Virus record (IMG/VR): IMGVR_UViG_3300025401_000648
DNA length: 64,000 bases
Reading direction: 5' to 3' (one strand)
DNA from: a virus
Lineage: Duplodnaviria > Caudoviricetes
In this document: in pieces, positions 1 to 64,000 of the stretch
Position numbering within the stretch: position 1 is the stretch's first letter
Layout of the letters: every line of letters begins with the position of its first letter
The notes under the pieces: generated by a model
What the model saw: the letters and a program-made list of their open reading frames with translations, nothing else
What the model was told of the DNA's origin: nothing
Databases searched by the model: none
Translations under genes and position numbers: made by a program

Positions 1-1
1 A

Positions 2-331
2 AGTTCTGGTTTACAGATTAATCCAAAAATGTTGGCTGTGGTTCGTCCAGGCGAACCTAGCGAGCAATATCAAGAACCCGTAGTAGAACGCACTACTGCT
101 TTGCTACATGATCCTGATTACAAAGAAGCCGGCAATCCAAATTTTGACGACTACTATGGTAGCAAATACAATAGTGGATTTGTAAAAGAATTGAATGACC
201 TTTTAAAATTACAACGCAAAGTTCGTGGAGAAGTTATTCCTGAAGGTGAAGTCAGTCCTATCATGAGTAACGAAGAACAGCCATCGCACAGTCCAATCGC
301 ACAAACGGACTATGATCCAAGGAAGAAATAA
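2..331 (+). CDS. C-terminal part of a hypothetical (probably virion) protein, truncated by window start
   Basis: Frame is open from position 2 through the listed 29..331 ORF; its stop abuts the next ATG at 333. Confidence 0.6.
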   Translation, partial: SSGLQINPKMLAVVRPGEPSEQYQEPVVERTTALLHDPDYKEAGNPNFDDYYGSKYNSGFVKELNDLLKLQRKVRGEVIPEGEVSPIMSNEEQPSHSPIAQTDYDPRKK

Positions 332-332
332 T

Positions 333-1403
333 ATGCAAATGATCGACGTACTAAAGCGTTTGGCCGAACTAGACGCAAATAATCCAAATATAATTAAAGA
401 ATCACAGGCCGTTGAAGAATGTGGCCCAATGGGAATGATGAGTTCTCCAGAAGCTCCTAAAACTCCTGCTACTATCAACATTACTGCTGGCAGTGGTGAA
501 GAATTGAGTGGTATGTTGGCTGCTATCATGAAACTTGCTGGTGTAGAGAAAGTCGGCGACGAACACATGGGCGTGGAACATGAGCCAGCAATCATGACAG
601 CTGAGCCAAGTGTGGGTGTTATGCCTTCCGCAGGTGATGACATGCGTAGCGTATTGGATAAATTAAATCCAGAAGATAGCGAAGAGGAAACAGACGAAGG
701 TATCGCAGACCGTATGTTTGACAACAGCCCTGATGAAGAAGTCGAAGGTCCAAATGCCTTTACTGATCACGGCGACTTAGATAAGAATCCAGCAATGGGT
801 GGCGATACTGCTAAAAATCATGATACTCGTAGCCGTGTACGCAATCAACCAACTGCTACAATGGAAGAAATCACAGCCAATTTGTTTGATGAATACAAAC
901 AGTTCATGACTGAAAATATGGACAGCGAAGAATATGTAGCTTGTATTGTTGACTTCAACCGTTCGGGCCGAGCTATAGTAAGAAGAACCAAACCAATTAG
1001 CAAAGAAAGAGCGGAAGAAATTATTGCAAATACTAAGGCAAAAAATACATTTGTACATCCACCATTTATGACGATCTATCCAGCAAGTGCTGGAAATTTA
1101 GATGGTAGCACTATTATGAGACAGTTTCCAGACATGAGTAAAGAAGACAGCAAAACAGGCACAATGGAAGGCGAAGAATTAGATATTGATAGTTTTACTA
1201 ACGGAAATGAACCAAACTTTACAGGTCGTGACGAAGAAGATTTTGATAAAGCTCAAAAAATGTTTGTAAACTTTCTTAAGAAAAAAGGTAAGGCAGTAGA
1301 TTCAATTAACGATGATGCTTTTCCCGTACTTATAGCAATGTGCCAAGGTCAACCTTGTGCTTGGTATGATCTAGAAAATGCTCATGGATATCTTGCTCCA
1401 TAA
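333..1403 (+). CDS. Acidic, low-complexity hypothetical protein, possibly internal head protein
   Basis: Long E/D/M-rich ORF upstream of terminase; start moved to ATG 333 next to upstream stop. Confidence 0.55.
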   Translation: MQMIDVLKRLAELDANNPNIIKESQAVEECGPMGMMSSPEAPKTPATINITAGSGEELSGMLAAIMKLAGVEKVGDEHMGVEHEPAIMTAEPSVGVMPSAGDDMRSVLDKLNPEDSEEETDEGIADRMFDNSPDEEVEGPNAFTDHGDLDKNPAMGGDTAKNHDTRSRVRNQPTATMEEITANLFDEYKQFMTENMDSEEYVACIVDFNRSGRAIVRRTKPISKERAEEIIANTKAKNTFVHPPFMTIYPASAGNLDGSTIMRQFPDMSKEDSKTGTMEGEELDIDSFTNGNEPNFTGRDEEDFDKAQKMFVNFLKKKGKAVDSINDDAFPVLIAMCQGQPCAWYDLENAHGYLAP

Positions 1404-1425
1404 TCATACTTTAGGATATAATCCC

Positions 1426-1452
1426 AATAGCCTCTTTGGAGGCTATTTTTTT
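1426..1452 (+). terminator. Intrinsic terminator
   Basis: AATAGCCTC-TTTG-GAGGCTATT followed by T run. Confidence 0.8.
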
Positions 1453-1455
1453 CAG

Positions 1456-1461
1456 TAAATA
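1456..1461 (+). promoter_or_regulatory. T4-type late promoter box TAAATA
   Basis: TAAATA 5 nt before terminase ATG. Confidence 0.6.
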
Positions 1462-1466
1462 ACATT

Positions 1467-3056
1467 ATGGGCTCAAAGAATCTCGATGGCGTTTTAATAA
1501 AAAAAGCGAATACAACACAAAAATGGACTGAAAAAGATATTCAGGATTTGATGCTATGTCAAGATCCTGTTGAAGGTCCTAAGTATTTTTTAAAAAACTT
1601 TTTCTATATTCAACATGCTACCAGAGGGCAGATAAAATACGATGCCTTTGAATATCAAGACGAACTGTTAGAAAGTTATCATACACATCGTTTCAGTGTA
1701 AACATGCTGGGACGACAGATGGGCAAAACTACCACTGCGGTGGGTTACCTATTATGGTATGCCATGTTTAATGCGGATAGCACTATTTTAATTTGTGCTC
1801 ACAAGTTCTCTGGTGCTCAGGAAATTATGCAACGCCTACGCTATGCCTATGAAACTTGTCCTGACTGGATACGTGCTGGTGTTACCAGTTACAATAAACA
1901 AAGTATTGAATTTGAGAACGGTTCGCGCATTGTGGCACAAACAACCACAGAAACAACAGGTCGTGGTATGTCTATATCCCTGCTATACTGTGACGAGTTT
2001 GCCTATGTTGCTCCTAATATTGCCAGCGAATTCTGGACTTCTATCGCTCCTACACTGGCAACTGGTGGTAAGGCTATTATTACATCAACACCAAATAGTG
2101 ATGAAGACCAATTCGCACAAATTTGGAATGAAGCAAACAAACGCATTGATGAATACGGTAATAGCACAGAATTAGGACGCAACGGCTACTATCCTTATAT
2201 GGCTATTTGGAATCAACATCCAGATCGAGACAAGGTATGGGCTGACGAAATGCGTAGTCAGTTAGGCCCTGAAAGATTCGAACGTGAGCATGAATGTAAA
2301 TTCTTGATCTTTGATGAGACGTTGATCAGCTCAATGTGTTTGTCAAATTTGGAAGGTGAAGAGCCTAAAATGAAAATGGGCCAAGCTCGTTGGTACAAAA
2401 AGATCAATCCGTCAAGCACCTATATCTGTAGTCTAGATCCCAGTTTAGGTACCGGTGGTGACTATGGCGCAATTGAAATAATAGAAATACCCAGTATGGA
2501 TCAAGTGGCAGAATGGCATCATAATCTAACCCCTGTTCAAGCACAGGTTAGAATCATGCGCGACATGCTATTACATATTGACGAAAAATGTAAGAGTGCC
2601 AATGTAACCCCCAGCATTTATTACAGTGTTGAAAATAACACATTAGGGGAAAGTGCCCTAATGGCCATAGAAGCGCTGGGTGAAGAAAGTTTTCCAGGAC
2701 TATTTTTGAGCGAGCCAGTCAAACGTGGGCATGTTCGTAAGTTTAGAAGAGGATTTAATACAACGCACGGCAGTAAAATATCCGCTTGTGCCAAGTTAAA
2801 ACAATTAATTGAAACTAAAAAACTTAAAATTCGTAGCAAGGCATTAATTAGTGAATTAAAAACCTTCATAGGTGAAGGCGTGACATTCAAAGCCAAAGGC
2901 GGCCAGCACGATGATTTGGTTTCCAGCTTACTTTTGGCCATTAGAATGATCATGACCCTACAGGATTGGGATCCAGCAATCTACGACAAAATGCGTGATC
3001 AGGAGGGCTTGGAGGAACATGACTTGCCCATGCCTATTTACATATCCACATATTGA
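1467..3056 (+). CDS. terL: Terminase large subunit (T4 gp17-like)
   Basis: Walker A-like GRQMGKTT, Walker B LLYCDEFA, TSTPN coupling motif, nuclease motifs LDPSLGTGGDY and HDDLV. Confidence 0.95.
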   Translation: MGSKNLDGVLIKKANTTQKWTEKDIQDLMLCQDPVEGPKYFLKNFFYIQHATRGQIKYDAFEYQDELLESYHTHRFSVNMLGRQMGKTTTAVGYLLWYAMFNADSTILICAHKFSGAQEIMQRLRYAYETCPDWIRAGVTSYNKQSIEFENGSRIVAQTTTETTGRGMSISLLYCDEFAYVAPNIASEFWTSIAPTLATGGKAIITSTPNSDEDQFAQIWNEANKRIDEYGNSTELGRNGYYPYMAIWNQHPDRDKVWADEMRSQLGPERFEREHECKFLIFDETLISSMCLSNLEGEEPKMKMGQARWYKKINPSSTYICSLDPSLGTGGDYGAIEIIEIPSMDQVAEWHHNLTPVQAQVRIMRDMLLHIDEKCKSANVTPSIYYSVENNTLGESALMAIEALGEESFPGLFLSEPVKRGHVRKFRRGFNTTHGSKISACAKLKQLIETKKLKIRSKALISELKTFIGEGVTFKAKGGQHDDLVSSLLLAIRMIMTLQDWDPAIYDKMRDQEGLEEHDLPMPIYISTY

Positions 3057-3064
3057 TATAAATA
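3057..3064 (+). promoter_or_regulatory. T4-type late promoter TATAAATA
   Basis: Exact T4 late consensus 6 nt before ATG 3071. Confidence 0.7.
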
Positions 3065-3070
3065 CTGGAT

Positions 3071-5194
3071 ATGAAACCTATTCAAATTATTAGCCAAGAT
3101 TTATTCGACAAAGTTCGTAGCCGTTTCTCAAATTTAGAAATGGGCGATGAAACTGGCGCAGTGACTATTGATCCTGCAGAAGCACGTTTCTTTGATTTTG
3201 ACTTTGTTATCGAAGGCAATAACATGGGCCGTGTTAGCATTAGTCTAAACGACCTAGGTAGTTTAAAAGTTTATTACAGCCAAGGTATTACTGAAAATCA
3301 AGATGATCCAATCAAACAACAGTGGTTCCATTTTTTAAAAGAAATGAGATTTTTTGCCATGCGTAGATTGCTACGTTTTGACACACGTGACATTGCCAAA
3401 ACAAATCTTGATAAAAACGATTTTCAACATTTGGCCCAGACACAAGGCCCCAAGGAACAAGAAATGACAACTATGAACGAATCTAGATGGAACAGCAAAA
3501 GTTCTAAAAAAACCAGTCGTGCTGTTCAAGGACGCACAGAAGTTATTGTACGACATGCTCGTCCAGTAGATGAAGAATATGCGGGCAGTCGTTCACAACG
3601 TAAAAATATTAAGGCAATTTTTATTCAAAACGCAGACGGCGAACGTTTTAAATATCCATTTATTCACCCAGCCGGTGCGTTTGCCATGGCACAGCACGTA
3701 GATCACGGTGGAATCCCACATGATGAAGCAGGCAAAGCAATTATTAAAATGAGTGAGCAGATAGCTCAATTAGGCGAATTCCAACGTAAAGTCCACAGCG
3801 CAACGCTACACGATGATGCCACTGGCATCAAAGAACGTGCCTTAGGCCGACTAAATGAATTGAAGGCGCAAGTGGAATGTTTGGGAAAAAGAAACCATTA
3901 CGAAAAATGGATGGAGACTTTTGAAGCTGATCAAGATGCCAGCACCATGATGGAACTTGACAGCGTGACAATGGAAGAATACAAACAAAAATTCACACAA
4001 ACAAAATTTGAAGAAGAACTAACACAATATTTTCCACTTCTACATAGAATTATGAGTGAAACAAATACTGTTGATCTTGAAGATTATGTAAAAGAAGAAA
4101 AAGATGAGGAGTGTGATACATGTCACAAAGCCCCATGTGAATGTGATGACGAACAAGTCAAAGAAGATATTGACGCATTTGAAGAATGGGCCGACGCAAC
4201 TGAGCAAGGCAAATTAACTGATGATGAAATTGAAACATTGAAAACAGCAGTCGAAGATTTACCAGATGGCAAACTACAATTAGGTCCACAAGGGCAAACA
4301 GCATGGCAATTTTTTAGCGAATTAGGTTTAGACTCAAGTGATTTAAAAGATAAATTTTCTAAAATGGCAGATGTAGATGATACCACAAATGCCATGGAAG
4401 TATTCAAAGCATGGGCACAAGAAGATTATCCAGAATTATTGGTAGCATTGGGTATGAGTGGCACTGAGCAACAACCACAATCTAACAAAGAAGAACCAAC
4501 TGCAGAAAATGAAGAAATGGGTGGCATGCCTAACAAAACTATGCCAACTCGTGAAGCAGTTGTTAAAGAAGTTGCCAAATTGGTCAAGAGTCGTTTTAAC
4601 GAAGACAATCCAGATGTAGGTCCATTTAACGGAAAAGAAAATATTGCCTTGGATGTTAAAAAGAAATGTGCCGAAATGTTTGGTGAAGAAGTTGGCGATC
4701 AATGTGAACAGCTAGCAATGGAATTCATGGAAAAACTTTCCAAGAAATGGCAAGAAAAACACGGCAAAGTTGAAGATGATGGTTTGGCAAGATTGAAAGA
4801 ATTGTTGAACAGCGTCAAGGCAAAAGTAGAAAGTATTGGCGACAAAACTGACAACGGTCATGCTCCTGGCAATAATATAATGCCAGCTGAAGAAGGCCTA
4901 GGTGGTAAAATTGCCGCAGGTGCCGCACTATTGGCAGCATTATGGGGTGTTAACAATCACATGGCTAACCAAGCCTATGAAGCAAGCCCACAATTACAAA
5001 AATTAACACAATTTTATCAACAAGCAGAAGCACACCATGATGTGGCCAAAATGAAAGAACTTGAACGTAGAATTGAAGATCACAAACTTCGATTAGATTT
5101 GGGGCATGGCGAAGTTATGGGCAAAGATGGAAGACCAAAAGAAGTCGTTCCAGAAATGGCAGATATTTTGAAGTTATCCGGTTTGGCAAAATAA
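3071..5194 (+). CDS. Large hypothetical protein, acidic C-terminal half, likely virion-associated
   Basis: 707-aa ORF behind a late promoter; no recognisable enzyme motif. Confidence 0.55.
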   Translation: MKPIQIISQDLFDKVRSRFSNLEMGDETGAVTIDPAEARFFDFDFVIEGNNMGRVSISLNDLGSLKVYYSQGITENQDDPIKQQWFHFLKEMRFFAMRRLLRFDTRDIAKTNLDKNDFQHLAQTQGPKEQEMTTMNESRWNSKSSKKTSRAVQGRTEVIVRHARPVDEEYAGSRSQRKNIKAIFIQNADGERFKYPFIHPAGAFAMAQHVDHGGIPHDEAGKAIIKMSEQIAQLGEFQRKVHSATLHDDATGIKERALGRLNELKAQVECLGKRNHYEKWMETFEADQDASTMMELDSVTMEEYKQKFTQTKFEEELTQYFPLLHRIMSETNTVDLEDYVKEEKDEECDTCHKAPCECDDEQVKEDIDAFEEWADATEQGKLTDDEIETLKTAVEDLPDGKLQLGPQGQTAWQFFSELGLDSSDLKDKFSKMADVDDTTNAMEVFKAWAQEDYPELLVALGMSGTEQQPQSNKEEPTAENEEMGGMPNKTMPTREAVVKEVAKLVKSRFNEDNPDVGPFNGKENIALDVKKKCAEMFGEEVGDQCEQLAMEFMEKLSKKWQEKHGKVEDDGLARLKELLNSVKAKVESIGDKTDNGHAPGNNIMPAEEGLGGKIAAGAALLAALWGVNNHMANQAYEASPQLQKLTQFYQQAEAHHDVAKMKELERRIEDHKLRLDLGHGEVMGKDGRPKEVVPEMADILKLSGLAK

Positions 5195-5218
5195 AATCAA
5201 AATGTAGCAAGATAACTC

Positions 5219-5263
5219 TTGCGGAGATAAATAAAAACGCATATACTAGTTGTATGCGTTTTT
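5219..5263 (+). promoter_or_regulatory. sigma70-like promoter of gp32 overlapped by an inverted repeat
   Basis: TTGCGG-17-TATACT; IR AAAAACGCATA (5233-5243) / TATGCGTTTTT (5253-5263). Confidence 0.5.
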
Positions 5264-5324
5264 TCTTTTATAAGCAGTGTCTTATAAAAGAGTGGCATAA
5301 CATTTATTATTAAGGAAAAACATT

Positions 5325-6326
5325 ATGGCAACTTTAGCAGAAATCCGCGCGAAGCTTCAAGCTTCATCTCAACAAAACACTGGTAGCGGCGGTGGTGACA
5401 ACGCAATTTTCGCACATTGGAACATTGCAGAAGGACAAACAGCAACAGTCAGATTCCTTCCTGACGCAGACCCAAATAACACTTTTTTCTGGATTGAACG
5501 AGCAATGATCAAATTGCCTTTCGCCGGTGTTAAGGGTGACACAAATTCTAAACCTGTAACTGTACAAGTTCCTTGTATGGAAATGTGGGGTGAGGCTTGT
5601 CCAATTCTACAAGAAGTTCGTCCATGGTTTAAGGACAAGAGCTTGGAAGAAATGGGCCGTAAGTACTGGAAAAAGAAGTCTTACTTGTTCCAAGGTTTGG
5701 TAGTTGATAGCAAACTACAAGAAGACAAAGTACCAGAAAATCCAATTCGCCGCTTTATTATGAGTAGCCAAATCTTCAACATTGTCAAAAACGCATTAAT
5801 GGACAGTGAAATTGAAGAATTGCCAACTGATTATGTTCGTGGCTTGGATTTCAAGATTGCTAAGACCAGCAAGGGCGGTTACGCAGATTACACGACTTCA
5901 AACTGGAGTCGTCGTGAACGTGCTCTAAGCGAACAAGAATTGGCTGCAATCAAGCAGTATGGCTTGTTTGATTTGAAGAGCTTTTTGCCTAAGAAGCCAA
6001 CTGATGTTGAACTCAAGGTTATCAAAGAAATGTTTGAAGCGTCAGTAGACGGTGAAGCATTTGATATGGATCGTTGGGGTCAATACTACAAGCCAGACGG
6101 TATGAAGGGTAACTATGGTGGTAATACTGCCAGCGCACCAGCTAATACTGCTCCAGTGACTAAAGCGGCTCCTGCCCCAGTAGCAGATGACGAAGACGAT
6201 GCTCCGTTTGATGTTGAGCCAACTCCAGTACAAACTAAAGCAAGCGAACCAGCAAACGAACCAGCAAACGGCAATCGTGCGGCAGACATTATCGCAATGA
6301 TTCGCAAACGCAACGAAAACAAATAA
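5325..6326 (+). CDS. 32: Single-stranded DNA-binding protein (T4 gp32-like)
   Basis: VRFLP motif, CP..WF..GRKYWKK, DYxxS.W, acidic tail; sits upstream of uvsX. Confidence 0.9.
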   Translation: MATLAEIRAKLQASSQQNTGSGGGDNAIFAHWNIAEGQTATVRFLPDADPNNTFFWIERAMIKLPFAGVKGDTNSKPVTVQVPCMEMWGEACPILQEVRPWFKDKSLEEMGRKYWKKKSYLFQGLVVDSKLQEDKVPENPIRRFIMSSQIFNIVKNALMDSEIEELPTDYVRGLDFKIAKTSKGGYADYTTSNWSRRERALSEQELAAIKQYGLFDLKSFLPKKPTDVELKVIKEMFEASVDGEAFDMDRWGQYYKPDGMKGNYGGNTASAPANTAPVTKAAPAPVADDEDDAPFDVEPTPVQTKASEPANEPANGNRAADIIAMIRKRNENK

Positions 6327-6371
6327 TTAGGAGATAGACCGTTTAACTAAAAAAATTAAGGAAAGAAAAAA

Positions 6372-7433
6372 ATGGCAAGTCGTTCGTTTGACATTAGTAA
6401 GTTTAGAAAAAGTATCACCAAGTCTATTGATGGGCTTGGTATAGGCTTCAATGATCCGACTGATTGGATCAGCACTGGAAACTACGCTCTTAACTATCTT
6501 ATCTCAGGGGATTTCTTCAAAGGAATTCCTTTGGGTAAAGTAACAGTTTTTGCTGGTGAAAGTGGAGCAGGTAAATCATATATCTGTAGCGGAAATATTA
6601 TTCGTCACGCACAAGAACAAGGCATTTATGTTATCTTAGTTGATAGCGAAAACGCTCTTGATGAAAAGTGGTTACATGATTTAGGTGTAGATACCACTGA
6701 AGAAAAACTACTTAAACTCAACATGGCCATGATTGATGATGTAGCAAAAACTATTTCAGAATTCATGAAAGAGTACAAGGTAATGCCAGAAGAAGAACGT
6801 CCTAAGGTGTTATTTGTGGTTGATTCATTGGGCATGTTGCTTACTCCAACTGATGTAAATCAATTTGAAGCAGGCGAAATGAAAGGTGATATGGGTCGTA
6901 AGCCCAAAGCACTGACCAGTCTTGTTCGTAATTGTGTAAACATGTTTGGCAGTTATAATGTTGGGTTGGTTGCTACAAATCACACATACGCTAGTCAAGA
7001 TATGTTTGATCCAGATGATAAAATCTCTGGAGGACAAGGATTCATTTACGCAAGTTCCATTGTGGTTGCCATGAAGAAGTTGAAGTTGAAAGAAGATGAG
7101 GATGGCAATAAGGTGTCCGAAGTATTAGGTATTCGATCAGCTTGTAAGATCATGAAAACTCGTTATGCTAAACCATTTGAAACTGTACAAGTTAAGATTC
7201 CCTATTCAACAGGTATGGCGCCAACAAGTGGACTAGTTGATCTATTTGAAGCAAAAGGTATATTGACAAAATCAGGTAACAAGTTACAATATACAAGTAA
7301 GGCAACAGGTGAGATCCATGCGTTTTTCCGTAAAGGATGGACTGAGGATAAACTCATGACCATTATGCAAGAATGGGACGAAACCGCATTAACTCCTGCT
7401 GTCGATACAACAAATGAAACTGAGGAAGCATAA
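6372..7433 (+). CDS. uvsX: RecA-like recombinase UvsX
   Basis: ISTGNYALN, Walker A GESGAGKS, DSE.A, VVDSLG, GG.G..Y.SSIV. Confidence 0.93.
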   Translation: MASRSFDISKFRKSITKSIDGLGIGFNDPTDWISTGNYALNYLISGDFFKGIPLGKVTVFAGESGAGKSYICSGNIIRHAQEQGIYVILVDSENALDEKWLHDLGVDTTEEKLLKLNMAMIDDVAKTISEFMKEYKVMPEEERPKVLFVVDSLGMLLTPTDVNQFEAGEMKGDMGRKPKALTSLVRNCVNMFGSYNVGLVATNHTYASQDMFDPDDKISGGQGFIYASSIVVAMKKLKLKEDEDGNKVSEVLGIRSACKIMKTRYAKPFETVQVKIPYSTGMAPTSGLVDLFEAKGILTKSGNKLQYTSKATGEIHAFFRKGWTEDKLMTIMQEWDETALTPAVDTTNETEEA

Positions 7434-7685
7434 ATGGAAGAAGATTTAATCATTGAAATATGGGATATTTTTAAGGAATATATTTCTGATAAAAATAAAG
7501 AGGTAGCGGCAAATCATTTTGTAGATTTTTTACTGGGCAAAGATGTTGAAACCAGTGTGCTACAATCTGTAATGGGGTATGACTCAAATCTCGATGATGC
7601 TATCAAACTTGTCTTGGAAGATGAAGAAGTAGACGAAGACGAAGGAGACGACAGCGACTACGGATACGAAGACGAGGAATATTAA
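7434..7685 (+). CDS. Small acidic hypothetical protein
   Basis: 83-aa ORF abutting uvsX and uvsY. Confidence 0.7.
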   Translation: MEEDLIIEIWDIFKEYISDKNKEVAANHFVDFLLGKDVETSVLQSVMGYDSNLDDAIKLVLEDEEVDEDEGDDSDYGYEDEEY

Positions 7686-7687
7686 TT

Positions 7688-8143
7688 ATGACTTGGTATG
7701 CTAAAGTCAGTCAAGACATAGCACACCTTCCAGACTGCTTAGACCATTTTTACAATGAACTAGAAAGCGCAAGATCAGAGGTCAAAATCTACGGAAACGT
7801 GGAAAAGGCCTCTGCGTCTTTGCCTGGAATAGTTGAACAAAGATTTAATCAACTTCAAGAAATTGAAGCCATATTGGAATATCTTAACATTGAGCTACGT
7901 AGAATTCGTACAAAAACTTTTAGAAAATATCTAGAACATTATAATCGAGATCTAAGTAGTAGAGACTGTGAAAAGTTTGTAGAAGGTGAAGCAGACGTTA
8001 TTGACATGGAAAAAGTCATCAACGAATTTGCTATGTTGAGAAATCAATGGCTAGGAATCATCAAAGGTTTGGATATTAAACAATGGCAATTGGGTAATAT
8101 CATCAAACTACGTGCGGCAGGTCTTGAAGATATTTCACTGTGA
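7688..8143 (+). CDS. uvsY: Recombination mediator UvsY-like
   Basis: Helical ~150 aa, YNR.LSSRD, IKGLDIKQWQLGNIIKL; between uvsX and uvsW. Confidence 0.85.
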   Translation: MTWYAKVSQDIAHLPDCLDHFYNELESARSEVKIYGNVEKASASLPGIVEQRFNQLQEIEAILEYLNIELRRIRTKTFRKYLEHYNRDLSSRDCEKFVEGEADVIDMEKVINEFAMLRNQWLGIIKGLDIKQWQLGNIIKLRAAGLEDISL

Positions 8144-8158
8144 GTGTATAATAATATT

Positions 8159-9343
8159 ATGTATATAGAAGACCTAATTCAAGCTCTAGTATCTTGTCCA
8201 GCAAGGTTAAATTTGTGGGATCACAAAGTAGCCGTTAGCTTTTCTGACCAAATTTTTCAACTTACAGGGTTTACTGAAAAGCAAGCCGCTCTTGCTTTGA
8301 AGATTTTACAAAAACATACGGGTGCGCTATCTGCTTTTATGAATACCGATGTAAAACCACTTATTGAAAATCCAAAATACAGATTGACAATTAGAAAAAC
8401 CGTAACAGCTCGTAGTATTAAAATTATAGACCATGAAACTTTGAATAAATCTATTGAAGTTAAGTTTCCCTACGATGAATCATTAATAGATAAAATTAAA
8501 AAGTTCAAAAGTGTGGCTGGAAATACCGCAACTTGGGATAAAGACAGTACTGCCTGGATTTTTCCACTAAATGAAAATAATATCAGTTTTTTATCGTCAC
8601 TAGCATCTGATGTAAATTTTGATTTTGATGAAGATTTTCAAAAATATGTAGACGAGGCAGATAAAATTGTTAACGAAATGGAAAAATATGCTCCTACGTT
8701 AGCAATACATGACGGAGACTTAAAAATACTGAATTCTCCAAAAAATATGCCAGAAATTGATACCGACGATATCGTTGAAGCAATTTTCCAAGCAAGGAAA
8801 TATGGTGTTACACTATGGGATGAATATATCGACCAGTATATTTCCAGTGAAGAATTTGATCCTGTACTACGTGATTTTTTAAAAAATAATTACGCTTTTC
8901 CAACCCGGTTGAAAGCTGAAAATACCGACATTTTTTGTCTGGAACAGATCGTAAAATATCTATCTCCGTGTTTATTCATCATTCCTGGTGGAAATGAACT
9001 GGCTAAAATTACACAGGCACATACCCTACTAAAGGGTATGAATGTGGATAGTAAAAACATGAGTGTTTTGTTCAGATTATCGACAGAAAATGGGCGAAAT
9101 TTTAACGATTTTGTCAAAAATCAGGCAATAAATGGGCCAATTCATGACGATACTAAAATAGTGTTTGTTAGCGGTAAACTACCAAAAACAGTTATTAAAT
9201 CAGGAATTAAATTTAATAGTATTATTAACATGGGATATACCATGGCGCATTATACTCTTAAAGAATTCACAAAAAATCATCAAAATTCCATATATTTTGA
9301 TGTTAAAATAAAAGCACAGGGATTTGACTTTGACGACTTGTAA
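8159..9343 (+). CDS. Hypothetical protein with HARP-like segment
   Basis: VKFPYD..I.KIK...W...W segment resembles HARP-like domains; ATG 8159 lies 6 nt after a TTGAAG-17-TATAAT promoter. Confidence 0.55.
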   Translation: MYIEDLIQALVSCPARLNLWDHKVAVSFSDQIFQLTGFTEKQAALALKILQKHTGALSAFMNTDVKPLIENPKYRLTIRKTVTARSIKIIDHETLNKSIEVKFPYDESLIDKIKKFKSVAGNTATWDKDSTAWIFPLNENNISFLSSLASDVNFDFDEDFQKYVDEADKIVNEMEKYAPTLAIHDGDLKILNSPKNMPEIDTDDIVEAIFQARKYGVTLWDEYIDQYISSEEFDPVLRDFLKNNYAFPTRLKAENTDIFCLEQIVKYLSPCLFIIPGGNELAKITQAHTLLKGMNVDSKNMSVLFRLSTENGRNFNDFVKNQAINGPIHDDTKIVFVSGKLPKTVIKSGIKFNSIINMGYTMAHYTLKEFTKNHQNSIYFDVKIKAQGFDFDDL

Positions 9344-10787
9344 AATCATTATCAAGGATGAAGTAAATGTTAAGATTGAAAATTTAGATCTTGACACACG
9401 CAAAGCCTTGGTTAAAAAATTCAAGTATGAAGACCCCACTGCTCGCTTCAGACCAGCCTATAAATTGGGTCGATGGGACGGCACAGTGAGCTTCTTTGGT
9501 CTTGGCGGAACAACCTACATGAGTATGCTTCCGCAGGTCTTAGAATACCTTGAGAGTAAGAATTTTTATATTGAATTAGAAGATCAGAGGTCTCCCATCT
9601 CCCTAGGATTTGACGAAATTTCCACGGATTTTTGGGGTGATTTGACATGGCCCGAAGGACATAGATTTGCTGGTCAACCCATACGACTTAGAGAAGACCA
9701 AGTTGAAGTCATAAACATATTTTTAAAAAATCCACAATGTATTCAGGAAATTGCCACTGGTTTTGGTAAAACAATTACCACCGCAACTTTGAGTAAAATT
9801 TGTGAAAAATATGGTCGAACAATAACCATTGTGCCTAATAAAAGTTTGGTAGAACAAACACTAGAAGATTTTGTCAACTGTGGTTTAGACGTAGGCGTTT
9901 ATTATGGTGACAAGAAAGATTTAGATCGAACACACACAATTTGTACTTGGCAAAGTCTTAATATTTTAGATAAAAATACCAAAAATTGGGACGAAGTAGC
10001 CTCGGCAAAATTAGAGCTATTATTGGACAATGTTCAAACAGTCATGGTAGATGAAGTACACATGGCCAAGGCAGAAGTGTTGAAAAATCTATTGACACGC
10101 AATCTAGCCAAAGCACCAATACGTTGGGGTTTGACTGGTACTATACCCAAGGCCGACCACGAATTTCAAAGCATCAAGGCCAGCCTAGGTGAGGTGGTTA
10201 ACCATGTACATGCTCATGAATTACAGGAAGCAGGTGTATTAAGTAACTGCCATGTGAACATTGTACAAACTGCCGAATGGAAAGAGTTTGGCGCATACGC
10301 AGAAGAATTAAAATATTTGGTCACTGATGATAATCGTATCTCTTATATCTGTGATCTAATACAAGGAATAGCGGAAACTGGGAACACCCTGGTACTAGTT
10401 GGTCGAATAGAGTCTGGAAAGACCATGGTCGAAAAAATGCCTGGAAGTGTTTTTATTAGTGGTGAAGTAAAAACCAAAGATCGAAAGGCAGAATATGACG
10501 AAGTTAAGACTGTTGACAACAAGATTATTGTGGCAACTTACGGTGTGGCCGCTGTGGGTATTAATATTCCTCGGATTTTTCATCTGGTTCTCATTGAGCC
10601 CGGTAAGAGCTTTGTCCGCGTTATACAATCAATTGGACGCGGTATTCGGAAAGCCGACGACAAAGACTTCGTACAGATCTGGGATATCACGGCGGCGTCA
10701 AAATATGCCAAGAGACACCTCACTGAACGCAAACGCTATTACAAGGAAGCGAAATATCCTTTCACAATTCAAAAGGTCAAATATTAA
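9324..10787 (+). CDS. uvsW: SF2 DNA helicase UvsW
   Basis: ATGFGKT, DEVH, GLTGT, SF2 motif QSIGRGIR. Confidence 0.92.
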   Translation: MTLTTCKIIIKDEVNVKIENLDLDTRKALVKKFKYEDPTARFRPAYKLGRWDGTVSFFGLGGTTYMSMLPQVLEYLESKNFYIELEDQRSPISLGFDEISTDFWGDLTWPEGHRFAGQPIRLREDQVEVINIFLKNPQCIQEIATGFGKTITTATLSKICEKYGRTITIVPNKSLVEQTLEDFVNCGLDVGVYYGDKKDLDRTHTICTWQSLNILDKNTKNWDEVASAKLELLLDNVQTVMVDEVHMAKAEVLKNLLTRNLAKAPIRWGLTGTIPKADHEFQSIKASLGEVVNHVHAHELQEAGVLSNCHVNIVQTAEWKEFGAYAEELKYLVTDDNRISYICDLIQGIAETGNTLVLVGRIESGKTMVEKMPGSVFISGEVKTKDRKAEYDEVKTVDNKIIVATYGVAAVGINIPRIFHLVLIEPGKSFVRVIQSIGRGIRKADDKDFVQIWDITAASKYAKRHLTERKRYYKEAKYPFTIQKVKY

Positions 10788-10789
10788 TA

Positions 10790-11293
10790 ATGCAAATACT
10801 AACAATAGAAAACGAAACGTTTTATCTGAATGAACTTCCAGACGAAATAGATGAAGACATGCGATTTGCTGTTATGGATAACAGCGATAGCTCCAATCCA
10901 GATCACTTGTTTGTACCACTGATCTTTTTAGAAAGTTTTACAGGGCCAGCTGTGGTGTTGAAGATTGGACCGCATGAACTTACCATGCCATTAGATTGGT
11001 GTACCATCGTAGGTGATCCAGAAGGTCCAGAAATGGAAGTGTTGCCATTGACTAGTCTTAACGATCGAGGGTTTAAAACATTTTGTTTCAATCCACGCAG
11101 TAGTTTTAGACCAGAATTTTTAGACATTGATATTATTGATGTTTATCAAGACGTCAAATGGTACTTTCCTAAAATGCGTCCGGGACAACTGCTGTGTACG
11201 CCATTGGAAAAAGGCCCCAAACCACGCTGTGCTTATTTTGTCAAAGAAGTTAGTCGTCAAAGTGAGATTGTAGATTATACTAAATGTTGGTAA
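10790..11293 (+). CDS. Hypothetical protein
   Basis: 167-aa ORF tightly coupled to uvsW. Confidence 0.7.
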   Translation: MQILTIENETFYLNELPDEIDEDMRFAVMDNSDSSNPDHLFVPLIFLESFTGPAVVLKIGPHELTMPLDWCTIVGDPEGPEMEVLPLTSLNDRGFKTFCFNPRSSFRPEFLDIDIIDVYQDVKWYFPKMRPGQLLCTPLEKGPKPRCAYFVKEVSRQSEIVDYTKCW

Positions 11294-11294
11294 T

Positions 11295-11603
11295 ATGGGA
11301 AATCTTAAACCAGGCGCAACGTATATTCATGAACGTGTAGGTGATGTTGTCTACAGCAGAGAATTTGGTGCCGATCCCAGCACCAGACAGGTAGCTGGCT
11401 GGGATTACAATAAAGATGATCCAAATTTTGATCCCAGGACATCGGATGGCCGTACATTGATTGATCAGATGCGAGAAGACCAGTTATGGGGAGAAATTAG
11501 ACGTGCGGCGAAATCCAATCCCACTATACAAGAAGCCCTGGAACGTGTTAAAATAACTTATTACCTTAGCAAAGAATATGATGATCGATATGGCAGAAAA
11601 TAA
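11295..11603 (+). CDS. Hypothetical protein
   Basis: 102-aa ORF in operon. Confidence 0.7.
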   Translation: MGNLKPGATYIHERVGDVVYSREFGADPSTRQVAGWDYNKDDPNFDPRTSDGRTLIDQMREDQLWGEIRRAAKSNPTIQEALERVKITYYLSKEYDDRYGRK

Positions 11604-11799
11604 TTCAGTATTTGTTGTTGGCGACAATGAAGTAATTCATATCGATGCCTCCGGCAATATAGGTGTTAGTACTTGTAGTCCTGGAAAATATTTTACCGTG
11701 ACATTTCCGCCAGATCCAGAACCTTTGACTGAATGGTATAAAGATGCTGTAAAACAAAAAGGACTTGTTCCACATAAAAAGGAAAGAGATGGCAACTAA
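11578..11799 (+). CDS. Hypothetical protein
   Basis: Fills the gap between flanking genes with short overlaps. Confidence 0.45.
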   Translation: MMIDMAENNSVFVVGDNEVIHIDASGNIGVSTCSPGKYFTVTFPPDPEPLTEWYKDAVKQKGLVPHKKERDGN

Positions 11800-12280
11800 A
11801 AAGACAGCTAAACCAAAAAAAGAAAAATTACTGGAAATTGGTCGAGTAATGTCTGCCATTGACACTAAAAATTATGAATTTTACAACAACCTAACTCCGG
11901 AAGAACAAAAAGAGTTTAGCCCTTATCCCTTACTTCGATCTGTCAGCAACACCACAAGTAAAAATAGAGACCTACAGGAATGGTATGTAGAAATGACCAA
12001 TGAAATGGTCAATAAAAATTTCTTTGAACTAAATCATAAGCATCCTGGATTGATGTATAAGCTATACGCAACAGTAGGTACCGGCGGTACTACTTTTCAC
12101 GGATACTTACCATCCCTTAAGTATAAGTTTGATAAATTTGAAAAACTATTGGGTGAAATATACCCTGCTATGAAAGCTGATGAGATCAAAATGCTAGCCA
12201 GCATGATGGATAAAAATGACCGAGAAGAGTTGTTTGACAGCATGGGATTTGATAAGAAACAAAGGAAAGAATATGAGTAA
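11789..12280 (+). CDS. 62: Clamp-loader small subunit (T4 gp62-like)
   Basis: FSPY.LLR..S ... N.N.F....HP.L.Y pattern; start at ATG 11789 after GGA. Confidence 0.7.
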   Translation: MATKKTAKPKKEKLLEIGRVMSAIDTKNYEFYNNLTPEEQKEFSPYPLLRSVSNTTSKNRDLQEWYVEMTNEMVNKNFFELNHKHPGLMYKLYATVGTGGTTFHGYLPSLKYKFDKFEKLLGEIYPAMKADEIKMLASMMDKNDREELFDSMGFDKKQRKEYE

Positions 12281-12467
12281 AGAATTATGGACTGTATCAG
12301 TAAATAAAAATCATGAAGTTTACATCGTGTCAGATGATCACACTCATGACATAACAATGAAGGTTGAAGGTACTTTTGTCGAACTAGATGACCTTGTTTG
12401 GTTTGCCAGCAATTTGGCAAGAAAATTAAACGGAACATTAAATGATAGCGTTGGTGAATCAGTCTAA
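12273..12467 (+). CDS. Hypothetical protein
   Basis: ATG overlaps upstream stop; 64 aa. Confidence 0.55.
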   Translation: MSKELWTVSVNKNHEVYIVSDDHTHDITMKVEGTFVELDDLVWFASNLARKLNGTLNDSVGESV

Positions 12468-13137
12468 TAAGTGCGCTCATTGTGGCAAGGCATTTGTACA
12501 AGAAAAAACTCTTGTGGCTCATATGTGCGAAAGAAAACGCCGTGCGCTTCAAAAAAATGAAAAGAGAGTACAAGCTGGCTACATGGCATTTAATAGATTC
12601 TGGCAGTTGGCCCAAGGCGGAAAAAAGCTCAAAACCTATGAAGAATTTTGTGATACTGCCTACTATAATGCTTTTGTTAAATTTGGTTCTTTTATAAACA
12701 ATACTAATCCACTATATCCAGACAAATTTGTTGACTATGTGATTAAAAGCGGAATCAAATTGGATCACTGGTGTAGAGACGACTTATACGAAAAATATCT
12801 GTATGACACAATAAAGACAGAGCCGGTGGAATCCGCAGTACAACGAACCATACAAAATATGATGGAATGGGCCGACGAACACAAAGCACAATTTGAACAT
12901 TATTTCAATTATGTTAGTTTAAACAAAGCAGTACATGATATTAGAAACGGCAATATTAGCCCGTGGGTAATTTTAAATACCAACACTGGTAAAAAAATGA
13001 TACAGACAATGAGTGACGAACAGTTGGATATGATTGCTCCGGCTTTTGATGTTCCGTATTGGTTAAAAAGATTTAAAGAAGTGCCAGCAGATGTTGCGCT
13101 GGTAAAAGAAATTTGCGAAGAGGCAGGTATTATATGA
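12442..13137 (+). CDS. Hypothetical protein with N-terminal C2H2-like zinc finger
   Basis: CAHCGKAF......HMC motif. Confidence 0.7.
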   Translation: MIALVNQSNKCAHCGKAFVQEKTLVAHMCERKRRALQKNEKRVQAGYMAFNRFWQLAQGGKKLKTYEEFCDTAYYNAFVKFGSFINNTNPLYPDKFVDYVIKSGIKLDHWCRDDLYEKYLYDTIKTEPVESAVQRTIQNMMEWADEHKAQFEHYFNYVSLNKAVHDIRNGNISPWVILNTNTGKKMIQTMSDEQLDMIAPAFDVPYWLKRFKEVPADVALVKEICEEAGII

Positions 13138-13493
13138 CACAATTAAAAGGATTAGTTCCAAAAGGATGGGGCTCGGAATATATTTGGGCTACCAATGACA
13201 AGTACTGTGGAAAATTTATGAACTTTAACACAGGTGCTAAGTTTAGCATGCACTTTCATAAAGACAAAGAAGAAACATGGTATATACAATCAGGCAAGTT
13301 TATTATCCGTTGGATTGATACTATTAACGCAGAAGTTTACGAAAAAGAAGTACATGACGGTGCTGTGTGGCATAATCCTCCATGTATGCCACACCAAATT
13401 GAATGCCTAGAAGCGGGTACTGTCATTGAAGTAAGTACTCCGGACTCTGTTGAAGACAACTATCGTGTGGGTAAAGGTGACAGTCAAAAATGA
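13134..13493 (+). CDS. Cupin-fold protein (sugar-isomerase-like)
   Basis: KGWG.E, SMHFH..KEETW, PHQIECLE. Confidence 0.8.
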   Translation: MTQLKGLVPKGWGSEYIWATNDKYCGKFMNFNTGAKFSMHFHKDKEETWYIQSGKFIIRWIDTINAEVYEKEVHDGAVWHNPPCMPHQIECLEAGTVIEVSTPDSVEDNYRVGKGDSQK

Positions 13494-14257
13494 AAATTTT
13501 AATCACAGGATATAAGGGATTTATTGGCCAAAATATGGTCAATGCGCTCAAAGATGAACATGAATTAAGTTTTTATGAATGGGGAGATCAAGTTCCAGAA
13601 TTTGAAGGTCTTGACTGGTGTATTCATCTTGGTGCTATCAGTAGTACCAACGAAAAGAATGTGGAAAAGGTCATGCGACAAAATCATGACTTCAGTTGTA
13701 TGTTGCTTGTGGCTTGCCAAATCAACAAGGTAAATTTACAATACGCATCCAGTGCCAGTGTATATGGCATGGGTCCAAACTTCAGCGAGGATGGCGAACT
13801 AAGTCCGCAAAGTCCTTATGCTTGGAGCAAATATTTGTTTGATAGACATGTCAAATCACAAAAATTTGACAACATTATTGTACAAGGGTTTCGATATTTT
13901 AATGTCTACGGTCCACACGAAGATCACAAGGATCAACCGAGCCCGCATCACAAATTTACCAAGCAAGCAGAAACAACTGGTGTGATTAAATTGTTTGAAG
14001 GTAGCGAAAATTTTAAACGTGATTTTGTGCCAGTGAGTGAAGTAATCAACATACACAAGAAATTTTTTGATGTTAAAGAAACTGGTATATGGAATGTGGG
14101 CACTGGCAAACCTCAATCATTTCAGCATATAGCAGAAACTATTGCTGAAGGTATGGAAGCACGGATTGAATATATTCCAATGCCTGATGATATCAAGTCA
14201 CAGTACCAAAAATACACCTGTGCCGACTTAACCAAGTTACGGAAATATTATCCATGA
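13490..14257 (+). CDS. hldD: ADP-L-glycero-D-manno-heptose 6-epimerase
   Basis: TGYKGFIG, YASSASVYG, YAWSK (YxxxK), FRYFNVYGPHEDHK. Confidence 0.85.
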   Translation: MKILITGYKGFIGQNMVNALKDEHELSFYEWGDQVPEFEGLDWCIHLGAISSTNEKNVEKVMRQNHDFSCMLLVACQINKVNLQYASSASVYGMGPNFSEDGELSPQSPYAWSKYLFDRHVKSQKFDNIIVQGFRYFNVYGPHEDHKDQPSPHHKFTKQAETTGVIKLFEGSENFKRDFVPVSEVINIHKKFFDVKETGIWNVGTGKPQSFQHIAETIAEGMEARIEYIPMPDDIKSQYQKYTCADLTKLRKYYP

Positions 14258-14655
14258 CCACGGTAATGGTTAACGGAACATTTGATATTTTGCATCCTGG
14301 ACATGTGGCGTTGTTAAACACTGCCCGTAGTTATGGTGATTATCTTGTTGTGGCAATAGACACAGATCGACGTGTTAAAGAACTTAAAGGCCACAAAAGA
14401 CCAATCAACAATCAAAATTTTAGACGTACTATGTTATCAAATCTTAAAGCTGTGGATGTTGTAGAATTTTTTGATAGTACAGAAGAATTAATTGAACTGA
14501 TGAAAATGTATAAACCAGATGTGTATGTCAAGGGTAGTGACTGGAAAACGGACACACAATCCACAGCACATCAATATTGTAAGGAAGTAGTTTATTATGA
14601 CAGAGTTGGCGACTATTCAACCAGCAAGATCATTCAAGATATTATTATTGGGTGA
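14254..14655 (+). CDS. hldC: Heptose-1-phosphate adenylyltransferase (RfaE domain II / HldC-like)
   Basis: NGTFDILHPGH (HxGH), KG..RPIN, YVKGSDW. Confidence 0.85.
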   Translation: MTTVMVNGTFDILHPGHVALLNTARSYGDYLVVAIDTDRRVKELKGHKRPINNQNFRRTMLSNLKAVDVVEFFDSTEELIELMKMYKPDVYVKGSDWKTDTQSTAHQYCKEVVYYDRVGDYSTSKIIQDIIIG

Positions 14656-15382
14656 CAGTTGTACTGACGAGTACTATATAGGTACTTGCGATAGACTAAA
14701 TCCCGAAGCACCTGTTCCCATTATGAATATTCGGGACCACTATACCACACCGGGTATGGCCAGTAATGTATATAAAAATTTAACCACATTAGGTTGCAAA
14801 GTTGATTTTATTACCAATGCGGAAACAATTACAAAGACACGTTACATTGATAAAAAATCTGGTCAACATTTATTAAGAGTAGATAATGACTGTGAACTAA
14901 CTCCCTGGAGTGGCCGCACTACACTACCTTTAGAAACTTATGATGCCATTGTAATGAGCGATTACAATAAAGGATTTTTAACATATTCAGAAATGCAACA
15001 TGTATGTAGATCGTTTGATGGCCCAATTTTTATTGACACCAAAAAAACAGACCTAAGACGATTTAATCCTGCTTTTATCAAAATTAATGAATTAGAATAT
15101 AGCAAACGAACTAGCGAAGCCAGTAATATGATTATTACTCTAGGTGGACGAGGTGCTATGTATAAAAAAGATTTTCTAACAGCGGTTTACGATGGATACC
15201 CTGCCGAAATAGTGGATGTATGCGGATGTGGTGATACCTTTTTATCAGCATTGACTTATCAATACCTAATGACAAAGGATATAGATAGTGCTATAATATT
15301 TGCTAATGCCGCGGCCAGTATCACAGTACAACACCGAGGAAATTATGCCCCAACATTGGACGAAATAAATGCCAGACATTGA
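14597..15382 (+). CDS. hldA: Heptose-7-phosphate kinase (RfaE domain I / HldA-like, PfkB fold)
   Basis: GD...DEY..G..RL.PEAPVP, SDYNKG, DVCGCGDTF. Confidence 0.85.
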   Translation: MTELATIQPARSFKILLLGDSCTDEYYIGTCDRLNPEAPVPIMNIRDHYTTPGMASNVYKNLTTLGCKVDFITNAETITKTRYIDKKSGQHLLRVDNDCELTPWSGRTTLPLETYDAIVMSDYNKGFLTYSEMQHVCRSFDGPIFIDTKKTDLRRFNPAFIKINELEYSKRTSEASNMIITLGGRGAMYKKDFLTAVYDGYPAEIVDVCGCGDTFLSALTYQYLMTKDIDSAIIFANAAASITVQHRGNYAPTLDEINARH

Positions 15383-15938
15383 TATCGATTTTGCCGATAG
15401 AACGCAGATACTTGATGTAATTAAACATGTACCAGCAACCATCGACGGAGTCAAAAAACACAATACAGGAATTTATGTACAGGAGATTCCAGTTAATCCA
15501 TTGACTGGACAATCCAGTATTGAATATAAGATCGCTGAAGCAAGGGGCTATTTTAAGATAGATTTTTTGAATGTCAGCATATATAAAGACATCAAAAATG
15601 AAGAACATTTAAACACATTACTATCAACGGAGCCATTATGGGATCTACTAGAACAAGAAGAATTCACGAATCTCTTATTTCACGTGAATGGTCACGGGCA
15701 CATCTTGAAGACGCTGAAACCGAAAACAATAGAAGAGCTCGCGGCCTGCTTGGCAATAATACGCCCAGCAAAAAAACACCTCTTAGACAAGAGCTGGAAC
15801 GACATATTCGCAGAAGTATGGACGAAGCCGACGACTGACGACTATTATTTTAAAAAAGCACACGCTGTGGCCTACGCAATGGCTATAGTTGTTCAAATGA
15901 ATTTGATCTGTGAGAGAATTAGCTACGAATACTCTTAG
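15369..15938 (+). CDS. Miniature DNA polymerase III alpha (DnaE)-like protein
   Basis: PDIDIDF, KHNTG, KIDFLN, LAIIRP, FKKAHAVAYA match DnaE motifs in order within 189 aa. Confidence 0.8.
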   Translation: MPDIDIDFADRTQILDVIKHVPATIDGVKKHNTGIYVQEIPVNPLTGQSSIEYKIAEARGYFKIDFLNVSIYKDIKNEEHLNTLLSTEPLWDLLEQEEFTNLLFHVNGHGHILKTLKPKTIEELAACLAIIRPAKKHLLDKSWNDIFAEVWTKPTTDDYYFKKAHAVAYAMAIVVQMNLICERISYEYS

Positions 15939-16302
15939 GAGTTCTAACCAGTTGAATTGATTTGCGTTTGATCCGCTTTTCCGCAATCTCTCTTAAATTA
16001 ACACTGGGTCCAAAGATTAGTTCAACATCTTTGCTGTTAAAAGTTTTAATGGTATACTTGAACAACTGCATTTGTTGTTTAAGGAAAATATTAATGGGAA
16101 TTCTACGATTGCTTTCCCACCACCAAGTTTCTCCCATTTCTAAAAAAAGCTGTCGTTCTGCGGAGGTTTTGATCAGTGAAATGTCGTAGATAGTGGCCAC
16201 GTATTCGTCAAAATTTATTATGATTCCGACATACTCTGTATTATTTGATTTGATACAGGAAACAAAGGGATAGTTTTCTTGGAAGGTTTCTGGGGTTACC
16301 AT
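15919..16302 (-). CDS. Hypothetical protein
   Basis: 127-aa ORF, divergent from 16320. Confidence 0.65.
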   Translation of the reverse strand: MVTPETFQENYPFVSCIKSNNTEYVGIIINFDEYVATIYDISLIKTSAERQLFLEMGETWWWESNRRIPINIFLKQQMQLFKYTIKTFNSKDVELIFGPSVNLREIAEKRIKRKSIQLVRTPKSIRS

Positions 16303-16308
16303 TATTAA

Positions 16309-16314
16309 TAAATA
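16309..16314 (+). promoter_or_regulatory. Late promoter box TAAATA
   Basis: 5 nt before ATG 16320. Confidence 0.6.
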
Positions 16315-16319
16315 CTCTT

Positions 16320-17363
16320 ATGCAAAGTTTACCAATCTATTTATATCCAAATATACTCGAGGTCATATTAGATTTGGATCCAACTACTCGAGGAGTCAAT
16401 CAGGTTATGTATCAACGTGAACTAACAATACAAAAAGGTATTAAAAACAATATAAGAATACAATTTAAGAACAGCGACCAAAAATTGGTAACTGTGTCTA
16501 GTAGTTCCGTGTTTGTGTTTAACATGTTTGATGCCACAACTCAAAGACAGTTGTTGAGAAAACAATTAACAATCTTAGATGATACAATGTTGGCAAATAC
16601 TTCAGCAGATCAACCTGTGACTGGCAATACATTGACATTTACCAACACCAATGGCATTGCTATAGGACAGACTGTAAGTGGTTTTGGAATAACACCAAAT
16701 AGCACAGTGGTCAACGTATCAACTAACACTGTCACCTTGAACCATTTGACAACCTATCCAGTATCTTCCTCAACTTCATTGACTGTTGCAACTCTAGCTC
16801 TACGTGGGACCGCACAACTATCACTAACTGAAAGCGACACATTAGGTTTAGATATAGGGCCTTATCAGTACTCGGTGACCTACATGGATATGACTGATGG
16901 CACATTTTTACCCACATATTCTAACACCTATTACAATGTTGCTGGTATAGTAAATGTGGCACAAGATGCGTACCCTGTACTTCAGCCCAGTCAGGAAATC
17001 ACTGCTTTCTTAAAAACCTATAATTCTCATACTCAGTTATATGAATGGAAAAGCGGCAATGTCTATGCCTATCCAGAGTATAATTCAAACTCAGCTCTTC
17101 AAACCGCGGCCATGTACATGACCAATTTCCGAGGACAAGTGTTTATCCAAGGCACATTAAGCAATCAACCAGACAGTTACAACAAATACTTTACCATCGC
17201 TGCCAATACCTATAATGGGTTCAGTGGAGTTGACTATGTGAATTTCAACGGTATCTATTCTTATATTAGAATCATGTATATCCCTACCAAAGGCCCTTTG
17301 GATTCGGACAACACAGACACTGCTTACTCCGGAACCTTTGACAAAGTCCTATATAGAAGTTAA
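16320..17363 (+). CDS. Probable virion structural protein
   Basis: T/N/S-rich beta-type composition; late promoter. Confidence 0.55.
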   Translation: MQSLPIYLYPNILEVILDLDPTTRGVNQVMYQRELTIQKGIKNNIRIQFKNSDQKLVTVSSSSVFVFNMFDATTQRQLLRKQLTILDDTMLANTSADQPVTGNTLTFTNTNGIAIGQTVSGFGITPNSTVVNVSTNTVTLNHLTTYPVSSSTSLTVATLALRGTAQLSLTESDTLGLDIGPYQYSVTYMDMTDGTFLPTYSNTYYNVAGIVNVAQDAYPVLQPSQEITAFLKTYNSHTQLYEWKSGNVYAYPEYNSNSALQTAAMYMTNFRGQVFIQGTLSNQPDSYNKYFTIAANTYNGFSGVDYVNFNGIYSYIRIMYIPTKGPLDSDNTDTAYSGTFDKVLYRS

Positions 17364-17372
17364 ACTTAATAG

Positions 17373-18371
17373 ATGAATGACATACAGTCGACTCTATTAA
17401 CATTACTGCCTCCAAAAAGAAAATCTACACCCAGTGGATGGACTAGCTTTGATGCTGTGTGTTGCCATAACAATGGAAATACTCGAGACACTAGAAAACG
17501 TGGCGGAGTACTAATAAATTCAGATGGCGGATTTCAGTATCACTGCTTTAACTGTAATTTCAAAGCGGGCTGGACTCCGGGCAAACTATTAAGTAAAAAT
17601 ACCAAAAATTTATTCAAGTGGTTGGGCCTATCTGAATCTGATATTGGCAAGTTAGGGTTGGCCGCTCTTAAAATCAAAGACGATCAACCTGTAATCAAAC
17701 GTCCGCTAAATTTTGTATTGGAAGAAAGACCGCTACCTGATGATTGTTTATCCATCGATACCTGGGTAGCAGAAGATTGTCAAGATCCAGAACTGCTGGC
17801 TGTAATTGAATATATTGTATCAACTCGCAAAATGTCTTGGGATTGGTATGATTGGCATTGGAGTGCCACCCCCGGTTATAGAGACCGTGTGATTATTCCG
17901 TTTTATCATGAAGGTAAAATTGTGGGTTATACTGGGCGCAAAATAACAGACGGTAAGCCCAAGTATTTGACTGATGCTCAACCAGGATATGTGTTCAATA
18001 TAGATGCTCAGATCAACAATAGGCAGTATACTATAGTTGTAGAAGGACAGTTTGATGCTATTGCTATTCAAGGATGTGCTATAGGTCATAATGAGCCTAA
18101 CGAAACTCAGATCATGCGGATTAACGCATTGAATCGTGAAGTTATAGTTGTGCCAGATCGAGATCGCCCAGGTGCCAAGATGATAAAAACAGCCATTGAA
18201 CAAGGATGGAGTGTGAGCTTGCCCCCTTGGGAAGATGACATCAAGGATGTGGCTGATGCTGTAAAAAGATATGGAAGACTGTATACCTTAACCACAATTT
18301 TAAAGTACAAAGTGTCAGGCGAGATAAATTTACATCTATTAAAGAAGAAACTAGAGAATGTCGAAGAATAA
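17373..18371 (+). CDS. 61: DNA primase (gp61-like)
   Basis: Zn-binding C..C..N...HCFNC, RVIIPF, YTGR, TOPRIM VVEGQFDA and PDRD. Confidence 0.88.
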   Translation: MNDIQSTLLTLLPPKRKSTPSGWTSFDAVCCHNNGNTRDTRKRGGVLINSDGGFQYHCFNCNFKAGWTPGKLLSKNTKNLFKWLGLSESDIGKLGLAALKIKDDQPVIKRPLNFVLEERPLPDDCLSIDTWVAEDCQDPELLAVIEYIVSTRKMSWDWYDWHWSATPGYRDRVIIPFYHEGKIVGYTGRKITDGKPKYLTDAQPGYVFNIDAQINNRQYTIVVEGQFDAIAIQGCAIGHNEPNETQIMRINALNREVIVVPDRDRPGAKMIKTAIEQGWSVSLPPWEDDIKDVADAVKRYGRLYTLTTILKYKVSGEINLHLLKKKLENVEE

Positions 18372-19806
18372 ACAACCAAAACCCAATTACGATTACAACA
18401 TGCAACGGCTCTACTTGGAAATGTTTCTAAGTGATGCTGAAACTTTTATCAGATGCCAAAATATTTTTGATCCTGAAAACTTTGATCAAAAATTACAAAC
18501 AGCCGCTGAATTTATTACCAAATATGTAGATGAATATAAGGTCATGCCTGAAGTCAGTATTGTTAATGCCAGTACAAGAAGTGACTTTGCCTCAGTGACT
18601 TTGGAACGTGAAAACTATGACTGGCTGTTAAATGAATTTGAGCAGTTCAGTAGACACAAAGGCTTAGAGCGAGCAATTATTGCTTCTAGCGATTTATTGG
18701 AAACTGGTGATTATGGCCCAGTGGAAAAATTGATCAAAGATGCTATACAGGTTAGCCTTAGCAGAGACATGGGCACTGACTATTTTGCTGATCCTAGAAG
18801 CCGACTGAGCAAGCTCAAAGACAATAATGGACAAATTAGCACAGGATGGCCCAGCATTGATAAGAAATTGTATGGTGGATTTAACCGTGGCGAGTTGAAT
18901 ATTTTCTGTGCTGGATCAGGTGGCGGTAAGAGTTTGTTCTTGGCCAATATGGGTGTTAACTGGGCCTTGGCCGGATTAAATGTTATCTACTTGACATTTG
19001 AATTGAGTGAAGGCTTGGTCAGTATGCGATTAGATAGTATGACTACTGGCATTAGTACTAGAGACATTTTCCGTAACATTGATGATGTGGAACTCAAGGT
19101 TAAAATGCTGGAAAAACGCAGTGGACACCTACAAGTTAAGTATATGCCTAGTGGTAAAAATTGTAACGATATTCGGGCCTATTTGAAGGAATATCAGATC
19201 AAAACAGGGGTAAAACCAGACGTTTTACTCATAGATTACCTCGATTTAATGATGCCTTTGTCAGTGAAGGTAAGTCCCAGCGATTTGTTTGTTAAAGACA
19301 AATATGTGTCAGAAGAGATTCGTAATTTGGCCATGGAAACACAATGTATTACGGTAACGGCTAGTCAGTTGAATCGTAGTGCTGTGGAAGAAATTGAGTT
19401 TGACCATAGTCATATTTCGGGTGGTTTGAGTAAGATCATGACAGCAGATAACGTGATTGGTATCTTTACAAGTCGTGCTATGAAGGAACGTGGACGCTAT
19501 CAAATCCAGTTTATGAAGACACGTAGTTCAAGCGGTGTGGGACAAAAAGTTGAATTAGAGTTTAACTTGGATACATTACGCATTACTGACTGTGAAGAAG
19601 AACAGGAAGGCAGTTTTAATCAACAGCGTCAGAACAGTCCATCAAATAGTGTTATTGATGGGCTAAAACGTACTAGTCAAGTCAGCACTAGCACTGAACG
19701 AAGTGATCCTAAAGAAGGCTTTGATTTTAGTAAGTTGCCCAAGCCGCGGACAAATGCTCCAGCAATTAGAAGTATGATCAGTAGTCTAAATCCAGAAAAG
19801 GATTAA
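18358..19806 (+). CDS. 41: Replicative DNA helicase (gp41/DnaB-like)
   Basis: ISTGW, Walker A GSGGGKS, FELSE, IDYLDL, TASQLNR, K.R. Confidence 0.92.
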   Translation: MSKNKQPKPNYDYNMQRLYLEMFLSDAETFIRCQNIFDPENFDQKLQTAAEFITKYVDEYKVMPEVSIVNASTRSDFASVTLERENYDWLLNEFEQFSRHKGLERAIIASSDLLETGDYGPVEKLIKDAIQVSLSRDMGTDYFADPRSRLSKLKDNNGQISTGWPSIDKKLYGGFNRGELNIFCAGSGGGKSLFLANMGVNWALAGLNVIYLTFELSEGLVSMRLDSMTTGISTRDIFRNIDDVELKVKMLEKRSGHLQVKYMPSGKNCNDIRAYLKEYQIKTGVKPDVLLIDYLDLMMPLSVKVSPSDLFVKDKYVSEEIRNLAMETQCITVTASQLNRSAVEEIEFDHSHISGGLSKIMTADNVIGIFTSRAMKERGRYQIQFMKTRSSSGVGQKVELEFNLDTLRITDCEEEQEGSFNQQRQNSPSNSVIDGLKRTSQVSTSTERSDPKEGFDFSKLPKPRTNAPAIRSMISSLNPEKD

Positions 19807-20381
19807 AACCAAAGACTGGCTTGATGATACGCACTGGCATCAATAGCCTGTTGCCATTGATGTTCGCCACCATGCGAACTTAGTACTAGATCAACAGTAG
19901 CAGGTACAGTTTCCCAACTCATACTGTTACGCATGATTTTTTTACTGGGACGGACTGATAGGCTTTGTGCTAGCTCAATTCCTTCCCAACTCCAGTATCC
20001 AGCACATGCCCTAAACATGCTAGGGCCTTCTCCAGCACTCAGCGCAGTGAGTACTGATATATCGTTGGTTATGGATAACTCATCATTGATAGACACTGTT
20101 GAGCGACCTGACCAATCTTTACTGTGTATGACATGTACTCGATCTTGACCATTTGGGCCACCAAACCATATGGGATCATGGCCGTCAATATCTATACCAA
20201 TTCTACTACTGATTTCTTGAAGTGTTTGGTTAGGGATGGCTTGATTAATTTGTATACCAATAGCAATGTCAGGAGTATGACTTACCACTAATATTACACC
20301 ATGTTCAAGCGCATGGTGGCTGGTTCTAGGACTAGAACATAATAAGTAGCCAAAATAAGTTTTATTTTTAACTGTTGTCAT
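19803..20381 (-). CDS. YqgE/AlgH (DUF179) family protein
   Basis: VILVVSH....IGIQIN, WFGGP, VHVIHS, FRACAGYWSW, WET; start at ATG 20381. Confidence 0.75.
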   Translation of the reverse strand: MTTVKNKTYFGYLLCSSPRTSHHALEHGVILVVSHTPDIAIGIQINQAIPNQTLQEISSRIGIDIDGHDPIWFGGPNGQDRVHVIHSKDWSGRSTVSINDELSITNDISVLTALSAGEGPSMFRACAGYWSWEGIELAQSLSVRPSKKIMRNSMSWETVPATVDLVLSSHGGEHQWQQAIDASAYHQASLWF

Positions 20382-20387
20382 ATCCAA

Positions 20388-20405
20388 TATTTATTGGAAT
20401 AAATA
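20388..20405. promoter_or_regulatory. Back-to-back late promoter boxes
   Basis: TAAATA on - (20388-20393, 6 nt before ATG 20381) and on + (20400-20405, 7 nt before ATG 20413). Confidence 0.6.
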
Positions 20406-20412
20406 TCCAGTC

Positions 20413-21108
20413 ATGATATCAAACGAAATTTCTAAACCCATAGAGTATCACAAGGTGCTTAATCCCAAACTGTGGGATCACAATCGTTTAAAAAGCAATG
20501 TTAGGGGTGCCTTGTTACGTATTGCTGAAGATTTTAAAAATTATATTGAGACTCCATTTCGTGTGGTAGACATAGTGATCACTGGTGGTAATGCCAATTA
20601 CAATTACACGACGCATAGCGACATTGATCTACACCTCATAGCAGACTATGATAGTGTGGAATGCGACAGTACTGCGGCTGAATTATTTGACACCAAGAGA
20701 TTATTGTACAAACGTGATTATGATATCAATATTCACGCTGTGCCTGTAGAGTTATACGTGGAAGATAAAGATCATCCTGCTGTTAGTGGAGGGTGCTATA
20801 GTGTGTTACATGGTCGTTGGATCAAACAACCCAACTCCAATCTTCCCGACTATGACAAAGAAAAACTAGAGCATATGGTTGCTGTATGGCATGAAATACT
20901 GAAAAATGCCACAAAGACAGGTTCTTTGGATGCATGTAGAAATGCGGTACAGCTACTACGCAAATACCGCAAGTTGGGATTACAAACTAAATCAGGAGAG
21001 TTTAGTATTCCCAATCTAGTGTACAAGAGTTTACGAAACGATCACACACTGGCAGGAATCACAATCTTAATTGATCGACTACACGATCAAGAATTAAGCC
21101 TAAAATAA
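20413..21108 (+). CDS. Pol-beta-superfamily nucleotidyltransferase
   Basis: ITGGNANYNY...SDIDLH and later ELYVED. Confidence 0.75.
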   Translation: MISNEISKPIEYHKVLNPKLWDHNRLKSNVRGALLRIAEDFKNYIETPFRVVDIVITGGNANYNYTTHSDIDLHLIADYDSVECDSTAAELFDTKRLLYKRDYDINIHAVPVELYVEDKDHPAVSGGCYSVLHGRWIKQPNSNLPDYDKEKLEHMVAVWHEILKNATKTGSLDACRNAVQLLRKYRKLGLQTKSGEFSIPNLVYKSLRNDHTLAGITILIDRLHDQELSLK

Positions 21109-22155
21109 TTATTTGTGTTGGCTTACAATTTCAGGCTTAATTATGGCCTGTATGCCGTAAGCATCGTTAGTCCATACAACTAGGTTTTTCAGGGCTGTTA
21201 TAGTCAACATACTGTCTAATCTCTTTTGTGCTTGTCGAACTTCGTCGCCCACTAACCAAGGATATGCTCCAACTCTGCTGGTAATAATTTGTTGACTTTC
21301 TGGATCAGCAATCATCTTTCGGGCCGCGGCAATCAATCTATCCTTGTTGGGGTTATTTTTATTGACCCAAATAACTTTTTGTAATACGTCCCTATAGCTT
21401 TTGACCAATAGCCAAGCATCGTAAAACTCGCCACTAGGATCTTTGCCCCATTTGGCCTTATATGCTTCGTTAAATGTACTTTGGCCCTTGGGAAAGTTTG
21501 TATCTGAAATTAACTTGCCTGTCTTAATGTCCATGAGTCCTGCTGAGAACCATGTTTGATTAAATGCCAATGGTTCAATTTGTTGTTTGTAGAGAAAGGG
21601 ATTTTCTCTAGTAACATTTAGCTCGCCTCTGATAAATCCCAGTGCTGTTTCAGAATTTTTCATACCCCGAACATAGATAACATGTTTACGAAAACAATCC
21701 AAATAGTCTGCCATCTTGGGCAACGGTCCACAAACCATCATGGTTATGGCCATGGCATCAGGATTCATACCAGACCCTGCGGCAAACTTGATGATGTTTT
21801 TGTAGGGGTCCTGTGTTTTATTATAGCTCACAATGATAGTTTGATTTTGTGCTAGGATAGGTTCATAGTCGTTAAAATTAAACTTAACATCTTCTAGTAG
21901 GTATGCTTCTGCTTGCCCGCCGTTGCTGTACCACATATAGGAGTCATCATAACGATATTTTTCTGCCCATTTGTTGCCGGCAGGAATATCTCGAGCGCCC
22001 TGTATAATTTCTGATCGAATAGGCTCGCCCAAGGCCTTGGCCAGTTCTGGAATAACCACAGTGGGCCACCCGGTGGCGCTGGGTACTACCACAGTCATAT
22101 CTGCCAGTGCCAAATTACAGGCACAGAATAAAATAATTAGTAAAAGTTTCTTCAT
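21109..22155 (-). CDS. Periplasmic substrate-binding protein, TctC-like (tripartite tricarboxylate transporter)
   Basis: Signal peptide MKKLLLIILFCACNLALA; adjacent to TctA; GELNVTRE segment. Confidence 0.6.
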   Translation of the reverse strand: MKKLLLIILFCACNLALADMTVVVPSATGWPTVVIPELAKALGEPIRSEIIQGARDIPAGNKWAEKYRYDDSYMWYSNGGQAEAYLLEDVKFNFNDYEPILAQNQTIIVSYNKTQDPYKNIIKFAAGSGMNPDAMAITMMVCGPLPKMADYLDCFRKHVIYVRGMKNSETALGFIRGELNVTRENPFLYKQQIEPLAFNQTWFSAGLMDIKTGKLISDTNFPKGQSTFNEAYKAKWGKDPSGEFYDAWLLVKSYRDVLQKVIWVNKNNPNKDRLIAAARKMIADPESQQIITSRVGAYPWLVGDEVRQAQKRLDSMLTITALKNLVVWTNDAYGIQAIIKPEIVSQHK

Positions 22156-22161
22156 TTGTCC

Positions 22162-23619
22162 TCAATGATAGTTAATGGTTGTGCGGTTAAAAAATAACCC
22201 GTATACTAGTATTATTACACCAAAAGCAAGCAGACACAAACTAATTGGATGATGCAGGAGATCTTGAAATTTATACAGTGCCAAAAATTGCCCTGTGGTT
22301 AGTTCCAATCTATGACTAAGAGTAAAGCCTATGATAAAACTGATCCTACTGATTTTGAAATATTTAAAACATAGTCCCACTGCGGTCATTATGGACAATA
22401 TGGCATAATCCTCCCAGCCGCCTGTATAGTCGACGCAGGACCAAACAATCAAGGCAATCAAAGGGGCCGCCCAATACTTAAAGGGCACACGGGTTATTGC
22501 TGTGGCATATTTTATGAACGCTATACTGATAAAAAATGTTAGAACCAAACTTAGCATGAAACCAAAACTCAAGGCATCAAAAAATTTGTGATTTGACAGC
22601 AGTGTTTGGCTTCCTAGATCCAATCCCACATAGGCCAGTAGGCTCATAACCACTGCTTCAAAAGGAGCCGCAGGTACACCAAACAATACCGTGGGCACAT
22701 AGGCAGTGGCCTTTTGAGCCAGTGTGGCACCCTCAGGACCAATTACACCTTTGACATTGCCTGATCCAAAAGGCATGGTTTCATTTTTGTTTGTGGCCAC
22801 AGTTTGTCCATAGCTTAACCAATCCACAATAGCCCCGCCTATACCAGGCAGTATACCAATTACCCCACCTATGATTCCACCTCTGACACTGATCCATCGG
22901 TTCGCCCACCAATCCCCAAATCCTTGTCGTATTTGTAGCCAATTATCTTGAGATGACTGTAGGTATGTGGTTTTAATTCTAACAGCGTTTATGATTTCAG
23001 GCAGTGCCATCAACCCTGCCATGACTGGAGCAAATTGTATACCATCGGCTAGATAAAACCAGCCACCAGTAAATCGTTCAGCGTTAGTCACAGGATCAGT
23101 ACCAATCGATCCAGCAAATATACCCAATACCAGTCCCAGTATACCTCTTGCCCAATACTGACTGCTTAAGAAACAGATGCTGGTAACAGCCAAGATTAAA
23201 AATGCCCACTGTTCAGGTATACCAAAACTCAACACCACATTGGCATAGTAGGGCAATAGTAAAATAGTTAACGTTCCCCATACTACGCCCTGACTCACTG
23301 AACTAAACACACTGGCACTCATGGCTCTGGCAGCTTCACCGCGTTGAGCCATGGGATATCCATCCACCATGGTGGCAGCACTACCCCCGCCTCCTGGTAT
23401 GTTCATGACCACACTGGCAAACAGATCGCCCACACTGGCTGATACAACCACGGCAGTGGTAAACACAATAAGACTGTAGGGGTCGCCTCGGAAATAGGAT
23501 ATAAAACTATAGATAGTCAGCAAGGCTGTGCCGGCACCTGCCACAGGAATAATGCCAAACACAAATCCATATAGAGTGCCCAATAACAGCCAAGGTGTAT
23601 ATTGAATTACAAAGTCCAT
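22162..23619 (-). CDS. tctA: Tripartite tricarboxylate transporter permease TctA
   Basis: Polytopic; IPGGGGSAATMVDGYPMAQRGEA, GTDP, GILPGIG, GVIGPEGA, LFGVP. Confidence 0.88.
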   Translation of the reverse strand: MDFVIQYTPWLLLGTLYGFVFGIIPVAGAGTALLTIYSFISYFRGDPYSLIVFTTAVVVSASVGDLFASVVMNIPGGGGSAATMVDGYPMAQRGEAARAMSASVFSSVSQGVVWGTLTILLLPYYANVVLSFGIPEQWAFLILAVTSICFLSSQYWARGILGLVLGIFAGSIGTDPVTNAERFTGGWFYLADGIQFAPVMAGLMALPEIINAVRIKTTYLQSSQDNWLQIRQGFGDWWANRWISVRGGIIGGVIGILPGIGGAIVDWLSYGQTVATNKNETMPFGSGNVKGVIGPEGATLAQKATAYVPTVLFGVPAAPFEAVVMSLLAYVGLDLGSQTLLSNHKFFDALSFGFMLSLVLTFFISIAFIKYATAITRVPFKYWAAPLIALIVWSCVDYTGGWEDYAILSIMTAVGLCFKYFKISRISFIIGFTLSHRLELTTGQFLALYKFQDLLHHPISLCLLAFGVIILVYGLFFNRTTINYH

Positions 23620-24155
23620 TATCTAAGACGCCACTCAGCGTAGATTCGATTGGTTTGATCCCATCGCAATTCCACAATTTTAAAACCAAACACATCGGCA
23701 AGTCTAATATGTTCTTCAAAAGACCAAGGATAAAAATCAATTAGTTCAGTTTCCACAGCACCGTGGTCTTGGACTCCAGGATTACAACGCCAATATATTC
23801 TTCCCTTGGGTAACAGTAGATTTTTTACTAGGCCAATTTGATTTTCTATGGTTTCCCTTGATCCAAAGTTTATGCTGCCAAGACAAAATGCCACATTGAA
23901 CTGCTCTCGATTGACTCGAGCAAATTCCTCCAAGGTCAGTCTATGATCTGCCTCATCAAAAGCAGGATCTATGCCTATTAGATTAGGTATAAGTTTTTTG
24001 AAATGATTTCGACCACAACCAATGTCTATAACTTGCTCATTGGCGTTAATACGACTGGCCAGTTGTAGCCCAGAATAAATGACCCTGTCTATGTTGCTGA
24101 TAGGCAGTGTGCTCCAGACTTCTCTGAAATAATGTGTTAGTTCCTGTTGATTCAT
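23619..24155 (-). CDS. Class I SAM-dependent methyltransferase-like protein
   Basis: VIDIGCG, IGID, FNVAFCLGSI, LLPKGRI. Confidence 0.7.
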   Translation of the reverse strand: MNQQELTHYFREVWSTLPISNIDRVIYSGLQLASRINANEQVIDIGCGRNHFKKLIPNLIGIDPAFDEADHRLTLEEFARVNREQFNVAFCLGSINFGSRETIENQIGLVKNLLLPKGRIYWRCNPGVQDHGAVETELIDFYPWSFEEHIRLADVFGFKIVELRWDQTNRIYAEWRLR

Positions 24156-24754
24156 GCAATCCGTACATGTGTGTCATTGGCAATGAAATCTAAAAATTCT
24201 TTTGGCGGGGTGATGCCAAGAATTCGGCATAGTTCATGATTGTCCCTGATGTCATTACCTGTCCAATATTTTAACAGACAATAGTTCTGAAGAGCAATAT
24301 GTTTGGACATCGTGTCTAAATCTCGATAGAATTGATAGTTGGGATAGGTGATATTGAATTCACCGCATTTTATCCACCAATCCAAACAATCGCGGTCATT
24401 ACGGTAGACTAGAACTATGGGGCAGTCGGGCCAGTTAGCCCTCAAAAAATCTATATGATAAACAAAATGATGACAGCGTATGATGCGTATACCCTGTCCT
24501 GAGAAGGGGCGATCAAATTCTGCCTCGCACTGTTCAGGCGTACGATCACTGAGTCGATCAAACCATTGCCCAAATTCCATGCCTGGATCAAAGTATGAAC
24601 CACCATGAAACCCCGAAATAATTTCGGTACCCGCATGACTGTAGGTGCGATCCTCAGTATAGTCGGTGCTGTCAATGTCCACACTGTCTTTGATCAGTCG
24701 TGGTATACTGCTCCACCTAGAGCCTGGGGCGCCGGTTACAAAGATATATTTCAT
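24152..24754 (-). CDS. P-loop sulfotransferase-like protein
   Basis: IFVTGAPGSRWS and IVLVYRNDRD resemble PAPS-binding motifs. Confidence 0.5.
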   Translation of the reverse strand: MKYIFVTGAPGSRWSSIPRLIKDSVDIDSTDYTEDRTYSHAGTEIISGFHGGSYFDPGMEFGQWFDRLSDRTPEQCEAEFDRPFSGQGIRIIRCHHFVYHIDFLRANWPDCPIVLVYRNDRDCLDWWIKCGEFNITYPNYQFYRDLDTMSKHIALQNYCLLKYWTGNDIRDNHELCRILGITPPKEFLDFIANDTHVRIA

Positions 24755-24762
24755 ATCTTTAC

Positions 24763-26043
24763 TTATTGCGGGGTATCAGCTGTGGGTAAATTATCTGGAA
24801 GGGTTAGGCTACGATCTAATTCAGATCCACGTTTATGCTGACTGAGAATTTCAGGAATATTGAACACACTGTAACTATATTGTTTGACCGTGGTCTTCAT
24901 GGTTGTGTAAGTAGCACATTCAGTTTGATAAAGAGTTTCAAAATTTGTCATGGCCCAACGTTGAAAATCTTCAGTGTTATAAAATGCTTGAAAATTATTG
25001 CCCAGAGTGTTTTTATTCATACGGACTAGATTATCCAAGTGCATTTGGTATTTGAATATGAATCTAAAGTAGCCGGCCAGTTGATATGCGTATTCAACTG
25101 TCATAGGAAACTGACTTAATTTTGGAGCCACAGCAGAATTATACAGTGCTTGACTCACTGCGGTATCACATTGATGTATTCTAGAATGATTACTTACAAA
25201 ATAGTCTTCTGCGGATAGATATTTGTCCGAATCATTCACGGGTGATTTATAAAAGTCATCAATTCTCGAATCGCCCACACTGCCTTGATGACATTTAAAA
25301 AATCTCTTGCCCAAACTAAAATTGTGCTGTAGTACGGGAAACAGTTGATCATTACAGTCACCAGTGATCACAGTCCTATTGCTTACCGGTTGTTTTAAAA
25401 AGTCAAAATGTGAGGGCATTGCATCATTAATAAGATAATTGTTCAAAGGCAGACAATCAAAATTTTGTCGTACATGGTCGTACATCTCAGGAAATTCTCT
25501 TTGGCTGTTGGCATCAAAGGCCACACTGAATTTAATATTGTTTTTGACCAAGGCAGCAAGTATGGCTGTGGAGTCAATACCTCCGCTCCACATGACCACA
25601 GGATTCAAATTAGCATAGCTACCAGCAGTCTCATCCATGATCTCTGCGTAGGTCTTGGCAGTGTAAGTGTCAGACGGTATGGTAATTGGTGATCCGGATA
25701 AAAATATTCCTGAACGGTCAGTGAAATTATCAGCAGGGTATCTACGCACAGGCAACAAGATCAAGGACCTATAGATTTGATTGAATTCTGAATCATTTTG
25801 AATACATTCAGCATCTAATGCCAAATCTGACATTTCTCTGTCGTCAGTGACGTCATATATGCTGACCAACTGTGTTCTTGGATCCTGAAGATCTCCCAAT
25901 AATACCAAATCCACAGGATCAGTGAGTACAGTGGCAGCAGGTACATAGGTCAAAATATTACCCATATAGACCTTGATTTCGTAGTCCTGGGCATTGGATA
26001 GTGACGCAACCTGCTGACGAAGAAGATCTAATGTATCTGACAT
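24763..26043 (-). CDS. N-type ATP pyrophosphatase (asparagine-synthase/QueC-like) protein
   Basis: VMWSGGIDST PP-loop, TGDCND. Confidence 0.7.
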   Translation of the reverse strand: MSDTLDLLRQQVASLSNAQDYEIKVYMGNILTYVPAATVLTDPVDLVLLGDLQDPRTQLVSIYDVTDDREMSDLALDAECIQNDSEFNQIYRSLILLPVRRYPADNFTDRSGIFLSGSPITIPSDTYTAKTYAEIMDETAGSYANLNPVVMWSGGIDSTAILAALVKNNIKFSVAFDANSQREFPEMYDHVRQNFDCLPLNNYLINDAMPSHFDFLKQPVSNRTVITGDCNDQLFPVLQHNFSLGKRFFKCHQGSVGDSRIDDFYKSPVNDSDKYLSAEDYFVSNHSRIHQCDTAVSQALYNSAVAPKLSQFPMTVEYAYQLAGYFRFIFKYQMHLDNLVRMNKNTLGNNFQAFYNTEDFQRWAMTNFETLYQTECATYTTMKTTVKQYSYSVFNIPEILSQHKRGSELDRSLTLPDNLPTADTPQ

Positions 26044-26054
26044 AATTTAATTTT

Positions 26055-26609
26055 TTAATTGTATCTAAAGGTTTGATAGCCGGAACCATTAGAATATGCG
26101 GGAGCGTATAATAGCCCTGTATTGGAAAATCCTCCCCATTGATAATAACTGTAACCGCCACCTTGGTAATAATAATATGCGCCGCCAGGAGTGGCTGTGT
26201 AATTATAACCAGTGAGTGAGTTGAAAAAATATCTAGGTGGATAGCCATTCATGATCAAGCCACTATAATAATAGGGGTAATAGTTGTAAACATAAATATT
26301 GAACACACTATAGCCGTTGATTGTAAAGCCAGGATTGTTATAGGTTTGAGATTGGGTGGTGGGGTTGGTGTTGCGATCACTGGTGTAATACCAATTCCAA
26401 CTATAGTATAGAGTGGTACCATAACTGCGTCCGTAGAATTGGCCCATGTTGATGGCTTGGTTGGCGCTCTGCCCCACCAGTTGCTCTGGGAAGGTGTCTC
26501 CCATGGCAATACCTCCGTGATAGGCATAGAAAGCACCCAGCTCATAGCCGATGCCATTGGAGGCACCGTCGTTGCCTAATCCCAGTGTTCCGCTTGATGG
26601 TAATGTCAT
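26055..26609 (-). CDS. Tyr-rich probable virion protein
   Basis: MTLPSSG N-terminus like 43681; TAAATA (26615-26620) 5 nt upstream. Confidence 0.65.
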   Translation of the reverse strand: MTLPSSGTLGLGNDGASNGIGYELGAFYAYHGGIAMGDTFPEQLVGQSANQAINMGQFYGRSYGTTLYYSWNWYYTSDRNTNPTTQSQTYNNPGFTINGYSVFNIYVYNYYPYYYSGLIMNGYPPRYFFNSLTGYNYTATPGGAYYYYQGGGYSYYQWGGFSNTGLLYAPAYSNGSGYQTFRYN

Positions 26610-26634
26610 AGCAGTATTTAGCTGTGTCAATTAG

Positions 26635-26663
26635 TTGATTTTGTTCATGGGGCCCAGTATAAT
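26635..26663 (+). promoter_or_regulatory. sigma70-like promoter
   Basis: TTGATT-17-TATAAT. Confidence 0.6.
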
Positions 26664-26698
26664 TACAGTATATAACCAAGAGAAAGAACACACAAAAT

Positions 26699-27208
26699 AT
26701 GCCCACAATCTACATAGACATGGACGGAGTGGTTGCAGACTGGGAGACCGCTGCCGAACAATTTATCCAACAGCAAAAAGACATCAACAGCCTATGGCCC
26801 GACGAGGAATGGCAACGAATACGCAGTCAAGATCATTTTTATCGGCACTTGCCAGAAATGCCCCGAGCACATGAGCTCATGGCTCTGGCTCGTAGATTTA
26901 GAGACGAATTGGGTTGGCAGTTGTGCATGCTCACAGCCATACCACACAAAAATGACATGCATGAAGTGTTCCATGATAAAATTGATTGGATGGCCGAACG
27001 CTGGCCCGAGGTACGTGTACACTTTGGTCCCTACAGCTATGACAAACAACATCACTGTGAACCCGGGGACATCTTGGTGGATGACCGAACCAGCAACTGT
27101 TTAGAATGGCGTGCCCGGGGTGGCACGGCTGTTCAGGTCACCAAGGACTACGATCTAGCGCTACTAGAGCTGGCGGAATTATTTAGAATCATCAGGCTCG
27201 GTGCCTGA
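26699..27208 (+). CDS. 5'(3')-deoxyribonucleotidase (HAD/NT5C)
   Basis: IDMDGVVAD, LTAIP, DILVDDR. Confidence 0.85.
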   Translation: MPTIYIDMDGVVADWETAAEQFIQQQKDINSLWPDEEWQRIRSQDHFYRHLPEMPRAHELMALARRFRDELGWQLCMLTAIPHKNDMHEVFHDKIDWMAERWPEVRVHFGPYSYDKQHHCEPGDILVDDRTSNCLEWRARGGTAVQVTKDYDLALLELAELFRIIRLGA

Positions 27209-27442
27209 TATTATGGCCGTGCTGGTGTCACGGTCTATTGTCATATAACCTTCACAGGTCATATTCCAGTCGTCACCACCCCCACCTGATCCTGTGACGG
27301 AATCTGTGACCGTGAGCCCTTCTATGCGGAAGTGCTTGAACAAGAACTCCCTACCGTTCTCAAACACACGCCACACATGTTCGGCAGTGCCACGTCCCGC
27401 CTGTCCACGACTCTTGTTGAATCTTATGTGATAGGTGTTCAT
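27179..27442 (-). CDS. Hypothetical protein
   Basis: 87-aa ORF, ATGA overlap with upstream gene. Confidence 0.65.
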   Translation of the reverse strand: MNTYHIRFNKSRGQAGRGTAEHVWRVFENGREFLFKHFRIEGLTVTDSVTGSGGGGDDWNMTCEGYMTIDRDTSTAIISGTEPDDSK

Positions 27443-28152
27443 ATGATCTCAGGCGGCTCGGGTGGGGGCAAAGGCGCCACAGCGAGATTGAAGTGTATGA
27501 AGCGTAGAGGCTTCTTACCACCGTGACGTGTAAAGCTGTGGGGCACATAGCTGTTGGTAAAGAACAACAAGCCTTCACGGGGAGCAAATATGATACTGCC
27601 ACTGGCCATGGTGGCATCACGCCCATTGCGTTCAGGGAGATTGGTCATGTTCTTGCCTGGACGTGGATCGTGTAGCTGTATGATACTGGAATCCTTGGGC
27701 ACGTCTAGGAAGTAAAAGCCCGATAGTTGACTGCCATGCCCATGTGTGTGATATTCCATACTGCTGTGCAGGTGATGTTCCTGGCACCATACCTCGGTCA
27801 TGGCAATCTGTAGATGATCCATGGCATAGCCCTGACTGTTTAATATGTTCCAGCCAGTCTGTGCCACATAGTCCAAGAAGGGCCGTAGTGCCTCCTCGCC
27901 AGTGAGATTGGCAGTTTGATACACGGGGTATAGGGGATTGAGCTTGGTGCTCTTCCTAGTCAGTGACAGATGCTGTAGACTGATTCCTCGCAATGTGTCC
28001 AGGAAATCCTGTTTGACTATGGTATAGGCTCCGGTGACAAAGTGCTGATGTAGACTCAGTAGATCACCCTGCGGAGGTATTGTGGCCTCGGCTGCAGGTG
28101 TTTCACCCATGATGACTTCTGCGGTATGGTCAGTGGCAGTGGTTGATGTCAA
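27439..28152 (-). CDS. 2OG-Fe(II) oxygenase (TIGR02466-like)
   Basis: HTHGH..LSGFYFL, DPRPG, FFTNSYVPH, RFIHFN. Confidence 0.75.
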   Translation of the reverse strand: MTSTTATDHTAEVIMGETPAAEATIPPQGDLLSLHQHFVTGAYTIVKQDFLDTLRGISLQHLSLTRKSTKLNPLYPVYQTANLTGEEALRPFLDYVAQTGWNILNSQGYAMDHLQIAMTEVWCQEHHLHSSMEYHTHGHGSQLSGFYFLDVPKDSSIIQLHDPRPGKNMTNLPERNGRDATMASGSIIFAPREGLLFFTNSYVPHSFTRHGGKKPLRFIHFNLAVAPLPPPEPPEII

Positions 28153-28445
28153 AGTGTGGGCTCTTGAGGTGGTGTGAGTTGACTGCGATGATAGGCCGCG
28201 GCTTCAGCTGCCGCTCTAGCTTCAATGGCTAGGTTGGCCGCATCCTTGGCTGCGCGATTGGCTGCAGCTTCAGCAGTGATCCTTGCCTGTTCAGCTAGAT
28301 CCGCGGCTGCTTGAATCTTGGCTTCTAACTCCGCACGAGCCCGATCCACAGCAGTGGTGGCCATGACTGATTGTTTTTTGGCCTGAGCAAACAGCTCCTG
28401 CTCAGTTTGTTCAATGCGTTGATATAAGGTACTAAACCATCCCAT
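28149..28445 (-). CDS. Ala-rich coiled-coil protein
   Basis: ATG 28445 after AGGAG and a promoter. Confidence 0.65.
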   Translation of the reverse strand: MGWFSTLYQRIEQTEQELFAQAKKQSVMATTAVDRARAELEAKIQAAADLAEQARITAEAAANRAAKDAANLAIEARAAAEAAAYHRSQLTPPQEPTL

Positions 28446-28474
28446 GAGATATCTCCTAATGTGTATATACAGCA

Positions 28475-28503
28475 ATTATATAGGTATATTTACCCCAGGT
28501 CAA
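28475..28503 (-). promoter_or_regulatory. Early promoter
   Basis: TTGACC-17-TATAAT. Confidence 0.7.
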
Positions 28504-28568
28504 TGTGCATGGTAAAAAATTTCTGTAAAAAATTTCGTCCAGGGGATCTTTAGAACGCTAGATAGTTT

Positions 28569-28832
28569 TCAAGCGCCAAATCTCAGTAGAAACAAGCTGA
28601 CACTGCTTTCACGACGAAAAGCCACACCACAGTAAAAGGCCTGCTTGAGAGTCCACATATCCCACGTCCAATCCCGATAGTGTGGGCCAACATGACGTTC
28701 TAACCATGACTCCACACAGTTGACCTGTTCAATCCAATCGCCCTGTCCTTGGTGTCTAGGATCTTCTATATAGGGCCATGGAGCAACAGCATGATAGGGT
28801 AATACGGGATACTTATCCCAAAGCATGTGCAT
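28569..28832 (-). CDS. Trp-rich hypothetical protein
   Basis: TAAATA (28838-28843) 5 nt upstream; similar in style to 43428..43649. Confidence 0.65.
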   Translation of the reverse strand: MHMLWDKYPVLPYHAVAPWPYIEDPRHQGQGDWIEQVNCVESWLERHVGPHYRDWTWDMWTLKQAFYCGVAFRRESSVSLFLLRFGA

Positions 28833-28968
28833 AGAAATATTTACGCCAAAACGGAAAAAGGGCCGAGAGTTCCAAGGGCCAGAGCGAAGCGCGGAGCGCG
28901 AAAAATTTTAGGGAGAAGATTTTCCGGAGTGGCCGAGGGATAATATCCATAATACTGAACACGGTACA

Positions 28969-29023
28969 ATCCACAGCGCAGTCTACTGTAAAATCTACAG
29001 TGGATCTACAGTGAATCTACAGT
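28969..29023 (+). repeat. 11-12 bp period repeats (ATCTACAGT)
   Basis: Exact at 28993, 29004, 29015; degenerate at 28969, 28981. Confidence 0.7.
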
Positions 29024-29036
29024 ATGCCCACTGACA

Positions 29037-29486
29037 TCAAAACTGCCAAGACCATCCAAAGCGTAGAACATTATTAGTCACAGCAATGCCCTCTACAATA
29101 GTGGTCACAGTGAGTATGTCCCTACGATACTGGGGCAATTGATCAGCTAGTATAAAGATCAAAGGACTTAGCATAAAATGAAGATCCAAGGCCTGAGTAG
29201 TGGGATATCTACCTAATAGGGGATTGGTTTCAAAACAGGCATGATGACACCACCCCGTTTGAGCTATAGTACGAGTAGTGTGCCAATCCATGAACAAGAG
29301 AGCGCCTGCCGTATAAGCTAGATGTCGATCCTGAGGTGTCCAAGATTCTGCGGCGTTGAGCGTGAGATTTAGGGTGCTAGTGGGTTCTAATGTAGCGTCT
29401 ACAGTGGTATCCCCAGTGTCAGCATGGGCAAACACGCTAGCACAAGTGAGTAGGAAGATTATGACGTAGCGTAGATATGGCAGCAT
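29037..29486 (-). CDS. Membrane/exported hypothetical protein
   Basis: Signal-like N-terminus, hydrophobic segments; TAAATA (29492-29497) 5 nt upstream. Confidence 0.6.
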   Translation of the reverse strand: MLPYLRYVIIFLLTCASVFAHADTGDTTVDATLEPTSTLNLTLNAAESWTPQDRHLAYTAGALLFMDWHTTRTIAQTGWCHHACFETNPLLGRYPTTQALDLHFMLSPLIFILADQLPQYRRDILTVTTIVEGIAVTNNVLRFGWSWQF

Positions 29487-29700
29487 GTCTATATTTACTC
29501 TTAGGGGCCGGTCTATGCATGCATGAAAACCTGTGATAAAAAATAAAAACAACCTGGTGATCTAGATCTGGCGGGTTCTAATATAAGTCGGGTTTTTTTG
29601 ATGAAATTTTTGGCATTGCTTTTGTTGTTTTTATACAACAGTTTAATATGCATACCAGGCCCCACCAACCAACCCACCGGTGACCCACCATGCCACCAGT

Positions 29701-29736
29701 CAAAAAAAAGCCCCGTCAACGCCAGCTCAACGGGGC
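29701..29736 (-). terminator. Intrinsic terminator ending the leftward early block
   Basis: GCCCCGT...ACGGGGC followed by T8 on - strand. Confidence 0.8.
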
Positions 29737-29758
29737 CCAAACGCTCTACGCTAGACTC

Positions 29759-30103
29759 TTAGTCCATACGGCTACCGCTGTAGATCTTAGCCTCAGGGAA
29801 TATGCTACGGAAGTAGCGAGCAAAAGCTTCTGCTCCTGCTTCCTTAACAGAGATGCTCTGCGTGGGCAAGCCTGCTGGATCCCACAAGGTCAACGTCTTA
29901 GGCCTGTAGCTCTTACGGAAGCCTGCAGCCATAAGCGCCTTTGCTTCCCGGCTGTTAGTACGCTCTACGAAGATGTCCACCCAGCCAAAGCCACAAGCGT
30001 CACGCTCGCCTACCTGCGCATACATCTGCTGGGCAGCCGCCACAGCTTCTTGTTGAGCACCCGCCACAGCAGAGATGATCTGCTCTTTAGTAAAACCTTT
30101 CAT
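29759..30103 (-). CDS. Early hypothetical protein
   Basis: Own promoter and AAGGAG RBS. Confidence 0.8.
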   Translation of the reverse strand: MKGFTKEQIISAVAGAQQEAVAAAQQMYAQVGERDACGFGWVDIFVERTNSREAKALMAAGFRKSYRPKTLTLWDPAGLPTQSISVKEAGAEAFARYFRSIFPEAKIYSGSRMD

Positions 30104-30134
30104 ACTAGCTCCTTAGTGTGTTGTGTAAGTCTAT

Positions 30135-30163
30135 ATTATAAGGCCCTTTCGGGCCTTTGTCAA
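30135..30163 (-). promoter_or_regulatory. Early promoter cassette
   Basis: TTGACA-17-TATAAT, spacer hairpin GGCCC-GAAA-GGGCC. Confidence 0.85.
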
Positions 30164-30987
30164 CCGCAGATTGCGTACTCAGCCAGCTCAGCCCAGTTAC
30201 GACTGCCTGCCCGGCGGATCTTGACGCATTGGATCAGAGTACGCAGGCTCAACTCTTTCACACGGTCCTGTACCTCGGCGATCAAGTCCATGGCGTCCTC
30301 TTTGTGGACCTGTTCGTACTCGGGCATGAACTCACCACTGGTCAGTAGGTGACGCATACGTTCAACCTTTTGCTCTGTGGTCATGCTCAAGTCCACACAC
30401 AGGCTTCGTGTCACAACGGCTTGATCCAATTGTGAGGAGCTCATGTTACTGATGAAGACCACACGACCTTTGAAGAGGAATGAGTTAGGCAGGTCCTCGT
30501 CCTTAAAGTCCGCACGCCATGTCACCACTCGCTGGCTGTATGAATCCAATGCTGTCTTCAGCAGGCTCAAGCTCACTGGATCTTTGAGTACGCTATCACA
30601 GTCGTCGAACACTAAGACTGAGTCCTTGTTTTCATACAGCAAGCGGAACAGACCCTTTGCTGTACTGTAGCCTTTGACCACTGTATAGCTCTTACGAGCG
30701 CGGATCTCACCTGCCTCTTGTAGGGTCACGTCCGTGAAGCCCCGGGCTCGGAGTGCTTGGACCACAGTATGGCTCTTGCCAAGTCCACCGGGACCGCAGA
30801 TGATCACTGACGCTTGATCACCACCAGCCACCATGTTCACCATGTCAGTGACAAAGCCAAAGCGCTGATTGATTGTGAACTTACTGGGCACCACCACATT
30901 CTTGGGTGCTGTATAAGTGATAGAGACTGGACCGCTACCATCTCTGCGTTGACGGGGTGAACCATCGTTTTTGTAACCTCTTGGCAT
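30160..30987 (-). CDS. P-loop (AAA-type) ATPase
   Basis: GPGGLGKS, LVFDDCD, FISN. Confidence 0.8.
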   Translation of the reverse strand: MPRGYKNDGSPRQRRDGSGPVSITYTAPKNVVVPSKFTINQRFGFVTDMVNMVAGGDQASVIICGPGGLGKSHTVVQALRARGFTDVTLQEAGEIRARKSYTVVKGYSTAKGLFRLLYENKDSVLVFDDCDSVLKDPVSLSLLKTALDSYSQRVVTWRADFKDEDLPNSFLFKGRVVFISNMSSSQLDQAVVTRSLCVDLSMTTEQKVERMRHLLTSGEFMPEYEQVHKEDAMDLIAEVQDRVKELSLRTLIQCVKIRRAGSRNWAELAEYAICG

Positions 30988-31014
30988 ACTTGCTCCTAGT
31001 GTGTGTAAGTGTAT

Positions 31015-31043
31015 ATTATACGGCCTTAGGCCGCTTCTGTCAA
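31015..31043 (-). promoter_or_regulatory. Early promoter cassette
   Basis: TTGACA-17-TATAAT, spacer IR CGGCC-TAA-GGCCG. Confidence 0.85.
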
Positions 31044-31742
31044 CCGAATTACGAAGCCTGTGTAGTCTTTTTTGGCACGTCCCTTGGCCTTCAAACCAGC
31101 GATGCTGCCTTGGGGATCTAGGAAGCGGAGGTCATGCTCATCAGCATTGATCACTGGGAGACCCATGTGTTCTTCAGGCAGACGATCAAACACCGCCGCA
31201 ATATTGAGGCCTTGCTCGATGGCTTTGGCCACATCCGCATCGTTGCCGTCGGCTTTGGAAAATGTCAAGTGGTAGTTCTTGTACTGGCCGACCTTACGAC
31301 CCAGGACCTTAGTGTAGTCATAGAACTGTACAGTAGGGAACAGTTCAAAAATGTTCTTGCCCGCTTCAGCTTCGTACTTCTCCCAGCTCAAGTCTGAGGT
31401 ACCATTCAAGCGGAACACGGGAGTCAAGCCCTGCCGTTCTGCGAACTTAATACCCCGACGGATGTCTGCGACCAAGTTGGTCATAAACTCTTCACGATTG
31501 AAGAAGAACTCCACTGTCTTGCGGATACGAGCCTTTTGGATTGTATTGGTATTCTCACCGCGCTTGAACATGCCACCTCTGCCTGCTGTATTAAGGCAAG
31601 CGGATGCGCAACCTGCTGTGGCCTTGGGGCAGGTGTTGCGCCCGCTAAGGGTGGATGGGGCAAGGTGTAGGATGAATGATAGGTAGCCAAGTTTCGTTCC
31701 CTTTTGGATCTTGGGATTCGCTGTACTTAAGAGCTTGAACAT
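31026..31742 (-). CDS. Phage gp88-like protein with three-Cys Fe-S-type motif
   Basis: CPKATAGCASAC (Cx6Cx3C), RLNGTSD, QFYDYTK, YHLTFS, D.RFLD. Confidence 0.65.
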   Translation of the reverse strand: MFKLLSTANPKIQKGTKLGYLSFILHLAPSTLSGRNTCPKATAGCASACLNTAGRGGMFKRGENTNTIQKARIRKTVEFFFNREEFMTNLVADIRRGIKFAERQGLTPVFRLNGTSDLSWEKYEAEAGKNIFELFPTVQFYDYTKVLGRKVGQYKNYHLTFSKADGNDADVAKAIEQGLNIAAVFDRLPEEHMGLPVINADEHDLRFLDPQGSIAGLKAKGRAKKDYTGFVIRLTEAA

Positions 31743-31773
31743 AGTGTGTGTCCTTTAGTGTGTGTAAGTCTAT

Positions 31774-31802
31774 ATTATAAGGCCTTAGCCTAGGCTTGTC
31801 AA
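31774..31802 (-). promoter_or_regulatory. Early promoter cassette
   Basis: TTGACA-17-TATAAT, spacer palindromes AGCCTAGGCT and AGGCCT. Confidence 0.85.
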
Positions 31803-32006
31803 CCATTCCTTAACATCAGGATCAACTTCCATCATGCGATCAAACTGGGCCGCAACCAGCATGTCACGCATGGCATAGTATTCGGCGCCACCCGCACGGC
31901 AGAGATCTTCCACGGCATGCATGGAAGGCATGCGCCATAGCATCTCGCAGATGAACTTTTGGTTGGGTGTGAGACCAGTGATAGTCAATTCGTCGTCGTC
32001 TCGCAT
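31785..32006 (-). CDS. Early hypothetical protein
   Basis: 73 aa, coupled to upstream micro-ORF. Confidence 0.7.
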   Translation of the reverse strand: MRDDDELTITGLTPNQKFICEMLWRMPSMHAVEDLCRAGGAEYYAMRDMLVAAQFDRMMEVDPDVKEWLTSLG

Positions 32007-32095
32007 TAGAATTCTCCCATGACAATCATGGCCACGAACATGGCCAACAAGGGTGCTCCTAGGACTACGAACAAGTTGAACAAGGCTGTGAACAT
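32006..32095 (-). CDS. 29-aa single-TM microprotein (not in ORF track)
   Basis: MFTALFNLFVVLGAPLLAMFVAMIVMGEF; own promoter and AGGAG RBS. Confidence 0.65.
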   Translation of the reverse strand: MFTALFNLFVVLGAPLLAMFVAMIVMGEF

Positions 32096-32123
32096 TGGGG
32101 CTCCTTTTCTAGTGTATGCCTGT

Positions 32124-32152
32124 ATTATACAGTCAATCTATTTGGATGTCAA
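32124..32152 (-). promoter_or_regulatory. Early promoter cassette
   Basis: TTGACA-17-TATAAT. Confidence 0.85.
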
Positions 32153-32330
32153 CCAAACGGCCTTCTCTAAAGATAAAGTATTCGTTGATAGGGCGGTTGC
32201 TGGATCCACGCCACGACCAAATGCAGTCGTTGCCGGGCATGAGTTCATATTCCTCGATGCCCCGGGCTTTATAGTGCTCGGTGACCAAGAGCACCTCCAA
32301 AGGGTTAAGACGTCCGTCGATCATTACCAT
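32133..32330 (-). CDS. Early hypothetical protein
   Basis: 65 aa in operon. Confidence 0.7.
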   Translation of the reverse strand: MVMIDGRLNPLEVLLVTEHYKARGIEEYELMPGNDCIWSWRGSSNRPINEYFIFREGRLVDIQID

Positions 32331-32536
32331 TCTTTGTGATCTCCCAATGCTTCGTTGTCTCTGTAGCCTGCTGAGTAGGCTGTGATTTCCTCAGCGGTCA
32401 TGTCTTTGAGCTCTACTAGATCTGAGGTGCTGGTAGCGCCCCGATAGTAGTGAGGATTGTAGGGTCTACGGTAGTAGCTATCGGCACTGCCCCTATCGTA
32501 GGGACCTCCGTGTCGTTGATCATATGATGTTGCCAT
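32324..32536 (-). CDS. Early hypothetical protein
   Basis: HGGPYDRG.ADSYY motif; own promoter/RBS. Confidence 0.75.
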   Translation of the reverse strand: MATSYDQRHGGPYDRGSADSYYRRPYNPHYYRGATSTSDLVELKDMTAEEITAYSAGYRDNEALGDHKEW

Positions 32537-32563
32537 TAGTGCTCCTAGTGTGTGTAAGCCTTA

Positions 32564-32592
32564 ATTATACGGTAAAACCAAAGACCCGTCAA
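32564..32592 (-). promoter_or_regulatory. Early promoter cassette
   Basis: TTGACG-17-TATAAT. Confidence 0.8.
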
Positions 32593-32601
32593 CCTCTAGG
32601 G

Positions 32602-32712
32602 TTATTGATCTTGTCCTAGTAGGAAATCAAGTAAGTCTATGTCCAAGCGCCAATGGCTGTCATAGACCTGTGATTCTGCCCACATGAGGAATTCGTCGCT
32701 GTACTGGTTCAT
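32602..32712 (-). CDS. 36-aa acidic microprotein (not in ORF track)
   Basis: MNQYSDEFLMWAESQVYDSHWRLDIDLLDFLLGQDQ; start overlaps upstream stop. Confidence 0.5.
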   Translation of the reverse strand: MNQYSDEFLMWAESQVYDSHWRLDIDLLDFLLGQDQ

Positions 32713-33023
32713 CACATGCTCCAGTAGAGTTCTGAGCTGGGATCGCAAGCTCTGGGACACTCAGTTTCGATGACTACATCAGCGCCTGTCATCAAGCTCT
32801 TCACAGTCTTGTAAGTAGGAAAGTATTCAAACGAGAATCCGTCCTTGGGCTTATACAAGCTCTTGAGCTCACGGACTTCTCGCTCCATACCTGCTTCGTC
32901 CCGCCCCGTGAACTGATAAGTGCCAACGCATCGTTGTCCTACCTTGTTGCGGCTACCGTACTTGGACACCCTAGTCAAGCGCCGATCTGCCTTGTAGATC
33001 CGCAGTGTGTACTCTTGTTTCAT
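32712..33023 (-). CDS. Early hypothetical protein
   Basis: Own promoter/RBS. Confidence 0.75.
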   Translation of the reverse strand: MKQEYTLRIYKADRRLTRVSKYGSRNKVGQRCVGTYQFTGRDEAGMEREVRELKSLYKPKDGFSFEYFPTYKTVKSLMTGADVVIETECPRACDPSSELYWSM

Positions 33024-33049
33024 ATCAGCTCCTTAGTGTCTATGTGTGT

Positions 33050-33078
33050 ATTATAGCACCATTTGATTAGTCTGTCAA
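33050..33078 (-). promoter_or_regulatory. Early promoter cassette
   Basis: TTGACA-17-TATAAT. Confidence 0.85.
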
Positions 33079-33474
33079 CTGTCGATCCTTGAAAGTTTCA
33101 TCATTGGCTAGAGGCTGTAGGAGATGGATCAAGCCACCTTCCATGGCACTGAGTTCAGTCTCGCGCTCTAGTCTGATGTAGTTCAAGGTCCATAGGCTGG
33201 GAGTGACATTGAAGTGTTCATTCAACCACTGCCAGCCCTTGGGATAGATTTGATGCTTCTTAGGCGCCCCGTGTGCCTTGGGCCAATGACTGTCCTGTCG
33301 GCTACGGATGAATCCCTTGCCCACATAGATTACTCGTTGTTCTTCATCGGTTAGGATGTAGACTCCACGTAGGGTTCTTGGCAGGCTGGCCCAGTCCTGG
33401 AATGGCCGGTGTTCAACACGGCAGTCGATGTTAAAGAACTCTTGAACCCTTGTGACTGTGTCTAATACTGTCAT
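33067..33474 (-). CDS. GIY-YIG family nuclease-like protein
   Basis: GVYIL.....VIYVGKG..RSR..SH and E..LI...QP..N. Confidence 0.7.
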   Translation of the reverse strand: MTVLDTVTRVQEFFNIDCRVEHRPFQDWASLPRTLRGVYILTDEEQRVIYVGKGFIRSRQDSHWPKAHGAPKKHQIYPKGWQWLNEHFNVTPSLWTLNYIRLERETELSAMEGGLIHLLQPLANDETFKDRQLTD

Positions 33475-33674
33475 GCCAACTCCTTAAAGGTTCTGTGTCT
33501 AAGATCTATGGTGTAGGGCTTCTTCCACAGCTCTACCTGTGTGCTGTCCTGTTTCACATAGCCAATAGCCCGTGCTGTACGTCCCCGAGGCGGCTCTGTG
33601 AACACATAGACATGATTGGCTGTGGGATGCTCACCCCAGTCTGTGGTCTCTTGAAAAATATAGTGTCGAATCAT
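33471..33674 (-). CDS. Early hypothetical protein
   Basis: ATGA overlaps on both sides. Confidence 0.7.
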   Translation of the reverse strand: MIRHYIFQETTDWGEHPTANHVYVFTEPPRGRTARAIGYVKQDSTQVELWKKPYTIDLRHRTFKELA

Positions 33675-33745
33675 AATTTAGTGAGTATCCATACTTTGAT
33701 TGCAAATATAGCTGCCACTGCCAGTGTGATGTAAAGTGTCTGCAT
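33671..33745 (-). CDS. 24-aa single-TM microprotein (not in ORF track)
   Basis: MQTLYITLAVAAIFAIKVWILTKL; own promoter and AAGGAG RBS. Confidence 0.65.
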   Translation of the reverse strand: MQTLYITLAVAAIFAIKVWILTKL

Positions 33746-33773
33746 CTTGGGCTCCTTTTTAGTGTATGTGTTA

Positions 33774-33802
33774 ATTATACTGCCATTTTAGTGAGTTGTC
33801 AA
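33774..33802 (-). promoter_or_regulatory. Early promoter cassette
   Basis: TTGACA-17-TATAAT. Confidence 0.85.
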
Positions 33803-33810
33803 CCAAAGGT

Positions 33811-33920
33811 GAACCCCGCGGCGTTTCACAACGGGCGGGGTTCTATGCCCTTGGGACACTACCCCCTCGGGACTTTTGCTCGGGACACTACCCCCGAGGC
33901 TGACCAGCATCGCACTGGTC
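33811..33920 (-). ncRNA. Candidate multi-hairpin RNA element with two identical loops
   Basis: 14-nt repeat GGGACACTACCCCC at 33853 and 33882; hairpins at 33902-33920 and 33811-33843. Confidence 0.5.
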
Positions 33921-33928
33921 GGAGCAAT

Positions 33929-34141
33929 CTATGCTGTCTTAAATTCTTTGCCAACGTAAAAATCAATCAATCTACGTTGGATCATTGTTACCAAATCACC
34001 TGCGTCATCGGTCACGATGAATCGTACGGGGCAATTACCCCAGGTGTGCCTGTTCTGAAACTCAGCAAACCAACGCCTATGATCCCTGTTAGTGGGGTCG
34101 AAGGCCACATAGGGCCTTCCCAAATATGCCAGTTTGCTCAT
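33929..34141 (-). CDS. Early hypothetical protein
   Basis: Start reassigned to ATG 34141 just after upstream stop. Confidence 0.7.
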   Translation of the reverse strand: MSKLAYLGRPYVAFDPTNRDHRRWFAEFQNRHTWGNCPVRFIVTDDAGDLVTMIQRRLIDFYVGKEFKTA

Positions 34142-34142
34142 A

Positions 34143-34526
34143 TTAGAAGGATGCTTCTTCCATGTCAGCCAACTGCTTCTCAACTTGAGCCTTGGTAACC
34201 TTGGCTGCCTTAATCTTGATACCTTCCAGTGTGGGCTTGGTCTTCACGGCCTTGGCCACTTTCACTGTCTTAGGTGCTTCACTGCGCTTGTCCAACTCGG
34301 CTTCCAATGCTGCCTTGGCCGCAGGGTTCTTGTCGGCAAAGCCAATCTCCAACAATTTTTGAACTGCCTGCTCCTTGGTCAAAGGCTCAGTGAAGGCTTC
34401 AATCTGGACATCAGTGTGTCCGCCCTTCTCAAGAACCTTAACGCGAAGAGCGTCATTGGCAAATCGTGCTTTGTATTCGCCATTCAGTTTAGAATAGCCA
34501 GCGTGTGTAAAAGTCTTAGTAGTCAT
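34143..34526 (-). CDS. Lys/Ala-rich protein, possibly DNA-binding
   Basis: KTVKVAKAVKTK / KAAKVTKA C-terminus. Confidence 0.75.
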   Translation of the reverse strand: MTTKTFTHAGYSKLNGEYKARFANDALRVKVLEKGGHTDVQIEAFTEPLTKEQAVQKLLEIGFADKNPAAKAALEAELDKRSEAPKTVKVAKAVKTKPTLEGIKIKAAKVTKAQVEKQLADMEEASF

Positions 34527-34580
34527 TTCAATTTCCTATGTGTGTGTTGATCAATCAGTGGCCCATCCACTGTACTTACT

Positions 34581-34609
34581 ATTATACTGCCTTTTGAATT
34601 GGCTGTCAA
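34581..34609 (-). promoter_or_regulatory. Early promoter cassette
   Basis: TTGACA-17-TATAAT; leader hairpin CAGTGG-ATGGG-CCACTG. Confidence 0.85.
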
Positions 34610-34616
34610 CCATTTT

Positions 34617-34808
34617 TTATGAATTAACCGTTTCAAAAGGACTGTATTGTTCCTGGGGGAAAGCATCTTCCCATTCCACATTGACCTGTTCAATCCAATC
34701 GTAGACCATGTCAATGGGGCACTCCAACATCATGGCAATGGTCTTGGGACTATAACCTTCAATGTATAGTTGCTCAATGTCGTAGCTCAAATCCTTAATT
34801 TCAGTCAT
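34617..34808 (-). CDS. Small HTH-like protein
   Basis: GYSPKTIAMMLECPIDMVYDWI. Confidence 0.6.
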   Translation of the reverse strand: MTEIKDLSYDIEQLYIEGYSPKTIAMMLECPIDMVYDWIEQVNVEWEDAFPQEQYSPFETVNS

Positions 34809-35016
34809 CGTAGGCCTCCTCGCCCATCTCTGTTACTCGTTCTTCAACCACAACCAAATCAACAATCCTAGCTGTTTGGTCCACGTCGCTGATACCTTGG
34901 AATGCTGTGCGGAAACTTTGGTACTCGGCCAGGAAGTCAAACACAGCCAATTTGTCCCATTCATCAGGAACCTCAAGCTCCTGTGTCAAAACGGTTTGAA
35001 CTCGTACTGTTTTCAT
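34801..35016 (-). CDS. Early hypothetical protein
   Basis: 71 aa, coupled overlaps. Confidence 0.7.
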   Translation of the reverse strand: MKTVRVQTVLTQELEVPDEWDKLAVFDFLAEYQSFRTAFQGISDVDQTARIVDLVVVEERVTEMGEEAYDD

Positions 35017-35489
35017 GCTACCTCCTCTTCAGCGGCCAAAGCCTCTGCCAACGGCACCAACTGCTTATACAACGCTTCATTGCGTTCATGTGTAGTGCCG
35101 CAGTACCAAACACCATCTCGCATGATGTAGTAGTATTCGCCACAGCAGTTATCAACCTGCTCAAAGAACTCTTCAAATGTGTGTGCTACCTTCCAGCTGA
35201 CATTCTCTTCGCCGCGATCGCGTCCGTAAAAGGTACACATATCCTCGGTCAGTTGCTTGAACGCTTCTACTTCCTCTGCGGGCAAGACAAACTGGCTAAA
35301 GGCGTGCTTCTCGCCAATGTTAGGACGCAGGCTACTCAAGTCGCCCAGTGCTACGAGGTTATTGGCTTTGGCAGAGTCGTAGTGCTCTTGTAGGATAGCG
35401 CCATTGTGTGCCAAGTAGCCGTCCCAGTGGCAGTAGACTGACTTAACAATGTCACCGTGCATAATCCCAATACGTGAACGTGTTCCCAT
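35013..35489 (-). CDS. Early hypothetical protein
   Basis: MGTRSRIG...VYCHWDGY; own promoter/RBS. Confidence 0.75.
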   Translation of the reverse strand: MGTRSRIGIMHGDIVKSVYCHWDGYLAHNGAILQEHYDSAKANNLVALGDLSSLRPNIGEKHAFSQFVLPAEEVEAFKQLTEDMCTFYGRDRGEENVSWKVAHTFEEFFEQVDNCCGEYYYIMRDGVWYCGTTHERNEALYKQLVPLAEALAAEEEVA

Positions 35490-35517
35490 GTAGTGCTCCT
35501 AGTGTGTGTAAGTGTTA

Positions 35518-35547
35518 ATTATACAGTAACTCGATGCCAGCTGTCAA
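35518..35547 (-). promoter_or_regulatory. Early promoter cassette
   Basis: TTGACA-18-TATAAT inside the 3' end of the upstream ORF. Confidence 0.8.
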
Positions 35548-35737
35548 CCGAACTAACGGCATCCCAAACAGCTTCGCGCACCGCTGTGTCTGTAGCCTCG
35601 CTGTAGACTTCTTCCTTGCTCACAGCAATCAACAGGTTCATCACAGTGGCCCAGTTCAGAAAACGCTTGTTGGCCATCTCAACAATGTCGTTGATCACAG
35701 CATTGCCAGCATCTGTGAACATTCCATAGTCTTTCAT
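35519..35737 (-). CDS. Early hypothetical protein
   Basis: Own promoter/RBS. Confidence 0.75.
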   Translation of the reverse strand: MKDYGMFTDAGNAVINDIVEMANKRFLNWATVMNLLIAVSKEEVYSEATDTAVREAVWDAVSSVDSWHRVTV

Positions 35738-35764
35738 ATCAGCTCCTAGTGTGTGTAAGTCTTA

Positions 35765-35793
35765 ATTATAACACAGGCCTGAGCCTGTGTCAA
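35765..35793 (-). promoter_or_regulatory. Early promoter cassette
   Basis: TTGACA-17-TATAAT, 8-bp IR ACACAGGC-TCAG-GCCTGTGT. Confidence 0.85.
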
Positions 35794-35798
35794 CTCGT

Positions 35799-36089
35799 TT
35801 ATGCGTGTTCTTTGTCTTCGACTAAGGTCAACATGTTAGCGGGCACACGCCAAAGTCCCTGCACGGTCTTGACTGTGACATACTTGATGGCGATCTTTGT
35901 AACAAAGCCAGTGATGTTCTGTCCAGTCTTGTTAGATGTGAAGCTGACGTTGTCGCCAACCATCAAACTACGGATTGTGGTCTTCTGCAGACGCGATTTG
36001 GCATACTTGACAGCATCGATGATGCTGGACAATTCACTGTTGGTAAACGAACCAAACATGATTGCACTGTTGATTTTTTCGATATCCAT
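35799..36089 (-). CDS. Early hypothetical protein with SH3/KOW-like C-terminus
   Basis: VGDNVSF....G.V......V.V....W.V pattern. Confidence 0.7.
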   Translation of the reverse strand: MDIEKINSAIMFGSFTNSELSSIIDAVKYAKSRLQKTTIRSLMVGDNVSFTSNKTGQNITGFVTKIAIKYVTVKTVQGLWRVPANMLTLVEDKEHA

Positions 36090-36116
36090 GATAGCTCCTA
36101 GTGTGTGTAAGTCTTA

Positions 36117-36145
36117 ATTATACTGCCCTTTGGCTGTCTTGTCAA
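36117..36145 (-). promoter_or_regulatory. Early promoter cassette
   Basis: TTGACA-17-TATAAT. Confidence 0.85.
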
Positions 36146-36369
36146 CCAAAGTACTTGATTAAACCTGCGGCACAGATAGCTATACCCACAACGTTGGTCA
36201 CAATCTGTGGCTTATTACGTACCCGAAAGCTCCAAACCAAGTACAGCAGACCCCCTAAGGAGCCTGCCACGATATTCCAAGGATACATGTCCAAGGACAT
36301 CAAAGTATACATGGCCATGAAGCAGGCAGTGCCTGCCCACTGGATGATGTCATTAGTCTTCAAGTTCAT
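36142..36369 (-). CDS. Small membrane protein
   Basis: Hydrophobic helices; start reassigned near upstream stop. Confidence 0.65.
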   Translation of the reverse strand: MNLKTNDIIQWAGTACFMAMYTLMSLDMYPWNIVAGSLGGLLYLVWSFRVRNKPQIVTNVVGIAICAAGLIKYFG

Positions 36370-36940
36370 CCTCATTCTCTGCTTCGTATTCAGCCATGCC
36401 GTCTGAGATACCAAACATGTCATCCAAATCCGCAGGGATCGCATCCTTGACAGTCACACTCGTGTAACCACCAATGTCATAAGTTTCATCACCGTTCTCA
36501 TCGTGGATTCCACAGAAAGCCATGCCAGGCTCATAGTAGTAGGCACGCACTGTGAAGCCCTGCTCCATCAGTGCCTCATAGACTCCAGTAGGAGGGCTCC
36601 ATGCTGAATCAAAGCCAAAGGTAATGCCCTTGTCATGTTGGGCATCATACTCAACAGTATCGTAGGGATTCACATCCCACTTGGTGCCCCATTCGTTGAC
36701 ACAGAAGTCATACCATGTAGCGTAGCCATGCTTCTCACGATTGGCATTCTCTTGCTCTACGAGCTTGATCTGCTCAGGGCTATCATCAGCACCCACGCGG
36801 CCAGCCACAATGTGTAGGCTTTCTGGAACGGGACGGGCAAAGTTACAGAACTTGCCTTCGTTAATTGCTTCAACCAAAGCATACATCTTGGTCTTGTCTT
36901 CGTGGTTGATCTCAACTGTGTTGTTGCACCAATTTGGCAT
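36353..36940 (-). CDS. DUF1281/YubB-like protein
   Basis: MPNWCNN, WGTKWD, FDSAWSPP, YYEPGM.FCG. Confidence 0.7.
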   Translation of the reverse strand: MPNWCNNTVEINHEDKTKMYALVEAINEGKFCNFARPVPESLHIVAGRVGADDSPEQIKLVEQENANREKHGYATWYDFCVNEWGTKWDVNPYDTVEYDAQHDKGITFGFDSAWSPPTGVYEALMEQGFTVRAYYYEPGMAFCGIHDENGDETYDIGGYTSVTVKDAIPADLDDMFGISDGMAEYEAENEDELED

Positions 36941-36974
36941 ATTCGCTCCTTAAAGTGTGTTAGTGTAAGTGTAT

Positions 36975-37003
36975 ATTATACAACCAAAATCATGCTTTGT
37001 CAA
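36975..37003 (-). promoter_or_regulatory. Early promoter cassette
   Basis: TTGACA-17-TATAAT. Confidence 0.85.
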
Positions 37004-37202
37004 GCATTCGCATCAATTCATTGTTCAAAAAGTCCATCTCAGTCCGCTCCACATAGAAGTCTGTGGTGGGATCGTAGTAGGCACCTTCCTGGGGATCGTA
37101 ATACAAGACACGACCTGAGAAGTTGAACGGACCTTCAAGCCCCTTACGGGGGCCATACTTGTCACGCATCCTATCCCCAGTGTCCAAAACGCGATATCCC
37201 AT
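36990..37202 (-). CDS. Early hypothetical protein
   Basis: Start ATG 37202 after AGGAG; GPRKGLEGPF..LYYDP. Confidence 0.75.
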   Translation of the reverse strand: MGYRVLDTGDRMRDKYGPRKGLEGPFNFSGRVLYYDPQEGAYYDPTTDFYVERTEMDFLNNELMRMLDKA

Positions 37203-37229
37203 TGTCAGCTCCTTTGTTGCTAAGTCTTT

Positions 37230-37258
37230 ATTATACGATCGGTTAAACCATTTGTCAA
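37230..37258 (-). promoter_or_regulatory. Early promoter cassette
   Basis: TTGACA-17-TATAAT; spacer GGTT-T-AACC. Confidence 0.85.
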
Positions 37259-37269
37259 CCAAAAAAACA

Positions 37270-37344
37270 TGGCGCCGTGGATGGGACTCGAACCCACCTG
37301 ATACTGATAGACAATCAGTTGCCCTCCCCGAGGACTACCACGGC
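37270..37344 (-). tRNA. trnD: tRNA-Asp(GTC)
   Basis: GCCGTGG acceptor stem, ACTGA-TTGTCTA-TCAGT anticodon arm, TTCGAGT T-loop, encoded CCA. Confidence 0.92.
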
Positions 37345-37420
37345 TTGAATTAGATTGGGCGGGCTGAGCGAGCACCTCGTTTAATGTTCAGCCCTCAGGC
37401 CAACACCCTGTAACTAGCTA

Positions 37421-37611
37421 GTTAGAAAAGAACTAAAGGAACTCCGGACTACTTGCTCTATACCGTCTATAGTGCTAGTGCCTTCGTCATTACTGCCTGC
37501 CTTATCCGCCGTTGCTCGAGGCCTTCATGCCCTGGATACCAGGTACCCGTCGGTACGCTTCCATCTCTCCAGGCGCCTAGCGGTGTAGGTAACCTTTAAT
37601 GCTTTCCTAAC
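37421..37611 (-). ncRNA. Candidate 191-nt structured ncRNA co-transcribed with tRNA-Asp
   Basis: End pairing GTTAGGAAAG/CTTTTCTAAC and ATTAAAGG/CCTTTAGT, inner CTAC/GTAG, GCTAG/CTAGC, several hairpins; own promoter. Confidence 0.65.
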
Positions 37612-37624
37612 TGTCTATGTCTTT

Positions 37625-37653
37625 ATTATAGCACCGGTTTAACCATTTGTCAA
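37625..37653 (-). promoter_or_regulatory. Early promoter for ncRNA-tRNA-Asp transcript
   Basis: TTGACA-17-TATAAT; spacer GGTT-A-AACC. Confidence 0.85.
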
Positions 37654-37681
37654 TCCCGGGCTATAATACCCTTTCTTTCTA

Positions 37682-37753
37682 CTAGGACTTTGGTGCTGTA
37701 GGACAGCTCTTAAGTCCGTTCCAGTGCCACTTGCGACAATGTGTACATTCCAT
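37682..37753 (-). CDS. 23-aa Cys/His microprotein (not in ORF track)
   Basis: MECTHCRKWHWNGLKSCPTAPKS; own promoter and AAGGAG RBS. Confidence 0.6.
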   Translation of the reverse strand: MECTHCRKWHWNGLKSCPTAPKS

Positions 37754-37779
37754 ATGTGCTCCTTAGTGTGTAAGTATGT

Positions 37780-37808
37780 ATTATACTGCCTTTTGGGCGC
37801 CTTGTCAA
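37780..37808 (-). promoter_or_regulatory. Early promoter cassette
   Basis: TTGACA-17-TATAAT. Confidence 0.85.
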
Positions 37809-37811
37809 CTA

Positions 37812-38021
37812 TTACAACCAGCAGTCGTCCGCATCTTCCACAGTCTCAGTCTGTCCCCCAATGTAGCCTCCCTGGAAGCCATTGGGGTTTTCCAAAACCA
37901 ATCGAGTGCGATTGAACCCGCCCTCTGTGATTCGCACAACGCGACCACTCTGTTCAATGTCTGCTTTGAACGACACCCAGTCGCCTACCCGTACTTCTTG
38001 TCCGTCAACGTAGGCTCTCAT
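37812..38021 (-). CDS. Early hypothetical protein (SH3-like)
   Basis: Start reassigned to ATG 38021; VRVGDWVSFK..IEQSGRV. Confidence 0.7.
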   Translation of the reverse strand: MRAYVDGQEVRVGDWVSFKADIEQSGRVVRITEGGFNRTRLVLENPNGFQGGYIGGQTETVEDADDCWL

Positions 38022-38022
38022 A

Positions 38023-38403
38023 TCAGCACTCCGGATCAAAGTCATGCCACTCTTGGGCCTCATCGGGTTGGCCATCGCTTTCGCAAAGCCCGTCAAACTC
38101 CATCAACTGCTCAAGCGCATCACGCACTCGCCCACTCTCCGAAGTGTAGAAAGTATACTCGCCCAATGTCGTGCGACCCTCGCCTTCTCGGATGTATTCA
38201 AAGCCACCGTAGTAGTCCAAGCGTGAGCCTGTGTATGACACAATAGTGTCTTCATCTACAAACAACCTTCCGCAACGGCTATCCAAGCCCAAGTGTTCAG
38301 CTGGCTCTTGTCGCAGGCCCTGCACGTGACGCTCCACTACCTCAGCGATAGCATCCAGCAGGTCTGGTGTTGAATCAAACTGTGTATCTGTAAAGTAACC
38401 CAT
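38023..38403 (-). CDS. Acidic early hypothetical protein
   Basis: Ends DGQPDEAQEWHDFDPEC; own promoter/RBS. Confidence 0.75.
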   Translation of the reverse strand: MGYFTDTQFDSTPDLLDAIAEVVERHVQGLRQEPAEHLGLDSRCGRLFVDEDTIVSYTGSRLDYYGGFEYIREGEGRTTLGEYTFYTSESGRVRDALEQLMEFDGLCESDGQPDEAQEWHDFDPEC

Positions 38404-38434
38404 TTCAGCTCCTAGTGTGTTAGTGTAAGTATGT

Positions 38435-38463
38435 ATTATAAGGCCTTTTTAGGGGCCTGTCAA
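38435..38463 (-). promoter_or_regulatory. Early promoter cassette
   Basis: TTGACA-17-TATAAT; AGGCC...GGCCT IR. Confidence 0.85.
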
Positions 38464-38466
38464 TGC

Positions 38467-38673
38467 CTAGCTACAAAATATTTCTTTGCTAAGGATCTTG
38501 TCCTCTACCAACTGATAGCAGGCATTTAGTGTGTAGGTCATGATCAAGTGTGCGTTGGCCCGCTGACTTCGGGGCAAGCTGTCAATCAAAGCCTGGATCT
38601 CGCCCAATGATGGGGAGGTGAAAAAATTGTTACGGGGAATGGGGTTCTGTACCACGTCGTATGTTCCGCTCAT
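38467..38673 (-). CDS. Early hypothetical protein
   Basis: Own promoter/RBS. Confidence 0.7.
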   Translation of the reverse strand: MSGTYDVVQNPIPRNNFFTSPSLGEIQALIDSLPRSQRANAHLIMTYTLNACYQLVEDKILSKEIFCS

Positions 38674-38702
38674 CGCATGCTCCTTAAAGTGTGTTAGTGT
38701 AT

Positions 38703-38731
38703 ATTATACTATCAATCTGCTAGTGTGTCAA
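38703..38731 (-). promoter_or_regulatory. Early promoter cassette
   Basis: TTGACA-17-TATAAT. Confidence 0.85.
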
Positions 38732-38855
38732 CTATTATTGTCTCAGTAAACTCGTCCTCAACACGCTCTAGTGCTACCTCTAGTGCCTCTGTTTCGTCTG
38801 TAGCTTCAACTTCAATCTCAAATTCTCTTGTAATTTGTACTAAAAATGTTTTCAT
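38712..38855 (-). CDS. 47-aa acidic microprotein (not in ORF track)
   Basis: MKTFLVQITREFEIEVEATDETEALEVALERVEDEFTETIIVDTLAD; AAGGAG RBS. Confidence 0.65.
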   Translation of the reverse strand: MKTFLVQITREFEIEVEATDETEALEVALERVEDEFTETIIVDTLAD

Positions 38856-38874
38856 CTTCGCTCCTTAAAAACTT

Positions 38875-38903
38875 ATTATAACGCATTCTGTCCAAAATGT
38901 CAA
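38875..38903 (-). promoter_or_regulatory. Early promoter cassette
   Basis: TTGACA-17-TATAAT. Confidence 0.85.
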
Positions 38904-38912
38904 ATGCGCTAT

Positions 38913-38930
38913 AAAAAGCCCTTACGGGCT
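38913..38930 (-). terminator. Intrinsic terminator
   Basis: AGCCC-GTAA-GGGCT followed by T run. Confidence 0.7.
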
Positions 38931-38949
38931 GTAGGGTTATTATATAACA

Positions 38950-39105
38950 TTAATCCACGTAGTAGTCAACCGTTTGCAATAGTGTGCTCATTGCGTTCTC
39001 TAACTCGTTAAAGCACTCCAGTTCCACTAGTTTCTCGCCATCGCATGTTGCTGTTAACAGCATAGCTTCCACTTCCGCTAGTTTAACAAGTATTGCATCT
39101 TTCAT
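38950..39105 (-). CDS. Early hypothetical protein
   Basis: Start reassigned to ATG 39105 after AAGGAG. Confidence 0.7.
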   Translation of the reverse strand: MKDAILVKLAEVEAMLLTATCDGEKLVELECFNELENAMSTLLQTVDYYVD

Positions 39106-39133
39106 TTGTGCTCCTTTTTTAGTGTATGTGTGT

Positions 39134-39162
39134 ATTATACTGCCAATCCGCCAGCGTGTCAA
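39134..39162 (-). promoter_or_regulatory. Early promoter (left arm of divergent pair)
   Basis: TTGACA-17-TATAAT. Confidence 0.85.
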
Positions 39163-39222
39163 CAAGTTTATTGTAAAGTTTTGTAAACCATGACTGTTGT
39201 GAAAATACAACACAAAAAACAG

Positions 39223-39251
39223 TTGACACAGAGCCAGTACTGCGCTATAAT
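39223..39251 (+). promoter_or_regulatory. Early promoter (right arm of divergent pair)
   Basis: TTGACA-17-TATAAT plus ACACACTTACACTAAAAGGAG leader. Confidence 0.85.
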
Positions 39252-39279
39252 ACACACTTACACTAAAAGGAGTACTAAA

Positions 39280-39519
39280 ATGGGTCAATACGCTAACACA
39301 GTAAACGCATACGCTATGTCCGCCGCTCGCGCAAAAGTATACACTATGCAAAACACGCTACAGAGCTACGGTCAGACCGCTTATATGCTAAATGTAAGCA
39401 CAGCCAAGTTCCGTAAGGACATCGAAGCTAAAAAAGTAAAATTTATTGCCCTATTGGAAAAAGAGCGTGTTGCGCAATTACAACAAGAGCTGGCACGTTT
39501 ACAAGCAAAAACTGCTTGA
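39280..39519 (+). CDS. Early hypothetical coiled-coil protein
   Basis: Start reassigned to ATG 39280 after AAGGAG. Confidence 0.7.
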   Translation: MGQYANTVNAYAMSAARAKVYTMQNTLQSYGQTAYMLNVSTAKFRKDIEAKKVKFIALLEKERVAQLQQELARLQAKTA

Positions 39520-39545
39520 CATCTCGCCCCGAAAGGGCGTATAAT
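39516..39545 (+). promoter_or_regulatory. Early promoter cassette
   Basis: TTGACA-18-TATAAT; spacer hairpin CGCCC-CGAAA-GGGCG. Confidence 0.8.
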
Positions 39546-39571
39546 ACACACTTAAACACTAAAGGAGCACT

Positions 39572-39796
39572 ATGTCAAAAGCACTTAACAAACGCATTGC
39601 CGACGCCTTCGCTACAATTTACGACCAGGGCGATAACGGACTAGAGTACATGGACGGCCACACTGCGCTGGACCCGGCTCTAATGGAGCACTTTTACAAT
39701 GACACAGTAGAGACACTGTCTAAAGCAGATCGCACCCGCATGGCCCTAATGTTGGAGACCATTGCCAGCGATATGGACATGGACTTAGAGTGTTAA
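39572..39796 (+). CDS. Early hypothetical protein
   Basis: Own promoter and AAGGAG RBS. Confidence 0.75.
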   Translation: MSKALNKRIADAFATIYDQGDNGLEYMDGHTALDPALMEHFYNDTVETLSKADRTRMALMLETIASDMDMDLEC

Positions 39797-39830
39797 AAGT
39801 GATGGGGACTAGGTCCCCTATACACTAGTA

Positions 39831-40010
39831 CAGCACGTGAGCAAGTATCTCCATGCTGTCCCGCCTCGCTTGTTCCTGCTGTGATCAAGCTCACCACTAG
39901 CCTTAACCTGTTAGAGTTTAGGTCACGAGTTCGGACTGTGTGCGCCGGATCTATGATCACTAGCTCAATGTGATTTAGCTGACCCGACGGACTCTAACCT
40001 CCTGATCAGC
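39831..40010 (-). ncRNA. Candidate structured ncRNA downstream of tRNA-Ile
   Basis: Nested helices 39878-89/40001-10, 39910-17/39991-98, 39921-25/39980-84, hairpin 39831-58; G.U pairs favour - strand. Confidence 0.55.
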
Positions 40011-40053
40011 ATCACACATCTTTATCCACTGGTCCTACGGTTTATCAAACATT

Positions 40054-40131
40054 TGGTGGGCCGTCTTGGAGTCGAACCAAGCACCAATGGATTATGAGTC
40101 CACTGCTCTAACCAACATGAGCTAACGGCCC
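40054..40131 (-). tRNA. trnI: tRNA-Ile2(CAT) (lysidine type; Met less likely)
   Basis: GGGCCGT acceptor stem, GTGGA-CTCATAA-TCCAT anticodon arm, A73-CCA; resembles bacterial Ile2 rather than fMet/Met. Confidence 0.85.
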
Positions 40132-40690
40132 TATATACACTCTATACACTCTATACAGCGGGGTTTTTCTTGCATGCAAGAACTTAGACTACGAGCTCCT
40201 GTTGCTGAATCCACTATATACAGTGTGTATTAGTATCTTAGTCTATGTACTTATTATACACGGACGCCACGGTGTGAGCAATCAGGAAGTTGTTGACACC
40301 GTTGTACACACGCAACACTAGGGTAAAATAATGGTAGAAAAATTGTGAAGAAAACACGAGAAATCCCAGTCTAATCCTGGTGTGAAAATGGTGAGAAATG
40401 GTGGAGAATCATGGTGTTCTAGCGGGGTTTTTGGTGTGAAACAGTGCCTAAACTAGGGATTTTTGGCTAAAATTTTTTTGGATGGGTGGAGTCACCGTCG
40501 GCTATAGTCAAATGGTCCGTTGAAGATTCAGTCAAAATCCGTTGAAGATTCACCAGTTCTTCACCAATTCTTCAGTCTGAATCCCGTCACAATCTTCACC
40601 AAGTTTCTACCCGTTCTTCAACTGCTTACAGCGGGGTTTTCACACTGGATGATGCTGTCCGCGCTGAGTTCGTACAGCGGGGTTTTTACG
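40130..40690. repeat. Non-coding repeat-rich region (origin candidate)
   Basis: AGCGGGGTTTT x4 (40157, 40421, 40630, 40677), TATACACTC tandem, TGGTG..GAA tracts inverted against TTCTTCACCA tracts. Confidence 0.6.
40253..40281 (-). promoter_or_regulatory. Promoter for tRNA-Ile transcript
   Basis: TTGCTC-17-TATAAT. Confidence 0.6.
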
Positions 40691-41279
40691 CCACTACTTC
40701 AAACAGTGTGTTCACGTGTTGAAGTCTGATATCACGTTCCTGCAGGCTATTACTAATAGCCATGCGTTCGAATGTGGGTACTTCGTAGGTCCAAAGATTG
40801 TTGACGTTATCCTGTCGACGTGCGATTCTATTAGGCGTTCCATCTGGGCTGAATGGAATTTCCAAATTACCCCGGTCTGTAGTAATATGCTCATACTCAC
40901 ATCGGGGAATAATAAACCAATAAAACTGGTTGGGTCCTAGATGATTGCCACGTCGATTTAGAATCTGTACTCTGAGATCACCAGTCTTGTTATGTAATCC
41001 CGATATGTTAGCTCCATAGCTCTTGCCCTTGCTGTGTCCACGACAAGTAGCGTATTTGACTTCACTACCATCGCGGATATCCCAACCCTTTTGACTGTCA
41101 TGCCACCATCCACTGAGGTTAGCCACTGCCAACTCCATGAGAGTACTTACTTGTAGTCCGCCCAATTTAGCCAGCAGGGTTACAGTTTTTGGATCCATAG
41201 ACTCACCCCCGGGAATATATCTACGGAACTGTTCAAAGTGTAGGCATTCCTGTTCAGTGGCTGATTTAATTGTGCTCAT
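40686..41279 (-). CDS. Hypothetical protein
   Basis: 197-aa ORF; no confident motif. Confidence 0.65.
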   Translation of the reverse strand: MSTIKSATEQECLHFEQFRRYIPGGESMDPKTVTLLAKLGGLQVSTLMELAVANLSGWWHDSQKGWDIRDGSEVKYATCRGHSKGKSYGANISGLHNKTGDLRVQILNRRGNHLGPNQFYWFIIPRCEYEHITTDRGNLEIPFSPDGTPNRIARRQDNVNNLWTYEVPTFERMAISNSLQERDIRLQHVNTLFEVVA

Positions 41280-41305
41280 GGTTCTCTCTCCGATCTTGTG
41301 AGGGT

Positions 41306-41503
41306 TTATTTTGTAAATCTTGGCATACCTGCCTCAGTGCCTGCATATTGGAAATTATCCAGTAGGGGCACCAGCCGGGCCATGGCCGTGGCATTGTGTC
41401 GTTCTATTACTCGATGCTCGCCATCAATCAACATGTAATACAAATTAGTTGTACCTTCGTCAACCTGCGGCCCAAAAATATATTCCAAATCTTCTAATAT
41501 CAT
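41306..41503 (-). CDS. Hypothetical protein
   Basis: ATGA overlap with upstream gene. Confidence 0.65.
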   Translation of the reverse strand: MILEDLEYIFGPQVDEGTTNLYYMLIDGEHRVIERHNATAMARLVPLLDNFQYAGTEAGMPRFTK

Positions 41504-41745
41504 AGTTCAACTCCAAAATGTTGTTTAATCGCTTGTGTGCCCTTGCGTTTCATACTGCCTTGATATGGCACCATTTCTTTCCAAGTATCTACTTCTGCTT
41601 CAAACGATTGAGCACATTCTCTCACAATCAACTCGGCGAACTTTTCTGAAAATTGTAGCAAGCCTTCATATGTCATGGTGTCCCAGGTGTGACTGAATTC
41701 GCTATCTAGTGTCTTTCCCATAAGGGCTTTAATTCGTTCGTTCAT
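41500..41745 (-). CDS. MNERI...FAELIVREC...HFGVE family paralog 1
   Basis: Shared motifs; start reassigned to ATG 41745. Confidence 0.75.
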   Translation of the reverse strand: MNERIKALMGKTLDSEFSHTWDTMTYEGLLQFSEKFAELIVRECAQSFEAEVDTWKEMVPYQGSMKRKGTQAIKQHFGVEL

Positions 41746-41900
41746 AACCCTATCTGCTTTCCGAATAAACAATACACCTCAAACCATCGTGTGGGTGGAT
41801 TCTCAATGAAGTAAGGATTCACACGGAATGTGATTTCCCAATCTCTTGACCACTGAAAATGTCTAGTGCCAAATCTAATATTAAACCAAAGATTGCTCAT
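41742..41900 (-). CDS. 52-aa Trp/Phe-rich protein (not in ORF track)
   Basis: MSNLWFNIRFGTRHFQW...; ATGA overlaps on both ends. Confidence 0.6.
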   Translation of the reverse strand: MSNLWFNIRFGTRHFQWSRDWEITFRVNPYFIENPPTRWFEVYCLFGKQIGL

Positions 41901-42112
41901 TCTTCAACTCCGAAATGTTCTTTTACAAATTTACCAATGCTTTGCCATTTTTCTCTAGTAGCATCAGCATTGTCGGCAACCTCGGCACATTCCCGAACGA
42001 TCAACTCGGCGAACTTTTCTAATTCGTCATTATCAAATACAGTTAGTCCATCATTGTCATTATCAGGATGTTTAAGAGCCTGTAGGGCAAGTTGTTTGGC
42101 TTGCTCATTCAT
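41897..42112 (-). CDS. MNERI family paralog 2
   Basis: KFAELIVRECA...KEHFGVEE. Confidence 0.75.
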   Translation of the reverse strand: MNEQAKQLALQALKHPDNDNDGLTVFDNDELEKFAELIVRECAEVADNADATREKWQSIGKFVKEHFGVEE

Positions 42113-42315
42113 TATTTGACTCCAAAATTTGGATAGTATTCCACAACCTGTTTGATAATAACTGAACCATTTGATTCAACACAGCGGCACACCCGCCCGG
42201 TAGAAGGAAATTTCCTACTTACCCAGTCTGGTTGAACGGTCTCCTGTTCATCAATTTCAAATGACGCATAATACGCCAGCAAATCTTTTTCTTCCGATTC
42301 TGTTAGTTTAATCAT
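42112..42315 (-). CDS. Unrelated ORF flanked by 20-bp direct repeats
   Basis: Ends FGVK like the family; repeats at 42109-42128 and 42312-42331. Confidence 0.65.
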   Translation of the reverse strand: MIKLTESEEKDLLAYYASFEIDEQETVQPDWVSRKFPSTGRVCRCVESNGSVIIKQVVEYYPNFGVK

Positions 42316-42539
42316 TATTTGACTCCAAAATGTTCTTTAATCGTTCTCACACAACCATTAGCGGCACTACGAACATCATTCAAGCGACTGTCATTGGCAA
42401 TAGCATTAGCACATTCTCTCACAAGCAACTCGGCGAATTTTTCTATATCTTCATTAGATTCAACCCAATAGTAACTGTAATCTTTTTGTGATAGAGATAA
42501 GCCAGCCTGTTCAGCAAGTTCTTTAATTCGTTCGTTCAT
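42315..42539 (-). CDS. MNERI family paralog 3
   Basis: KFAELLVRECA...KEHFGVK. Confidence 0.75.
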   Translation of the reverse strand: MNERIKELAEQAGLSLSQKDYSYYWVESNEDIEKFAELLVRECANAIANDSRLNDVRSAANGCVRTIKEHFGVK

Positions 42540-42711
42540 CTTTTGTTTTCTTAATGAATAGTTGCGTACCAGCAGGAAGATTCTTAAACATCATGGGCAC
42601 AGTTCGTTCGTCAGATTGATCGGTATGGACTGTATGCCCGTCCCATAATTGTCTAACTTGGGGGAACTTTTCTGTTCCTATCACTCCTGCTATTTCAAAT
42701 TCTTCGTTCAT
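42523..42711 (-). CDS. Hypothetical protein inside paralog array
   Basis: 62 aa; 3' end reads through ATGAACGAACGAATT of next gene. Confidence 0.6.
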   Translation of the reverse strand: MNEEFEIAGVIGTEKFPQVRQLWDGHTVHTDQSDERTVPMMFKNLPAGTQLFIKKTKDERTN

Positions 42712-42917
42712 TCTCCAACTCCGAAATGTTTTTTTATATAATCCGCCGCAATAACAGGAGTGTGCCCGTGTTCGTTTTCAATTTCTACATACACATTTGG
42801 AAATAATCCAGCACATTCCCGAACAATCAACTCGGCGAATGTTTCTAGTAGGTCGCCGCCCTCTTCATAGTGAATTATTCCTGCTTCTAGTATTAATTCC
42901 TGAATTCGTTCGTTCAT
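42708..42917 (-). CDS. MNERI family paralog 4
   Basis: TFAELIVRECA...KKHFGVGE. Confidence 0.75.
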   Translation of the reverse strand: MNERIQELILEAGIIHYEEGGDLLETFAELIVRECAGLFPNVYVEIENEHGHTPVIAADYIKKHFGVGE

Positions 42918-43126
42918 TGTTCAACTCCGAAATGTTGTTGGATTCTGCGGGCGAGGATTCCCACCAGCTGGGGAGGTTCTGCTTGGGGTGGATTGGTCTT
43001 TACCCCAGTTACCACCTGTTCCACGCACGCCGCCACAACCAGTTCAGCTAGCCTTTGGGCACGTCCTGCCATTTCAGGTGCCGCATAGCCTGCTTGAAGC
43101 ATCAACTGTCTTAATCTAGGGTTCAT
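42914..43126 (-). CDS. MNERI family paralog 5 (divergent)
   Basis: MNPRLRQL..QAG..LAELVV..C..HFGVEQ. Confidence 0.7.
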   Translation of the reverse strand: MNPRLRQLMLQAGYAAPEMAGRAQRLAELVVAACVEQVVTGVKTNPPQAEPPQLVGILARRIQQHFGVEQ

Positions 43127-43165
43127 CGGGGCCTTTCTTTCTCTATATATGTGTGTAAAAACTAT

Positions 43166-43194
43166 ATTATACAGTGAGCTAGGGCCTTTGTCAA
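43166..43194 (-). promoter_or_regulatory. Early promoter heading paralog array
   Basis: TTGACA-17-TATAAT. Confidence 0.85.
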
Positions 43195-43255
43195 TCTGCT
43201 CAATGTTGTCACAACTCAGTCAACACAATGGGGTATTAGGGCGTTATTAGTGTAT

Positions 43256-43396
43256 ATGAGCCTATTTCTACTACAGATAAGGGAATTACTTTCAAGGGGT
43301 TTGGATCCCTTGGAAATAGCACACAGGCTACACTTGGATCCTGATCTAGTAGTTCGTTGTATAGATTTGATCACATCAGCTAGGGATCTAGTCTAA
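43256..43396 (+). CDS. 46-aa HTH-like protein (not in ORF track)
   Basis: MSLFLLQIRELLSRGLDPLEIAHRLHLDPDLVVRCIDLITSARDLV. Confidence 0.45.
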   Translation: MSLFLLQIRELLSRGLDPLEIAHRLHLDPDLVVRCIDLITSARDLV

Positions 43397-43427
43397 AATC
43401 TGCGCTTCGCGCCGGACTTCTCAGGGC

Positions 43428-43649
43428 TTATACTTGGCCCCACTTCAATAAAAACATGGTATAGAGTCTACGGGTCATTGTGACTTGACTGGTCTTGGCT
43501 TCATACTGCCATTCCTCACGATTTTGGCCCAGTAGCCATGTCAGTATCTGATCACTCTTGGTTGAGATACAGGCGCCCCTATCGTGGTCCATGTTGGTCT
43601 TGGTGAGTTTTTGCCAAATCACTGGGGTCTTGGGCTCATGAGGAATCAT
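43428..43649 (-). CDS. Hypothetical protein
   Basis: TAAATA (43654-43659) 4 nt upstream. Confidence 0.6.
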   Translation of the reverse strand: MIPHEPKTPVIWQKLTKTNMDHDRGACISTKSDQILTWLLGQNREEWQYEAKTSQVTMTRRLYTMFLLKWGQV

Positions 43650-43680
43650 CGCTTATTTAACATAAGGTAAATACATGACT

Positions 43681-44457
43681 ATGACTTTACCTGCATCAGG
43701 CTCACCCATTAGTTTTAGCCAAGTTGACGTTGAATTGGGCTATACCTCATCCAACCCCTTGAGTTTGAGTTCGGCTCGACAGCTCAGTGGCGACATCACG
43801 GGTGCTATACACATGAGCGACCTCTATGGTAAAAGCTCATTTGCCCCAAGATATTTTACCTCCAGTACCACTTGGACCAGCACACAGACACTGGCATTGA
43901 AGGTTCTGTCTGTGAGTGGTGGCGCTGGTGGAGGCACGGGCGCAGGAGCAGGCGGGGGCGGTGCTGGTGAAGCTGTGACTTCCAGCACATTCCAAGTACA
44001 GACTGGGGACACTTTGATAATCACAGTGGGCCTGGGCGGCGGCATAGCTTCAAGAGGTCAAACCACCACAGTGGTCAACTCACGCACAGGTGAAACAGTC
44101 ACTGGCGTATCGGGCTATCCAGGACAAGCATCACATAGTGGGGTGGGTGGTACGGGTGGTATCACCATCAGCCCCACAGGACAGACATTCTATGGTGGCA
44201 CAGGATCTGCCGCTGGAGCAGGTGGCGGGGGTTCAGGCGCCGCTGGCGCTGGTCTCCCGGCGTTTGGCACTATACCTGGCTCAGGCACTGCCGCTCTAGC
44301 CATACACATCAATTCAACCACAACCATTTATGTGAGTGCGGGTGGATCAGGACTAGCACCTGGAGTCGGCGTGGGCTCAGCAGGCTTGGATAACACTGGA
44401 TCGGGTGGCGATGGCAACAGCCCAGGCGCTTCGGGTCTAGTGGTTCTTTATACATAA
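43681..44457 (+). CDS. Gly-rich virion/tail-fibre-associated protein
   Basis: MTLPASGSPISFSQVDVELG N-terminus, GGAGGG repeats; TAAATA 43668-43673. Confidence 0.7.
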   Translation: MTLPASGSPISFSQVDVELGYTSSNPLSLSSARQLSGDITGAIHMSDLYGKSSFAPRYFTSSTTWTSTQTLALKVLSVSGGAGGGTGAGAGGGGAGEAVTSSTFQVQTGDTLIITVGLGGGIASRGQTTTVVNSRTGETVTGVSGYPGQASHSGVGGTGGITISPTGQTFYGGTGSAAGAGGGGSGAAGAGLPAFGTIPGSGTAALAIHINSTTTIYVSAGGSGLAPGVGVGSAGLDNTGSGGDGNSPGASGLVVLYT

Positions 44458-44477
44458 TACGAGAGTAACAAAGAGAT

Positions 44478-46979
44478 ATGGCAAAATTACCTGGATATAG
44501 TAAAATACAACTAAGCTATCTTACCCCTGGTCAGTACTCCTATACAGTGCCTGCGGGAGTCACAACAATGAAGATTACCGCAGTGGGTGGTGGTGGTGGG
44601 GGTGGCGGCTATTTTCAAACGAATCCCTACAGTGCTGGCGGTGGTGGCGGTGGTGGCGGTGTGGCTCATACCAACTGCTACCCAGTGACTCCAGGCGAAG
44701 TCTTGACTATTACAGTGGGCACAGGCGGCAATGGTGGTAGCGGTGGCGGGGGTAACAATGGCGGAGATACCTGTGTGAAAAAAAGCGGCGGCTGCAGCAC
44801 AGTGGCTGGCTTTGGCGGCGGTGGCGGCAACGGCCCCACTGGCGGCGCAGGAGGCCTAAATAATATTTCGTCCAGCTATGGTGGCGGTACTTACTACCAT
44901 AGTGGTTGTTTTCCTGGCGGTTACTGTGCGGGCGGCGGAGGGGGTGGAGCTGGTAACATTGGTGGCGCGGCTACACAGGGTAGTGGTGGCACTGGCGGTA
45001 TTGGCGTATCAATATGTGTAGCTGGTAGTACCCTTACATTTGGCGGCGGAGGAGGTGGAGGCGGCTACACTACCGGTGGGGTTGCTGGTTGCGGTGGCGG
45101 CGGCCGAGGCGCCCAGGCCTATAGTGCTAATGGTAGTAGTGCTGTCAGTTCAGGCGGTGGTGGGGGTGGTGGCGGCCCTGGCTATATTTGTTGCGGACTT
45201 TATCCAGCAGGTATTGGTGGTGCTGGCTACAATGGTGCTGTCTATATCTGTGCTCTAGCTACTCCAACCTGCTGTATATCATTTGCGGAAATCAGCTGTA
45301 CATTCCACGTTCCAGGCTATAGCCCAGGCACCAACGGAGTTAGACGCTTTTACAGTAGCAACAACGATGCCGCTACTTTCACCTATACAGTTCCCGCAGG
45401 TGTTAATAGCTTAAATGTTGTATTAGTTGCTGGTGGGGGTGGTGGGGGCGGCACCAGCGGCAATACCAGTTTTTATCCAGGTGGTGGGGGTGGAGCTGGA
45501 AATAGTAGTCAAATTTGTTCTTATGCTGTTACCCCAGGCGAAGTGCTGACAATTCAAATAGGCGGTGGAGGCTACGGTGGCACTACTGGTAGTGGAGGTA
45601 CAGGTGGAGTGACCAGTATCATCAAATCCAAAGGCGCAGGCCTTTTCTGTCAGCAGGGCGGCGTTGGCGGAAGCGCAGTGTCTGGTTGCTATGCGGGGGG
45701 AGGTGGATCCTTCAGCGCGGGTGGCGCAGGCTACCCTGGCAATGTTGGTGCTGGTGATTCTTCTGGCGGAGGTGGTGGTGGAACGTGGTGTTACCACCCA
45801 GGATGCTGTCATGCTACCCTTCACCCTGGTTGCCCTGGTACTAACAGTAACGGCGGTAATGGTGGCATAGGCAGAATCTACAGCTTGCCTGGACTTACGA
45901 TCTATACTGGTGGTGGCGGCGGCGGGGGTGGTTATCTTTCGGGTGGCGCTGCCAGCAGTGGCTACGGTGCTGGCTGTGGCGGACACTACAATGGAGGAAC
46001 TGGTAATGGCGCATCGGCACGTGTTGGGTCAGGTAGTGGAGGCGGCGGTGGCGCCCCTGGTGTGTGTTGCGGTTGCAGCCAAACTCGTGGGGGTAAAGGT
46101 GGTCAAGGAGGCAGCGGAGCTGTTTATCTCTATGCGGCAGGCAGTGGAGGCTCAAGTCCTGATGTGTATTTTTCCAACTACTATAGAAATGGTGCGCTAG
46201 TGCCCTGTATACCACAAAATTCCAAAATACCTACCAGCGGACAACTTCAAATTTGTGAGTTCTACGGGGCAGAAAATACTTTCGCCTACACATATTATCT
46301 CCCGGCCTGCAGCTATGCCTACAATCTATGTTTACCCTGTGCGGCTTCGTCATCAGGTGCTAATATAGCCTGTACCGTTACCCCAGTTTATGCCAATATC
46401 GTAATATGTGGAGTACTTGGATCCAATATAAACGGGCAGGCTGCACTCAAAATTGGTCCTAGTTCATCTTGGGGTATACCACCTATTGTTAAAATCACAG
46501 TGGGCAGTAAGGGTGTTATCACAGGTCGAGGTGGTAGTTATATTAATGGCGTTCAATCGCCCACTGCGGCCATATGTTTTATCTGTGGCACCAATACCAT
46601 TGTGACCAATAATGGTATCATACAGGGAGGCGCTGGTGGGTCATGTCAAAGCTATGGATTTGCCGCTGGGGCAGGGTATGCCTACGGATTGGGACATTTG
46701 GGAAATAGTGGGCATGGCAATTATAACAGTACCTTGTTCAGTGGTGGAGCTTATCAAATCGTGGATACACGTGGTAAGAAGGGTGGCGGATACTACACAG
46801 GCGGATGCGGTGGTGGTTGGGTAGCTGCCGCCTGTCAAAGTAGTAATACCAATGGTTATGGTGGTAGCGGACAAGCACCTGCCGCGGCATTTTCCTCATC
46901 CAATGGTAAATCGCCCAGTAGCATTACATTTGCGACCAAGGGAGATATTCGTGGTGTCTGTGGTCTAGGCCGTATATAA
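44478..46979 (+). CDS. Gly- and Cys-rich virion/tail-fibre-associated protein
   Basis: Two YTVPAGV..AGGGGGG..VTPGEVLTI Gly-rich domains; ~37 Cys. Confidence 0.72.
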   Translation: MAKLPGYSKIQLSYLTPGQYSYTVPAGVTTMKITAVGGGGGGGGYFQTNPYSAGGGGGGGGVAHTNCYPVTPGEVLTITVGTGGNGGSGGGGNNGGDTCVKKSGGCSTVAGFGGGGGNGPTGGAGGLNNISSSYGGGTYYHSGCFPGGYCAGGGGGGAGNIGGAATQGSGGTGGIGVSICVAGSTLTFGGGGGGGGYTTGGVAGCGGGGRGAQAYSANGSSAVSSGGGGGGGGPGYICCGLYPAGIGGAGYNGAVYICALATPTCCISFAEISCTFHVPGYSPGTNGVRRFYSSNNDAATFTYTVPAGVNSLNVVLVAGGGGGGGTSGNTSFYPGGGGGAGNSSQICSYAVTPGEVLTIQIGGGGYGGTTGSGGTGGVTSIIKSKGAGLFCQQGGVGGSAVSGCYAGGGGSFSAGGAGYPGNVGAGDSSGGGGGGTWCYHPGCCHATLHPGCPGTNSNGGNGGIGRIYSLPGLTIYTGGGGGGGGYLSGGAASSGYGAGCGGHYNGGTGNGASARVGSGSGGGGGAPGVCCGCSQTRGGKGGQGGSGAVYLYAAGSGGSSPDVYFSNYYRNGALVPCIPQNSKIPTSGQLQICEFYGAENTFAYTYYLPACSYAYNLCLPCAASSSGANIACTVTPVYANIVICGVLGSNINGQAALKIGPSSSWGIPPIVKITVGSKGVITGRGGSYINGVQSPTAAICFICGTNTIVTNNGIIQGGAGGSCQSYGFAAGAGYAYGLGHLGNSGHGNYNSTLFSGGAYQIVDTRGKKGGGYYTGGCGGGWVAAACQSSNTNGYGGSGQAPAAAFSSSNGKSPSSITFATKGDIRGVCGLGRI

Positions 46980-47004
46980 ATATACACATATAAAGGTATA
47001 CAAT

Positions 47005-47346
47005 ATGAAATATCAAATCATGCGTTACGATCCAGATAGATTGGTTGCTTTCGTGAAAGTAGCCAGCACATCGTCTAGAATTTTAAATGGCCCTGAAGTG
47101 CCAATCAGTATTGAAAATATACAAAGCACCAGTGACTTTGAAAAAGCCATTTACATTGCCTATGCGGCCACAATCAGTCCTAGATTGAAAAGTAACTTTA
47201 GTCAAGAACTTGAAAATTTTATCACAACGGCCACTAATCAAGTCTTGGACTTTTCCATCCCAATCGTGCCAATTGGCACAGCACAAAGTTCAGGGTCTGA
47301 TGCGCCCACTGACACAGCCAGCACAGCCACAGTACAGGTGTTATAA
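47005..47346 (+). CDS. Hypothetical protein (fibre-cluster accessory)
   Basis: Follows fibre-like genes; coupled to next ORF. Confidence 0.6.
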   Translation: MKYQIMRYDPDRLVAFVKVASTSSRILNGPEVPISIENIQSTSDFEKAIYIAYAATISPRLKSNFSQELENFITTATNQVLDFSIPIVPIGTAQSSGSDAPTDTASTATVQVL

Positions 47347-47903
47347 TGGCAACCAAACGCACATCAAGACAGGTTCTACGTAACGCACAGCTGATCATGA
47401 CAGCCACCTCATTTGAAAATGGTGGCGATTCAGTGACATCTACAATGAACATTACCACCAGCACTCTTGATAAAAGTGTGTATGTTAGACGTCATGTGAT
47501 AACCAAAGGCCATTTTACAGTGAGTTTTCCAGGAACGGACACTCCTAGCGAATCAGGCGGCGCAGGTGATGGTTTGGACAAAGTGTTTCCCAAACAGGAT
47601 TCATATGTGATTTCTAGCTCAACGTTTGTGGTCACTGCTAACGAACCTAACAGTGAATACTACTGTGTGTTTCCCATCTATCCAGGAGATAACATTGGAC
47701 AAGTTACCACTGAGTTATCAGCTGGTGAACAATATGTGGTCAATACTCGTTCGGTGGCCTTTGTCTACGGCGATGATTTTTCAGTAAATGGTGCCCGTGC
47801 CACTGCCAATCCCACAGTCTTGGCCTGCGAACATACCAGTGCTACAATCACAGCCAATACCCTGGCTTGTGAAATACTACAGTTTGGTGTTCCTGCGCTG
47901 TGA
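47346..47903 (+). CDS. Hypothetical protein
   Basis: 185 aa, coupled overlaps. Confidence 0.65.
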   Translation: MATKRTSRQVLRNAQLIMTATSFENGGDSVTSTMNITTSTLDKSVYVRRHVITKGHFTVSFPGTDTPSESGGAGDGLDKVFPKQDSYVISSSTFVVTANEPNSEYYCVFPIYPGDNIGQVTTELSAGEQYVVNTRSVAFVYGDDFSVNGARATANPTVLACEHTSATITANTLACEILQFGVPAL

Positions 47904-48436
47904 AAAACTTTGCTCGATTAACGGGCAAAGTTGATACTAAACCGTTACTTACTGCCTTAGAAAAAAACTCCAATCTTTGGAATATCATAGATCTTAGAAA
48001 AAGAACTCCTATCACACATGATGAAGTGGATGACATCATATTGAGATTTGATGATATTACTAGATATTCGGGAGGGATGGATTGTGTAAATTACTTACCC
48101 TATAAAAAACTCTGTCCTGAACTTGATGATGCGGTGTTAGCAGTCAAACACATGGTTAATGGTGATCAAGTGGGAAGGCTGATAATTACTCGTATCAGTC
48201 CAGGACGAGGTGTCAAACCACACATAGATACTGATCGAGCATCGCAGTATTATCGTCGATACCACCTCTGCCTATATGGTGTAGAAGGCAACACCTTCAC
48301 CGCAGGCGATGAAACTGTGACCATGCGAACTGGGGAAGTTTGGTGGTTTGATAACACTGTCACTCACCACTGTTTGAATACAGGCAGTGAGGATAGAATA
48401 CATCTAATACTTGATGTCAGCGTTTTGCCAGATTAG
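47900..48436 (+). CDS. Aspartyl/asparaginyl beta-hydroxylase-type 2OG-Fe(II) oxygenase
   Basis: PHID (HxD), RYHLCL, GEVWWFDN...H...N...RIHLILD. Confidence 0.8.
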   Translation: MKNFARLTGKVDTKPLLTALEKNSNLWNIIDLRKRTPITHDEVDDIILRFDDITRYSGGMDCVNYLPYKKLCPELDDAVLAVKHMVNGDQVGRLIITRISPGRGVKPHIDTDRASQYYRRYHLCLYGVEGNTFTAGDETVTMRTGEVWWFDNTVTHHCLNTGSEDRIHLILDVSVLPD

Positions 48437-49265
48437 CCATCAACTGCTGTGCGGCATTGCGTTTGATCTGTGGCTGGTTGGGTGCTTCTGTGATACTGCG
48501 CACTTCTTGACCATTAGGTGCTTCTGTGGGCAAGTAACTCCAATCTTGTAGCAGTACTGGATTACCATCCACTTTACGATCCCATTTGCGTTTGAAGTAC
48601 TTGTCTGCTGTCTGTGCTAGATTCAATTGATCCACCATGTTGGCAAACACACTGTCAATGAGAATCAAGATCTCTGCGCCATTTAGAATTTTAATCCAAT
48701 CAAAGATATTGTCAGTGACTTCGGTGATTTCAATTTGCTGTAGCTCAGGATCAATCTCGCTCAAATCAAAATCGTAGCTGACATCGCTGGCACGCTGTTG
48801 ATAGACCATGTAGCGTGGTTGTTTGACCAATTGATCATACAGGGCCTGCTCACGATCATGATTGCGGGTAATACATTGATCCAGTTCCCATTTCTTCTTG
48901 AATGGTACTCCGGCGTTGGCGTACTTGTACTGATCAAACTTCATCATGGCAAACAAGTCTGGATCAGTCTTCTCTGGTACAGAACTCAAATATTGATATA
49001 GATACAAAATGTTATCCCAATCAGTAATGCCTTGTTCTGCCAACAGTTTTAGTGGCGTGTCCAAAAAGAAATAGCCTGTGGTGTCTACAGGCACTGGTAG
49101 CCAGTTGACCCATGGGGCAGTATCTCGAAATGATGGAATGAATGGTTCACAAATGGGCCAATATATTTCATAACCCTGTTTGTGATGTTCCCAAGCAATA
49201 GGCAGGGCGATGACAATGTCACCATAGCCCCTGCTCTGTATGATTCCTAGTTTTTGTTTATCCAT
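48417..49265 (-). CDS. Glycosyltransferase, GT9/GT-B-like
   Basis: RGYGDIVIALP and LILIDSVFANM segments. Confidence 0.55.
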   Translation of the reverse strand: MDKQKLGIIQSRGYGDIVIALPIAWEHHKQGYEIYWPICEPFIPSFRDTAPWVNWLPVPVDTTGYFFLDTPLKLLAEQGITDWDNILYLYQYLSSVPEKTDPDLFAMMKFDQYKYANAGVPFKKKWELDQCITRNHDREQALYDQLVKQPRYMVYQQRASDVSYDFDLSEIDPELQQIEITEVTDNIFDWIKILNGAEILILIDSVFANMVDQLNLAQTADKYFKRKWDRKVDGNPVLLQDWSYLPTEAPNGQEVRSITEAPNQPQIKRNAAQQLMANLAKR

Positions 49266-49407
49266 TTATCTGAGTATAGTTAAGTACGTTGCCACGACCA
49301 TACTGTGCTTCGCCAATCATTTTGGCCTGCATGGCATTGTCAGCTTGTAGACGAACGTGTGCTGTTTGGAGATTATTCAATCTTACCCAAAGTTCAAAAG
49401 TGTACAT
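49258..49407 (-). CDS. 49-aa hypothetical protein (not in ORF track)
   Basis: MYTFELWVRLNN...; promoter and AGGA RBS. Confidence 0.6.
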   Translation of the reverse strand: MYTFELWVRLNNLQTAHVRLQADNAMQAKMIGEAQYGRGNVLNYTQING

Positions 49408-49438
49408 AGTGTGTCCTATCTGTGTGTTGTAAAATTAT

Positions 49439-49467
49439 ATTATACTGCCAAAATCAAAATTTGTCAA
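49439..49467 (-). promoter_or_regulatory. Early-type promoter
   Basis: TTGACA-17-TATAAT. Confidence 0.8.
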
Positions 49468-50241
49468 TTAAAAATAATTTCCATTTTCGTGATTGGCAAA
49501 GAAACTTTCGTTGCGTTCCATGGGCAGATCTCTACGAGTTTCGTAAGCATAGGGTACCCTTAGTCCTTGCGCTATACTGAGTGCCACACTTTGATTTCCC
49601 ACAAACTGATCACAGCCAGCAATGACTTCAGCCAACTCCAACATGTTCTTGGTTGGATAGTAGTCCAAGTTCCAACCTGTGAGTTTTTTGAATTCTTCGT
49701 ACTCTTGGGGCAGTCCCACAAACACAGATTCTTGATCCACACCCTCGTCTCGCCATAGTGTCCACTGTGGGTTACAGCCCGGCGGAGTAAATCCTCGGGG
49801 TGTGCGATTAACCACCACAGGCTTGCCAGGAATTGGTTTGGGATTTGGCACACTTAGCCAAGGACCATAACCAACGTCCAAGTGCATGTCAGGATCTGTG
49901 ATACCAAATGCCAAACAGTATGTGGTCACATAGTTAGCTGGGTGCCCTACGAACAAAGGACGGAATCTATCCAAATTGTGCGTAACAGCGTCAGTCTTTG
50001 GATCAAGGGGACGAAAATCTGTAATATAGGGTTGAGCCAACATAAACTCTCGCATGAACTCAAAATCCTTTTCAGTCATGCGTCCTTGATGGAAAGGATC
50101 TGGAGCATTGCCGTAATAGTGTTGGGCAATCCAATCAACTTGTCCTAGGTGGAGATAAAACTCACCTCCACCAAAATATTTTGTTAAGGCCAGGCCATAT
50201 ACAATATCGCCCAAGGTTCCGCTGTGTTTAAATGTTTTCAT
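49468..50241 (-). CDS. GT9 (ADP-heptose heptosyltransferase-like) glycosyltransferase
   Basis: GTLGDIV and LELAEVIAGCDQFVGNQSVALSIAQGLRVP match the GT9 C-terminal signature. Confidence 0.7.
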   Translation of the reverse strand: MKTFKHSGTLGDIVYGLALTKYFGGGEFYLHLGQVDWIAQHYYGNAPDPFHQGRMTEKDFEFMREFMLAQPYITDFRPLDPKTDAVTHNLDRFRPLFVGHPANYVTTYCLAFGITDPDMHLDVGYGPWLSVPNPKPIPGKPVVVNRTPRGFTPPGCNPQWTLWRDEGVDQESVFVGLPQEYEEFKKLTGWNLDYYPTKNMLELAEVIAGCDQFVGNQSVALSIAQGLRVPYAYETRRDLPMERNESFFANHENGNYF

Positions 50242-50325
50242 AGTGATTAAATTATATAGGTATTTAATAAAAGGATCAACAGCCTAAAAAAAATGTGGCT
50301 AAATATAGGATCAAGGGCCAACTGA

Positions 50326-53310
50326 ATGACTATTTTATCACACAACACCTACGATTCAATACAAACAACTGCTAGTATGGTATTGTCTTCGTACTATGGA
50401 AATGCTATACAATCATCTGTAATCAGCGCAGGTGCTTCAATTAAAACATCAGATTGGACCAAACTTTATAATGATTTGGATGCTTGTCTAACTCACCAAA
50501 CAGGCAATCATGTGGCATTTCCCTGTATCACTACTGGTAGTATTATCCGACAGGTGTTTGTAAACAGCCTAACCAATGTGGCCAGCACTGTATATGCCAA
50601 TCGATCTAATGCCATTAACACTCAGTTGACATCACAGCCTACTACCTCTGTTAGAACCACAACCTGGGGCAGTGATATAGCACACCGAGTTGAATACAGT
50701 TGGAACTCTGTTGGCGATGTGGCACACTTTTTTCAAACTGGTGGATATATAGTTCCAAGTTTGGCCATAGCAGTTAATAATCTAAGTAACACACTTAATA
50801 TCAATTGGTCGCAGTTGATTACCAGTACCTACAATGACTTTAATTTTCAAAATTATATCTTTGATTTGGCCACGTATCTTAATCCCCCAGCGGCCTACGT
50901 AAACAACAATATCAATATAGGCACTATCACTGTAACCTATACATTTACCACACCAACAACATTGGTAGCTTCAATAGTATTTCATCCGGAAGGGGACTAT
51001 CTATCAATATTGGTATTACCCACCGCAGGGTTCACTACCTACAAATCCAGTGGAGCTGTATACGCTCCGGCAACCAGTGTTCAATTAATTGAGACATTGG
51101 ATGTGGGTGGTGCCTCACTGTATCCTTCTTTATATTTCCATCCAATCGCAGCCAATACTGTAAACCAATTGAGCACCGGCACAGTGTCTGTTCTAGTTAC
51201 CAACAGCGGCACTGGATACTGTTCAATCAGTAATCTATTGTTTACACCAGATCCCGCAAGCAATTTTACCACATACCATATCAGTATCAGCACAGCCACC
51301 ATACAGGCAGGGGCATCTGCCACTTTGACTCTACAGTATGGTACTACCAATTCTGCGCAAGGCACGTACAACAACAATTCTATCACAGTAGTCAGCAACA
51401 ATGTTAATGGAAATGCCAGTGCCACATTCCAAAGCATAGTTACATTTCCCATCTTTGCTGTCAATATCAGTCCAGCTACATTGACTAGTACCTTGACCAC
51501 TAGTAATGCTGTGATACAAAATTTTGCCTTCAGCGCCGGAGCATCTGGTGTTGTCCAAAGTATCACTGCTAGTTTGACCACAAACACAAACTTTGGTCTG
51601 TACCTTAGTCAGCCTATGGATACCCCAGAAATCATATATGTAGAAAGTTTTGGTGGATTTTTTGGTGGGTCGGATTTTGTTATCAATGTCATACCTTCAA
51701 AACATTTTCCTGGCAGCATCAGCACAGTGTTTACACCACCACTGCCAGCCATAAACTATTCAAATACAGCCAGTACTGTGCCACCACCCACATCCATCAC
51801 TGGTAACTACCCTACACAATTACTGGCCACATTCAATCCGGTGGACAATAGACAAACTCCTGTATTTGTTTCAATACCAATAGATTATACGTTGAACATA
51901 CAAAATCAACATCTGGGTAGTTGGTTGAGTCCTCGAGACTATACCAATGCCATAGCAGGGTTCAGTTATGATGTTATAGAAGGTCAAAAATATCTAACCA
52001 TAGGGTTTGGCATGGGTGGTGATGGTAGTCCTGAATTATACAATAGTGGTACAGCCTTTGTATCTGCTAGTACATTAGGAATTGGTGCTGATGTCAAGCC
52101 TGGAGCAGGTATTGCTCTTTATCCTTCTACAACTGGCACAAACTATGGTTCATTTTTACAGACATACGGTGCTTGGATCACACCTAATGGTGGTAATGGA
52201 TACAACACAGATCTAATTGTGGATTATGAATTTTTTGTTCCGACTAGTGGGACTTATAATTTTGAGTTCAGTGCTGACGCGACTGGACAATTATCTATCA
52301 ATGGAGTGTTGGTAGCCGATTGGTCAGATCCTACTAGTTCGATTACTGGATATACTAATCTAGTAGCAGGCATAAACACAGCCACTATTATATCTAATGC
52401 CTATGCCAATACCAATAATCAATCATTATACGCAAGTGGTGGAGCATTAAGTAGTAGTACTGTGGTCTATATTGGGCCCGTTTACGAAACAAAAAATAAT
52501 ACCACAACTATTATCTCAGGAACTTCTAGTAGCGGACTCGGTAGTTTTGGCGTAACAATCAGTGATTTTGGCGGTACAGTGTGGTGGAGCACACTAACGC
52601 CACAACGTCCTGCCCTTCAGCCAGCCTATGAGTTTTGGGGAGAAGTTTACAGAATTCCAATTTCAGGAGATGCTCGCACATACAACAGTGGTGATTATCC
52701 TGTTAAACTAACAGACTTTGCTGGTGGAAGAACCTATGGTAGTTTTTGTGGCACGGGTACTAATGCTGGTTCTGCGTTTACAATTATTGATGATGGCAAC
52801 GGTAATTTGAATGTAACATTCAATCCCTGGCCGGCAACAGCTTCAACAGGATTTTCAGCAGTTGATATAACATTATCCCTATTCCAATATCTACCATACT
52901 ATTATGAAAATATTCTAGCACGTATTTTAAATTTAGAAGCTCCGTTTGATAATGCTCAATACACACATTATTTTACGGGATTTGGCAATGATGGTGCTGT
53001 AAGAACCAGTACAGTGCCGTTTCCAAATCCCATAGTAATAAATGGTGTTCTAGCTGTGGCAGGGGTAGGTGGCACACAACATCTATCATTTTTACAAACT
53101 GCTGTACAAGACTTGATTCAGGTAGGTACTATTGCCTTAGAAGTAGGCGGCGCCGCTGTGGGAATCACAGCATTGGCAATCGCAGCCGGACTTACTGACG
53201 CTATTGGAGCCACGGTAGGCATTGCAGCCGTCACTGGTGGTTCTATCGCAGGTGGTATTGTAGGAGCCGCTACAACTGTTATTGAAGTACTATCATTCTG
53301 TGGCTTTTAA
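50326..53310 (+). CDS. Large virion/tail protein with PA14-like module and hydrophobic C-terminus
   Basis: T/S/N-rich; FVPTSGTYNFEFSAD..G.LSING..V; Ala/Gly/Val/Ile C-terminal helices. Confidence 0.65.
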   Translation: MTILSHNTYDSIQTTASMVLSSYYGNAIQSSVISAGASIKTSDWTKLYNDLDACLTHQTGNHVAFPCITTGSIIRQVFVNSLTNVASTVYANRSNAINTQLTSQPTTSVRTTTWGSDIAHRVEYSWNSVGDVAHFFQTGGYIVPSLAIAVNNLSNTLNINWSQLITSTYNDFNFQNYIFDLATYLNPPAAYVNNNINIGTITVTYTFTTPTTLVASIVFHPEGDYLSILVLPTAGFTTYKSSGAVYAPATSVQLIETLDVGGASLYPSLYFHPIAANTVNQLSTGTVSVLVTNSGTGYCSISNLLFTPDPASNFTTYHISISTATIQAGASATLTLQYGTTNSAQGTYNNNSITVVSNNVNGNASATFQSIVTFPIFAVNISPATLTSTLTTSNAVIQNFAFSAGASGVVQSITASLTTNTNFGLYLSQPMDTPEIIYVESFGGFFGGSDFVINVIPSKHFPGSISTVFTPPLPAINYSNTASTVPPPTSITGNYPTQLLATFNPVDNRQTPVFVSIPIDYTLNIQNQHLGSWLSPRDYTNAIAGFSYDVIEGQKYLTIGFGMGGDGSPELYNSGTAFVSASTLGIGADVKPGAGIALYPSTTGTNYGSFLQTYGAWITPNGGNGYNTDLIVDYEFFVPTSGTYNFEFSADATGQLSINGVLVADWSDPTSSITGYTNLVAGINTATIISNAYANTNNQSLYASGGALSSSTVVYIGPVYETKNNTTTIISGTSSSGLGSFGVTISDFGGTVWWSTLTPQRPALQPAYEFWGEVYRIPISGDARTYNSGDYPVKLTDFAGGRTYGSFCGTGTNAGSAFTIIDDGNGNLNVTFNPWPATASTGFSAVDITLSLFQYLPYYYENILARILNLEAPFDNAQYTHYFTGFGNDGAVRTSTVPFPNPIVINGVLAVAGVGGTQHLSFLQTAVQDLIQVGTIALEVGGAAVGITALAIAAGLTDAIGATVGIAAVTGGSIAGGIVGAATTVIEVLSFCGF

Positions 53311-53410
53311 ACAACAAAACCCCAAAAACCCTTGACTTTGCCCTAATTTCACCGTAAACTAACGGTTGATTGTATAACTATTCTTACCGCGTAAACGAAA
53401 AGGAGGTCTT

Positions 53411-53989
53411 ATGACTGATATTGCGAACAAGCGAGGAATGGACAAGGTTGAGATACCACGTTCGATTCTCACATTTATTAATCTGATGTTCATGAGTATA
53501 TTGCTATGGGGATCAGTTACTCTACTACAATGGGCATGTGATACTAAATTTGCCCATGCCAAGGCAGTAGAAACCAGCGACATTACCGCTGAATTTAGAG
53601 AACACCAATTAGGATGTTTAGCTAAAAATATATATTATGAAGCAGGCAGTGAACCATTTGAAGGCAAAGTGGCAGTAGCACAAGTTACCTTGAACCGTGT
53701 AAACAGCGGGCAGTTTCCCAATGATGTATGTAAGACTATATACCAAAAAAGTGTAGTCTATGAAAAAGTTATTTGTCAATTTAGTTGGGCCTGTGATAGG
53801 GCAGTTAAATTTAATCCTATTAACAAAAACAACTACGATGAAAGCATGATTGCGGCACAAAAAGTCTTGTTAGAAGACTACAGGCTACCAAGCCTACATG
53901 ACGCACTTTACTATCATGCGGACTATATTAATCCGCATTGGGGTAAGGAAAAAGTAGCAAAAATTGGTCATCATATCTTTTACAAATAA
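53411..53989 (+). CDS. SleB-like cell-wall hydrolase
   Basis: CLAKNIYYEA..E...GKVAVAQVTLNRV..FP..VC..IYQ..QFSW, IGHHIFYK; N-terminal TM. Confidence 0.9.
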   Translation: MTDIANKRGMDKVEIPRSILTFINLMFMSILLWGSVTLLQWACDTKFAHAKAVETSDITAEFREHQLGCLAKNIYYEAGSEPFEGKVAVAQVTLNRVNSGQFPNDVCKTIYQKSVVYEKVICQFSWACDRAVKFNPINKNNYDESMIAAQKVLLEDYRLPSLHDALYYHADYINPHWGKEKVAKIGHHIFYK

Positions 53990-54000
53990 GGAACTTTAAC

Positions 54001-54333
54001 ATGAGTAAACTCAACAGTATTTTTAATCTTTTCCAAGCTGGTATCTATGCTGTATACCATTTTGTTAAAAACCATTTGGTCAATGTGTCAGCACACGCAC
54101 TAGGTTGGATTGTGATTTTGATGTTACATTTTGCCAGTGTGCCCACATTCCTAAGCATATTAGCGGCCAAGACAGATGTGCTTCCGCCAATTGACATCAT
54201 GATCTTCATCTGGGCCGCATTGAGCACATTGTTTATCAAGGCGTTACTGGAAAAAGATCGTTTGTACATTGCCACTATCTGTGCTGGGTTTATTGCTCAA
54301 ACTGTTATGATGGGACTTATCATTTTTAAGTAA
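54001..54333 (+). CDS. Small polytopic membrane protein (holin candidate)
   Basis: Three hydrophobic segments directly after muralytic enzyme. Confidence 0.5.
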   Translation: MSKLNSIFNLFQAGIYAVYHFVKNHLVNVSAHALGWIVILMLHFASVPTFLSILAAKTDVLPPIDIMIFIWAALSTLFIKALLEKDRLYIATICAGFIAQTVMMGLIIFK

Positions 54334-54344
54334 CTAAATACTTG

Positions 54345-54599
54345 ATGCGAATAAATGAACTATTAGAAAAGAAACTGCCTGCCCCCACACAAAGTCAATG
54401 CGATGTGAGGGCAAGTAGACTTTCCAATGTAAGGTATGCCCAATGTGTTGGTATGGGTATGCGAGCTCACGACACAGATCATACAGATGGTACTGGTCGC
54501 CAAGGCGTCAAAGGCAGTGGCCGCAGTCAAAACGGACGCAAGATTAAAAGCAAAAAGTATGGTGGCCCTAATACATATTGGCCCGGCAGTAGAAAATGA
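54345..54599 (+). CDS. Basic hypothetical protein
   Basis: TAAATA (54335-54340) 4 nt before ATG. Confidence 0.6.
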   Translation: MRINELLEKKLPAPTQSQCDVRASRLSNVRYAQCVGMGMRAHDTDHTDGTGRQGVKGSGRSQNGRKIKSKKYGGPNTYWPGSRK

Positions 54600-54919
54600 T
54601 TAGCATCACAGAAGCAGCCAAAGAAAAAATCAACGACATATTATACCAAGAAAAGAACCCCAATGCGGCATTGAGAACATTTGTTCAAGGTGGCGGTTGT
54701 AGCGGATTCCAATACGGTTTTACTCTAGAAGATGTACAAAATGAAGATGATTTTGTGTTGGATACCGGAGTGTTCAAAGTACTTGTTGATGCCATGAGCA
54801 TGATGTATATGGAAGGCGCTGTAATTGATTACAAGGAGGATTTAATGTCTAGCCAATTTGTAATCAATAATCCCAATGCTATTAGCCAATGTGGATGCGG
54901 TAGTAGTTTTTCAGTATAA
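54596..54919 (+). CDS. erpA: A-type Fe-S carrier ErpA/IscA
   Basis: GGGCSGFQYGF and NPNA...CGCGSSF. Confidence 0.92.
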   Translation: MISITEAAKEKINDILYQEKNPNAALRTFVQGGGCSGFQYGFTLEDVQNEDDFVLDTGVFKVLVDAMSMMYMEGAVIDYKEDLMSSQFVINNPNAISQCGCGSSFSV

Positions 54920-54930
54920 AGGATAATACG

Positions 54931-55716
54931 ATGAAATTTGATATGATGGACATAGAAAAAATGGCTGAGGAAAATGACTCGGTCAACGAGCAAGTTACAG
55001 CATTTGTCAATAAAATAGAAGCTGATAACGAAGTACTATTTGATGTATCAGAAAGACAAGTCAAAAACTTCTACATGAATCATGGAAACAAGGATTTGGT
55101 AAAACACTTTACTAGTCGCATGGTCAATGAGCGTATGAACATGACTGAGTTAGCCAAACAGATTGCCAATGCTGATGCTGGCATGGATCCAAAAGAATTA
55201 CAGTTGCTGGCTAAGCAGGCCTTGGATGAGGCTAATCATTTCCGTATGGTCAAAGATGTAGTTGAACATTTGAATGGCGGCCCAATTGATGTTAAAGAAT
55301 TCGTTGAATGGGATCAGGCCAATAATGTCAGCTCAAAAGGTGCCAAACTTATTGCCAAATATGATTGCGATAATGATGAAATGGCCATGGCACTTTATCA
55401 ATTCATCTGTGAAGGTCGTGCCGCACGTAACTGGTTCATGATGTCCACATGTGTTACCGATCCATTCATTGCCAATACCTATGCTAGAATCGCCCGTGAT
55501 GAAAAATTCCATTCAAAGATTGGACGTCGCAAACTAATGCAACTTTGTGATACTCCAGAAAAACAAGCACGTGCCTTGAAGATTGCCAATCAAATGCGAA
55601 TTGATCTATATGAAATCAACTGTAGCGGATCTGGAGAGATGCCAGGCACTCGTGAGCTAATTGAACAGGCCTACGGCAAGGCAGAAGAGTTTGAAAATAG
55701 CAATCAGCCAGCGTGA
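54931..55716 (+). CDS. Ferritin-like diiron-carboxylate protein
   Basis: E...DEANH...E...DEKFH four-helix ligand pattern. Confidence 0.8.
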   Translation: MKFDMMDIEKMAEENDSVNEQVTAFVNKIEADNEVLFDVSERQVKNFYMNHGNKDLVKHFTSRMVNERMNMTELAKQIANADAGMDPKELQLLAKQALDEANHFRMVKDVVEHLNGGPIDVKEFVEWDQANNVSSKGAKLIAKYDCDNDEMAMALYQFICEGRAARNWFMMSTCVTDPFIANTYARIARDEKFHSKIGRRKLMQLCDTPEKQARALKIANQMRIDLYEINCSGSGEMPGTRELIEQAYGKAEEFENSNQPA

Positions 55717-56239
55717 ATCTGTTATAGGCGGTAGTGCTCTTAAACACGACTGCCTAGCACAAGTTTGGTACAAGTTTTTAAGCAAACATCAAATCATTCC
55801 CATCCCTAATGTGGATGTAGATTATGTCTACGATTTTGACATGCTGATATTAAGTGGCGGGAATTTTAGTTTTCCCAGGTTCCATACAGAATTAAAATTA
55901 TATAATCATGCCATGGATAACAATCTGCCCATATTGGGAGTTTGTCATGGCGCATTTTTTATTGCCGAGTTAACTGGTGCCCATTGCGAGGATATTGACG
56001 GCCATAGAGGCTTTGACCATGTTATTGAACTAGAAGGTGAAGAAGTGGTTGTTAATAGTTGGCACGGTAGTACCATTAAGTCTTTGGGTCCAGACTATAC
56101 TGCTATTGGTGTAGACAGTGAGAATAACATAGAAGCATTCAAACATAACTATAAACCTATTTGGGGTTTGTTATGGCATCCAGAAATCATGGTTAATCCT
56201 GTGTTGCCTAAAGAATTGGCCGAACTCCTAAAAATTTAA
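55691..56239 (+). CDS. Class I glutamine amidotransferase (peptidase C26/PuuD-like)
   Basis: LILSGG, GVCHG nucleophile, VNSWH, WHPE; TTG start MKIAISQR. Confidence 0.85.
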   Translation: MKIAISQRESVIGGSALKHDCLAQVWYKFLSKHQIIPIPNVDVDYVYDFDMLILSGGNFSFPRFHTELKLYNHAMDNNLPILGVCHGAFFIAELTGAHCEDIDGHRGFDHVIELEGEEVVVNSWHGSTIKSLGPDYTAIGVDSENNIEAFKHNYKPIWGLLWHPEIMVNPVLPKELAELLKI

Positions 56240-56241
56240 TA

Positions 56242-57690
56242 ATGAACAATCACTGCCTAATACTGAGCTCCAAGCACATTTATGACCACGGTAGAAATGT
56301 TGGTGCTTATAGCATAGCTTCTCATTTAAGAAGGAATGGATGGGATTGTACGGTTGTGGATTATTTTCTACAATGGAAACAATTAGAACTTATTGAGTAT
56401 TTAGAAAAACATATTACTAATGATACCAAGTGGGTTGGAATTTCTTACACATGGTTGTTCAATCAACGAAATACCAATGAGGCACTACCCACCATACATA
56501 ATCTAATTCAGAACATAAAGAAAATTAATCCTAATGTATTGTTGATAGCTGGTGGACAGAGTCCTTACGAACAAGACCTAGGTGTTGACTATTATATCTA
56601 TGGGTATGCTGAACATGCCATACTTAAGATATTGGATTATGAGTTTAATGATGGCGCCCCTGTATTTTACACAAAATTATTTGGAGGCAAATTAGTTGAT
56701 GCCATGCATAACTATGCGTCTTACAATCTACCAACCTATACAATAGACTACGAAGATACTGATTTTATTTCTAAGGGAGATGTACTTAGCGTAGAGTTTA
56801 GTAGAGGTTGTAAATTTAAATGTGACTTTTGTACATTTCCTTTTATAGGTATCAAAGAGGATACATCAACTTCTGAAGAACTGCTGTATAGAGAGTTAAT
56901 GACCAATTATCACACATGGGGTGTCAAAACCTATATTGTCGCAGATGAAACAGTCAACGATAGAATTGAAAAATTAATCAAGATTAAGAATGTGGTAAAC
57001 CGCTTGGACTTTAAACCAGATTTTACAGCTTTTGCTAGAGTAGACTTATTTAGAAGTCACCCCGAGGCAATTGAACTCATGGCAGAATGTCGTATTTGGG
57101 GACATTATTATGGGGTTGAAACATTTAATCAAAAATCTGGTAAAGTCATTGGCAAGGGTCAAAATCCTGAATACATAAAAGAATCATTACTTAAAGTCAA
57201 AGATTATTTCCAAAAGAATTTGGGGCAATATCGAGGTACAATAGGTATGATTTGTGGCTTACCGCACGAATCACTTGATAGCCTTCGTGAGTCATACAAG
57301 TGGCTAGTGGAAAACTGGAGTGATCAAAACGTCATTTGGTGGCCACTACAAATTGTTGATAACGGTAATTTATCAGCAATGGGTAAAGATTTTGCTAGTT
57401 ACGGATACAAAAAATTAGATGTAAACGCAAACACTCACAGATTATCAACCCTGGCATTGAACAATACAGAAATCTATTGGGAAAACGAATATACCAACAT
57501 ATTTGAAATTGATGAACTTATCCAAACAGAATTCACTCATAAATTCTATTTTGATAATTTTAAACTTTGGTTTTTGTTGCCTTACGCAGAATATGAAAAA
57601 TGTAAAAACTATCGAGATGGCGATGTCTGGGCTAATCTAGTACATCAAGCCAAAATACAAGAATACATCAATAATAAAAAACATTCTTGA
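56242..57690 (+). CDS. Cobalamin-binding radical SAM enzyme
   Basis: N-terminal B12-binding-like domain (GAYSIASHL, IAGG), SRGCKFKCDFC (CxxxCxxC), YGVET, MICGLPHE. Confidence 0.85.
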   Translation: MNNHCLILSSKHIYDHGRNVGAYSIASHLRRNGWDCTVVDYFLQWKQLELIEYLEKHITNDTKWVGISYTWLFNQRNTNEALPTIHNLIQNIKKINPNVLLIAGGQSPYEQDLGVDYYIYGYAEHAILKILDYEFNDGAPVFYTKLFGGKLVDAMHNYASYNLPTYTIDYEDTDFISKGDVLSVEFSRGCKFKCDFCTFPFIGIKEDTSTSEELLYRELMTNYHTWGVKTYIVADETVNDRIEKLIKIKNVVNRLDFKPDFTAFARVDLFRSHPEAIELMAECRIWGHYYGVETFNQKSGKVIGKGQNPEYIKESLLKVKDYFQKNLGQYRGTIGMICGLPHESLDSLRESYKWLVENWSDQNVIWWPLQIVDNGNLSAMGKDFASYGYKKLDVNANTHRLSTLALNNTEIYWENEYTNIFEIDELIQTEFTHKFYFDNFKLWFLLPYAEYEKCKNYRDGDVWANLVHQAKIQEYINNKKHS

Positions 57691-57715
57691 CTTTTTTATC
57701 AAATGATCGTATAAT
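57687..57715 (+). promoter_or_regulatory. sigma70-like promoter of ligase
   Basis: TTGACT-17-TATAAT. Confidence 0.75.
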
Positions 57716-57746
57716 ATTAGTATCACAGTTAGACACAGGACAAACT

Positions 57747-59060
57747 ATGTATCAAATCATTCAAGAGCTTGAAGCAGACAACAGCCGTCTTGCCAAAGAA
57801 GCAATTATTTTCCGTGAAGCACAAGCCAACAACGTGGAGTTCTTTGAAGGACTTCGTTTGGCATTTGACCCCATGATCACATTTGGTGTTAAGAAAGTGC
57901 CCACACATGGTGGCGGTGAAGGACAGGGTTTGCCATGGGCGGCCTTCAAGGAACTGTGTTTGGGATTGAGCCGTAGAGACTTTACTGGACATGCGGCGCG
58001 TGATGCCATTGAGTTGGCCTTGAGCGCCAGCACTAAGGAACAATGGAATGGCTGGTACCGTCGTATTCTTATCAAAGACATGCGAGCAGGTTTTGGTGAA
58101 ACCACTGTGAACAAGATGGTTGAAAAAGCACAACATCCTGAATTTGCTATTCCCTTATTTGAATGTATGTTGGCGCATGACGGTGCCAAGCATGAAAAGA
58201 AAATCACAGGCAAAAAACTACTGGAACCCAAGTTAGATGGTGTTCGAGTTATCACTGTGATCAACGCAGGTAATAAGACAGCCACAATGTACAGCCGTAA
58301 CGGCAAGTTGTTGGAAAACTTCACGCACATTACCACAGCCATTGAAGCAAATATTGACCTATTTGAGCGTAGCATGGTGCTGGATGGTGAAATGGTATCC
58401 AGCTCATTCCAAGCACTAATGAAACAGGTACATCGTAAGAGTGATGTACAAAGCGAAGACGCACGTCTAATGCTGTTTGATATTCTACCAATGACTGAGT
58501 TCCAAGCAGGTGTCAGCACCATGGGACAACGCCGCCGTAGCAATCTACTCAAGAGCATGAAAGATACGTTTGATAAGATTGGTAGTATTGACATTATTCC
58601 ACAAACAGAAGTAGACTTGGACAGTTATGTGGGTGAGCTGGAATTTAAACAGTATAACAAAGATGCTATTAAAGCTGGCTACGAAGGCATCATGATCAAG
58701 GACATTGATGCTCCCTATGAAGCCAAACGCAGTGCCAGCTGGCTCAAGATGAAACCTTTTATTGAAGTTAGTTTGACAGTTACCGCAGTGGAAGAAGGCA
58801 CAGGCAGAAATGAAGGCAAACTAGGCGCCTTTATCTGTGAAGGACAAGATGATGGACTTCAAATTCAAGTCAATGTTGGCTCAGGGTTCAGCGATGCCCA
58901 GCGTAAAGACTTTTGGGATAGCAAGGACACCCTGGTGGGACAGATTGTAGAAGTTAGAGCAGATGCGGCCACTAAGAACCAAGACAGCGAAGAAGTTTAT
59001 TCTTTGCGTTTCCCACGCTTCCTCAGATTCCGTGGATTCCTAGCAGGCGAAAAACTCTAA
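57747..59060 (+). CDS. lig: ATP-dependent DNA ligase (gp30-like)
   Basis: EPKLDGVR, LDGEM, EGIMIK, WLKMK, LRFPRF; start reassigned to ATG 57747. Confidence 0.93.
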   Translation: MYQIIQELEADNSRLAKEAIIFREAQANNVEFFEGLRLAFDPMITFGVKKVPTHGGGEGQGLPWAAFKELCLGLSRRDFTGHAARDAIELALSASTKEQWNGWYRRILIKDMRAGFGETTVNKMVEKAQHPEFAIPLFECMLAHDGAKHEKKITGKKLLEPKLDGVRVITVINAGNKTATMYSRNGKLLENFTHITTAIEANIDLFERSMVLDGEMVSSSFQALMKQVHRKSDVQSEDARLMLFDILPMTEFQAGVSTMGQRRRSNLLKSMKDTFDKIGSIDIIPQTEVDLDSYVGELEFKQYNKDAIKAGYEGIMIKDIDAPYEAKRSASWLKMKPFIEVSLTVTAVEEGTGRNEGKLGAFICEGQDDGLQIQVNVGSGFSDAQRKDFWDSKDTLVGQIVEVRADAATKNQDSEEVYSLRFPRFLRFRGFLAGEKL

Positions 59061-59099
59061 GACGAGTAAATAATTCTTTAAAGGAGATGGTAGTACATC

Positions 59100-59318
59100 G
59101 TGGCAAAGCAAGATAGTATCGAAATGATGGGCGTGGTCGAGGAAACACTGCCTAATAGTATGTTTCGAGTTAGATTAGAAAATAATGCTCTAGTATTGGG
59201 GCATATCAGTGGCCGTATACGCCAAAATAAAATCCAAATCCTACTTGGTGATCGGGTGCGTACAGAAATTAGTCCCTACGATTTAACCAAGGCAAGAATA
59301 GTTTTTAGAGAAAAATAA
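59100..59318 (+). CDS. infA: Translation initiation factor IF-1
   Basis: [12 protein letters not shown]...GHISGRIR...ILLGDRV..E.SPYDL. Confidence 0.95.
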
Positions 59319-59341
59319 AAAAGCCCCATTAGGGGCTTTTT
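59318..59341. terminator. Bidirectional intrinsic terminator
   Basis: AAAAAGCCCC-ATTA-GGGGCTTTTT between convergent genes. Confidence 0.85.
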
Positions 59342-59852
59342 ATTCTAAGTAACCTTCCCAATTAGAGTAAGGTAAATCCCATCTTAATCTTTTACGCTTT
59401 TCAGCCAATTGGAAGTAAGTGGGCTTGTAGGGCTTGATCTTGGGAACAATTTTCTTATTGTTACCCTTGGTTGAGTTACAGGTAGAACAAGCACATACAC
59501 AATTTTCAAAAGTGGTCTTACCACCGTGACTAACTGGTAGCACATGATCCAATGTAGCAGTCTTGCGGGCAACATCATCTCCGCAGTATTGACATACATA
59601 GCTGTCCCGTAGGAAAACATTGTGCTTGCTGAAACGCACATTGGTTTTCTTCTTTTGGTAATCTTTTAGGATCATAACTGATGGAACACGGGTGCTCCAA
59701 CGTTCACTTCTAACGACCCAATCTTCATGCCATTCCAGAACAGTGGCTTTATCGCTGACAAGATAGCGAATAGATTCTTCCCAAGAGATCACACTTAGGG
59801 GAAGTAGACTAACTGGGCTAGCATCCGCATTTAAAATTAAACAAGCTGACAA
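59340..59852 (-). CDS. HNH endonuclease (McrA-like)
   Basis: RD.Y.CQYCG, TLDHVLP...GG..N..AC..CN..KGN; TTG start after GAGG. Confidence 0.9.
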   Translation of the reverse strand: MSACLILNADASPVSLLPLSVISWEESIRYLVSDKATVLEWHEDWVVRSERWSTRVPSVMILKDYQKKKTNVRFSKHNVFLRDSYVCQYCGDDVARKTATLDHVLPVSHGGKTTFENCVCACSTCNSTKGNNKKIVPKIKPYKPTYFQLAEKRKRLRWDLPYSNWEGYLE

Positions 59853-59920
59853 AATATCCTCACTAATTCTACAGTATTTACCTGTATAAAAAACAAGCCT
59901 TAGTATAACATCATTAAATG

Positions 59921-60208
59921 TCAAAGTCTATCAATTTCAATATCTGAATCTATGGGCATGTTCCAAATACGTCTACGTTCCACCCCCTTTTCTTGTGCAA
60001 ATCTCTTGGCATCACACTGGGAGCAAACATGATAATAATCATTGTTTAGACGTTTTTTGTTTATTCTAGCAAGGTCTCGTTCAAATTCAGTTTCACAGGC
60101 GTCACACTTTAATATCACCACAGACTTTTTTCGTGTGTAGGTATGACGACCGCCCAGTTTGCTATCCCGGGTATAAACTTGTGTGGCTTTTTTGATTCCA
60201 ATGAACAT
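59921..60208 (-). CDS. Zn-ribbon hypothetical protein
   Basis: CDAC...HVCSQC; TAAATA (60213-60218) 4 nt upstream. Confidence 0.65.
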   Translation of the reverse strand: MFIGIKKATQVYTRDSKLGGRHTYTRKKSVVILKCDACETEFERDLARINKKRLNNDYYHVCSQCDAKRFAQEKGVERRRIWNMPIDSDIEIDRL

Positions 60209-60273
60209 AGTGTATTTACATTAGGTTTATAGAATCCCTAACTAAATATGAGTAATCCACTAAGGAATACCCG

Positions 60274-61377
60274 ATGACAATCCTATATGTAAACACAGGC
60301 ACAAGTGCTAACGCAGGCAATGGCGACAGTATTCGATTGGCCTTTACCAAAGTTAATGGCAATTTTGCTGAAATAGTAGGTGATATCGCCGCATTGAACG
60401 CAGGCGGGTTTACCACTATAACCGTAGCAACCACAATGACCAGTCAAGATATTGTATCAACTGGCACAGCCTATTTTAATAATGCATCATTTAGTGGTAC
60501 AATTACAGGAACAACAGTGTTTGACAATATCACTGTTAAGAATGTTGCCCAAGCCTATCAATTTATTGGCACCAATATTAATGTTACCAACGCAGCCTTC
60601 CATGATGTGGCCATTACTGGAAGCCTATCAGGCAACTTACAATTTGCCAATTTGACTGTGACTAATACACTCACTGTTGGCACAGTTCATGCTCTACAAA
60701 CAATCAACGTGGGCGATTATACCATTGCTCAAACCAATCAATATAATGATTTTAGTATTATTAAAAATGACGTCAATGGATTGGCTCTAGTGTTATTGAA
60801 CACGCAAGCGGATAGTTTTAACGAAATTCAATTACAGGATAACATCAGTGGCGGATTGACTCTAGCACACCAAAACAGTACGAATCCATCGGGGCTTTAT
60901 ACAGCTGGGCAAAATTATATCTATGGTGAAACACCTACAGATGTTATCAATTTTGGTGCTTATTCAGATATTAACTTTTTTGCCAGTGTGGCTAATTACA
61001 ACAATCCTAATAATACATACAATAATCCTTTGGCAAATATCAGTGCCGAAACACAACAAATATCATTTAATACCACTGTGTCATTTAACAGTACAGTATT
61101 GGGTATCCAACAAGGTGAAATAATACAGAGTGCTACTCCACCAAGTCCTGCTTCTACTACTACTTTATGGTACGATACAATTACTGGGCGTACCTATGTA
61201 TACGATAACGGATGGGTTGACTCTAGCCCATCGGGTAATAATGTGGCCATTGTTAGTCCGCCAGCATACAGTACCAGTACTGGATTTATAGGACAAATAG
61301 CTCACGATGCAACCTATGTGTATATCTGTGTAGGAACAAGTACATGGGTACGCAGTTCGATTGTTGGTGGATGGTAA
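60274..61377 (+). CDS. Virion tail/baseplate-associated protein
   Basis: NTGTSANAGNGDSIRLAFTKVN.NF resembles T4 gp9/gp10-type N-terminal motif; WYDT..GR.YVYD..WVD. Confidence 0.7.
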   Translation: MTILYVNTGTSANAGNGDSIRLAFTKVNGNFAEIVGDIAALNAGGFTTITVATTMTSQDIVSTGTAYFNNASFSGTITGTTVFDNITVKNVAQAYQFIGTNINVTNAAFHDVAITGSLSGNLQFANLTVTNTLTVGTVHALQTINVGDYTIAQTNQYNDFSIIKNDVNGLALVLLNTQADSFNEIQLQDNISGGLTLAHQNSTNPSGLYTAGQNYIYGETPTDVINFGAYSDINFFASVANYNNPNNTYNNPLANISAETQQISFNTTVSFNSTVLGIQQGEIIQSATPPSPASTTTLWYDTITGRTYVYDNGWVDSSPSGNNVAIVSPPAYSTSTGFIGQIAHDATYVYICVGTSTWVRSSIVGGW

Positions 61378-61399
61378 TACAAATTAGGAATCATAACGA

Positions 61400-64000
61400 A
61401 TGGCCCAATTAAATTTCCCACTAAATGCTACAACTGGGACGCAGTATACTGGCGACAATGGTACTACCTATATATTTGACGGCACAAGATGGATAGGTCA
61501 TAGTCCTAATTTAGAAATAGCAACTAATTCTATCAGTAATAACATGCACGTCATCCAAGTTGATGGTGCTGGTAACTTGGTATTGCCTGACTATGTCTTA
61601 CCTATTACCACTGGACTACCAGGACAGATGCTGACATGGCCTAACACTGGTACAGTACTAACTTGGACTACGGCCACAGGCGAATCAGGTGGTCATGGAT
61701 TTACTGGCAGCGTAGGTCCTGTGGGTTATACTGGATCATCTAGTACAGCATCAGGATACACTGGTAGTTTGGGATATACAGGTAGCATTGGTCCACAAGG
61801 CTATACTGGTTCATCTAGTACAGCGTCAGGATACACTGGTAGTTTGGGATATACAGGCAGTATAGGTCCACAAGGCTACACTGGTTCAGCCAGCACACAA
61901 ATTGGTTATACAGGCAGTATAGGCCCACAAGGGACACAGGGTTATACTGGTAGTGGTGGTTATGCTGGTAGTCAAGGTAATCTAGGTTATACAGGAAGTT
62001 TAGGTGATACTGGTTATACAGGCAGTATAGGCCCGCAAGGTTACACTGGCAGCATTGGACCATTAGGCTACACAGGTAGTATTGGTCCACAAGGTATCAC
62101 AGGATACTCAGGTAGTCAAGGCATTATTGGATATAGTGGTAGTATTGGTCCACAAGGCTACACTGGTAGTGTTGGTGTAAGCGGACCCAGCGGCCCAAGC
62201 GGCCCGCAAGGACCTATAGGATTACAGGGTGTTAGTGTTACTTTAGTAGGTAGTACTAGTACAAGTACACTATTACCAGTAACAGGAAATCCTGGTGATG
62301 GTTGGATTGTAACACAAACTGGCGACTTATGGTTTTGGAGTACAGCGCATAGTCGTTGGGAAGATATTGGAAAAATTATAGGACCTGCCGGACCTCAAGG
62401 ACCACAAGGTTATACCGGTTCAGCGAGCACACAAATTGGTTACAGTGGCTCAGTTGGTCCACAAGGATATAGTGGTAGTATTGGTCCACAAGGCTACACT
62501 GGTAGTGTTGGCACTAGAGGAAATACTGGTCCAACTGGCCCACAAGGAGCAACTGGATATACTGGTAGCTTTGGTTCATTGGGCTACAGTGGTAGTGCCG
62601 GAGTTGTTGGCTATACTGGTAGTATAGGCCCACAAGGATATAGTGGTAGTCTAGGATATTCAGGTAGTGCCTGGACAGGGACACTAACAACCAGCACACT
62701 GGTAAATGGAATTTATTCAGTATCAGTAGATTCAACAGGCAGTGTTAATTTGGTAAATGCTTCAGATGGAGCAGGCGCTTTATTACAAAGTAATGTTCCT
62801 GTTAGAATTGATAGTAATGGCAATGTTTGGTCATTTAAAGCCGATGGCGGCGAGATACTTACCATTACTCCATTTGGCGGCGATAACTTTGCTAGTCTAT
62901 ATGGACAAAATAATTTAACATTGAGCCTTGGCAATAATGATGCTGTAATTAATGTTAGTATTGGCGGCGCAATTACTGTTGTTAATTCTGGAACAGGATA
63001 TATTGCTGGCACATTACCTAGTGTCAATGGTGTTAGGTTTAATATCACAACAACTCCTGTTGTCCCTTCTATGGTATTACCAGGGGGTTCAACAATCAGC
63101 ACAACAGACAGCGGTGAACAAACTATAATAGCCAACGGTGTTGCTGATATTAATGTGGATGGCGATAATGGTAGAGTGGTTATAAACGCCAATACCTTTA
63201 CCTATATTTTTGCTGGCGGATTGACATTCCCAGACTCAACAGTACAATCTACAGCGTTCACTGGTACAGCAACATCATTGGCCAACGGTGGACCTAGCAT
63301 CACAGTAGACAATGGTGGCAATCTTACAGTTCCAGGAACTGTATTTGCCAATGGAGTAACTGTTACTGGTGGAATAACTATACCTAACAATGGACAGGCT
63401 GGTAGCATTCAATCACAAAACGGCCAAGGTAATATATATTTTAATACTGATAATAGTTTAATATTCATTATCACTGGAACTTATCAAGTATCATTTAATC
63501 CCGACGGAACTGTTACATTCCCTGGTTATATATTCCCTGAAGGTACTCCTACTGCTGGACAAGTACTAACCGCTAGTAGTGACAATCCATTATACCTAGA
63601 ATGGGATACTCCTAGCGGCGGATCTGGATTTGCTACAACAAGCACATTAATCAACGGAACTAGTACATTTACTCTAAATGCTAATGGTAGTTTAACATTC
63701 CCAGACTCAAGTGTACAAACCACAGCATGGACTGGAGTATTGCCTAATCCGGCATTTGTTGGAAGTACCTATACTGGTTTAGCCAGTGCTGTGGCCTTAA
63801 ACATAAACAACACAGGGCCAGTAGGTCAAGTTAAAACACAATTAAACTTGATCAATACCGCAGGCAACGCAGGTACTGGTAGTGCTATTGATTACTTTAC
63901 CTATGTTGATCAAGGTAACGGTTTGCCTGGTGCTAGACTACAGGCAGTAGACGACAACGCCTATAGTGCTAATTTCAGTATAGCATTAAAAGGCAAAGGC
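61400..64000 (+). CDS. Collagen-like tail fibre protein, truncated by window end (not in ORF track)
   Basis: MAQLNFP...; Gly-X-Y repeats GYTGSIGPQ; open to 64000. Confidence 0.85.
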   Translation, partial: MAQLNFPLNATTGTQYTGDNGTTYIFDGTRWIGHSPNLEIATNSISNNMHVIQVDGAGNLVLPDYVLPITTGLPGQMLTWPNTGTVLTWTTATGESGGHGFTGSVGPVGYTGSSSTASGYTGSLGYTGSIGPQGYTGSSSTASGYTGSLGYTGSIGPQGYTGSASTQIGYTGSIGPQGTQGYTGSGGYAGSQGNLGYTGSLGDTGYTGSIGPQGYTGSIGPLGYTGSIGPQGITGYSGSQGIIGYSGSIGPQGYTGSVGVSGPSGPSGPQGPIGLQGVSVTLVGSTSTSTLLPVTGNPGDGWIVTQTGDLWFWSTAHSRWEDIGKIIGPAGPQGPQGYTGSASTQIGYSGSVGPQGYSGSIGPQGYTGSVGTRGNTGPTGPQGATGYTGSFGSLGYSGSAGVVGYTGSIGPQGYSGSLGYSGSAWTGTLTTSTLVNGIYSVSVDSTGSVNLVNASDGAGALLQSNVPVRIDSNGNVWSFKADGGEILTITPFGGDNFASLYGQNNLTLSLGNNDAVINVSIGGAITVVNSGTGYIAGTLPSVNGVRFNITTTPVVPSMVLPGGSTISTTDSGEQTIIANGVADINVDGDNGRVVINANTFTYIFAGGLTFPDSTVQSTAFTGTATSLANGGPSITVDNGGNLTVPGTVFANGVTVTGGITIPNNGQAGSIQSQNGQGNIYFNTDNSLIFIITGTYQVSFNPDGTVTFPGYIFPEGTPTAGQVLTASSDNPLYLEWDTPSGGSGFATTSTLINGTSTFTLNANGSLTFPDSSVQTTAWTGVLPNPAFVGSTYTGLASAVALNINNTGPVGQVKTQLNLINTAGNAGTGSAIDYFTYVDQGNGLPGARLQAVDDNAYSANFSIALKGKG
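61680..62670 (+). repeat. Collagen-coding Gly-X-Y repeats
   Basis: Repeated GGA/GGT TAT ACT GGT AGT units. Confidence 0.85.

Follow-up and report, generated by a model that had tools for sequence, protein, structure and literature searches.

The window, by which we mean the whole 64-kb stretch of viral DNA that was analyzed, contains an open and intact reading frame of 189 amino acids with an ATG start, referred to here as the C-half (Table 1). Its ATG and the stop of the pfkB-type kinase gene just upstream (14597-15382) overlap by 14 nt. Elsewhere in the window are a tRNA-Asp (GTC; 37270-37344) and a tRNA-Met (CAT; 40054-40131), both on the minus strand, as well as long ORFs that had no PHROG match at E <= 1e-5: 8144-9343 (399 aa), 22162-23619 on the minus strand (485 aa), 50326-53310 (994 aa), and 56242-57690 (482 aa).

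Table 1. Genes and candidate features around the C-half (window coordinates)
Feature	Position	Strand	Remarks
C2H2 zinc finger protein, 231 aa, N-terminal finger, PHROG 11058	12442..13137	+	Conserved upstream neighbor
Variable insert: cupin, NAD-dependent epimerase, cytidylyltransferase-like enzyme, pfkB kinase (ADP-heptose-type)	13113..15382	+	Overlapping genes
Sigma-70-like promoter candidate	15269..15297	+	ATGACA, 17-nt spacer, TATAAT, extended -10 TG; consensus match
Probable C-terminal half (Mg2+- and template-binding part), split minimal DNA polymerase III alpha	15369..15938	+	Candidate catalytic D3, D5, D65; finger motifs 129-135, 161-170
Convergent small ORF, 127 aa, PHROG 11637	15919..16302	-	3′ end overlaps C-half 3′ end by 20 nt
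DnaG-type primase	17373-18371	+	Conserved downstream
DnaB-type helicase	18358-19806	+	Conserved downstream

The promoter candidate lies in the 3′-terminal part of the kinase gene, 72 nt before the ATG of the C-half. It agrees with the consensus at 11 of 12 positions and is the best match in the region, where promoter-like matches are no more numerous than in shuffled sequence. If active, it might allow the C-half to be transcribed apart from the sugar cassette.

Gene order around the C-half is conserved except for the sugar cassette

Across 84 loci, the convergent small ORF was found near the C-half in 83 and the C2H2 protein in 79, and the primase and DnaB-type helicase lay downstream in 75 and 66, respectively. 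The four sugar genes stand beside the C-half in just 9-15 of the same loci, and in several loci without them the C2H2 gene directly abuts the C-half. Because the sugar genes occur in so few loci and the C2H2 gene abuts the C-half elsewhere, the cassette is best regarded as a clade-specific insert and not as a functional partner.

The convergent ORF encodes a protein with an invariant WWWESNR motif and a basic C-terminal tail that is modeled with low confidence. Its model had a pLDDT of 83. A Foldseek search of the PDB found nothing like it at E <= 0.001; in VIA-align, which compared it with 48,161 chains, Z reached at most 4.0, and the matches were scattered ones to small barrels of the Sm/SH3-like type.

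The C-half is homologous to part of the catalytic core of DNA polymerase III alpha

The polypeptide starts exactly at the PDxDxD motif. Residues 1-13 align to positions 413-425 of M. tuberculosis DnaE1, the first eight (MPDIDIDF) being identical, and residues 52-135 and 157-172 align to positions 568-664 and 773-788, with all segments collinear. As a single sequence searched against the PDB with phmmer, the C-half reached a best E of 0.64, which is without significance by itself. A profile of 84 homologs reached an E of 4.5e-5 against solved Pol III alpha chains, those of E. coli, T. aquaticus, and M. tuberculosis, placing K63 and D65 of the C-half on E. coli K553 and D555, and FKKxHAxAYA on E. 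coli 756-765. PHROG 11778, annotated as "DNA polymerase", matches the C-half at E 8.3e-68, residues 3-183 of the protein covering positions 8-194 of the 197-position profile. A Pfam search with the C-half alone gave just one sub-threshold match, to a finger domain.

D3, D5, and D65 are the homologous counterparts of D401, D403, and D555 of E. coli, reportedly the metal ligands of Pol III alpha (Pritchard and McHenry 1999; Lamers et al. 2006). Much of the rest of DnaE is missing. The protein begins at the equivalent of E. coli residue 400 and has no Pfam match to a PHP domain, and it shows no counterpart of the thumb, the clamp-binding region, the OB domain, or a large part of the fingers. Also missing from this polypeptide, and not noted in the initial annotation, is the N-terminal palm segment, which holds the GRGS nucleotide-binding loop.

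Sequence identity is 40-55% to the versions in cultured phages and 65-88% to metagenomic and IMG/VR sequences, with which the C-half forms a large uncultured clade. In GenBank the relatives are labeled "DNA polymerase", "DNA polymerase III alpha", or "DnaE-like DNA polymerase III alpha". A megablast search of the phage collection with 6 kb of the window gave no match.

An AlphaFold2 model of the C-half built from the 84-sequence alignment had a mean pLDDT of 96.3 and a pTM of 0.88, and C-family polymerases fill its top 17 Foldseek matches in the PDB. In VIA-align, residues 1-187 of the model superimpose on residues 461-841 of Taq Pol III alpha (3e0d) with a Z of 9.6 and an rmsd of 3.8 A over 185 residues, and residues 1-186 on 400-781 of the E. 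coli enzyme (2hnh) with a Z of 8.7. The Z for PolC (3f2b) was 9.5, and that for the best non-polymerase chain was 3.8. About 185 residues of the C-half thus cover 380 residues of DnaE. Both the thumb and around half of the fingers have been deleted; gaps are also visible in the profile alignment.

Several features reported in the initial annotation are confirmed by these results, namely that the frame is intact and overlaps the kinase gene, that the DnaE motifs are real and in order (in the DnaE1 alignment, the 84-homolog profile, PHROG 11778, and the fold), and that PHP, much of the fingers, thumb, clamp-binding, and OB regions are missing, the alignable segment ending near E. coli 781. The comparison of a predicted structure with DnaE, which had been put forward as a check, also came out in favor of this homology.

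The remaining part of the palm is encoded by a second, distant gene in related phages

When genomes of relatives were searched with PF07733, the C-half homolog was missed and a second locus was matched, over model positions of about 13-98. This N-half locus was present in all four cultured reference jumbo phages (Phosso, PAC2, Atu_ph07, and RaK2) and in three of five long IMG/VR contigs searched, which we call G002 (100% complete), G003 (71%), and G004 (58%); G002 alone among the five is rated at least 90% complete, and in the other two (43% and 39% complete) PF07733 gave nothing above the family cut-off. The N-half ORFs are about 165-175 aa long, contain a GVGRGSS loop, and have a C-terminal end of the form ...EFLK or ...EFLR. 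This end is the point where DnaE runs into PDxDxD, and it is there that the window ORF starts with MPDIDIDF. The split point was identical across 49 distinct N-halves. The N-half corresponds to PHROG 11127, and on the full-length DnaE profile the N-half and C-half occupy positions 358-429 and 582-678, respectively.

Counted by genus in the phage collection, C-halves and N-halves numbered 34 and 34 for Escherichia, 11 and 11 for Pseudomonas, 11 and 10 for Klebsiella, 8 and 8 for Salmonella, 8 and 8 for Erwinia, and 4 and 4 for Xanthomonas, the N-half search additionally finding full-length DnaE genes of unrelated phages. The two genes are 33-224 kb apart in relatives, and 136 kb apart in G004. 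A tblastn search of the window with two N-halves gave nothing below E 1. The nearest record, a 38-kb fragment called G001, carries a C-half 99% identical to that of the window and has no N-half, and none of the 80 N-half contigs listed comes from the metagenome of this fragment (3300013093). Judging from its relatives, the window's own phage probably encodes an N-half, which would lie beyond the 64 kb in which none was found.

The surroundings of the N-half differ from those of the C-half. Within 3-kb flanks, a tail-fiber-like gene lies upstream in 79 of 80 loci, and a small protein of PHROG 14844 together with a GroES-like head-morphogenesis gene lies downstream in 75. Within the same distance, a clamp-loader subunit was found in 54 of the 80 loci and a cytidylyltransferase-like gene in 31. 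G004 has the sugar cassette at its C-half and, some 1.6 kb downstream of the N-half gene, a second cytidylyltransferase-like gene (PHROG 7878; L103:4633-5094); both the cassette at the C-half and the extra transferase at the N-half are missing from G002 and G003.

A natural fusion and a predicted interface join the two halves

A 375-aa protein, P0229 (L183:1066-2193), contains an N-half at residues 13-181 (E 8e-22) and a C-half at residues 189-370 (E 1e-35), separated by a linker of about 7 residues, and its match to PF07733 positions 12-121 is continuous across the junction. It is encoded on a 2.4-kb metagenome contig of unknown origin, where it is followed by a convergent small ORF, as in the window. 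This natural fusion shows that the two halves make up a single unit. P0229 is also a potentially convenient construct for biochemistry.

For co-folding, the C-half of the window with its alignment was paired with the N-half of G004, the closest long relative, whose own C-half is 73% identical to that of the window. The ipSAE was 0.91 in all three runs and 0.00 in the best of three controls, a result which, because the halves belong to a family with solved structures, may mirror their likeness to DnaE and is not taken as separate evidence that they bind. For comparison, 58 of 80 solved complexes and 2 of 110 mismatched pairs reach the mark that was applied. The three runs had at least 98% of their contacts in common, with a partner pLDDT of 85-87. 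In the predicted interface, the C-half strand that includes D3 and D5 (residues 2-9) pairs with residues 162-165 of the N-half, next to the GRGSS loop. Such a pairing would look like the completion of a polymerase-beta-like sheet.

The initial annotation had proposed that the ORF encodes a repurposed minimal nucleotidyltransferase, possibly linked to the nucleotide-sugar operon. A self-sufficient enzyme of this kind, working with the adjacent heptose and nucleotide-sugar genes, would be in keeping with the overlap between the C-half and the kinase gene, with the arrangement of sugar and transferase genes at both loci of G004, and with the cytidylyltransferase-like genes near a minority of N-halves. 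We nevertheless consider it very improbable, as so few C-halves adjoin sugar genes and the C2H2 gene is found upstream elsewhere, and as the retained finger motifs are of the DNA polymerase type. The GS loop, which binds the triphosphate in enzymes of the polymerase-beta fold, sits with the first part of that fold on the N-half, leaving the C-half without part of the active site, so that a stand-alone transferase is unlikely. The strict co-occurrence of the halves and their natural fusion point instead to one two-part enzyme. What stands of the earlier proposal is a minimal, DnaE-derived core under selection; its self-sufficiency does not, and a second DnaE half elsewhere, named at the time as the observation that would count against it, is present in relatives. 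The suggested tie to the sugar operon falls with the distribution of the cassette.

The C-half is conserved at its catalytic positions in a large family

Residues D3, D5, K63, D65, and P133 are invariant in 84 representatives that share 29-88% identity, and D7, H31, G34, R132, K135, K162, and H165 are nearly so. Of the 85 copies recovered from the window, from IMG/VR contigs, and from reference phages, every one is intact, with lengths of 187-213 aa. Median pairwise dN/dS values (Nei-Gojobori, NG86) were 0.13-0.18 across divergence bins, and the C-half is evolving under purifying selection. The retention of three catalytic aspartates reported earlier is thus upheld, and neither relaxed selection nor loss of these residues, either of which had been expected if the proposal was wrong, was seen.

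A C-half homolog is present in 96 jumbo-phage records, with a query coverage of at least 80% in 94, and in more than 541 IMG/VR loci. The family comprises at least 8000 clusters at 90% identity, many of them named "DNA polymerase III alpha subunit" by JGI, and 435 clusters at 50% identity. Its hosts range from alpha- and gammaproteobacteria through uncultured freshwater hosts.

These observations bear on the idea that the C-half is a decaying or non-catalytic remnant of a full-length phage DnaE, kept as a structural or regulatory protein. Most DnaE domains are indeed gone, and the phages have a complete family B polymerase. The low dN/dS, the intact frames in a narrow length range, the invariance of the three aspartates and K63 over so wide a range of identity, a split point that is identical across hundreds of loci, and the thousands of clusters in metagenomes all speak against decay, and we regard it as highly unlikely. 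That the protein is a decoy binding host Pol III holoenzyme subunits (beta clamp, tau, or epsilon) and shutting down host replication, an interference also raised in the initial annotation, has nothing beyond homology to the host enzyme in its favor and is scarcely credible, since the model ends near E. coli 781 and the protein has none of the DnaE regions to which these subunits bind (PHP for epsilon, the part beyond about residue 920 of the E. coli enzyme for beta, and the C-terminal domain for tau), and since a decoy would not need catalytic residues that are invariant despite a wide host range.

A two-part mini-polymerase probably assists a family B replicase

We consider it very likely that a minimal polymerase of the C family (Pol III alpha-like), which group 2.2 jumbo phages encode in two pieces, has its C-terminal half encoded by the window ORF. 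The homology, fold, residue conservation, purifying selection, split in relatives, natural fusion, and predicted interface were computed here, and from them we infer assembly in vivo, catalytic activity, and a role at the replisome. The C-half would bring two beta-strands bearing the putative metal-binding aspartates D3, D5, and D65, along with a reduced finger module (IRPxK and FKKxHAxAYA) of the kind that contacts the template and the incoming nucleotide in DnaE. The separate N-half of about 170 aa, encoded far off in the genome, would give the earlier part of the polymerase-beta-like fold with the GRGS triphosphate-binding loop. The halves most likely join non-covalently and without an intein, completing one beta-sheet, and together they would form a nucleotidyltransferase core, about 360 aa in size, that lacks PHP, thumb, clamp-binding, and OB domains.

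As the retained finger motifs are those that contact template and dNTP in DnaE, templated DNA synthesis is suggested, and an enzyme without thumb, clamp-binding, or OB domains is predicted to be of low processivity. The most likely activity would be short-patch, low-processivity, template-directed addition of dNMPs. A T4-like family B polymerase co-occurs in all four reference phages; none was found among the ten long window ORFs scanned. Given the family B replicase of the relatives, the role of the mini-polymerase is probably auxiliary: it might extend primers, synthesize one of the strands, or take part in repair. The loss of the thumb and of about half of the fingers could also have ended templated synthesis. 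In the paper library, neither half was the subject of a biochemical or genetic study, and the literature consisted of one comparative paper from 2021 and genome announcements.

A more specific possibility, which we hold only tentatively and think somewhat unlikely, is that the two halves, about 360 aa together, make up a functional C-family polymerase without a thumb, the smallest known, that acts in the replisome as a primer-extension or lagging-strand enzyme and hands off to the family B replicase. A parallel is found in Bacillus, where DnaE hands off to PolC. If this were so, the siting of the halves near the primase-helicase and clamp-loader genes would reflect the hand-off, and the heterodimer would be a working model of an ancestral Pol III core.

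The family is of interest as a C-family polymerase cut to its bare catalytic core, as a split without an intein within an active-site fold, and because thousands of jumbo-phage genomes combine it with a family B replicase (checked in the four reference phages). A fitting annotation for the window ORF would be "C-terminal subunit of split minimal Pol III alpha", with an N-half elsewhere in the genome as its partner and no link to the heptose genes. At stake are whether so small a core can polymerize DNA and what part a second polymerase plays in the replication or repair of jumbo phages.

Comparison with known C-family polymerases

The split minimal Pol III alpha of group 2.2 jumbo phages was described by Iyer, Anantharaman, Krishnan, Burroughs, and Aravind (2021, Viruses 13:63, PMC7824862, sections 3.4.1 and 3.5), who likewise proposed an auxiliary role for it. 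The window ORF is an ordinary member of this already published and widely annotated family, in which the C-terminal unit is PHROG 11778 and the N-terminal unit PHROG 11127, and examples of which are RaK2 ORF124, Atu_ph07 gp074, the PA5oct and PAC2 homologs, and Phosso gene 437. It resembles them in its length, its PDxDxD start, its invariant aspartates, and the lack of PHP, thumb, clamp-binding, and OB domains. The synteny is shared as well, running from the C2H2 gene through the C-half, the convergent small ORF, a virion protein, and the primase to DnaB. The clade of the window differs from the cultured phages of this family in having the heptose-type sugar cassette directly upstream of the C-half.

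With bacterial DnaE and PolC (2hnh, 3e0d, 5lew, and 3f2b), the C-half shares the polymerase-beta-like palm strands with three acidic residues and the finger motifs RPG and FNKSHxxAY, with structural alignment Z values of 8.7-9.6. It is about 190 aa long, however, whereas the bacterial proteins have 1,100-1,400 aa, and it lacks their PHP, thumb, beta-binding, OB, and tau-binding domains and about half of their fingers. The bacterial palm is formed by one chain, whereas in relatives of the window phage a different polypeptide carries the N-terminal palm segment and its GS loop.

In cyanobacteria, DnaE-N and DnaE-C are a split-intein protein, joined by protein trans-splicing. The jumbo-phage enzyme is similar in that a C-family polymerase would be made from two distant genes, but its split lies inside the palm, before the catalytic motif. 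A split of the intein type was rejected, because the EFLK/R and MPDIDIDF termini abut directly and leave no room for intein fragments; the short linker of P0229 likewise leaves no space for one. Pfam scans of both halves found polymerase domains only, and no Hint/intein domain.

The full-length DnaE of group 3.2 jumbo phages, phage G, and Bacillus and Clostridium phages (PHROG 405) has a homologous catalytic core, and PHROG 405 matches both halves weakly. These polymerases are host-like and unsplit, retain PHP, and serve as the sole replicase, whereas the mini-enzyme accompanies a family B replicase.

Follow-up and report, generated by a model that had tools for sequence, protein, structure and literature searches.

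The RNAC and RNAD transcripts of phage T4 (the species 1 and species 2 RNAs) are small, stable phage RNAs that are encoded among the T4 tRNA genes and co-processed with the tRNAs. Two further RNAs of phages or prophages, GOLLD (RF01998) and ROOL (RF03087), are orphan and highly structured and often adjoin tRNA genes. The function of RNAC and RNAD is still unknown, and both are classed as late RNAs (PMC9697503). GOLLD and ROOL have lengths of about 550–800 nt and multi-domain folds. They are reported to form RNA-only cage assemblies (bioRxiv 10.1101/2024.12.08.627333). On a larger scale, Fremin et al. 2023 (PMC10690425) derived 8,495 structured RNA candidates of DNA viruses from IMG/VR, some of which adjoin tRNAs.

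Here we examine a locus from the same data source that encodes the same kind of object, a structured RNA of about 200 nt, for which RNAC and RNAD may be considered the nearest precedents and, more loosely, GOLLD and ROOL. Like the T4 RNAs, it lies upstream of a tRNA gene (tRNA-Asp) on the same strand, and its homologs head tRNA arrays in five loci. In contrast to them it follows an early-type promoter, and sizes and folds differ; blastn of the surrounding 3 kb (36000–39000) against 50,697 deposited phage records returned no match, and hence no sequence similarity to the T4 RNAs. With GOLLD and ROOL it shares a genomic context, as 31 of 78 loci among the matches listed have a same-strand tRNA no more than 300 nt downstream, but such a context is not a sign of homology; they are three to four times larger, and neither matches it through Rfam. 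None of the 8,495 candidates has entered Rfam with a model matching it.

The window, by which we mean the whole stretch of 64,000 nucleotides analysed (IMG/VR record IMGVR_UViG_3300025401_000648), is phage DNA that encodes a terminase, helicases and a tail-fibre-related protein. By terminase its nearest cultured relative is the Pseudomonas jumbo phage PA5oct (53% identity). The nearest IMG/VR record (G001) is a fragment that ends inside the tRNA-Asp homolog, so that the RNA could not appear in it. The RNA lies within a 15-kb early-type region (28475–43194, minus strand) holding 24 matches to the sigma-70 consensus (TTGACA-N17-TATAAT; 18 perfect, the other 6 with a single mismatch), where chance predicts 0.8; matches at 49439 and 15269 are also listed. 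Most of the 24 promoters are followed by a shared leader and a ribosome-binding site, with about one promoter per small gene, and G+C content is 46–51% in the early-gene region (26000–44000) against some 37–41% in the window's structural and replication parts. The features of the locus are collected in Table 1. The original prediction had proposed a strong promoter, a multi-branched RNA whose ends pair, a GGGCUGA/UCAGCCC hairpin, a tRNA-Asp and an internal 20-codon open reading frame (ORF). The promoter was confirmed as a complete consensus with a TG extension, and the hairpin, the tRNA and the ORF are likewise present.

Table 1. Features of the RNA locus in the 64,000-nt window; RNA positions count from 37620 as position 1.
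Feature	RNA positions	Window coordinates	Strand	Basis or remark
Sigma-70 consensus promoter, TTGACA-17-TATAAT with TG extension		37653-37625	-	12/12 positions match
Predicted transcription start		A37618-A37620	-	inferred from promoter spacing
Structured non-coding RNA, ~201 nt		37420-37620	-	models R1 and R2, covariation
Covariance-model core of the RNA		37432-37602	-	R1 138 bits, R2 77 bits
P1, 5' strand	9-28	37593-37612	-	pairs with 37420-37439
P1, 3' strand	182-201	37420-37439	-	pairs with 37593-37612
Junction motif GGUUACC	27-33	37588-37594	-	near-invariant
Junction motif GUAAUGA, linker of arms A and B	128-134	37487-37493	-	near-invariant
Junction motif UUCC	180-183		-	near-invariant
P2 and P3, 5' strands, with invariant UAGG	32-36, 38-42; UAGG 42-45	37576-37589	-	covariation
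P3 and P2, 3' strands	111-115, 121-125	37496-37510	-	covariation
P4 domain (arm A): outer helix, apical hairpin	45-53 with 85-92; 65-78	37529-37576	-	covariation
Conserved CAUGAA strand and short P5 hairpin	92-97; 98-107	37514-37529	-	conservation
Arm B	133-181	37440-37488	-	covariation
20-codon ORF inside the RNA, GGAG ahead		37564-37502	-	judged no gene
Spacer between RNA and tRNA, 75 nt		37345-37419	-	sequence
GGGCUGA...UCAGCCC hairpin in spacer		37394-37361	-	sequence
tRNA-Asp (GUC), encoded CCA end		37344-37270	-	ARAGORN and Rfam
Run of seven T, two bases 3' of tRNA-Asp		37261-37267	-	sequence; possible end of RNA operon
Next promoter after the tRNA-Asp unit		37258-37230	-	promoter scan

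Several other features of the surroundings deserve description. A terminator scan raised no flag at the run of seven T, where transcription may end. The spacer hairpin (region 37357–37408, minus strand) is retained solely in the three closest relatives (L012, L011 and L058); many homologs are without it, and there the tRNA stands directly 3' of the closing stem. The anticodon loop of the tRNA-Asp (37303–37309, minus strand) reads UUGUCUA and has U at position 37, where a purine is usual. Just upstream of the RNA promoter is a micro-ORF of 23 codons, MECTHCRKWHWNGLKSCPTAPKS (37682–37753, minus strand), with its own perfect promoter (37808–37780), an AAGGAG ribosome-binding site and a Cys/His spacing that resembles a small zinc knuckle. 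An array of short paralogous genes with conserved ends (repeat families D8, D10, D11, D13 and D17) occupies 41500–43126 on the minus strand. A second stretch without a long ORF follows the 3' end of a tRNA-Met (40131–40054) at 39804–40053 on the same strand, and neither covariance model matches it.

Homologs were collected with two neighbouring proteins as handles, which led to 160 related IMG/VR loci; blastn and nhmmer searches of these loci gave about 30 homologous stretches, ranging from 98% to below 70% identity. Two exact-pattern scans on invariant motifs added further loci, the yield of the second being a lower bound. The first covariance model (R1), built on an RNAalifold consensus, finds one copy in the window and 48 plus 41, i.e. 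at least 89, matches in IMG/VR phage contigs, which represent at least 78 distinct loci and at least 75 distinct core sequences. As the R1 consensus had kept only 16 pairs, the better-aligned type-2 subset served to build a second model (R2) of 42 pairs.

The resulting fold consists of a long closing duplex (P1), a near-invariant three-way junction and two arms that end in GNCG-type loops. In the window, P1 runs from A9–U201 to G28–C182 with 19 pairs and one C.U mismatch, so that the ends of the RNA do pair as proposed, and the G.U pairs occur on the minus strand only: read from the opposite strand, G15.U195 and U22.G188 would turn into A.C mismatches. P1 spans 19–29 bp in 25 of the 42 homologs scored and 4–10 bp in some members with an intact core, while in the clade that precedes tRNA arrays its sequence is entirely different and the pairing is retained. 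Across 47 distinct sequences, conservation of the junction motif GGUUACC is at least 85% at C32 and at least 97% at each of the six remaining positions. Beyond it, P2 pairs CCUAC (32–36) with GCAGG (121–125; 37496–37500) and P3 pairs CCGCU (38–42) with GGCGG (111–115; 37506–37510). Standard pairs fill 89–100% of the cells of P2 and P3, and nine of the 11 pairs show compensatory change; in the window itself A35 is opposite C122, a mismatch in P2.

Arm A opens into a second junction that carries the P4 domain (45–92), the CAUGAA strand and P5. The outer part of P4 includes a long-range helix, CCUGGA/UCCAGG (48–53 with 85–90), that is backed by covariation. Its apical hairpin (37556–37543) has the loop GACG in the window; of 73 sequences among the matches listed, 44 share this loop and 18 have GCCG. 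P5 is longer in homologs, where it reads as capped by GNRA or UUCG loops. Arm B is built from a base helix GAC/GUU, a helix of 139–144 with 168–175 and an apical hairpin (149–163; 37472–37458) with loop GACGG, and it occurs in two subtypes in the family. This architecture redraws part of the original prediction. The hairpins GUACC-GACG-GGUAC, at the tip of P4, and CUAUA-GACGG-UAUAG, at the tip of arm B, are present and covary in homologs. The proposed inner helices CTAC/GTAG and GCTAG/CTAGC and the hairpin CTGG-TAT-CCAG are not retained in homologs, where covariation backs P2, P3 and the long-range CCUGGA/UCCAGG helix instead.

Evidence that the fold is real comes from comparison. The folding-energy z-score is −0.19 over 276 nt and −1.84 for the 201-nt RNA, and the minimum-energy fold of the window sequence has just 27 of the 57 comparative pairs; single-sequence folding energy is weak evidence, and the case for an RNA therefore rests on covariation. 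In alignments fitted to the model, a procedure that biases the counts upward, compensatory cells numbered 118 against 35.7 in shuffled alignments and 22 in the best slid control (alignment A4: 47 distinct sequences, 16 pairs, 98.9% of cells paired, 12 pairs compensatory); 48 against 11.7 and 8 in the later-fetched matches, which come from loci unsearched when the seed was chosen, with some rows from contigs also sampled in A4 (A7: 32 distinct sequences, 16 pairs, 99.2% paired, 8 pairs compensatory); and 420 against 97 ± 9 and at most 67 under R2 (A8: 73 distinct sequences among the matches listed, 42 pairs, 95.6% paired, 35 pairs compensatory). Alignments made by MAFFT only gave the same picture, with 25 of 42, 19 of 31 and 20 of 42 pairs compensatory. 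Since G.U pairs are abundant and strand-specific, an example being the invariant U.G in P3, the RNA must be read from the minus strand, the only one that they fit. The expectation of a structured RNA that would show covariation once homologs were collected was thus borne out: at least 75 distinct homologous sequences show strong compensatory change, they conserve no ORF, and Rfam offers no match.

These observations leave little room for the view that there is no RNA gene here at all, and that the locus is what is left of an early protein gene, encodes a micropeptide, or is a DNA-level repeat or recombination site. The 20-codon ORF with GGAG ahead does exist, and the region is a mosaic of promoter cassettes, as such a view would have it. 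Against it, the helix substitutions are compensatory and the G.U pairs strand-specific, and homologs differ in length by amounts that are not multiples of three. Homologs that conserve only the peptide would have told against an RNA; instead, the ORF is already cut to 10 codons in a relative with 88% identity (L011), each of the three sense frames is interrupted by stops in nearly all homologs, and no conserved open frame was found among them. We regard this explanation as scarcely credible.

The sequence was then compared with described RNA families. At the gathering thresholds of Rfam 15, two tRNAs pass in the whole window and nothing else does; at E ≤ 10, the single overlap with the RNA in 37100–37900 is a chance match to Giardia U6 of 13 bits, against a gathering score of 100; and in 13 diverse homologous loci no match overlaps the RNA. 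The RNA was thus rightly called unassigned, and the lack of any Rfam match excludes detectable membership of 6S, GOLLD, ROOL, SRP, tmRNA, RNase P, YrlA and the known riboswitches and ribozymes. The parallels that had been drawn with 6S RNA, GOLLD and ROOL hold as analogies and not as kinship. For 6S RNA (RF00013), the likeness consists of a similar length (~190–200 nt), a long closing duplex and possible abundance; 6S is, however, a rod with a central bubble resembling an open promoter, whereas in the phage RNA the three-way junction is tight and one arm branches, and RF00013 does not match it. The SRP Alu domain also has a closing helix, two hairpin arms and a GUAAU-like joining strand (UGUAAU in SRP, AGUAAUGA in the phage RNA), and the terminal loops of the phage RNA could touch each other. 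Its arms are far longer, however, one of them is branched, and the loops are both of the GNCG type and not complementary. The SRP models of Rfam gave no match in the window or the 13 homologous loci, and the resemblance is topological only. Motif resemblances to the P4 strand of RNase P (AGUCCGG), SRP helix 8 and a box C-like UGA brought no model match and were set aside.

The family was also sought outside its first relatives. An exact-pattern scan of 185,579 prokaryote species-representative genomes gave 32 matches, about the number due to chance, and the model confirmed none of them. Model R2 found nothing in the PA5oct genome, and tblastn of a window protein (44478–46979, with a weak match to a tail-fibre-assembly PHROG) found no match in deposited phages. 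As far as searched, the family is confined to uncultured giant freshwater phages. In five genomes of 92–100% CheckV completeness, there is one copy in each of four genomes of 320–353 kb and two in one of 525 kb. The latter, the largest genome searched (G004, 524,565 bp; the IMG/VR record behind L275), has its divergent copies about 300 kb apart on opposite strands (121547–121753, minus; 422474–422680, plus). The family is absent from Rfam; it is possibly, but not necessarily, one of the 8,495 unnamed IMG/VR candidates (PMC10690425).

Parts of the locus also occur in environmental sequence runs. Fifteen freshwater DNA runs contain at least half of the sampled words of the locus (share 0.75–0.96), and five lake-water metatranscriptome runs contain small parts of it. 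Contigs of four lake-water metatranscriptome runs align to the RNA and to the spacer with the tRNA; they are of low depth and may include DNA, and so they indicate presence rather than ends or abundance. Those on the RNA cover 37432–37589, 37428–37647 and 37420–37634. A further contig of 151 nt, 100% identical, spans exactly the spacer and tRNA (37261–37411). Together the contigs leave 37412–37427 and parts of the flanks bare, gaps to which we attach no weight, and none bridges RNA and spacer. That the three RNA contigs end at 37420–37432 is at most a weak hint that the 3' end of the RNA lies near P1. Contig variants include two compensatory pairs, G40–C113 to A–U and G51–C87 to A–U, the same as in the relative L012.

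The genomic context of the homologs bears on how the RNA is made and where it might act. Of the 78 loci among the matches listed, 36 have a sigma-70-type promoter no more than 90 nt upstream, and where P1 is long, P1 begins 2–10 nt past the predicted transcription start of the homolog. The 31 loci with a tRNA on the same strand within 300 nt downstream, again among the matches listed, have tRNA-Asp (19), Leu (4), Glu (4), Tyr (2), Ser (1) or Ile (1). In 20 of them the tRNA starts 12–28 nt past the model core, i.e. about 0–15 nt past P1, and in one (L207) its 5' end abuts the last P1 pair. At five loci (L176, L182, L186, L202 and L211) the RNA stands at the head of arrays of 7–15 tRNAs. The other 47 of the 78 loci among the matches listed have no tRNA, and there the next unit is usually another promoter or gene; in about half of the loci among the matches listed, what comes next downstream is a fresh promoter. 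In two loci (L096 and L060), a GGAG ribosome-binding site and a start codon come immediately after the 3' strand of P1. At four others (L087, L064, L200 and L190), the −35 box (TTGACA) of the next promoter falls within arm B, on its 3' side, and the spacer of that promoter takes in the 3' strand of P1, so that RNA gene and promoter overlap. No protein family is consistently adjacent to the RNA: families shuffle position, none occurs in the tRNA-array loci, and comparison of the neighbour proteins with Pfam and PHROGs gave weak or unnamed matches only, none of them informative.

Release of the RNA by tRNA processing, as originally proposed, is plausible from this arrangement where a tRNA follows, and the near-abutment of tRNA and P1 in 20 loci speaks for it. 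It does not extend to the family at large; RNase P cannot be the general route of maturation because 47 of 78 loci, among the matches listed, have no downstream tRNA. A stronger form of the idea would make the whole element a processing or stability module, in which duplex and body act as an RNase III or RNase P signal, or stabilise the tRNA transcript at its 5' end, while the piece that is cut out does nothing of its own. Processing stems of this sort are used by rRNA and by T7 early transcripts, and RNase III also cleaves the species 1 RNA of T4 in vitro; a closing duplex of 19–29 bp and the place of the RNA at the head of tRNA arrays would suit such a role. We nevertheless think it unlikely, for a processing stem has no need of a ~150-nt interior that holds an invariant junction and 35 covarying pairs, a P1 of just 4–10 bp goes with a preserved core in some members, and the RNA occurs with no tRNA in 47 of 78 loci among the matches listed, in many of them behind a promoter of its own.

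The same context could instead point to a cis-acting leader or riboswitch, whose fold senses a metabolite, an ion, a tRNA or a protein and controls downstream transcription or translation. A closing P1 helix and invariant junction nucleotides are found in large aptamers, the RNA is 5' of tRNAs in the 31 loci counted above among the matches listed, and the ribosome-binding site and start codon after P1 in L096 and L060 are where a leader would have them. In the window the arm-B loop AGACG is moreover complementary over five pairs to the tRNA-Asp anticodon loop (UGUCU). This pairing idea is weakened by the other tRNA types and by A at position 37 in the tRNA-Asp of L176: tRNAs for Leu, Glu, Tyr, Ser and Ile follow the RNA too, so that the Asp match is not general, and we estimate that a loop triplet would match the neighbouring anticodon by chance in roughly one of 12 cases. 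The loop match is compatible with chance. No Rfam riboswitch model matches, the next unit downstream is a fresh promoter in about half of the loci among the matches listed, and downstream genes share no family. The riboswitch reading fails because there is neither a conserved expression platform (terminator/antiterminator or sequestered ribosome-binding site) nor a common downstream gene, and we hold cis action to be improbable.

Two properties of the junction and loops might be taken to indicate that the RNA cuts or assembles itself, either as a ribozyme that excises itself from the early or tRNA transcript or as a loop-mediated homo-oligomer like ROOL and GOLLD, which are phage-borne and, according to the preprint cited above, form RNA-only assemblies. 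The junction nucleotides are invariant and both apical loops are of the GNCG type; the type-2 arm-B loop, in addition, contains the palindrome ACGU. Yet no known ribozyme model matches and no conserved cleavage-site motif was recognised, the loops are not complementary past CG/CG, and, when tertiary partners of the variable loop nucleotide were sought, the closing pair of that same loop was all that covaried with it. We consider self-cleavage or self-assembly very unlikely. A possible hammerhead in the spacer, suggested by CUGAUGAG in L011, was rejected, having no GAAA, no stem II and no Rfam match.

Our best guess is that the product is a stable RNA that acts in trans, and we put at roughly 60% the probability that the locus encodes a stable, structured non-coding RNA of ~200 nt which belongs to a family of freshwater giant phages and acts in this way. 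Action in trans is preferred over action in cis because the downstream unit varies, there is no conserved protein neighbour, and there is one copy per genome of 320–353 kb. Under this reading, host RNA polymerase would transcribe from the promoter through the RNA and spacer into tRNA-Asp early in infection. A cut by RNase P at the 5' end of the tRNA would free the 3' side of the RNA, and RNase III might also cut within the closing duplex of 19–29 bp. Through its conserved junction and GNCG-type loops, the mature RNA would bind a partner, either protein or RNA, serving as a scaffold or decoy in host takeover or in the remodelling of translation, and not as a regulator of its neighbours.

A bolder version would make the RNA a new class of takeover device, a bulk product of an early promoter or a tRNA operon that, by means of its invariant junction and two GNCG-type loops, captures a host factor or forms an RNA-only particle in the manner of ROOL and GOLLD. 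The factor captured may be a tRNA anticodon loop (e.g. that of tRNA-Asp), a ribonuclease, RNA polymerase or a defence sensor. We offer this as a rather doubtful conjecture.

Giant phages carry large sets of tRNAs and other translation-related genes, while to our knowledge almost nothing is known of their non-coding RNAs. The immediate value of the family is limited because the hosts are uncultured. It does give Rfam-style annotation a model for places where gene callers leave blanks or spurious small ORFs. Being compact, backed by covariation, mostly single-copy and placed behind an early promoter or at the head of a tRNA array, it is a tractable candidate for a new RNA function. Were the takeover conjecture true, giant phages would possess an RNA-based rather than protein-based tool for reprogramming translation or blunting host defence.

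Follow-up and report, generated by a model that had tools for sequence, protein, structure and literature searches.

The 257 nt that lie 3' of a tRNA gene with anticodon CAT in an uncultured jumbo phage show no sign of a folded RNA gene apart from two hairpins at their end. Within the stretch of DNA that was analysed, 64,000 nucleotides referred to here as the window, this region (positions 39797-40053) is non-coding, does not fold significantly better than its shuffled counterparts, is conserved in a single close relative, and occupies a slot whose content changes from one related phage to another. The reading that we favour, to which an even chance can be given, takes the region as an ordinary 3' trailer that is transcribed as part of the tRNA(CAT) unit, with end hairpins that keep two convergent early units apart and a body of lineage-specific filler, in a slot prone to recombination. 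The phage is a distant relative of Pseudomonas phage PA5oct, with 53% identity between the large terminases (TerL), and the contigs related to the window are largely of freshwater (lake) metagenome origin.

Two tRNAs, both on the minus strand, were detected in the window by ARAGORN and Rfam: a tRNA-Asp (37270-37344) and the tRNA(CAT), whose surroundings are given in Table 1 together with comparisons to L014, a related locus. The geometry described in an earlier note on this DNA, with the trailer 3' of tRNA(CAT) on the minus strand and converging on the plus-strand gene at 39572, was found to be correct, and the early region around the trailer is dense in perfect TTGACA-17-TATAAT promoters. The convergent gene encodes a 74-aa protein that has 213 homologues in metagenomes, with the identical protein encoded on 35 contigs and relatives at 82-93%. 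The promoter assigned to the tRNA(CAT) unit belongs to an early-promoter repeat family (D3) but has only three of six consensus matches in its -35 box, so that it is missing from a consensus promoter scan. Its identity in L014 is 95%, the same promoter type precedes tRNA(CAT) in L035 and L015, and by its sequence it is likely to be active. For the leader, identity with L014 drops to 75% and a deletion of 11 nt is seen; a perfect 16-nt palindrome in the leader (TTCTTGCATGCAAGAA, 40167-40182), adjoining a AAAACCCCGC motif, is disrupted in L014.

Table 1. Coordinates of the tRNA(CAT) unit and of the convergent gene in the window
Feature	Position	Strand	Description
Promoter candidate of tRNA(CAT) unit	40253..40281	-	TTGCTC, 17 nt, TATAAT, then AAGTACATAGAC
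Leader, ~115 nt	40132..40246	-	One AAAACCCCGCTGTA motif; TATA-rich repeats directly before tRNA
tRNA, anticodon CAT, encoded CCA end	40054..40131	-	ARAGORN; Rfam tRNA 61.2 bits
Trailer body	39860..40053	-	Non-coding, lineage-specific, fold not significant; holds H1 (39967-40020) and three TGATCA palindromes
Hairpin H3	39829..39859	either	ACAGCAUG/CGUGCUGU stem, 11 bp, 7-nt loop, -14.2 kcal/mol
Hairpin H4, GGGGAC-CUA-GUCCCC (39804-39818), then AUCACUUUUA	39795..39818	-	Terminator scan; stem kept in L014
Convergent 74-aa early gene	39572..39796	+	Perfect-consensus promoters 39223-39251 and 39516-39545

The tRNA(CAT) itself is 100% identical in L014 and 87% identical in the related loci G002 and G003. 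Its G1-C72 pair identifies it as not being of the initiator type, and it carries C4-G69 and C5-G68, which we take to be marks for the lysidine enzyme TilS; from these marks it may be a tRNA-Ile2, as the earlier note had assumed. G002 also has a 12-tRNA cluster with a further tRNA(CAT).

The description of the region as a tRNA trailer stands, in that it belongs to a tRNA(CAT) unit that is preceded by a conserved promoter of its own and closed by a terminator-like hairpin. Transcription by host RNA polymerase would begin from the sigma-70-type promoter at ca. 40253-40281 and produce, in this order, the leader of ca. 115 nt, tRNA(CAT) and the 250-nt trailer. It would stop at 39818-39795, where a small GC hairpin and a short U-run lie opposite the converging plus-strand operon, which ends at 39796. 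The tRNA would be released by host tRNA-processing enzymes, and an AU-rich stretch is found directly past its CCA end, where the trailer starts. Both of the stems that the earlier note had singled out at the far end, one of CAGCATG/CGTGCTG type (H3) and the GGGGAC hairpin (H4), are present. H4 starts 7 nt past the stop codon of the convergent gene. Read on the minus strand, its stem has 6 bp, 5 of them GC, and encloses a 3-nt loop, and four U follow after a 5-nt gap. No U-run is found on the plus strand, and H4 resembles a terminator in the minus direction only. The stability of H3 is about equal on the two strands. Together, H3 and H4 would act as transcription stop and 3'-end block between the convergent units, and the remaining ca. 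190 nt would be filler with no structure-dependent job, in a slot that is probably rewritten by recombination.

The folding analysis argues against a structure of the trailer as a whole. Its minimum free energy (MFE) on the minus strand is -80.5 kcal/mol, to be compared with a shuffle mean of -74.2 (z = -1.35), and 19 of 200 dinucleotide shuffles were as stable, so that the structured non-coding RNA or processing element previously proposed did not come through a check against shuffled controls. Folding is somewhat better on the tRNA strand, as had been claimed, the plus strand giving -68.3 kcal/mol (z = -0.68), and the minus strand is the more stable one in most 100-nt sliding windows. The MFE structure has an ensemble frequency of 0.0024, and in the centroid the middle domain is lost, together with most of the outer stem enclosing H1. 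Sliding 100-nt windows along the minus strand gave z values from ca. +0.9 to -2.7, mostly from -0.9 to -1.9; those over the trailer were no stronger than those over the tRNA itself, and the sliding-window z is therefore a blunt measure. Hairpins cut out by hand scored better (H1, which is specific to the minus strand, z = -3.7; H3, z = -3.7; H4, z = -2.5) than the middle domain alone (z = -1.15), but with a correction for window choice, 4% of the shuffles equalled the top 31-nt hairpin and 8% the top 54-nt hairpin. Three nested long-range helices had also been drawn; prediction returned a single long-range helix, of 4 bp. The outer helix of the middle domain consists of two paired GATC palindromes, and any two of the TGATCA sites at 39882, 39954 and 40003 are able to pair, which explains in part the nested helices. 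A search of Rfam 15, also suggested earlier, rendered no match to the trailer at the gathering threshold, nor at E <= 10, either within 3.8 kb or with 267 nt alone; the gathering threshold was reached by the two tRNAs only.

Using the neighbouring 74-aa protein as anchor, 38 metagenome loci and 2 viral loci were fetched. Among 51 loci, the trailer is present in L014 only, with 97.3% identity over 258 nt, and the conservation expected of a functional RNA was thus not found beyond this single relative. Exact-pattern scans of viral contigs with four pieces of the trailer were empty for three of them and gave for the fourth a 20-nt chance match in an unrelated contig; two pieces compared with bacterial and archaeal genomes, as a test of capture from a host, had no match, and neither did scans of promoter-plus-tRNA patterns. 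Distant blastn against cultured phages returned matches to the tRNA only, and no relative of a neighbouring 197-aa protein was found in viral contigs. Covariance models of the two main domains (R1 and R2), run on 221 kb of relatives, recovered only the window and L014, and with filters off they found no match in the alternative trailers of other loci. As a partial positive control, the stretch upstream of tRNA-Asp does match L029 at the nucleotide level (E 2e-5) in the same set of loci. The trailer is, as the earlier note stated, unrelated in sequence to the candidate RNA at 37421.

The comparison with L014 involves seven differences, i.e., six substitutions in 257 nt and a 1-nt insertion in the H3 loop. 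Four of them, including the insertion, are unpaired, and the three that fall in predicted pairs keep the pairing (U-G to C-G, G-C to G-U and U-A to U-G); all three are one-sided and none is double-sided, in a single relative at 97%. The chance that no pair would be broken is p = 0.056 by simulation, and the fold energy of L014 is within the best 9.6% of random mutants. These observations are a hint, not evidence. The divergence of the trailer is also below that of the synonymous sites of neighbouring genes (pS 0.06-0.25; Fisher p 0.08 to 0.006), but this signal of constraint is confounded, since the differences between the window and L014 are patchy and the low-divergence block extends from ca. 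39680, within the coding gene, to 40137. The differences from L014 in the 74-aa gene are clustered, with 18 of them in 39575-39625 and 39680-39765 free of any, and such a mosaic points to a recombination event within the gene. A recent recombination tract would explain the low divergence of the trailer equally well as selection.

The position behind tRNA(CAT) is, judging from these loci, hypervariable, because four other contents follow the tRNA in relatives and, in addition, a protein gene is found in a comparable slot in L018-L020. In G002 and G003, the orthologous tRNA (87%) comes directly after a gene and is followed, 3 bases past the CCA, by a classical terminator and then by the next promoter, and thus the tRNA can be made without the trailer. 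In L034 and L035, the same promoter and tRNA precede eight perfect TTATCCACA DnaA boxes that all lie within ca. 230 nt, a cluster that looks like an origin or a DnaA-titrating site; the eight boxes are all on one strand (L034:940-1180 and L035:400-640). In L016, AT-rich tatagtata repeats that end in TACAGCGGGGTTTT come after the tRNA. L015 is syntenic with the window, with a homologue of the 197-aa protein (53%), an iteron tract, the promoter, tRNA(CAT), a trailer of ca. 310 nt, a terminator and a convergent gene, but its trailer is unrelated in sequence to that of the window. In L018-L020, where a similar iteron tract and promoter lead up to the slot, it contains no tRNA but a small protein gene, which is bracketed by two AAAACCCCGCTGTAG-plus-TATA-rich motifs (L018:540-1210, also L019 and L020). 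The AAAACCCCGCTGTAG motif may be a joint for module swapping or a protein-binding site. AAAACCCCGCTGTAG and TATA-rich repeats also adjoin the tRNA trailer in L016:290-330.

It can also be the case that the trailer is a real lineage-specific stable non-coding RNA, cut just past the CCA, protected by the 3' hairpins and acting in trans as a sponge, decoy or regulator. We hold this as a tentative possibility, on the unlikely side. Its parallels would be the stable RNAs encoded in the tRNA cluster of T4 and, at a distance of 2.5 kb, the candidate RNA that precedes tRNA-Asp, and there is a precedent in the ORF-less transcripts of PA5oct. The location of the trailer in a promoter-to-terminator unit with no ORF, the better folding of the minus strand across most 100-nt windows, the intact pairs in L014 (with the p value given above) and a divergence under that of nearby synonymous sites would all be in agreement with it. 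So would the syntenic trailer of L015 (L015:1458-1775), which folds with z = -3.4 and with 0 of 100 shuffles as good. Part of that stability comes from TATA-rich palindromes and a strong terminator; by this folding result, the trailer of L015 may be a better candidate for a non-coding RNA than that of the window. Against an RNA function in the window stand the overall z of -1.35 and the poorly defined ensemble, the lack of homologues by sequence or structure model beyond one 97% relative, the unrelated sequence at the syntenic L015 locus, the G002/G003 tRNA that works with no trailer at all, and the mosaic block that confounds the signal of conservation. In a wider form, the trailer would be a young regulatory RNA of this lineage, cut from the tRNA(CAT) precursor, and stand-alone tRNA units would be launch pads for fast-evolving non-coding RNAs, with one such RNA ahead of tRNA-Asp and others, varying with the lineage, behind tRNA(CAT); we regard this as rather improbable.

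A role of the trailer as DNA, i.e., as part of an iteron-rich control region (40132-40685) that would serve as a replication origin or as a platform for protein binding, was considered as well and appears quite unlikely. The non-coding region of 550 nt upstream of the tRNA promoter does contain TGGTGAAGA-type iterons, and the centre of this region (40500-40600) is only ca. 50% identical in L014. AGCGGGGTTTT occurs in four same-strand copies (40157, 40421, 40630 and 40676) and nowhere else in the 64 kb. Iteron-like repeats and AGCGGGGTTTT copies flank the tRNA in the window; tracts similar to these are found in L015, L018 and L035, and the eight perfect TTATCCACA boxes of L034 and L035 stand directly after tRNA(CAT). 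L035 has, in addition, four tandem CATTGTGGCAGAA repeats upstream of the tRNA promoter. The trailer also has three TGATCA and four GATC sites within 125 nt. However, four GATC in 125 nt are unremarkable, since GATC is enriched throughout the window (268 sites vs. 183 expected; TGATCA, 41 vs. 24) and similar clusters occur elsewhere in it. This GATC excess, unusual for a phage, suggests that there is no pressure from a GATC-cutting defence or that the phage or its host has a Dam-type methylase. Inside the trailer there is a single DnaA box, matching TTATNCACA at 8 of 9 positions (40022-40030), with a box count in the window that is at chance level, no internal repeats were found, the GC content is about 50% (0.44-0.55) with no AT-rich tract, and GC skew simply follows the strand of the genes. 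An origin element based on DnaA boxes in the trailer itself is not supported, in view of the one imperfect box, the lack of repeats and the ordinary GC content.

The absence of a credible ORF in ca. 250 nt, as had been reported, holds for 39797-40053. The longest frames of the trailer have no start codon and no ribosome-binding site, and they are broken by the 1-nt indel in L014, the sole relative with this trailer. Six-frame translations had no match in the 51 related loci, and the longest frame had no Pfam match and no word-index match among 5.8 billion proteins. What that frame does match are only NHL-repeat propellers, through summed weak repeats, the E = 1e-12 to a 2809-aa protein corresponding to 8 NHL-type repeats, and the differences from L014 within the frame fall at codon positions 2, 3, 1 and 2. 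A protein-coding gene, a small peptide or a pseudogene was rejected because of the lack of start and ribosome-binding site, the L014 indel and the lack of homologues. There is very little likelihood that the trailer body represents a decayed gene or further tRNA genes, left after a plus-strand island (39223-39800) was inserted or inverted: early modules are shuffled at promoter cassettes in these phages, as in L018, and the tRNA and the 74-aa gene, convergent and 257 nt apart in the window, are in G002 separated by 3.1 kb with small genes, and seem to share one strand there, but the translations match nothing in the related loci, the longest frame matches nothing in Pfam or the word index, the propeller matches are sums of weak repeats, the codon positions of the L014 differences are those just given, and no tRNA-like match was found at E <= 10. 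Extra ARAGORN calls appeared only at a 60% threshold, at which one call also falls inside a coding gene, and a decayed tRNA was rejected on this basis.

Taken as an ordinary trailer with end hairpins, the region gives a mostly negative outcome, namely that a multi-helix fold drawn by hand in 250 nt of non-coding phage DNA is not above shuffled sequences and is due in part to short palindromes, and a new RNA family should not be claimed for the trailer. As a by-product, the slot behind tRNA(CAT) in these freshwater jumbo phages is seen to be hypervariable and to adjoin an iteron-rich control region, and the DnaA-box cluster that one lineage has there is a better lead when their replication or control region is sought. 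If the trailer did yield a discrete RNA product, the slot would be an example of rapid turnover of tRNA-linked non-coding RNAs.

Several known systems can be compared with the trailer. The 3'ETS-leuZ of Escherichia coli is the 3' external transcribed spacer of a tRNA operon, which ends in an intrinsic terminator and also acts as an sRNA sponge. Like it, the trailer is a predicted non-coding tail after a tRNA, which would be freed by 3' processing and which ends in a hairpin and a U-run; unlike it, the trailer is far longer than 3'ETS-leuZ, in its putative terminator 5 nt separate the stem from a run of just four U, and no partner RNA or Hfq-type site is known for it. In T4, rnaC and rnaD are the stable RNAs of species 1 and 2 of the tRNA gene cluster, of unknown function. 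The trailer resembles them as an ORF-less stretch with predicted co-transcription with a phage tRNA, but rnaC and rnaD are discrete RNAs that have been seen experimentally, whereas the trailer is a predicted RNA with neither a significant fold nor conservation.

In PA5oct, four ORF-less transcripts of 236-619 nt (ncRNA001-004) were found by RNA-seq (PMC7318152). This phage is the closest cultured lineage (by its TerL, 53%), relies on the polymerase of its host and transcribes ORF-less stretches whose size is similar to that of the trailer; unlike the trailer, ncRNA001 and ncRNA002 have no annotated tRNA in the stretches retrieved around them, and the structure models of the trailer gave only chance-level scores at these two loci. 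With regard to the slot rather than the RNA, Arbiol and colleagues reportedly described in 2010 PeSL-type promoter cassettes through which T4-type phages reshuffle their early modules. The locus studied here is similar to such cassettes in that the content behind tRNA(CAT) varies among relatives and the promoter and the flanking motifs are kept.

Follow-up and report, generated by a model that had tools for sequence, protein, structure and literature searches.

Within the window, a 64,000-nucleotide stretch of viral DNA that was analysed as a whole, a small basic protein is followed by genes for an Fe-S cluster carrier, a ferritin-like diiron protein, a class I glutamine amidotransferase (GATase)-type enzyme and a cobalamin-binding radical SAM (rSAM) enzyme. 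A sequence-only reading had proposed that these five genes form one self-contained pathway with its own cofactor delivery. The question raised by the locus is whether the genes belong together in function, or merely stand together in this phage. We consider it probable that the five-gene locus is a mosaic of separate accessory units, collected in a variable slot in the genome of a freshwater jumbo phage (~240 kb), and not a single pathway.

Layout and expression of the gene string

The list of open reading frames (ORFs) confirmed that the five genes are real ORFs, all co-directional and overlapping or near-abutting, with junctions of -4, +11, -26 and +2 nt in order from the basic protein to the rSAM (Table 1). 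The true start of the GATase gene is the TTG at 55691 rather than 55661, so that the gene, which ends at 56239, overlaps the ferritin-like gene by 26 nt. The string itself exceeds five genes, running from the endolysin (53411) through IF-1 (59318), and from 53411 onwards no terminator-like site was found on the + strand before the hairpin at 59318-59341. Because the genes overlap or nearly abut and no terminator-like site lies between them, the tightly packed string in the slot is probably co-transcribed and its five genes are probably expressed together, and a joint role could have been acquired here. The arrangement is stable across many bog-lake metagenomes.

The TAAATA box reported ahead of the five genes is present, and 5/5 relatives keep it unchanged 4-5 nt ahead of the ATG, within a spacer that is otherwise variable; no Shine-Dalgarno sequence was found between the box and the ATG of the basic protein. 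CTAAATA also occurs 20-25 nt 5' of the starts of the ORFs at 50326 and 60274. Across the whole window there was no enrichment of the TAAATA motif, nor of TATAAATA or CTAAATA when these were tested. The box is possibly a late promoter.

Table 1. Coordinates of the gene string, its flanks and the distant companion locus in the window
Feature	Coordinates	Strand	Basis or remark
Upstream backbone: cell-wall hydrolase (endolysin) and 110-aa membrane protein	53411..54333	+	Pfam Hydrolase_2; synteny
TAAATA box	54335..54340	+	4 nt 5' of the basic-protein start codon; invariant in relatives
Basic 84-aa protein	54345..54599 (TTG alternative 54342)	+	Conserved in relatives; no family match
ErpA-type A-type Fe-S cluster carrier	54596..54919	+	NCBIfam ErpA equivalog; Pfam Fe-S_biosyn
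Ferritin-like diiron-carboxylate protein	54931..55716	+	Invariant ligands; AF2 model
Stand-alone class I GATase / peptidase C26-type enzyme, 182 aa	55691..56239	+	Pfam; triad
Class B (cobalamin-binding domain) radical SAM enzyme	56242..57690	+	Pfam; CxxxCxxC; fold
Downstream backbone: ATP-dependent DNA ligase, IF-1 homologue, palindromic terminator-like hairpin (59318-59341)	57747..59341	+	Pfam DNA_ligase_A_M, eIF-1a
PP-loop ATPase, sulfotransferase-like, methyltransferase-like, TctA and TctC-like genes	21109..26043	-	tblastn of neighbour families onto the window

Identities of the encoded proteins

The identities first assigned to the coupled genes were borne out by profiles and catalytic residues as well as by the ORFs and junctions. 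The carrier belongs to the ErpA equivalog NF010147 (143.8 bits against a cutoff of 117) and also matches Pfam Fe-S_biosyn; its cluster-binding cysteines, the central C35 and the C99 and C101 of the C-terminal CGC, are invariant in 6 sequences.

The rSAM scored above cutoff with both Pfam B12-binding (PF02310; 41.8 bits, cutoff 32.1) and Radical_SAM (58.8 bits), and the cysteines of its CxxxCxxC motif (C190, C194 and C197) show no variation among 57 sequences. With its AF2 model (pLDDT 91.2), the top Foldseek matches were TsrM, OxsB, CysS and TokK (E-values 5e-16 to 1e-12), consistent with a class B fold. All characterised NCBIfam subfamilies compared (PhpK, HpnR, BchE, BzaD and the MCR methylases) fell far below cutoff, the best being PhpK (61.7 bits against 600) and the remaining ones lower, and a sequence search of the PDB returned nothing useful. 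The family is found almost exclusively on viral or metagenomic contigs.

The GATase-type enzyme scored above cutoff with Pfam GATase (53.6 bits) and Peptidase_C26 (54.3 bits), and its Cys-His-Glu triad (C85, H163, E165) is invariant in 42 sequences, as expected of a class I GATase/C26 enzyme. Its best NCBIfam model was gamma-glutamyl-CDP-amidate hydrolase (Cj1417), at 84 bits against a cutoff of 250, which places it outside that equivalog; its best PDB match was archaeal GMP synthase subunit A (64.9 bits), and among GenBank phages there were weak matches only (26-28%). An O-methyl phosphoramidate pathway was rejected, since its sole support was the sub-threshold resemblance to Cj1417 and no glutamine kinase or cytidylyltransferase was found among the annotated neighbour families.

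The AF2 model of the ferritin-like protein is helical (pLDDT 90.6), its four-helix core carrying the ligands in the pattern E, ExxH, E, ExxH; all six (E67, E100xxH103, E161 and E191xxH194) are unchanged across 47 homologues. No named family in Pfam or NCBIfam scored above cutoff; sub-threshold Pfam scores were obtained for PaaA_PaaC (17.6 bits, cutoff 28.5) and DUF455 (18.6 bits, cutoff 34.3), and none for the AurF, RNR or Ald_deCOase profiles. Searches of PDB sequences with the protein and its profile found no match, and a BFVD fold search found no close viral model. Relatives were detected at 223 viral loci versus a single match in 185,579 species genomes; the family is uncharacterised and almost virus-only. 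The automatic Atlas name, RNR small subunit, was rejected: the proteins are too short (231-265 aa) and have no RNR Pfam match. The radical tyrosine of R2 follows the first ExxH, and the ferritin-like protein has no Tyr at that position.

A conserved backbone, a variable slot and a mobile pair

Eleven related lineages in the clade of the window phage share a backbone of endolysin, transmembrane protein, basic protein, slot, DNA ligase, IF-1 and HNH, in this order. The endolysin and membrane protein are both syntenic in L115, L125, L189 and L001, and the endolysin also in L119; the DNA ligase/IF-1 order of the window is repeated in relatives. The basic 84-aa protein matched nothing in Pfam, PHROG or NCBIfam and is 81-85% identical to its L115 and L119 copies. 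It is retained in L125 and L189, relatives without an rSAM; it is therefore excluded as a substrate of the rSAM, and counts among the backbone genes of the clade rather than being a partner specific to the rSAM.

The contents of the slot vary from lineage to lineage. Outside the window, ErpA occupies it in 8 lineages, the rSAM family of the window in 5 and the ferritin-like/GATase pair in none. ErpA is followed by the rSAM in L115 and L119, and IscU, ErpA and the rSAM stand in this order in L116/L118; ErpA lies directly 5' of this rSAM family in four lineages, with IscU joining in one of these. ErpA is alone in L122, L125 and L189, is accompanied by a different B12-rSAM of 655 aa in L134, and follows a glycosyltransferase, a second carrier and IscU in L200. 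The rSAM is alone in the slot of one ENA contig and lies 5' of the basic protein in L001. Within the clade, only the window phage has the pair between ErpA and the rSAM. Most of the viral records compared are fragments (3-67% complete), and absence from a locus is therefore not proof of absence from the genome; a search of the records of the clade relatives, fragments 3-17% complete, came back empty. Among 50,697 GenBank phage records, neither DNA nor protein searches matched the region, the rSAM or the ferritin-like protein.

Beyond the clade, the same genes are rarely found near one another. Relatives of ErpA occur at at least 147 viral loci, and any rSAM lies within 5 kb at 4/80 viral ErpA loci; ErpA is near the ferritin-like gene at 0/80 ferritin loci; and none of the 25 other rSAM loci has ErpA, a ferritin-like gene or a GATase within 8 kb. 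A distant rSAM homologue lies ~7 kb from the ferritin-like gene at only 3/80 ferritin loci. Two large records contain both the rSAM family and the pair, 50-70 kb apart, and no ferritin-like gene was seen in five large records that carry the rSAM. The full five-gene set was seen, outside the window, only in the window's own phage population. The genes are thus unlinked elsewhere, which is the outcome that the sequence-only reading had itself set against its single self-contained pathway, and that claim is therefore not sustained.

The ferritin-like and GATase genes, on the other hand, stay together: at 74/80 viral loci the ferritin-like gene has a GATase homologue no more than 8 kb away, the two are directly adjacent (in three arrangements) at 60, and adjacency is kept in 14 of the 16 lineages defined by clustering at 70% identity. 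The pair is a genuine unit without a characterised relative. Its usual neighbours are sulfotransferase-like (named by Atlas), methyltransferase-like, PP-loop, TctA (named by Pfam on a homologue) and TctC genes, the last two being of the tricarboxylate-transporter type; these companions are found at 53-64/80 ferritin loci compared with 0-1/80 ErpA loci, PP-loop homologues being present at only 7-9/80 ferritin loci. Among the five nearest relatives of the pair, L027, L028, L029 and L031 carry the companion genes immediately upstream of it, and the remaining one, L033, retains only a sulfotransferase-like gene, on the downstream side. The window phage has them as well, 30 kb from the pair. In some phages a sulfotransferase-like family adjoins the rSAM, and in others it adjoins the ferritin pair, which gives a weak and indirect link between the two.

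Taken as a mosaic, the locus would consist of a basic protein belonging to the conserved backbone, ErpA as the usual resident of the slot, a class B rSAM from a virus-dominated family as an optional passenger, and the ferritin-like and GATase genes as a mobile two-gene unit that would have been inserted between ErpA and the rSAM in the window phage only. Judged from sequence, ErpA plausibly supplies [4Fe-4S] clusters to the Fe-S enzymes of the phage, the adjoining rSAM among them when present, an idea already published for viral A-type carriers (PMC5332604). The proposed cofactor delivery is to that extent plausible, given the position of ErpA before the rSAM and of IscU beside them. For the pair, we infer a single nitrogen-bearing carboxylate as the target of both enzymes: glutamine or an N5-substituted glutamine would be hydrolysed by the Cys-His-Glu enzyme, and the diiron centre would carry out an O2-dependent hydroxylation or N-oxygenation, formally like DnfA/DnfC. 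What the comparisons show directly is the gene identities, the catalytic residues and where linkage is present or absent; the chemistry is inferred throughout.

Alternative readings and known systems

Three other explanations were weighed against the mosaic. A single pathway, with ErpA loading the rSAM and the rSAM, diiron enzyme and GATase successively modifying a base, amino acid, lipid or metabolite, would account for the tight co-directional coupling behind one conserved TAAATA box, the stability of the arrangement in many samples and the complete 383-kb viral record in which the pair and a B12-rSAM homologue are 7 kb apart. It is improbable, however, with the set unlinked in all other lineages examined, the conserved companions of the pair located elsewhere in the same genome, and close relatives in which ErpA and the rSAM are retained but the pair is missing. 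Somewhat less doubtful, though still unlikely, is that the GATase is the ammonia-donating subunit of a two-part amidotransferase whose synthetase is the PP-loop ATPase, with the ferritin-, methyltransferase- and sulfotransferase-like proteins tailoring the same TctA/TctC-imported carboxylate and the adjacency to ErpA and the rSAM being incidental. Among solved structures, the GATase is most closely related to archaeal GMP synthase A subunits, and archaeal GMP synthase subunit A pairs with a PP-loop subunit; the PP-loop gene of the window (24763-26043) encodes an SGGIDS motif, several loci have a PP-loop gene lying between the ferritin-like gene and the GATase gene or next to them, and companion genes are frequent around the pair. 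Yet the low frequency of PP-loop homologues contrasts with the ferritin/GATase link at 74/80 loci, and a distance of 30 kb separates the PP-loop gene from the pair in the window.

The pair might instead be a viral counterpart of DnfA/DnfC, with the diiron enzyme N-oxygenating glutamine at its amide nitrogen and the GATase releasing hydroxylamine or another N-oxygenated product. AurF-type N-oxygenases have three His ligands, whereas only two are conserved in the ferritin-like protein, which also does not match AurF/CmlI (PF11583); AurF-type structures are absent from its top 50 fold matches, and no gene for a DnfB-type 2Fe-2S reductase was found between 53.4 and 59.3 kb. We therefore give this reading little credence, although the closest counterpart of the GATase hydrolyses an N5-substituted glutamine and the composition of the pair, with a GATase-type gene beside a diiron gene (overlapping in the window and nearby at most other loci), matches that of DnfA plus DnfC, a diiron N-oxygenase and a glutamine amidotransferase (PMC13753816, PMC9136411). 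Since dnfT1 and dnfT2 are aminotransferase-type genes (PMC9136411), the Tct genes lend no support to the analogy. There is likewise a slim chance that the pair is a virus-specific two-component enzyme using glutamine-derived nitrogen at the diiron centre, either as a functional analogue of DnfA/DnfC or as a glutamine-dependent aminating or N-oxygenating oxygenase. If so, hundreds of lake and ocean phages would carry an unrecognised nitrogen-oxidising or N-tailoring activity.

With the mosaic as the preferred reading, the five genes do not amount to a new pathway. What the locus does expose is a widespread, almost virus-only pair, present on >220 aquatic viral contigs, whose catalytic residues are intact and which lacks a characterised relative. 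The chemistry of this pair would reveal a small molecule made or altered by abundant aquatic phages during infection. The locus further gives a clear illustration from nature of how phages collect Fe-S assembly genes beside Fe-S enzymes in a slot prone to recombination.

Each enzyme can be set beside a known system. The rSAM shares with TsrM, OxsB, CysS and TokK the N-terminal B12-binding Rossmann domain, the CxxxCxxC core and the overall fold, but is just 12-16% identical to them. The ferritin-like protein has the helical-bundle diiron fold of PaaA/PaaC, aldehyde-deformylating oxygenase, CADD and UndA (VIA Z 12-16 over ~200 residues, a range common among helical bundles, so that the similarity is generic) and their classical E, ExxH, E, ExxH ligands, but is not a member of their families at the sequence level and has no solved or named close relative. 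The GATase resembles Cj1417 of Campylobacter O-methyl phosphoramidate synthesis over nearly its full length (198 profile positions versus 182 aa) and has the same triad, but scores well below the cutoff for that hydrolase. In the Alcaligenes DnfA/DnfB/DnfC system, a diiron oxygenase is encoded beside a class I GATase-type protein, and the two are proposed to act on glutamine-derived nitrogen (PMC13753816, PMC9136411). The phage pair resembles it in composition, which does not imply homology; in contrast to the Dnf system, its diiron protein is outside AurF/CmlI by Pfam and is not accompanied by a 2Fe-2S reductase gene, and its GATase is nearer the Cj1417 and GMP synthase subunit A types.

The closest precedent for the carrier is the work of Nishimura et al. 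(2017), who described viral A-type carriers (ATC) and IscU in T4-like environmental viral genomes with many rSAM genes and proposed that the carriers serve virus-encoded Fe-S proteins (PMC5332604). The earlier statement that no such gene set is known in phages is thus only partly right. Here, too, a phage ErpA/IscA-type carrier is co-encoded with radical SAM enzymes and the same role is proposed, and in relatives from the window's clade IscU and a second carrier are present as well. The present case differs in that, while adjacency of ErpA and an rSAM is still rare across viral ErpA loci (4/80), ErpA is fixed at one backbone position and directly precedes a class B rSAM in four lineages.

Gene string and protein families in the window

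The stretch belongs to a jumbo phage that has not been cultured, measures ~240 kb and turns up repeatedly in lake samples. Its GATase protein matched exactly on 17 contigs, the longest of 241,628 bp; identical gene order was found on several JGI freshwater metagenome contigs, and at least 22 freshwater metagenome runs contain at least half of the sampled words of the stretch. DNA and protein searches of GenBank phages gave no match. The sequence-only reading had described five co-directional, tightly packed genes (basic protein, ErpA, ferritin-like protein, GATase and B12-rSAM), and the ORF list, family scores and conserved residues agree with it. The ORF list also amends that observation: the tight string on the + strand is long and extends beyond the five genes, with no + strand terminator-like site before the hairpin downstream.

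Features of the window and of two related loci (L134, L200)
Feature	Position	Strand	Basis or remark
PP-loop ATPase (SGGIDS motif), sulfotransferase-like, methyltransferase-like, TctA, TctC-like	21109-26043	-	operon
Cupin, 178 aa	47900-48436	+	Asp/Arg beta-hydroxylase type
Tail-fibre-like gene, 994 aa		+	first in co-directional string
Endolysin	53411-53989	+	ORF list
Membrane protein, 110 aa	54001-54333	+	ORF list
TAAATA box	54335-54340
Basic protein	54345-54599	+	ORF list
ErpA	54596-54919	+	Pfam, NCBIfam
Ferritin-like protein	54931-55716	+	sub-threshold PaaA, DUF455; homologue alignment
GATase	55691-56239	+	Pfam GATase, Peptidase_C26 above cutoff
B12-rSAM	56242-57690	+	B12-binding, Radical_SAM above cutoff
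ATP-dependent DNA ligase		+	ORF list; downstream of B12-rSAM
IF-1 homologue, 72 aa	59100-59318	+	ORF list; after ligase; Pfam eIF-1a 80.6 bits
Hairpin	59318-59341
HNH endonuclease		convergent	ORF list; after IF-1 homologue
B12-binding radical SAM, 655 aa	L134:1952-3919	-	same slot
IscU-like ORF, 469 aa	L200:3543-4952	-	same slot; NifU_N in two separate stretches

The ferritin-like gene was started at 54931 because its N-terminal MKF is common to relatives, and the GATase at the TTG at 55691, in line with the 182-aa protein call and with relatives. ErpA scored 143.8 bits against an NCBIfam cutoff of 117. All 42 aligned GATase homologues keep the Cys-His-Glu triad, and all 57 aligned rSAM homologues keep CxxxCxxC. 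The rSAM model (pLDDT 91.2) matches TsrM, OxsB, CysS and TokK, and the protein is a class B enzyme outside all named subfamilies. For the ferritin-like protein no Pfam or NCBIfam family scored above cutoff; all 47 aligned family members keep the six diiron ligands, the classical set of two histidines and four carboxylates. Its AF2 model (pLDDT 90.6) is similar to a wide range of helical bundles, diiron and related, to much the same degree, with CADD at Z 15.8 and TenA, HrmI, UndA, aldehyde-deformylating oxygenases and PaaC at Z 13-15, values that for helical bundles indicate fold class only.

The TAAATA box is invariant in five relatives within an otherwise variable spacer, while the motif is not enriched across the whole window; the box is probably functional. 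In every case it lies 4-5 nt upstream of the ATG of the basic protein, without a Shine-Dalgarno sequence. T4-type late promoter geometry would put the transcript start at or beside that ATG, and the spacing points to a late transcript with no leader or almost none. Such a candidate transcript is of note alongside the phage's own IF-1 gene, whose position is kept across clade relatives.

Linkage of the five genes elsewhere

The five genes had been proposed to form one self-contained pathway, a proposal that unlinked genes in other genomes would refute. Homologues of the rSAM (34-55% identity) occur at 26 IMG/VR loci; at the 25 other loci, neither ErpA nor the ferritin-like gene nor the GATase was found within 8 kb of it, and the genes nearby encode further radical SAM enzymes, cupin hydroxylases or proteins of unknown function. 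The window has a cupin gene ~8 kb upstream, and its Pfam family adjoins rSAM homologues in other phages. Among the best 80 of at least 223 viral stretches with ferritin-like homologues, none had ErpA nearby and three had a 28%-identical rSAM ~7 kb away. Any radical SAM ORF within 5 kb (phmmer, eight diverse rSAM seeds) was found at only 4 of the best 80 of at least 147 viral ErpA loci. On the scale of genomes, two large records place the rSAM family 50-70 kb from the ferritin-like/GATase pair, and a complete 383-kb record has them 7 kb apart; in five large rSAM-bearing records, each 35-67% complete, no ferritin-like gene was found. The set as a whole thus shows no linkage across the other loci compared, which largely refutes the single pathway.

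The closer rSAM/ErpA relatives share a backbone of endolysin, membrane protein, basic protein, slot, ligase, IF-1 and HNH, with variable slot contents.

Slot contents in the window and related loci (rSAM identity to the window in brackets)
Locus	Contents
Window	ErpA, ferritin-like, GATase, rSAM
L115 (68%)	ErpA, rSAM
L119 (55%)	ErpA, rSAM
L116/L118 (58-59%)	second carrier on other strand, IscU, ErpA, rSAM
ENA contig (61%)	rSAM only
L001 (55%)	rSAM, before basic protein
L122, L125, L189	ErpA only
L134	different B12-rSAM on other strand, two ORFs, ErpA
L200	O-FucT-like, DUF6071, second carrier, IscU-like gene, ErpA

Among the clade lineages compared, only the window's phage has the pair in the slot, where it looks like 1.3 kb inserted between ErpA and rSAM. 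These two are adjacent in four lineages, which may reflect one ancestral arrangement followed by losses; the adjacencies are therefore not independent events. The basic protein was rejected as an rSAM-specific partner, since it is kept where the rSAM is missing. By tblastn, the L134 radical SAM protein had no detectable similarity to that of the window. The L200 IscU-like ORF, which adjoins two A-type carrier genes, may be an IscU split by inserted sequence, an intein for example.

The ferritin-like/GATase pair and its companions

The pair is the genuine linked unit, uncharacterised and almost virus-only. Among the best 80 ferritin-like loci, 74 have a GATase homologue within 8 kb; within 6 kb, the two genes are direct neighbours on one strand, often with an overlap, at 41 loci, adjacent but divergent at 19, and separated by one to three genes at 13. 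Adjacency is kept in 14 of 16 ferritin lineages (grouped at 70% identity). The ferritin-like protein belongs to an Atlas cluster of 719 members, 98% of them viral, and a search with the two most conserved motifs found one match among 185,579 species-representative genomes. That match (L121), with GATase adjacent, is a 17.7-kb contig (CALCPD010000071.1) that binning placed in a Nitrosopumilaceae MAG; either mis-binning of a viral contig or a virus infecting this archaeon may explain it. In many phages the GATase is preceded by two ferritin-like paralogues in tandem (L031, L033, L034, L036, L037, L045, L049). The 47 aligned family members, all with the six ligands, include pairs of proteins whose longest contigs on record are equal in length. 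Between the window and L027/L028, identity is 88% for the ferritin-like protein but only 62-63% for the adjoining GATase, a difference that points to recombination within the pair or next to it.

By our own clustering of neighbours at the 80 ferritin-like loci, a viral sulfotransferase-like family occurs at 70, a methyltransferase-like family at 64 and TctA at 23, with TctC, TctC-like proteins and PhoH rarer. Companion homologues were found at 53-64 of these loci vs 0-1 of 80 ErpA loci. In the window, the PP-loop, sulfotransferase-like, methyltransferase-like, TctA and TctC-like genes form a separate operon, contiguous with the pair in most other phages. Of the five nearest ferritin-like relatives (58-88% identity), four have homologues of these genes immediately upstream of the pair; the fifth, L033, keeps only a sulfotransferase-like gene, downstream. 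The pair plus this wider island is what remains of value.

Proposed workings and known systems

ErpA would pass [4Fe-4S] clusters to phage Fe-S enzymes. Cofactor delivery of the phage's own, as the sequence-only reading held, is plausible; it is already known in kind, the same idea having been proposed (PMC5332604) for the carriers and rSAM genes of viruses among T4-like environmental genomes.

A single nitrogen-bearing carboxylate would be the substrate of the pair, with glutamine or an N5-substituted glutamine hydrolysed by the triad enzyme and oxidation with O2 taking place at the diiron centre. The many invariant Arg, Lys and Tyr of the ferritin-like family suggest an anionic substrate. 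Alternatively, the GATase and the PP-loop ATPase could form a two-subunit amidotransferase, as favoured by the GATase profile, to which archaeal GMP synthase subunit A comes closest among solved structures (64.9 bits; PuuD, 37 bits); the closest NCBIfam model is the Cj1417 hydrolase (84 bits, below cutoff). PP-loop linkage is, however, far weaker than that between ferritin-like and GATase genes, which disfavours this alternative. As for joint action of the ferritin-like protein and GATase, the family tests do not place the phage proteins with AurF-type DnfA, and DnfB is missing here; the nearest functional precedent is nonetheless the DnfA/DnfC couple of direct ammonia oxidation, with two competing mechanisms under debate (PMC13753816).
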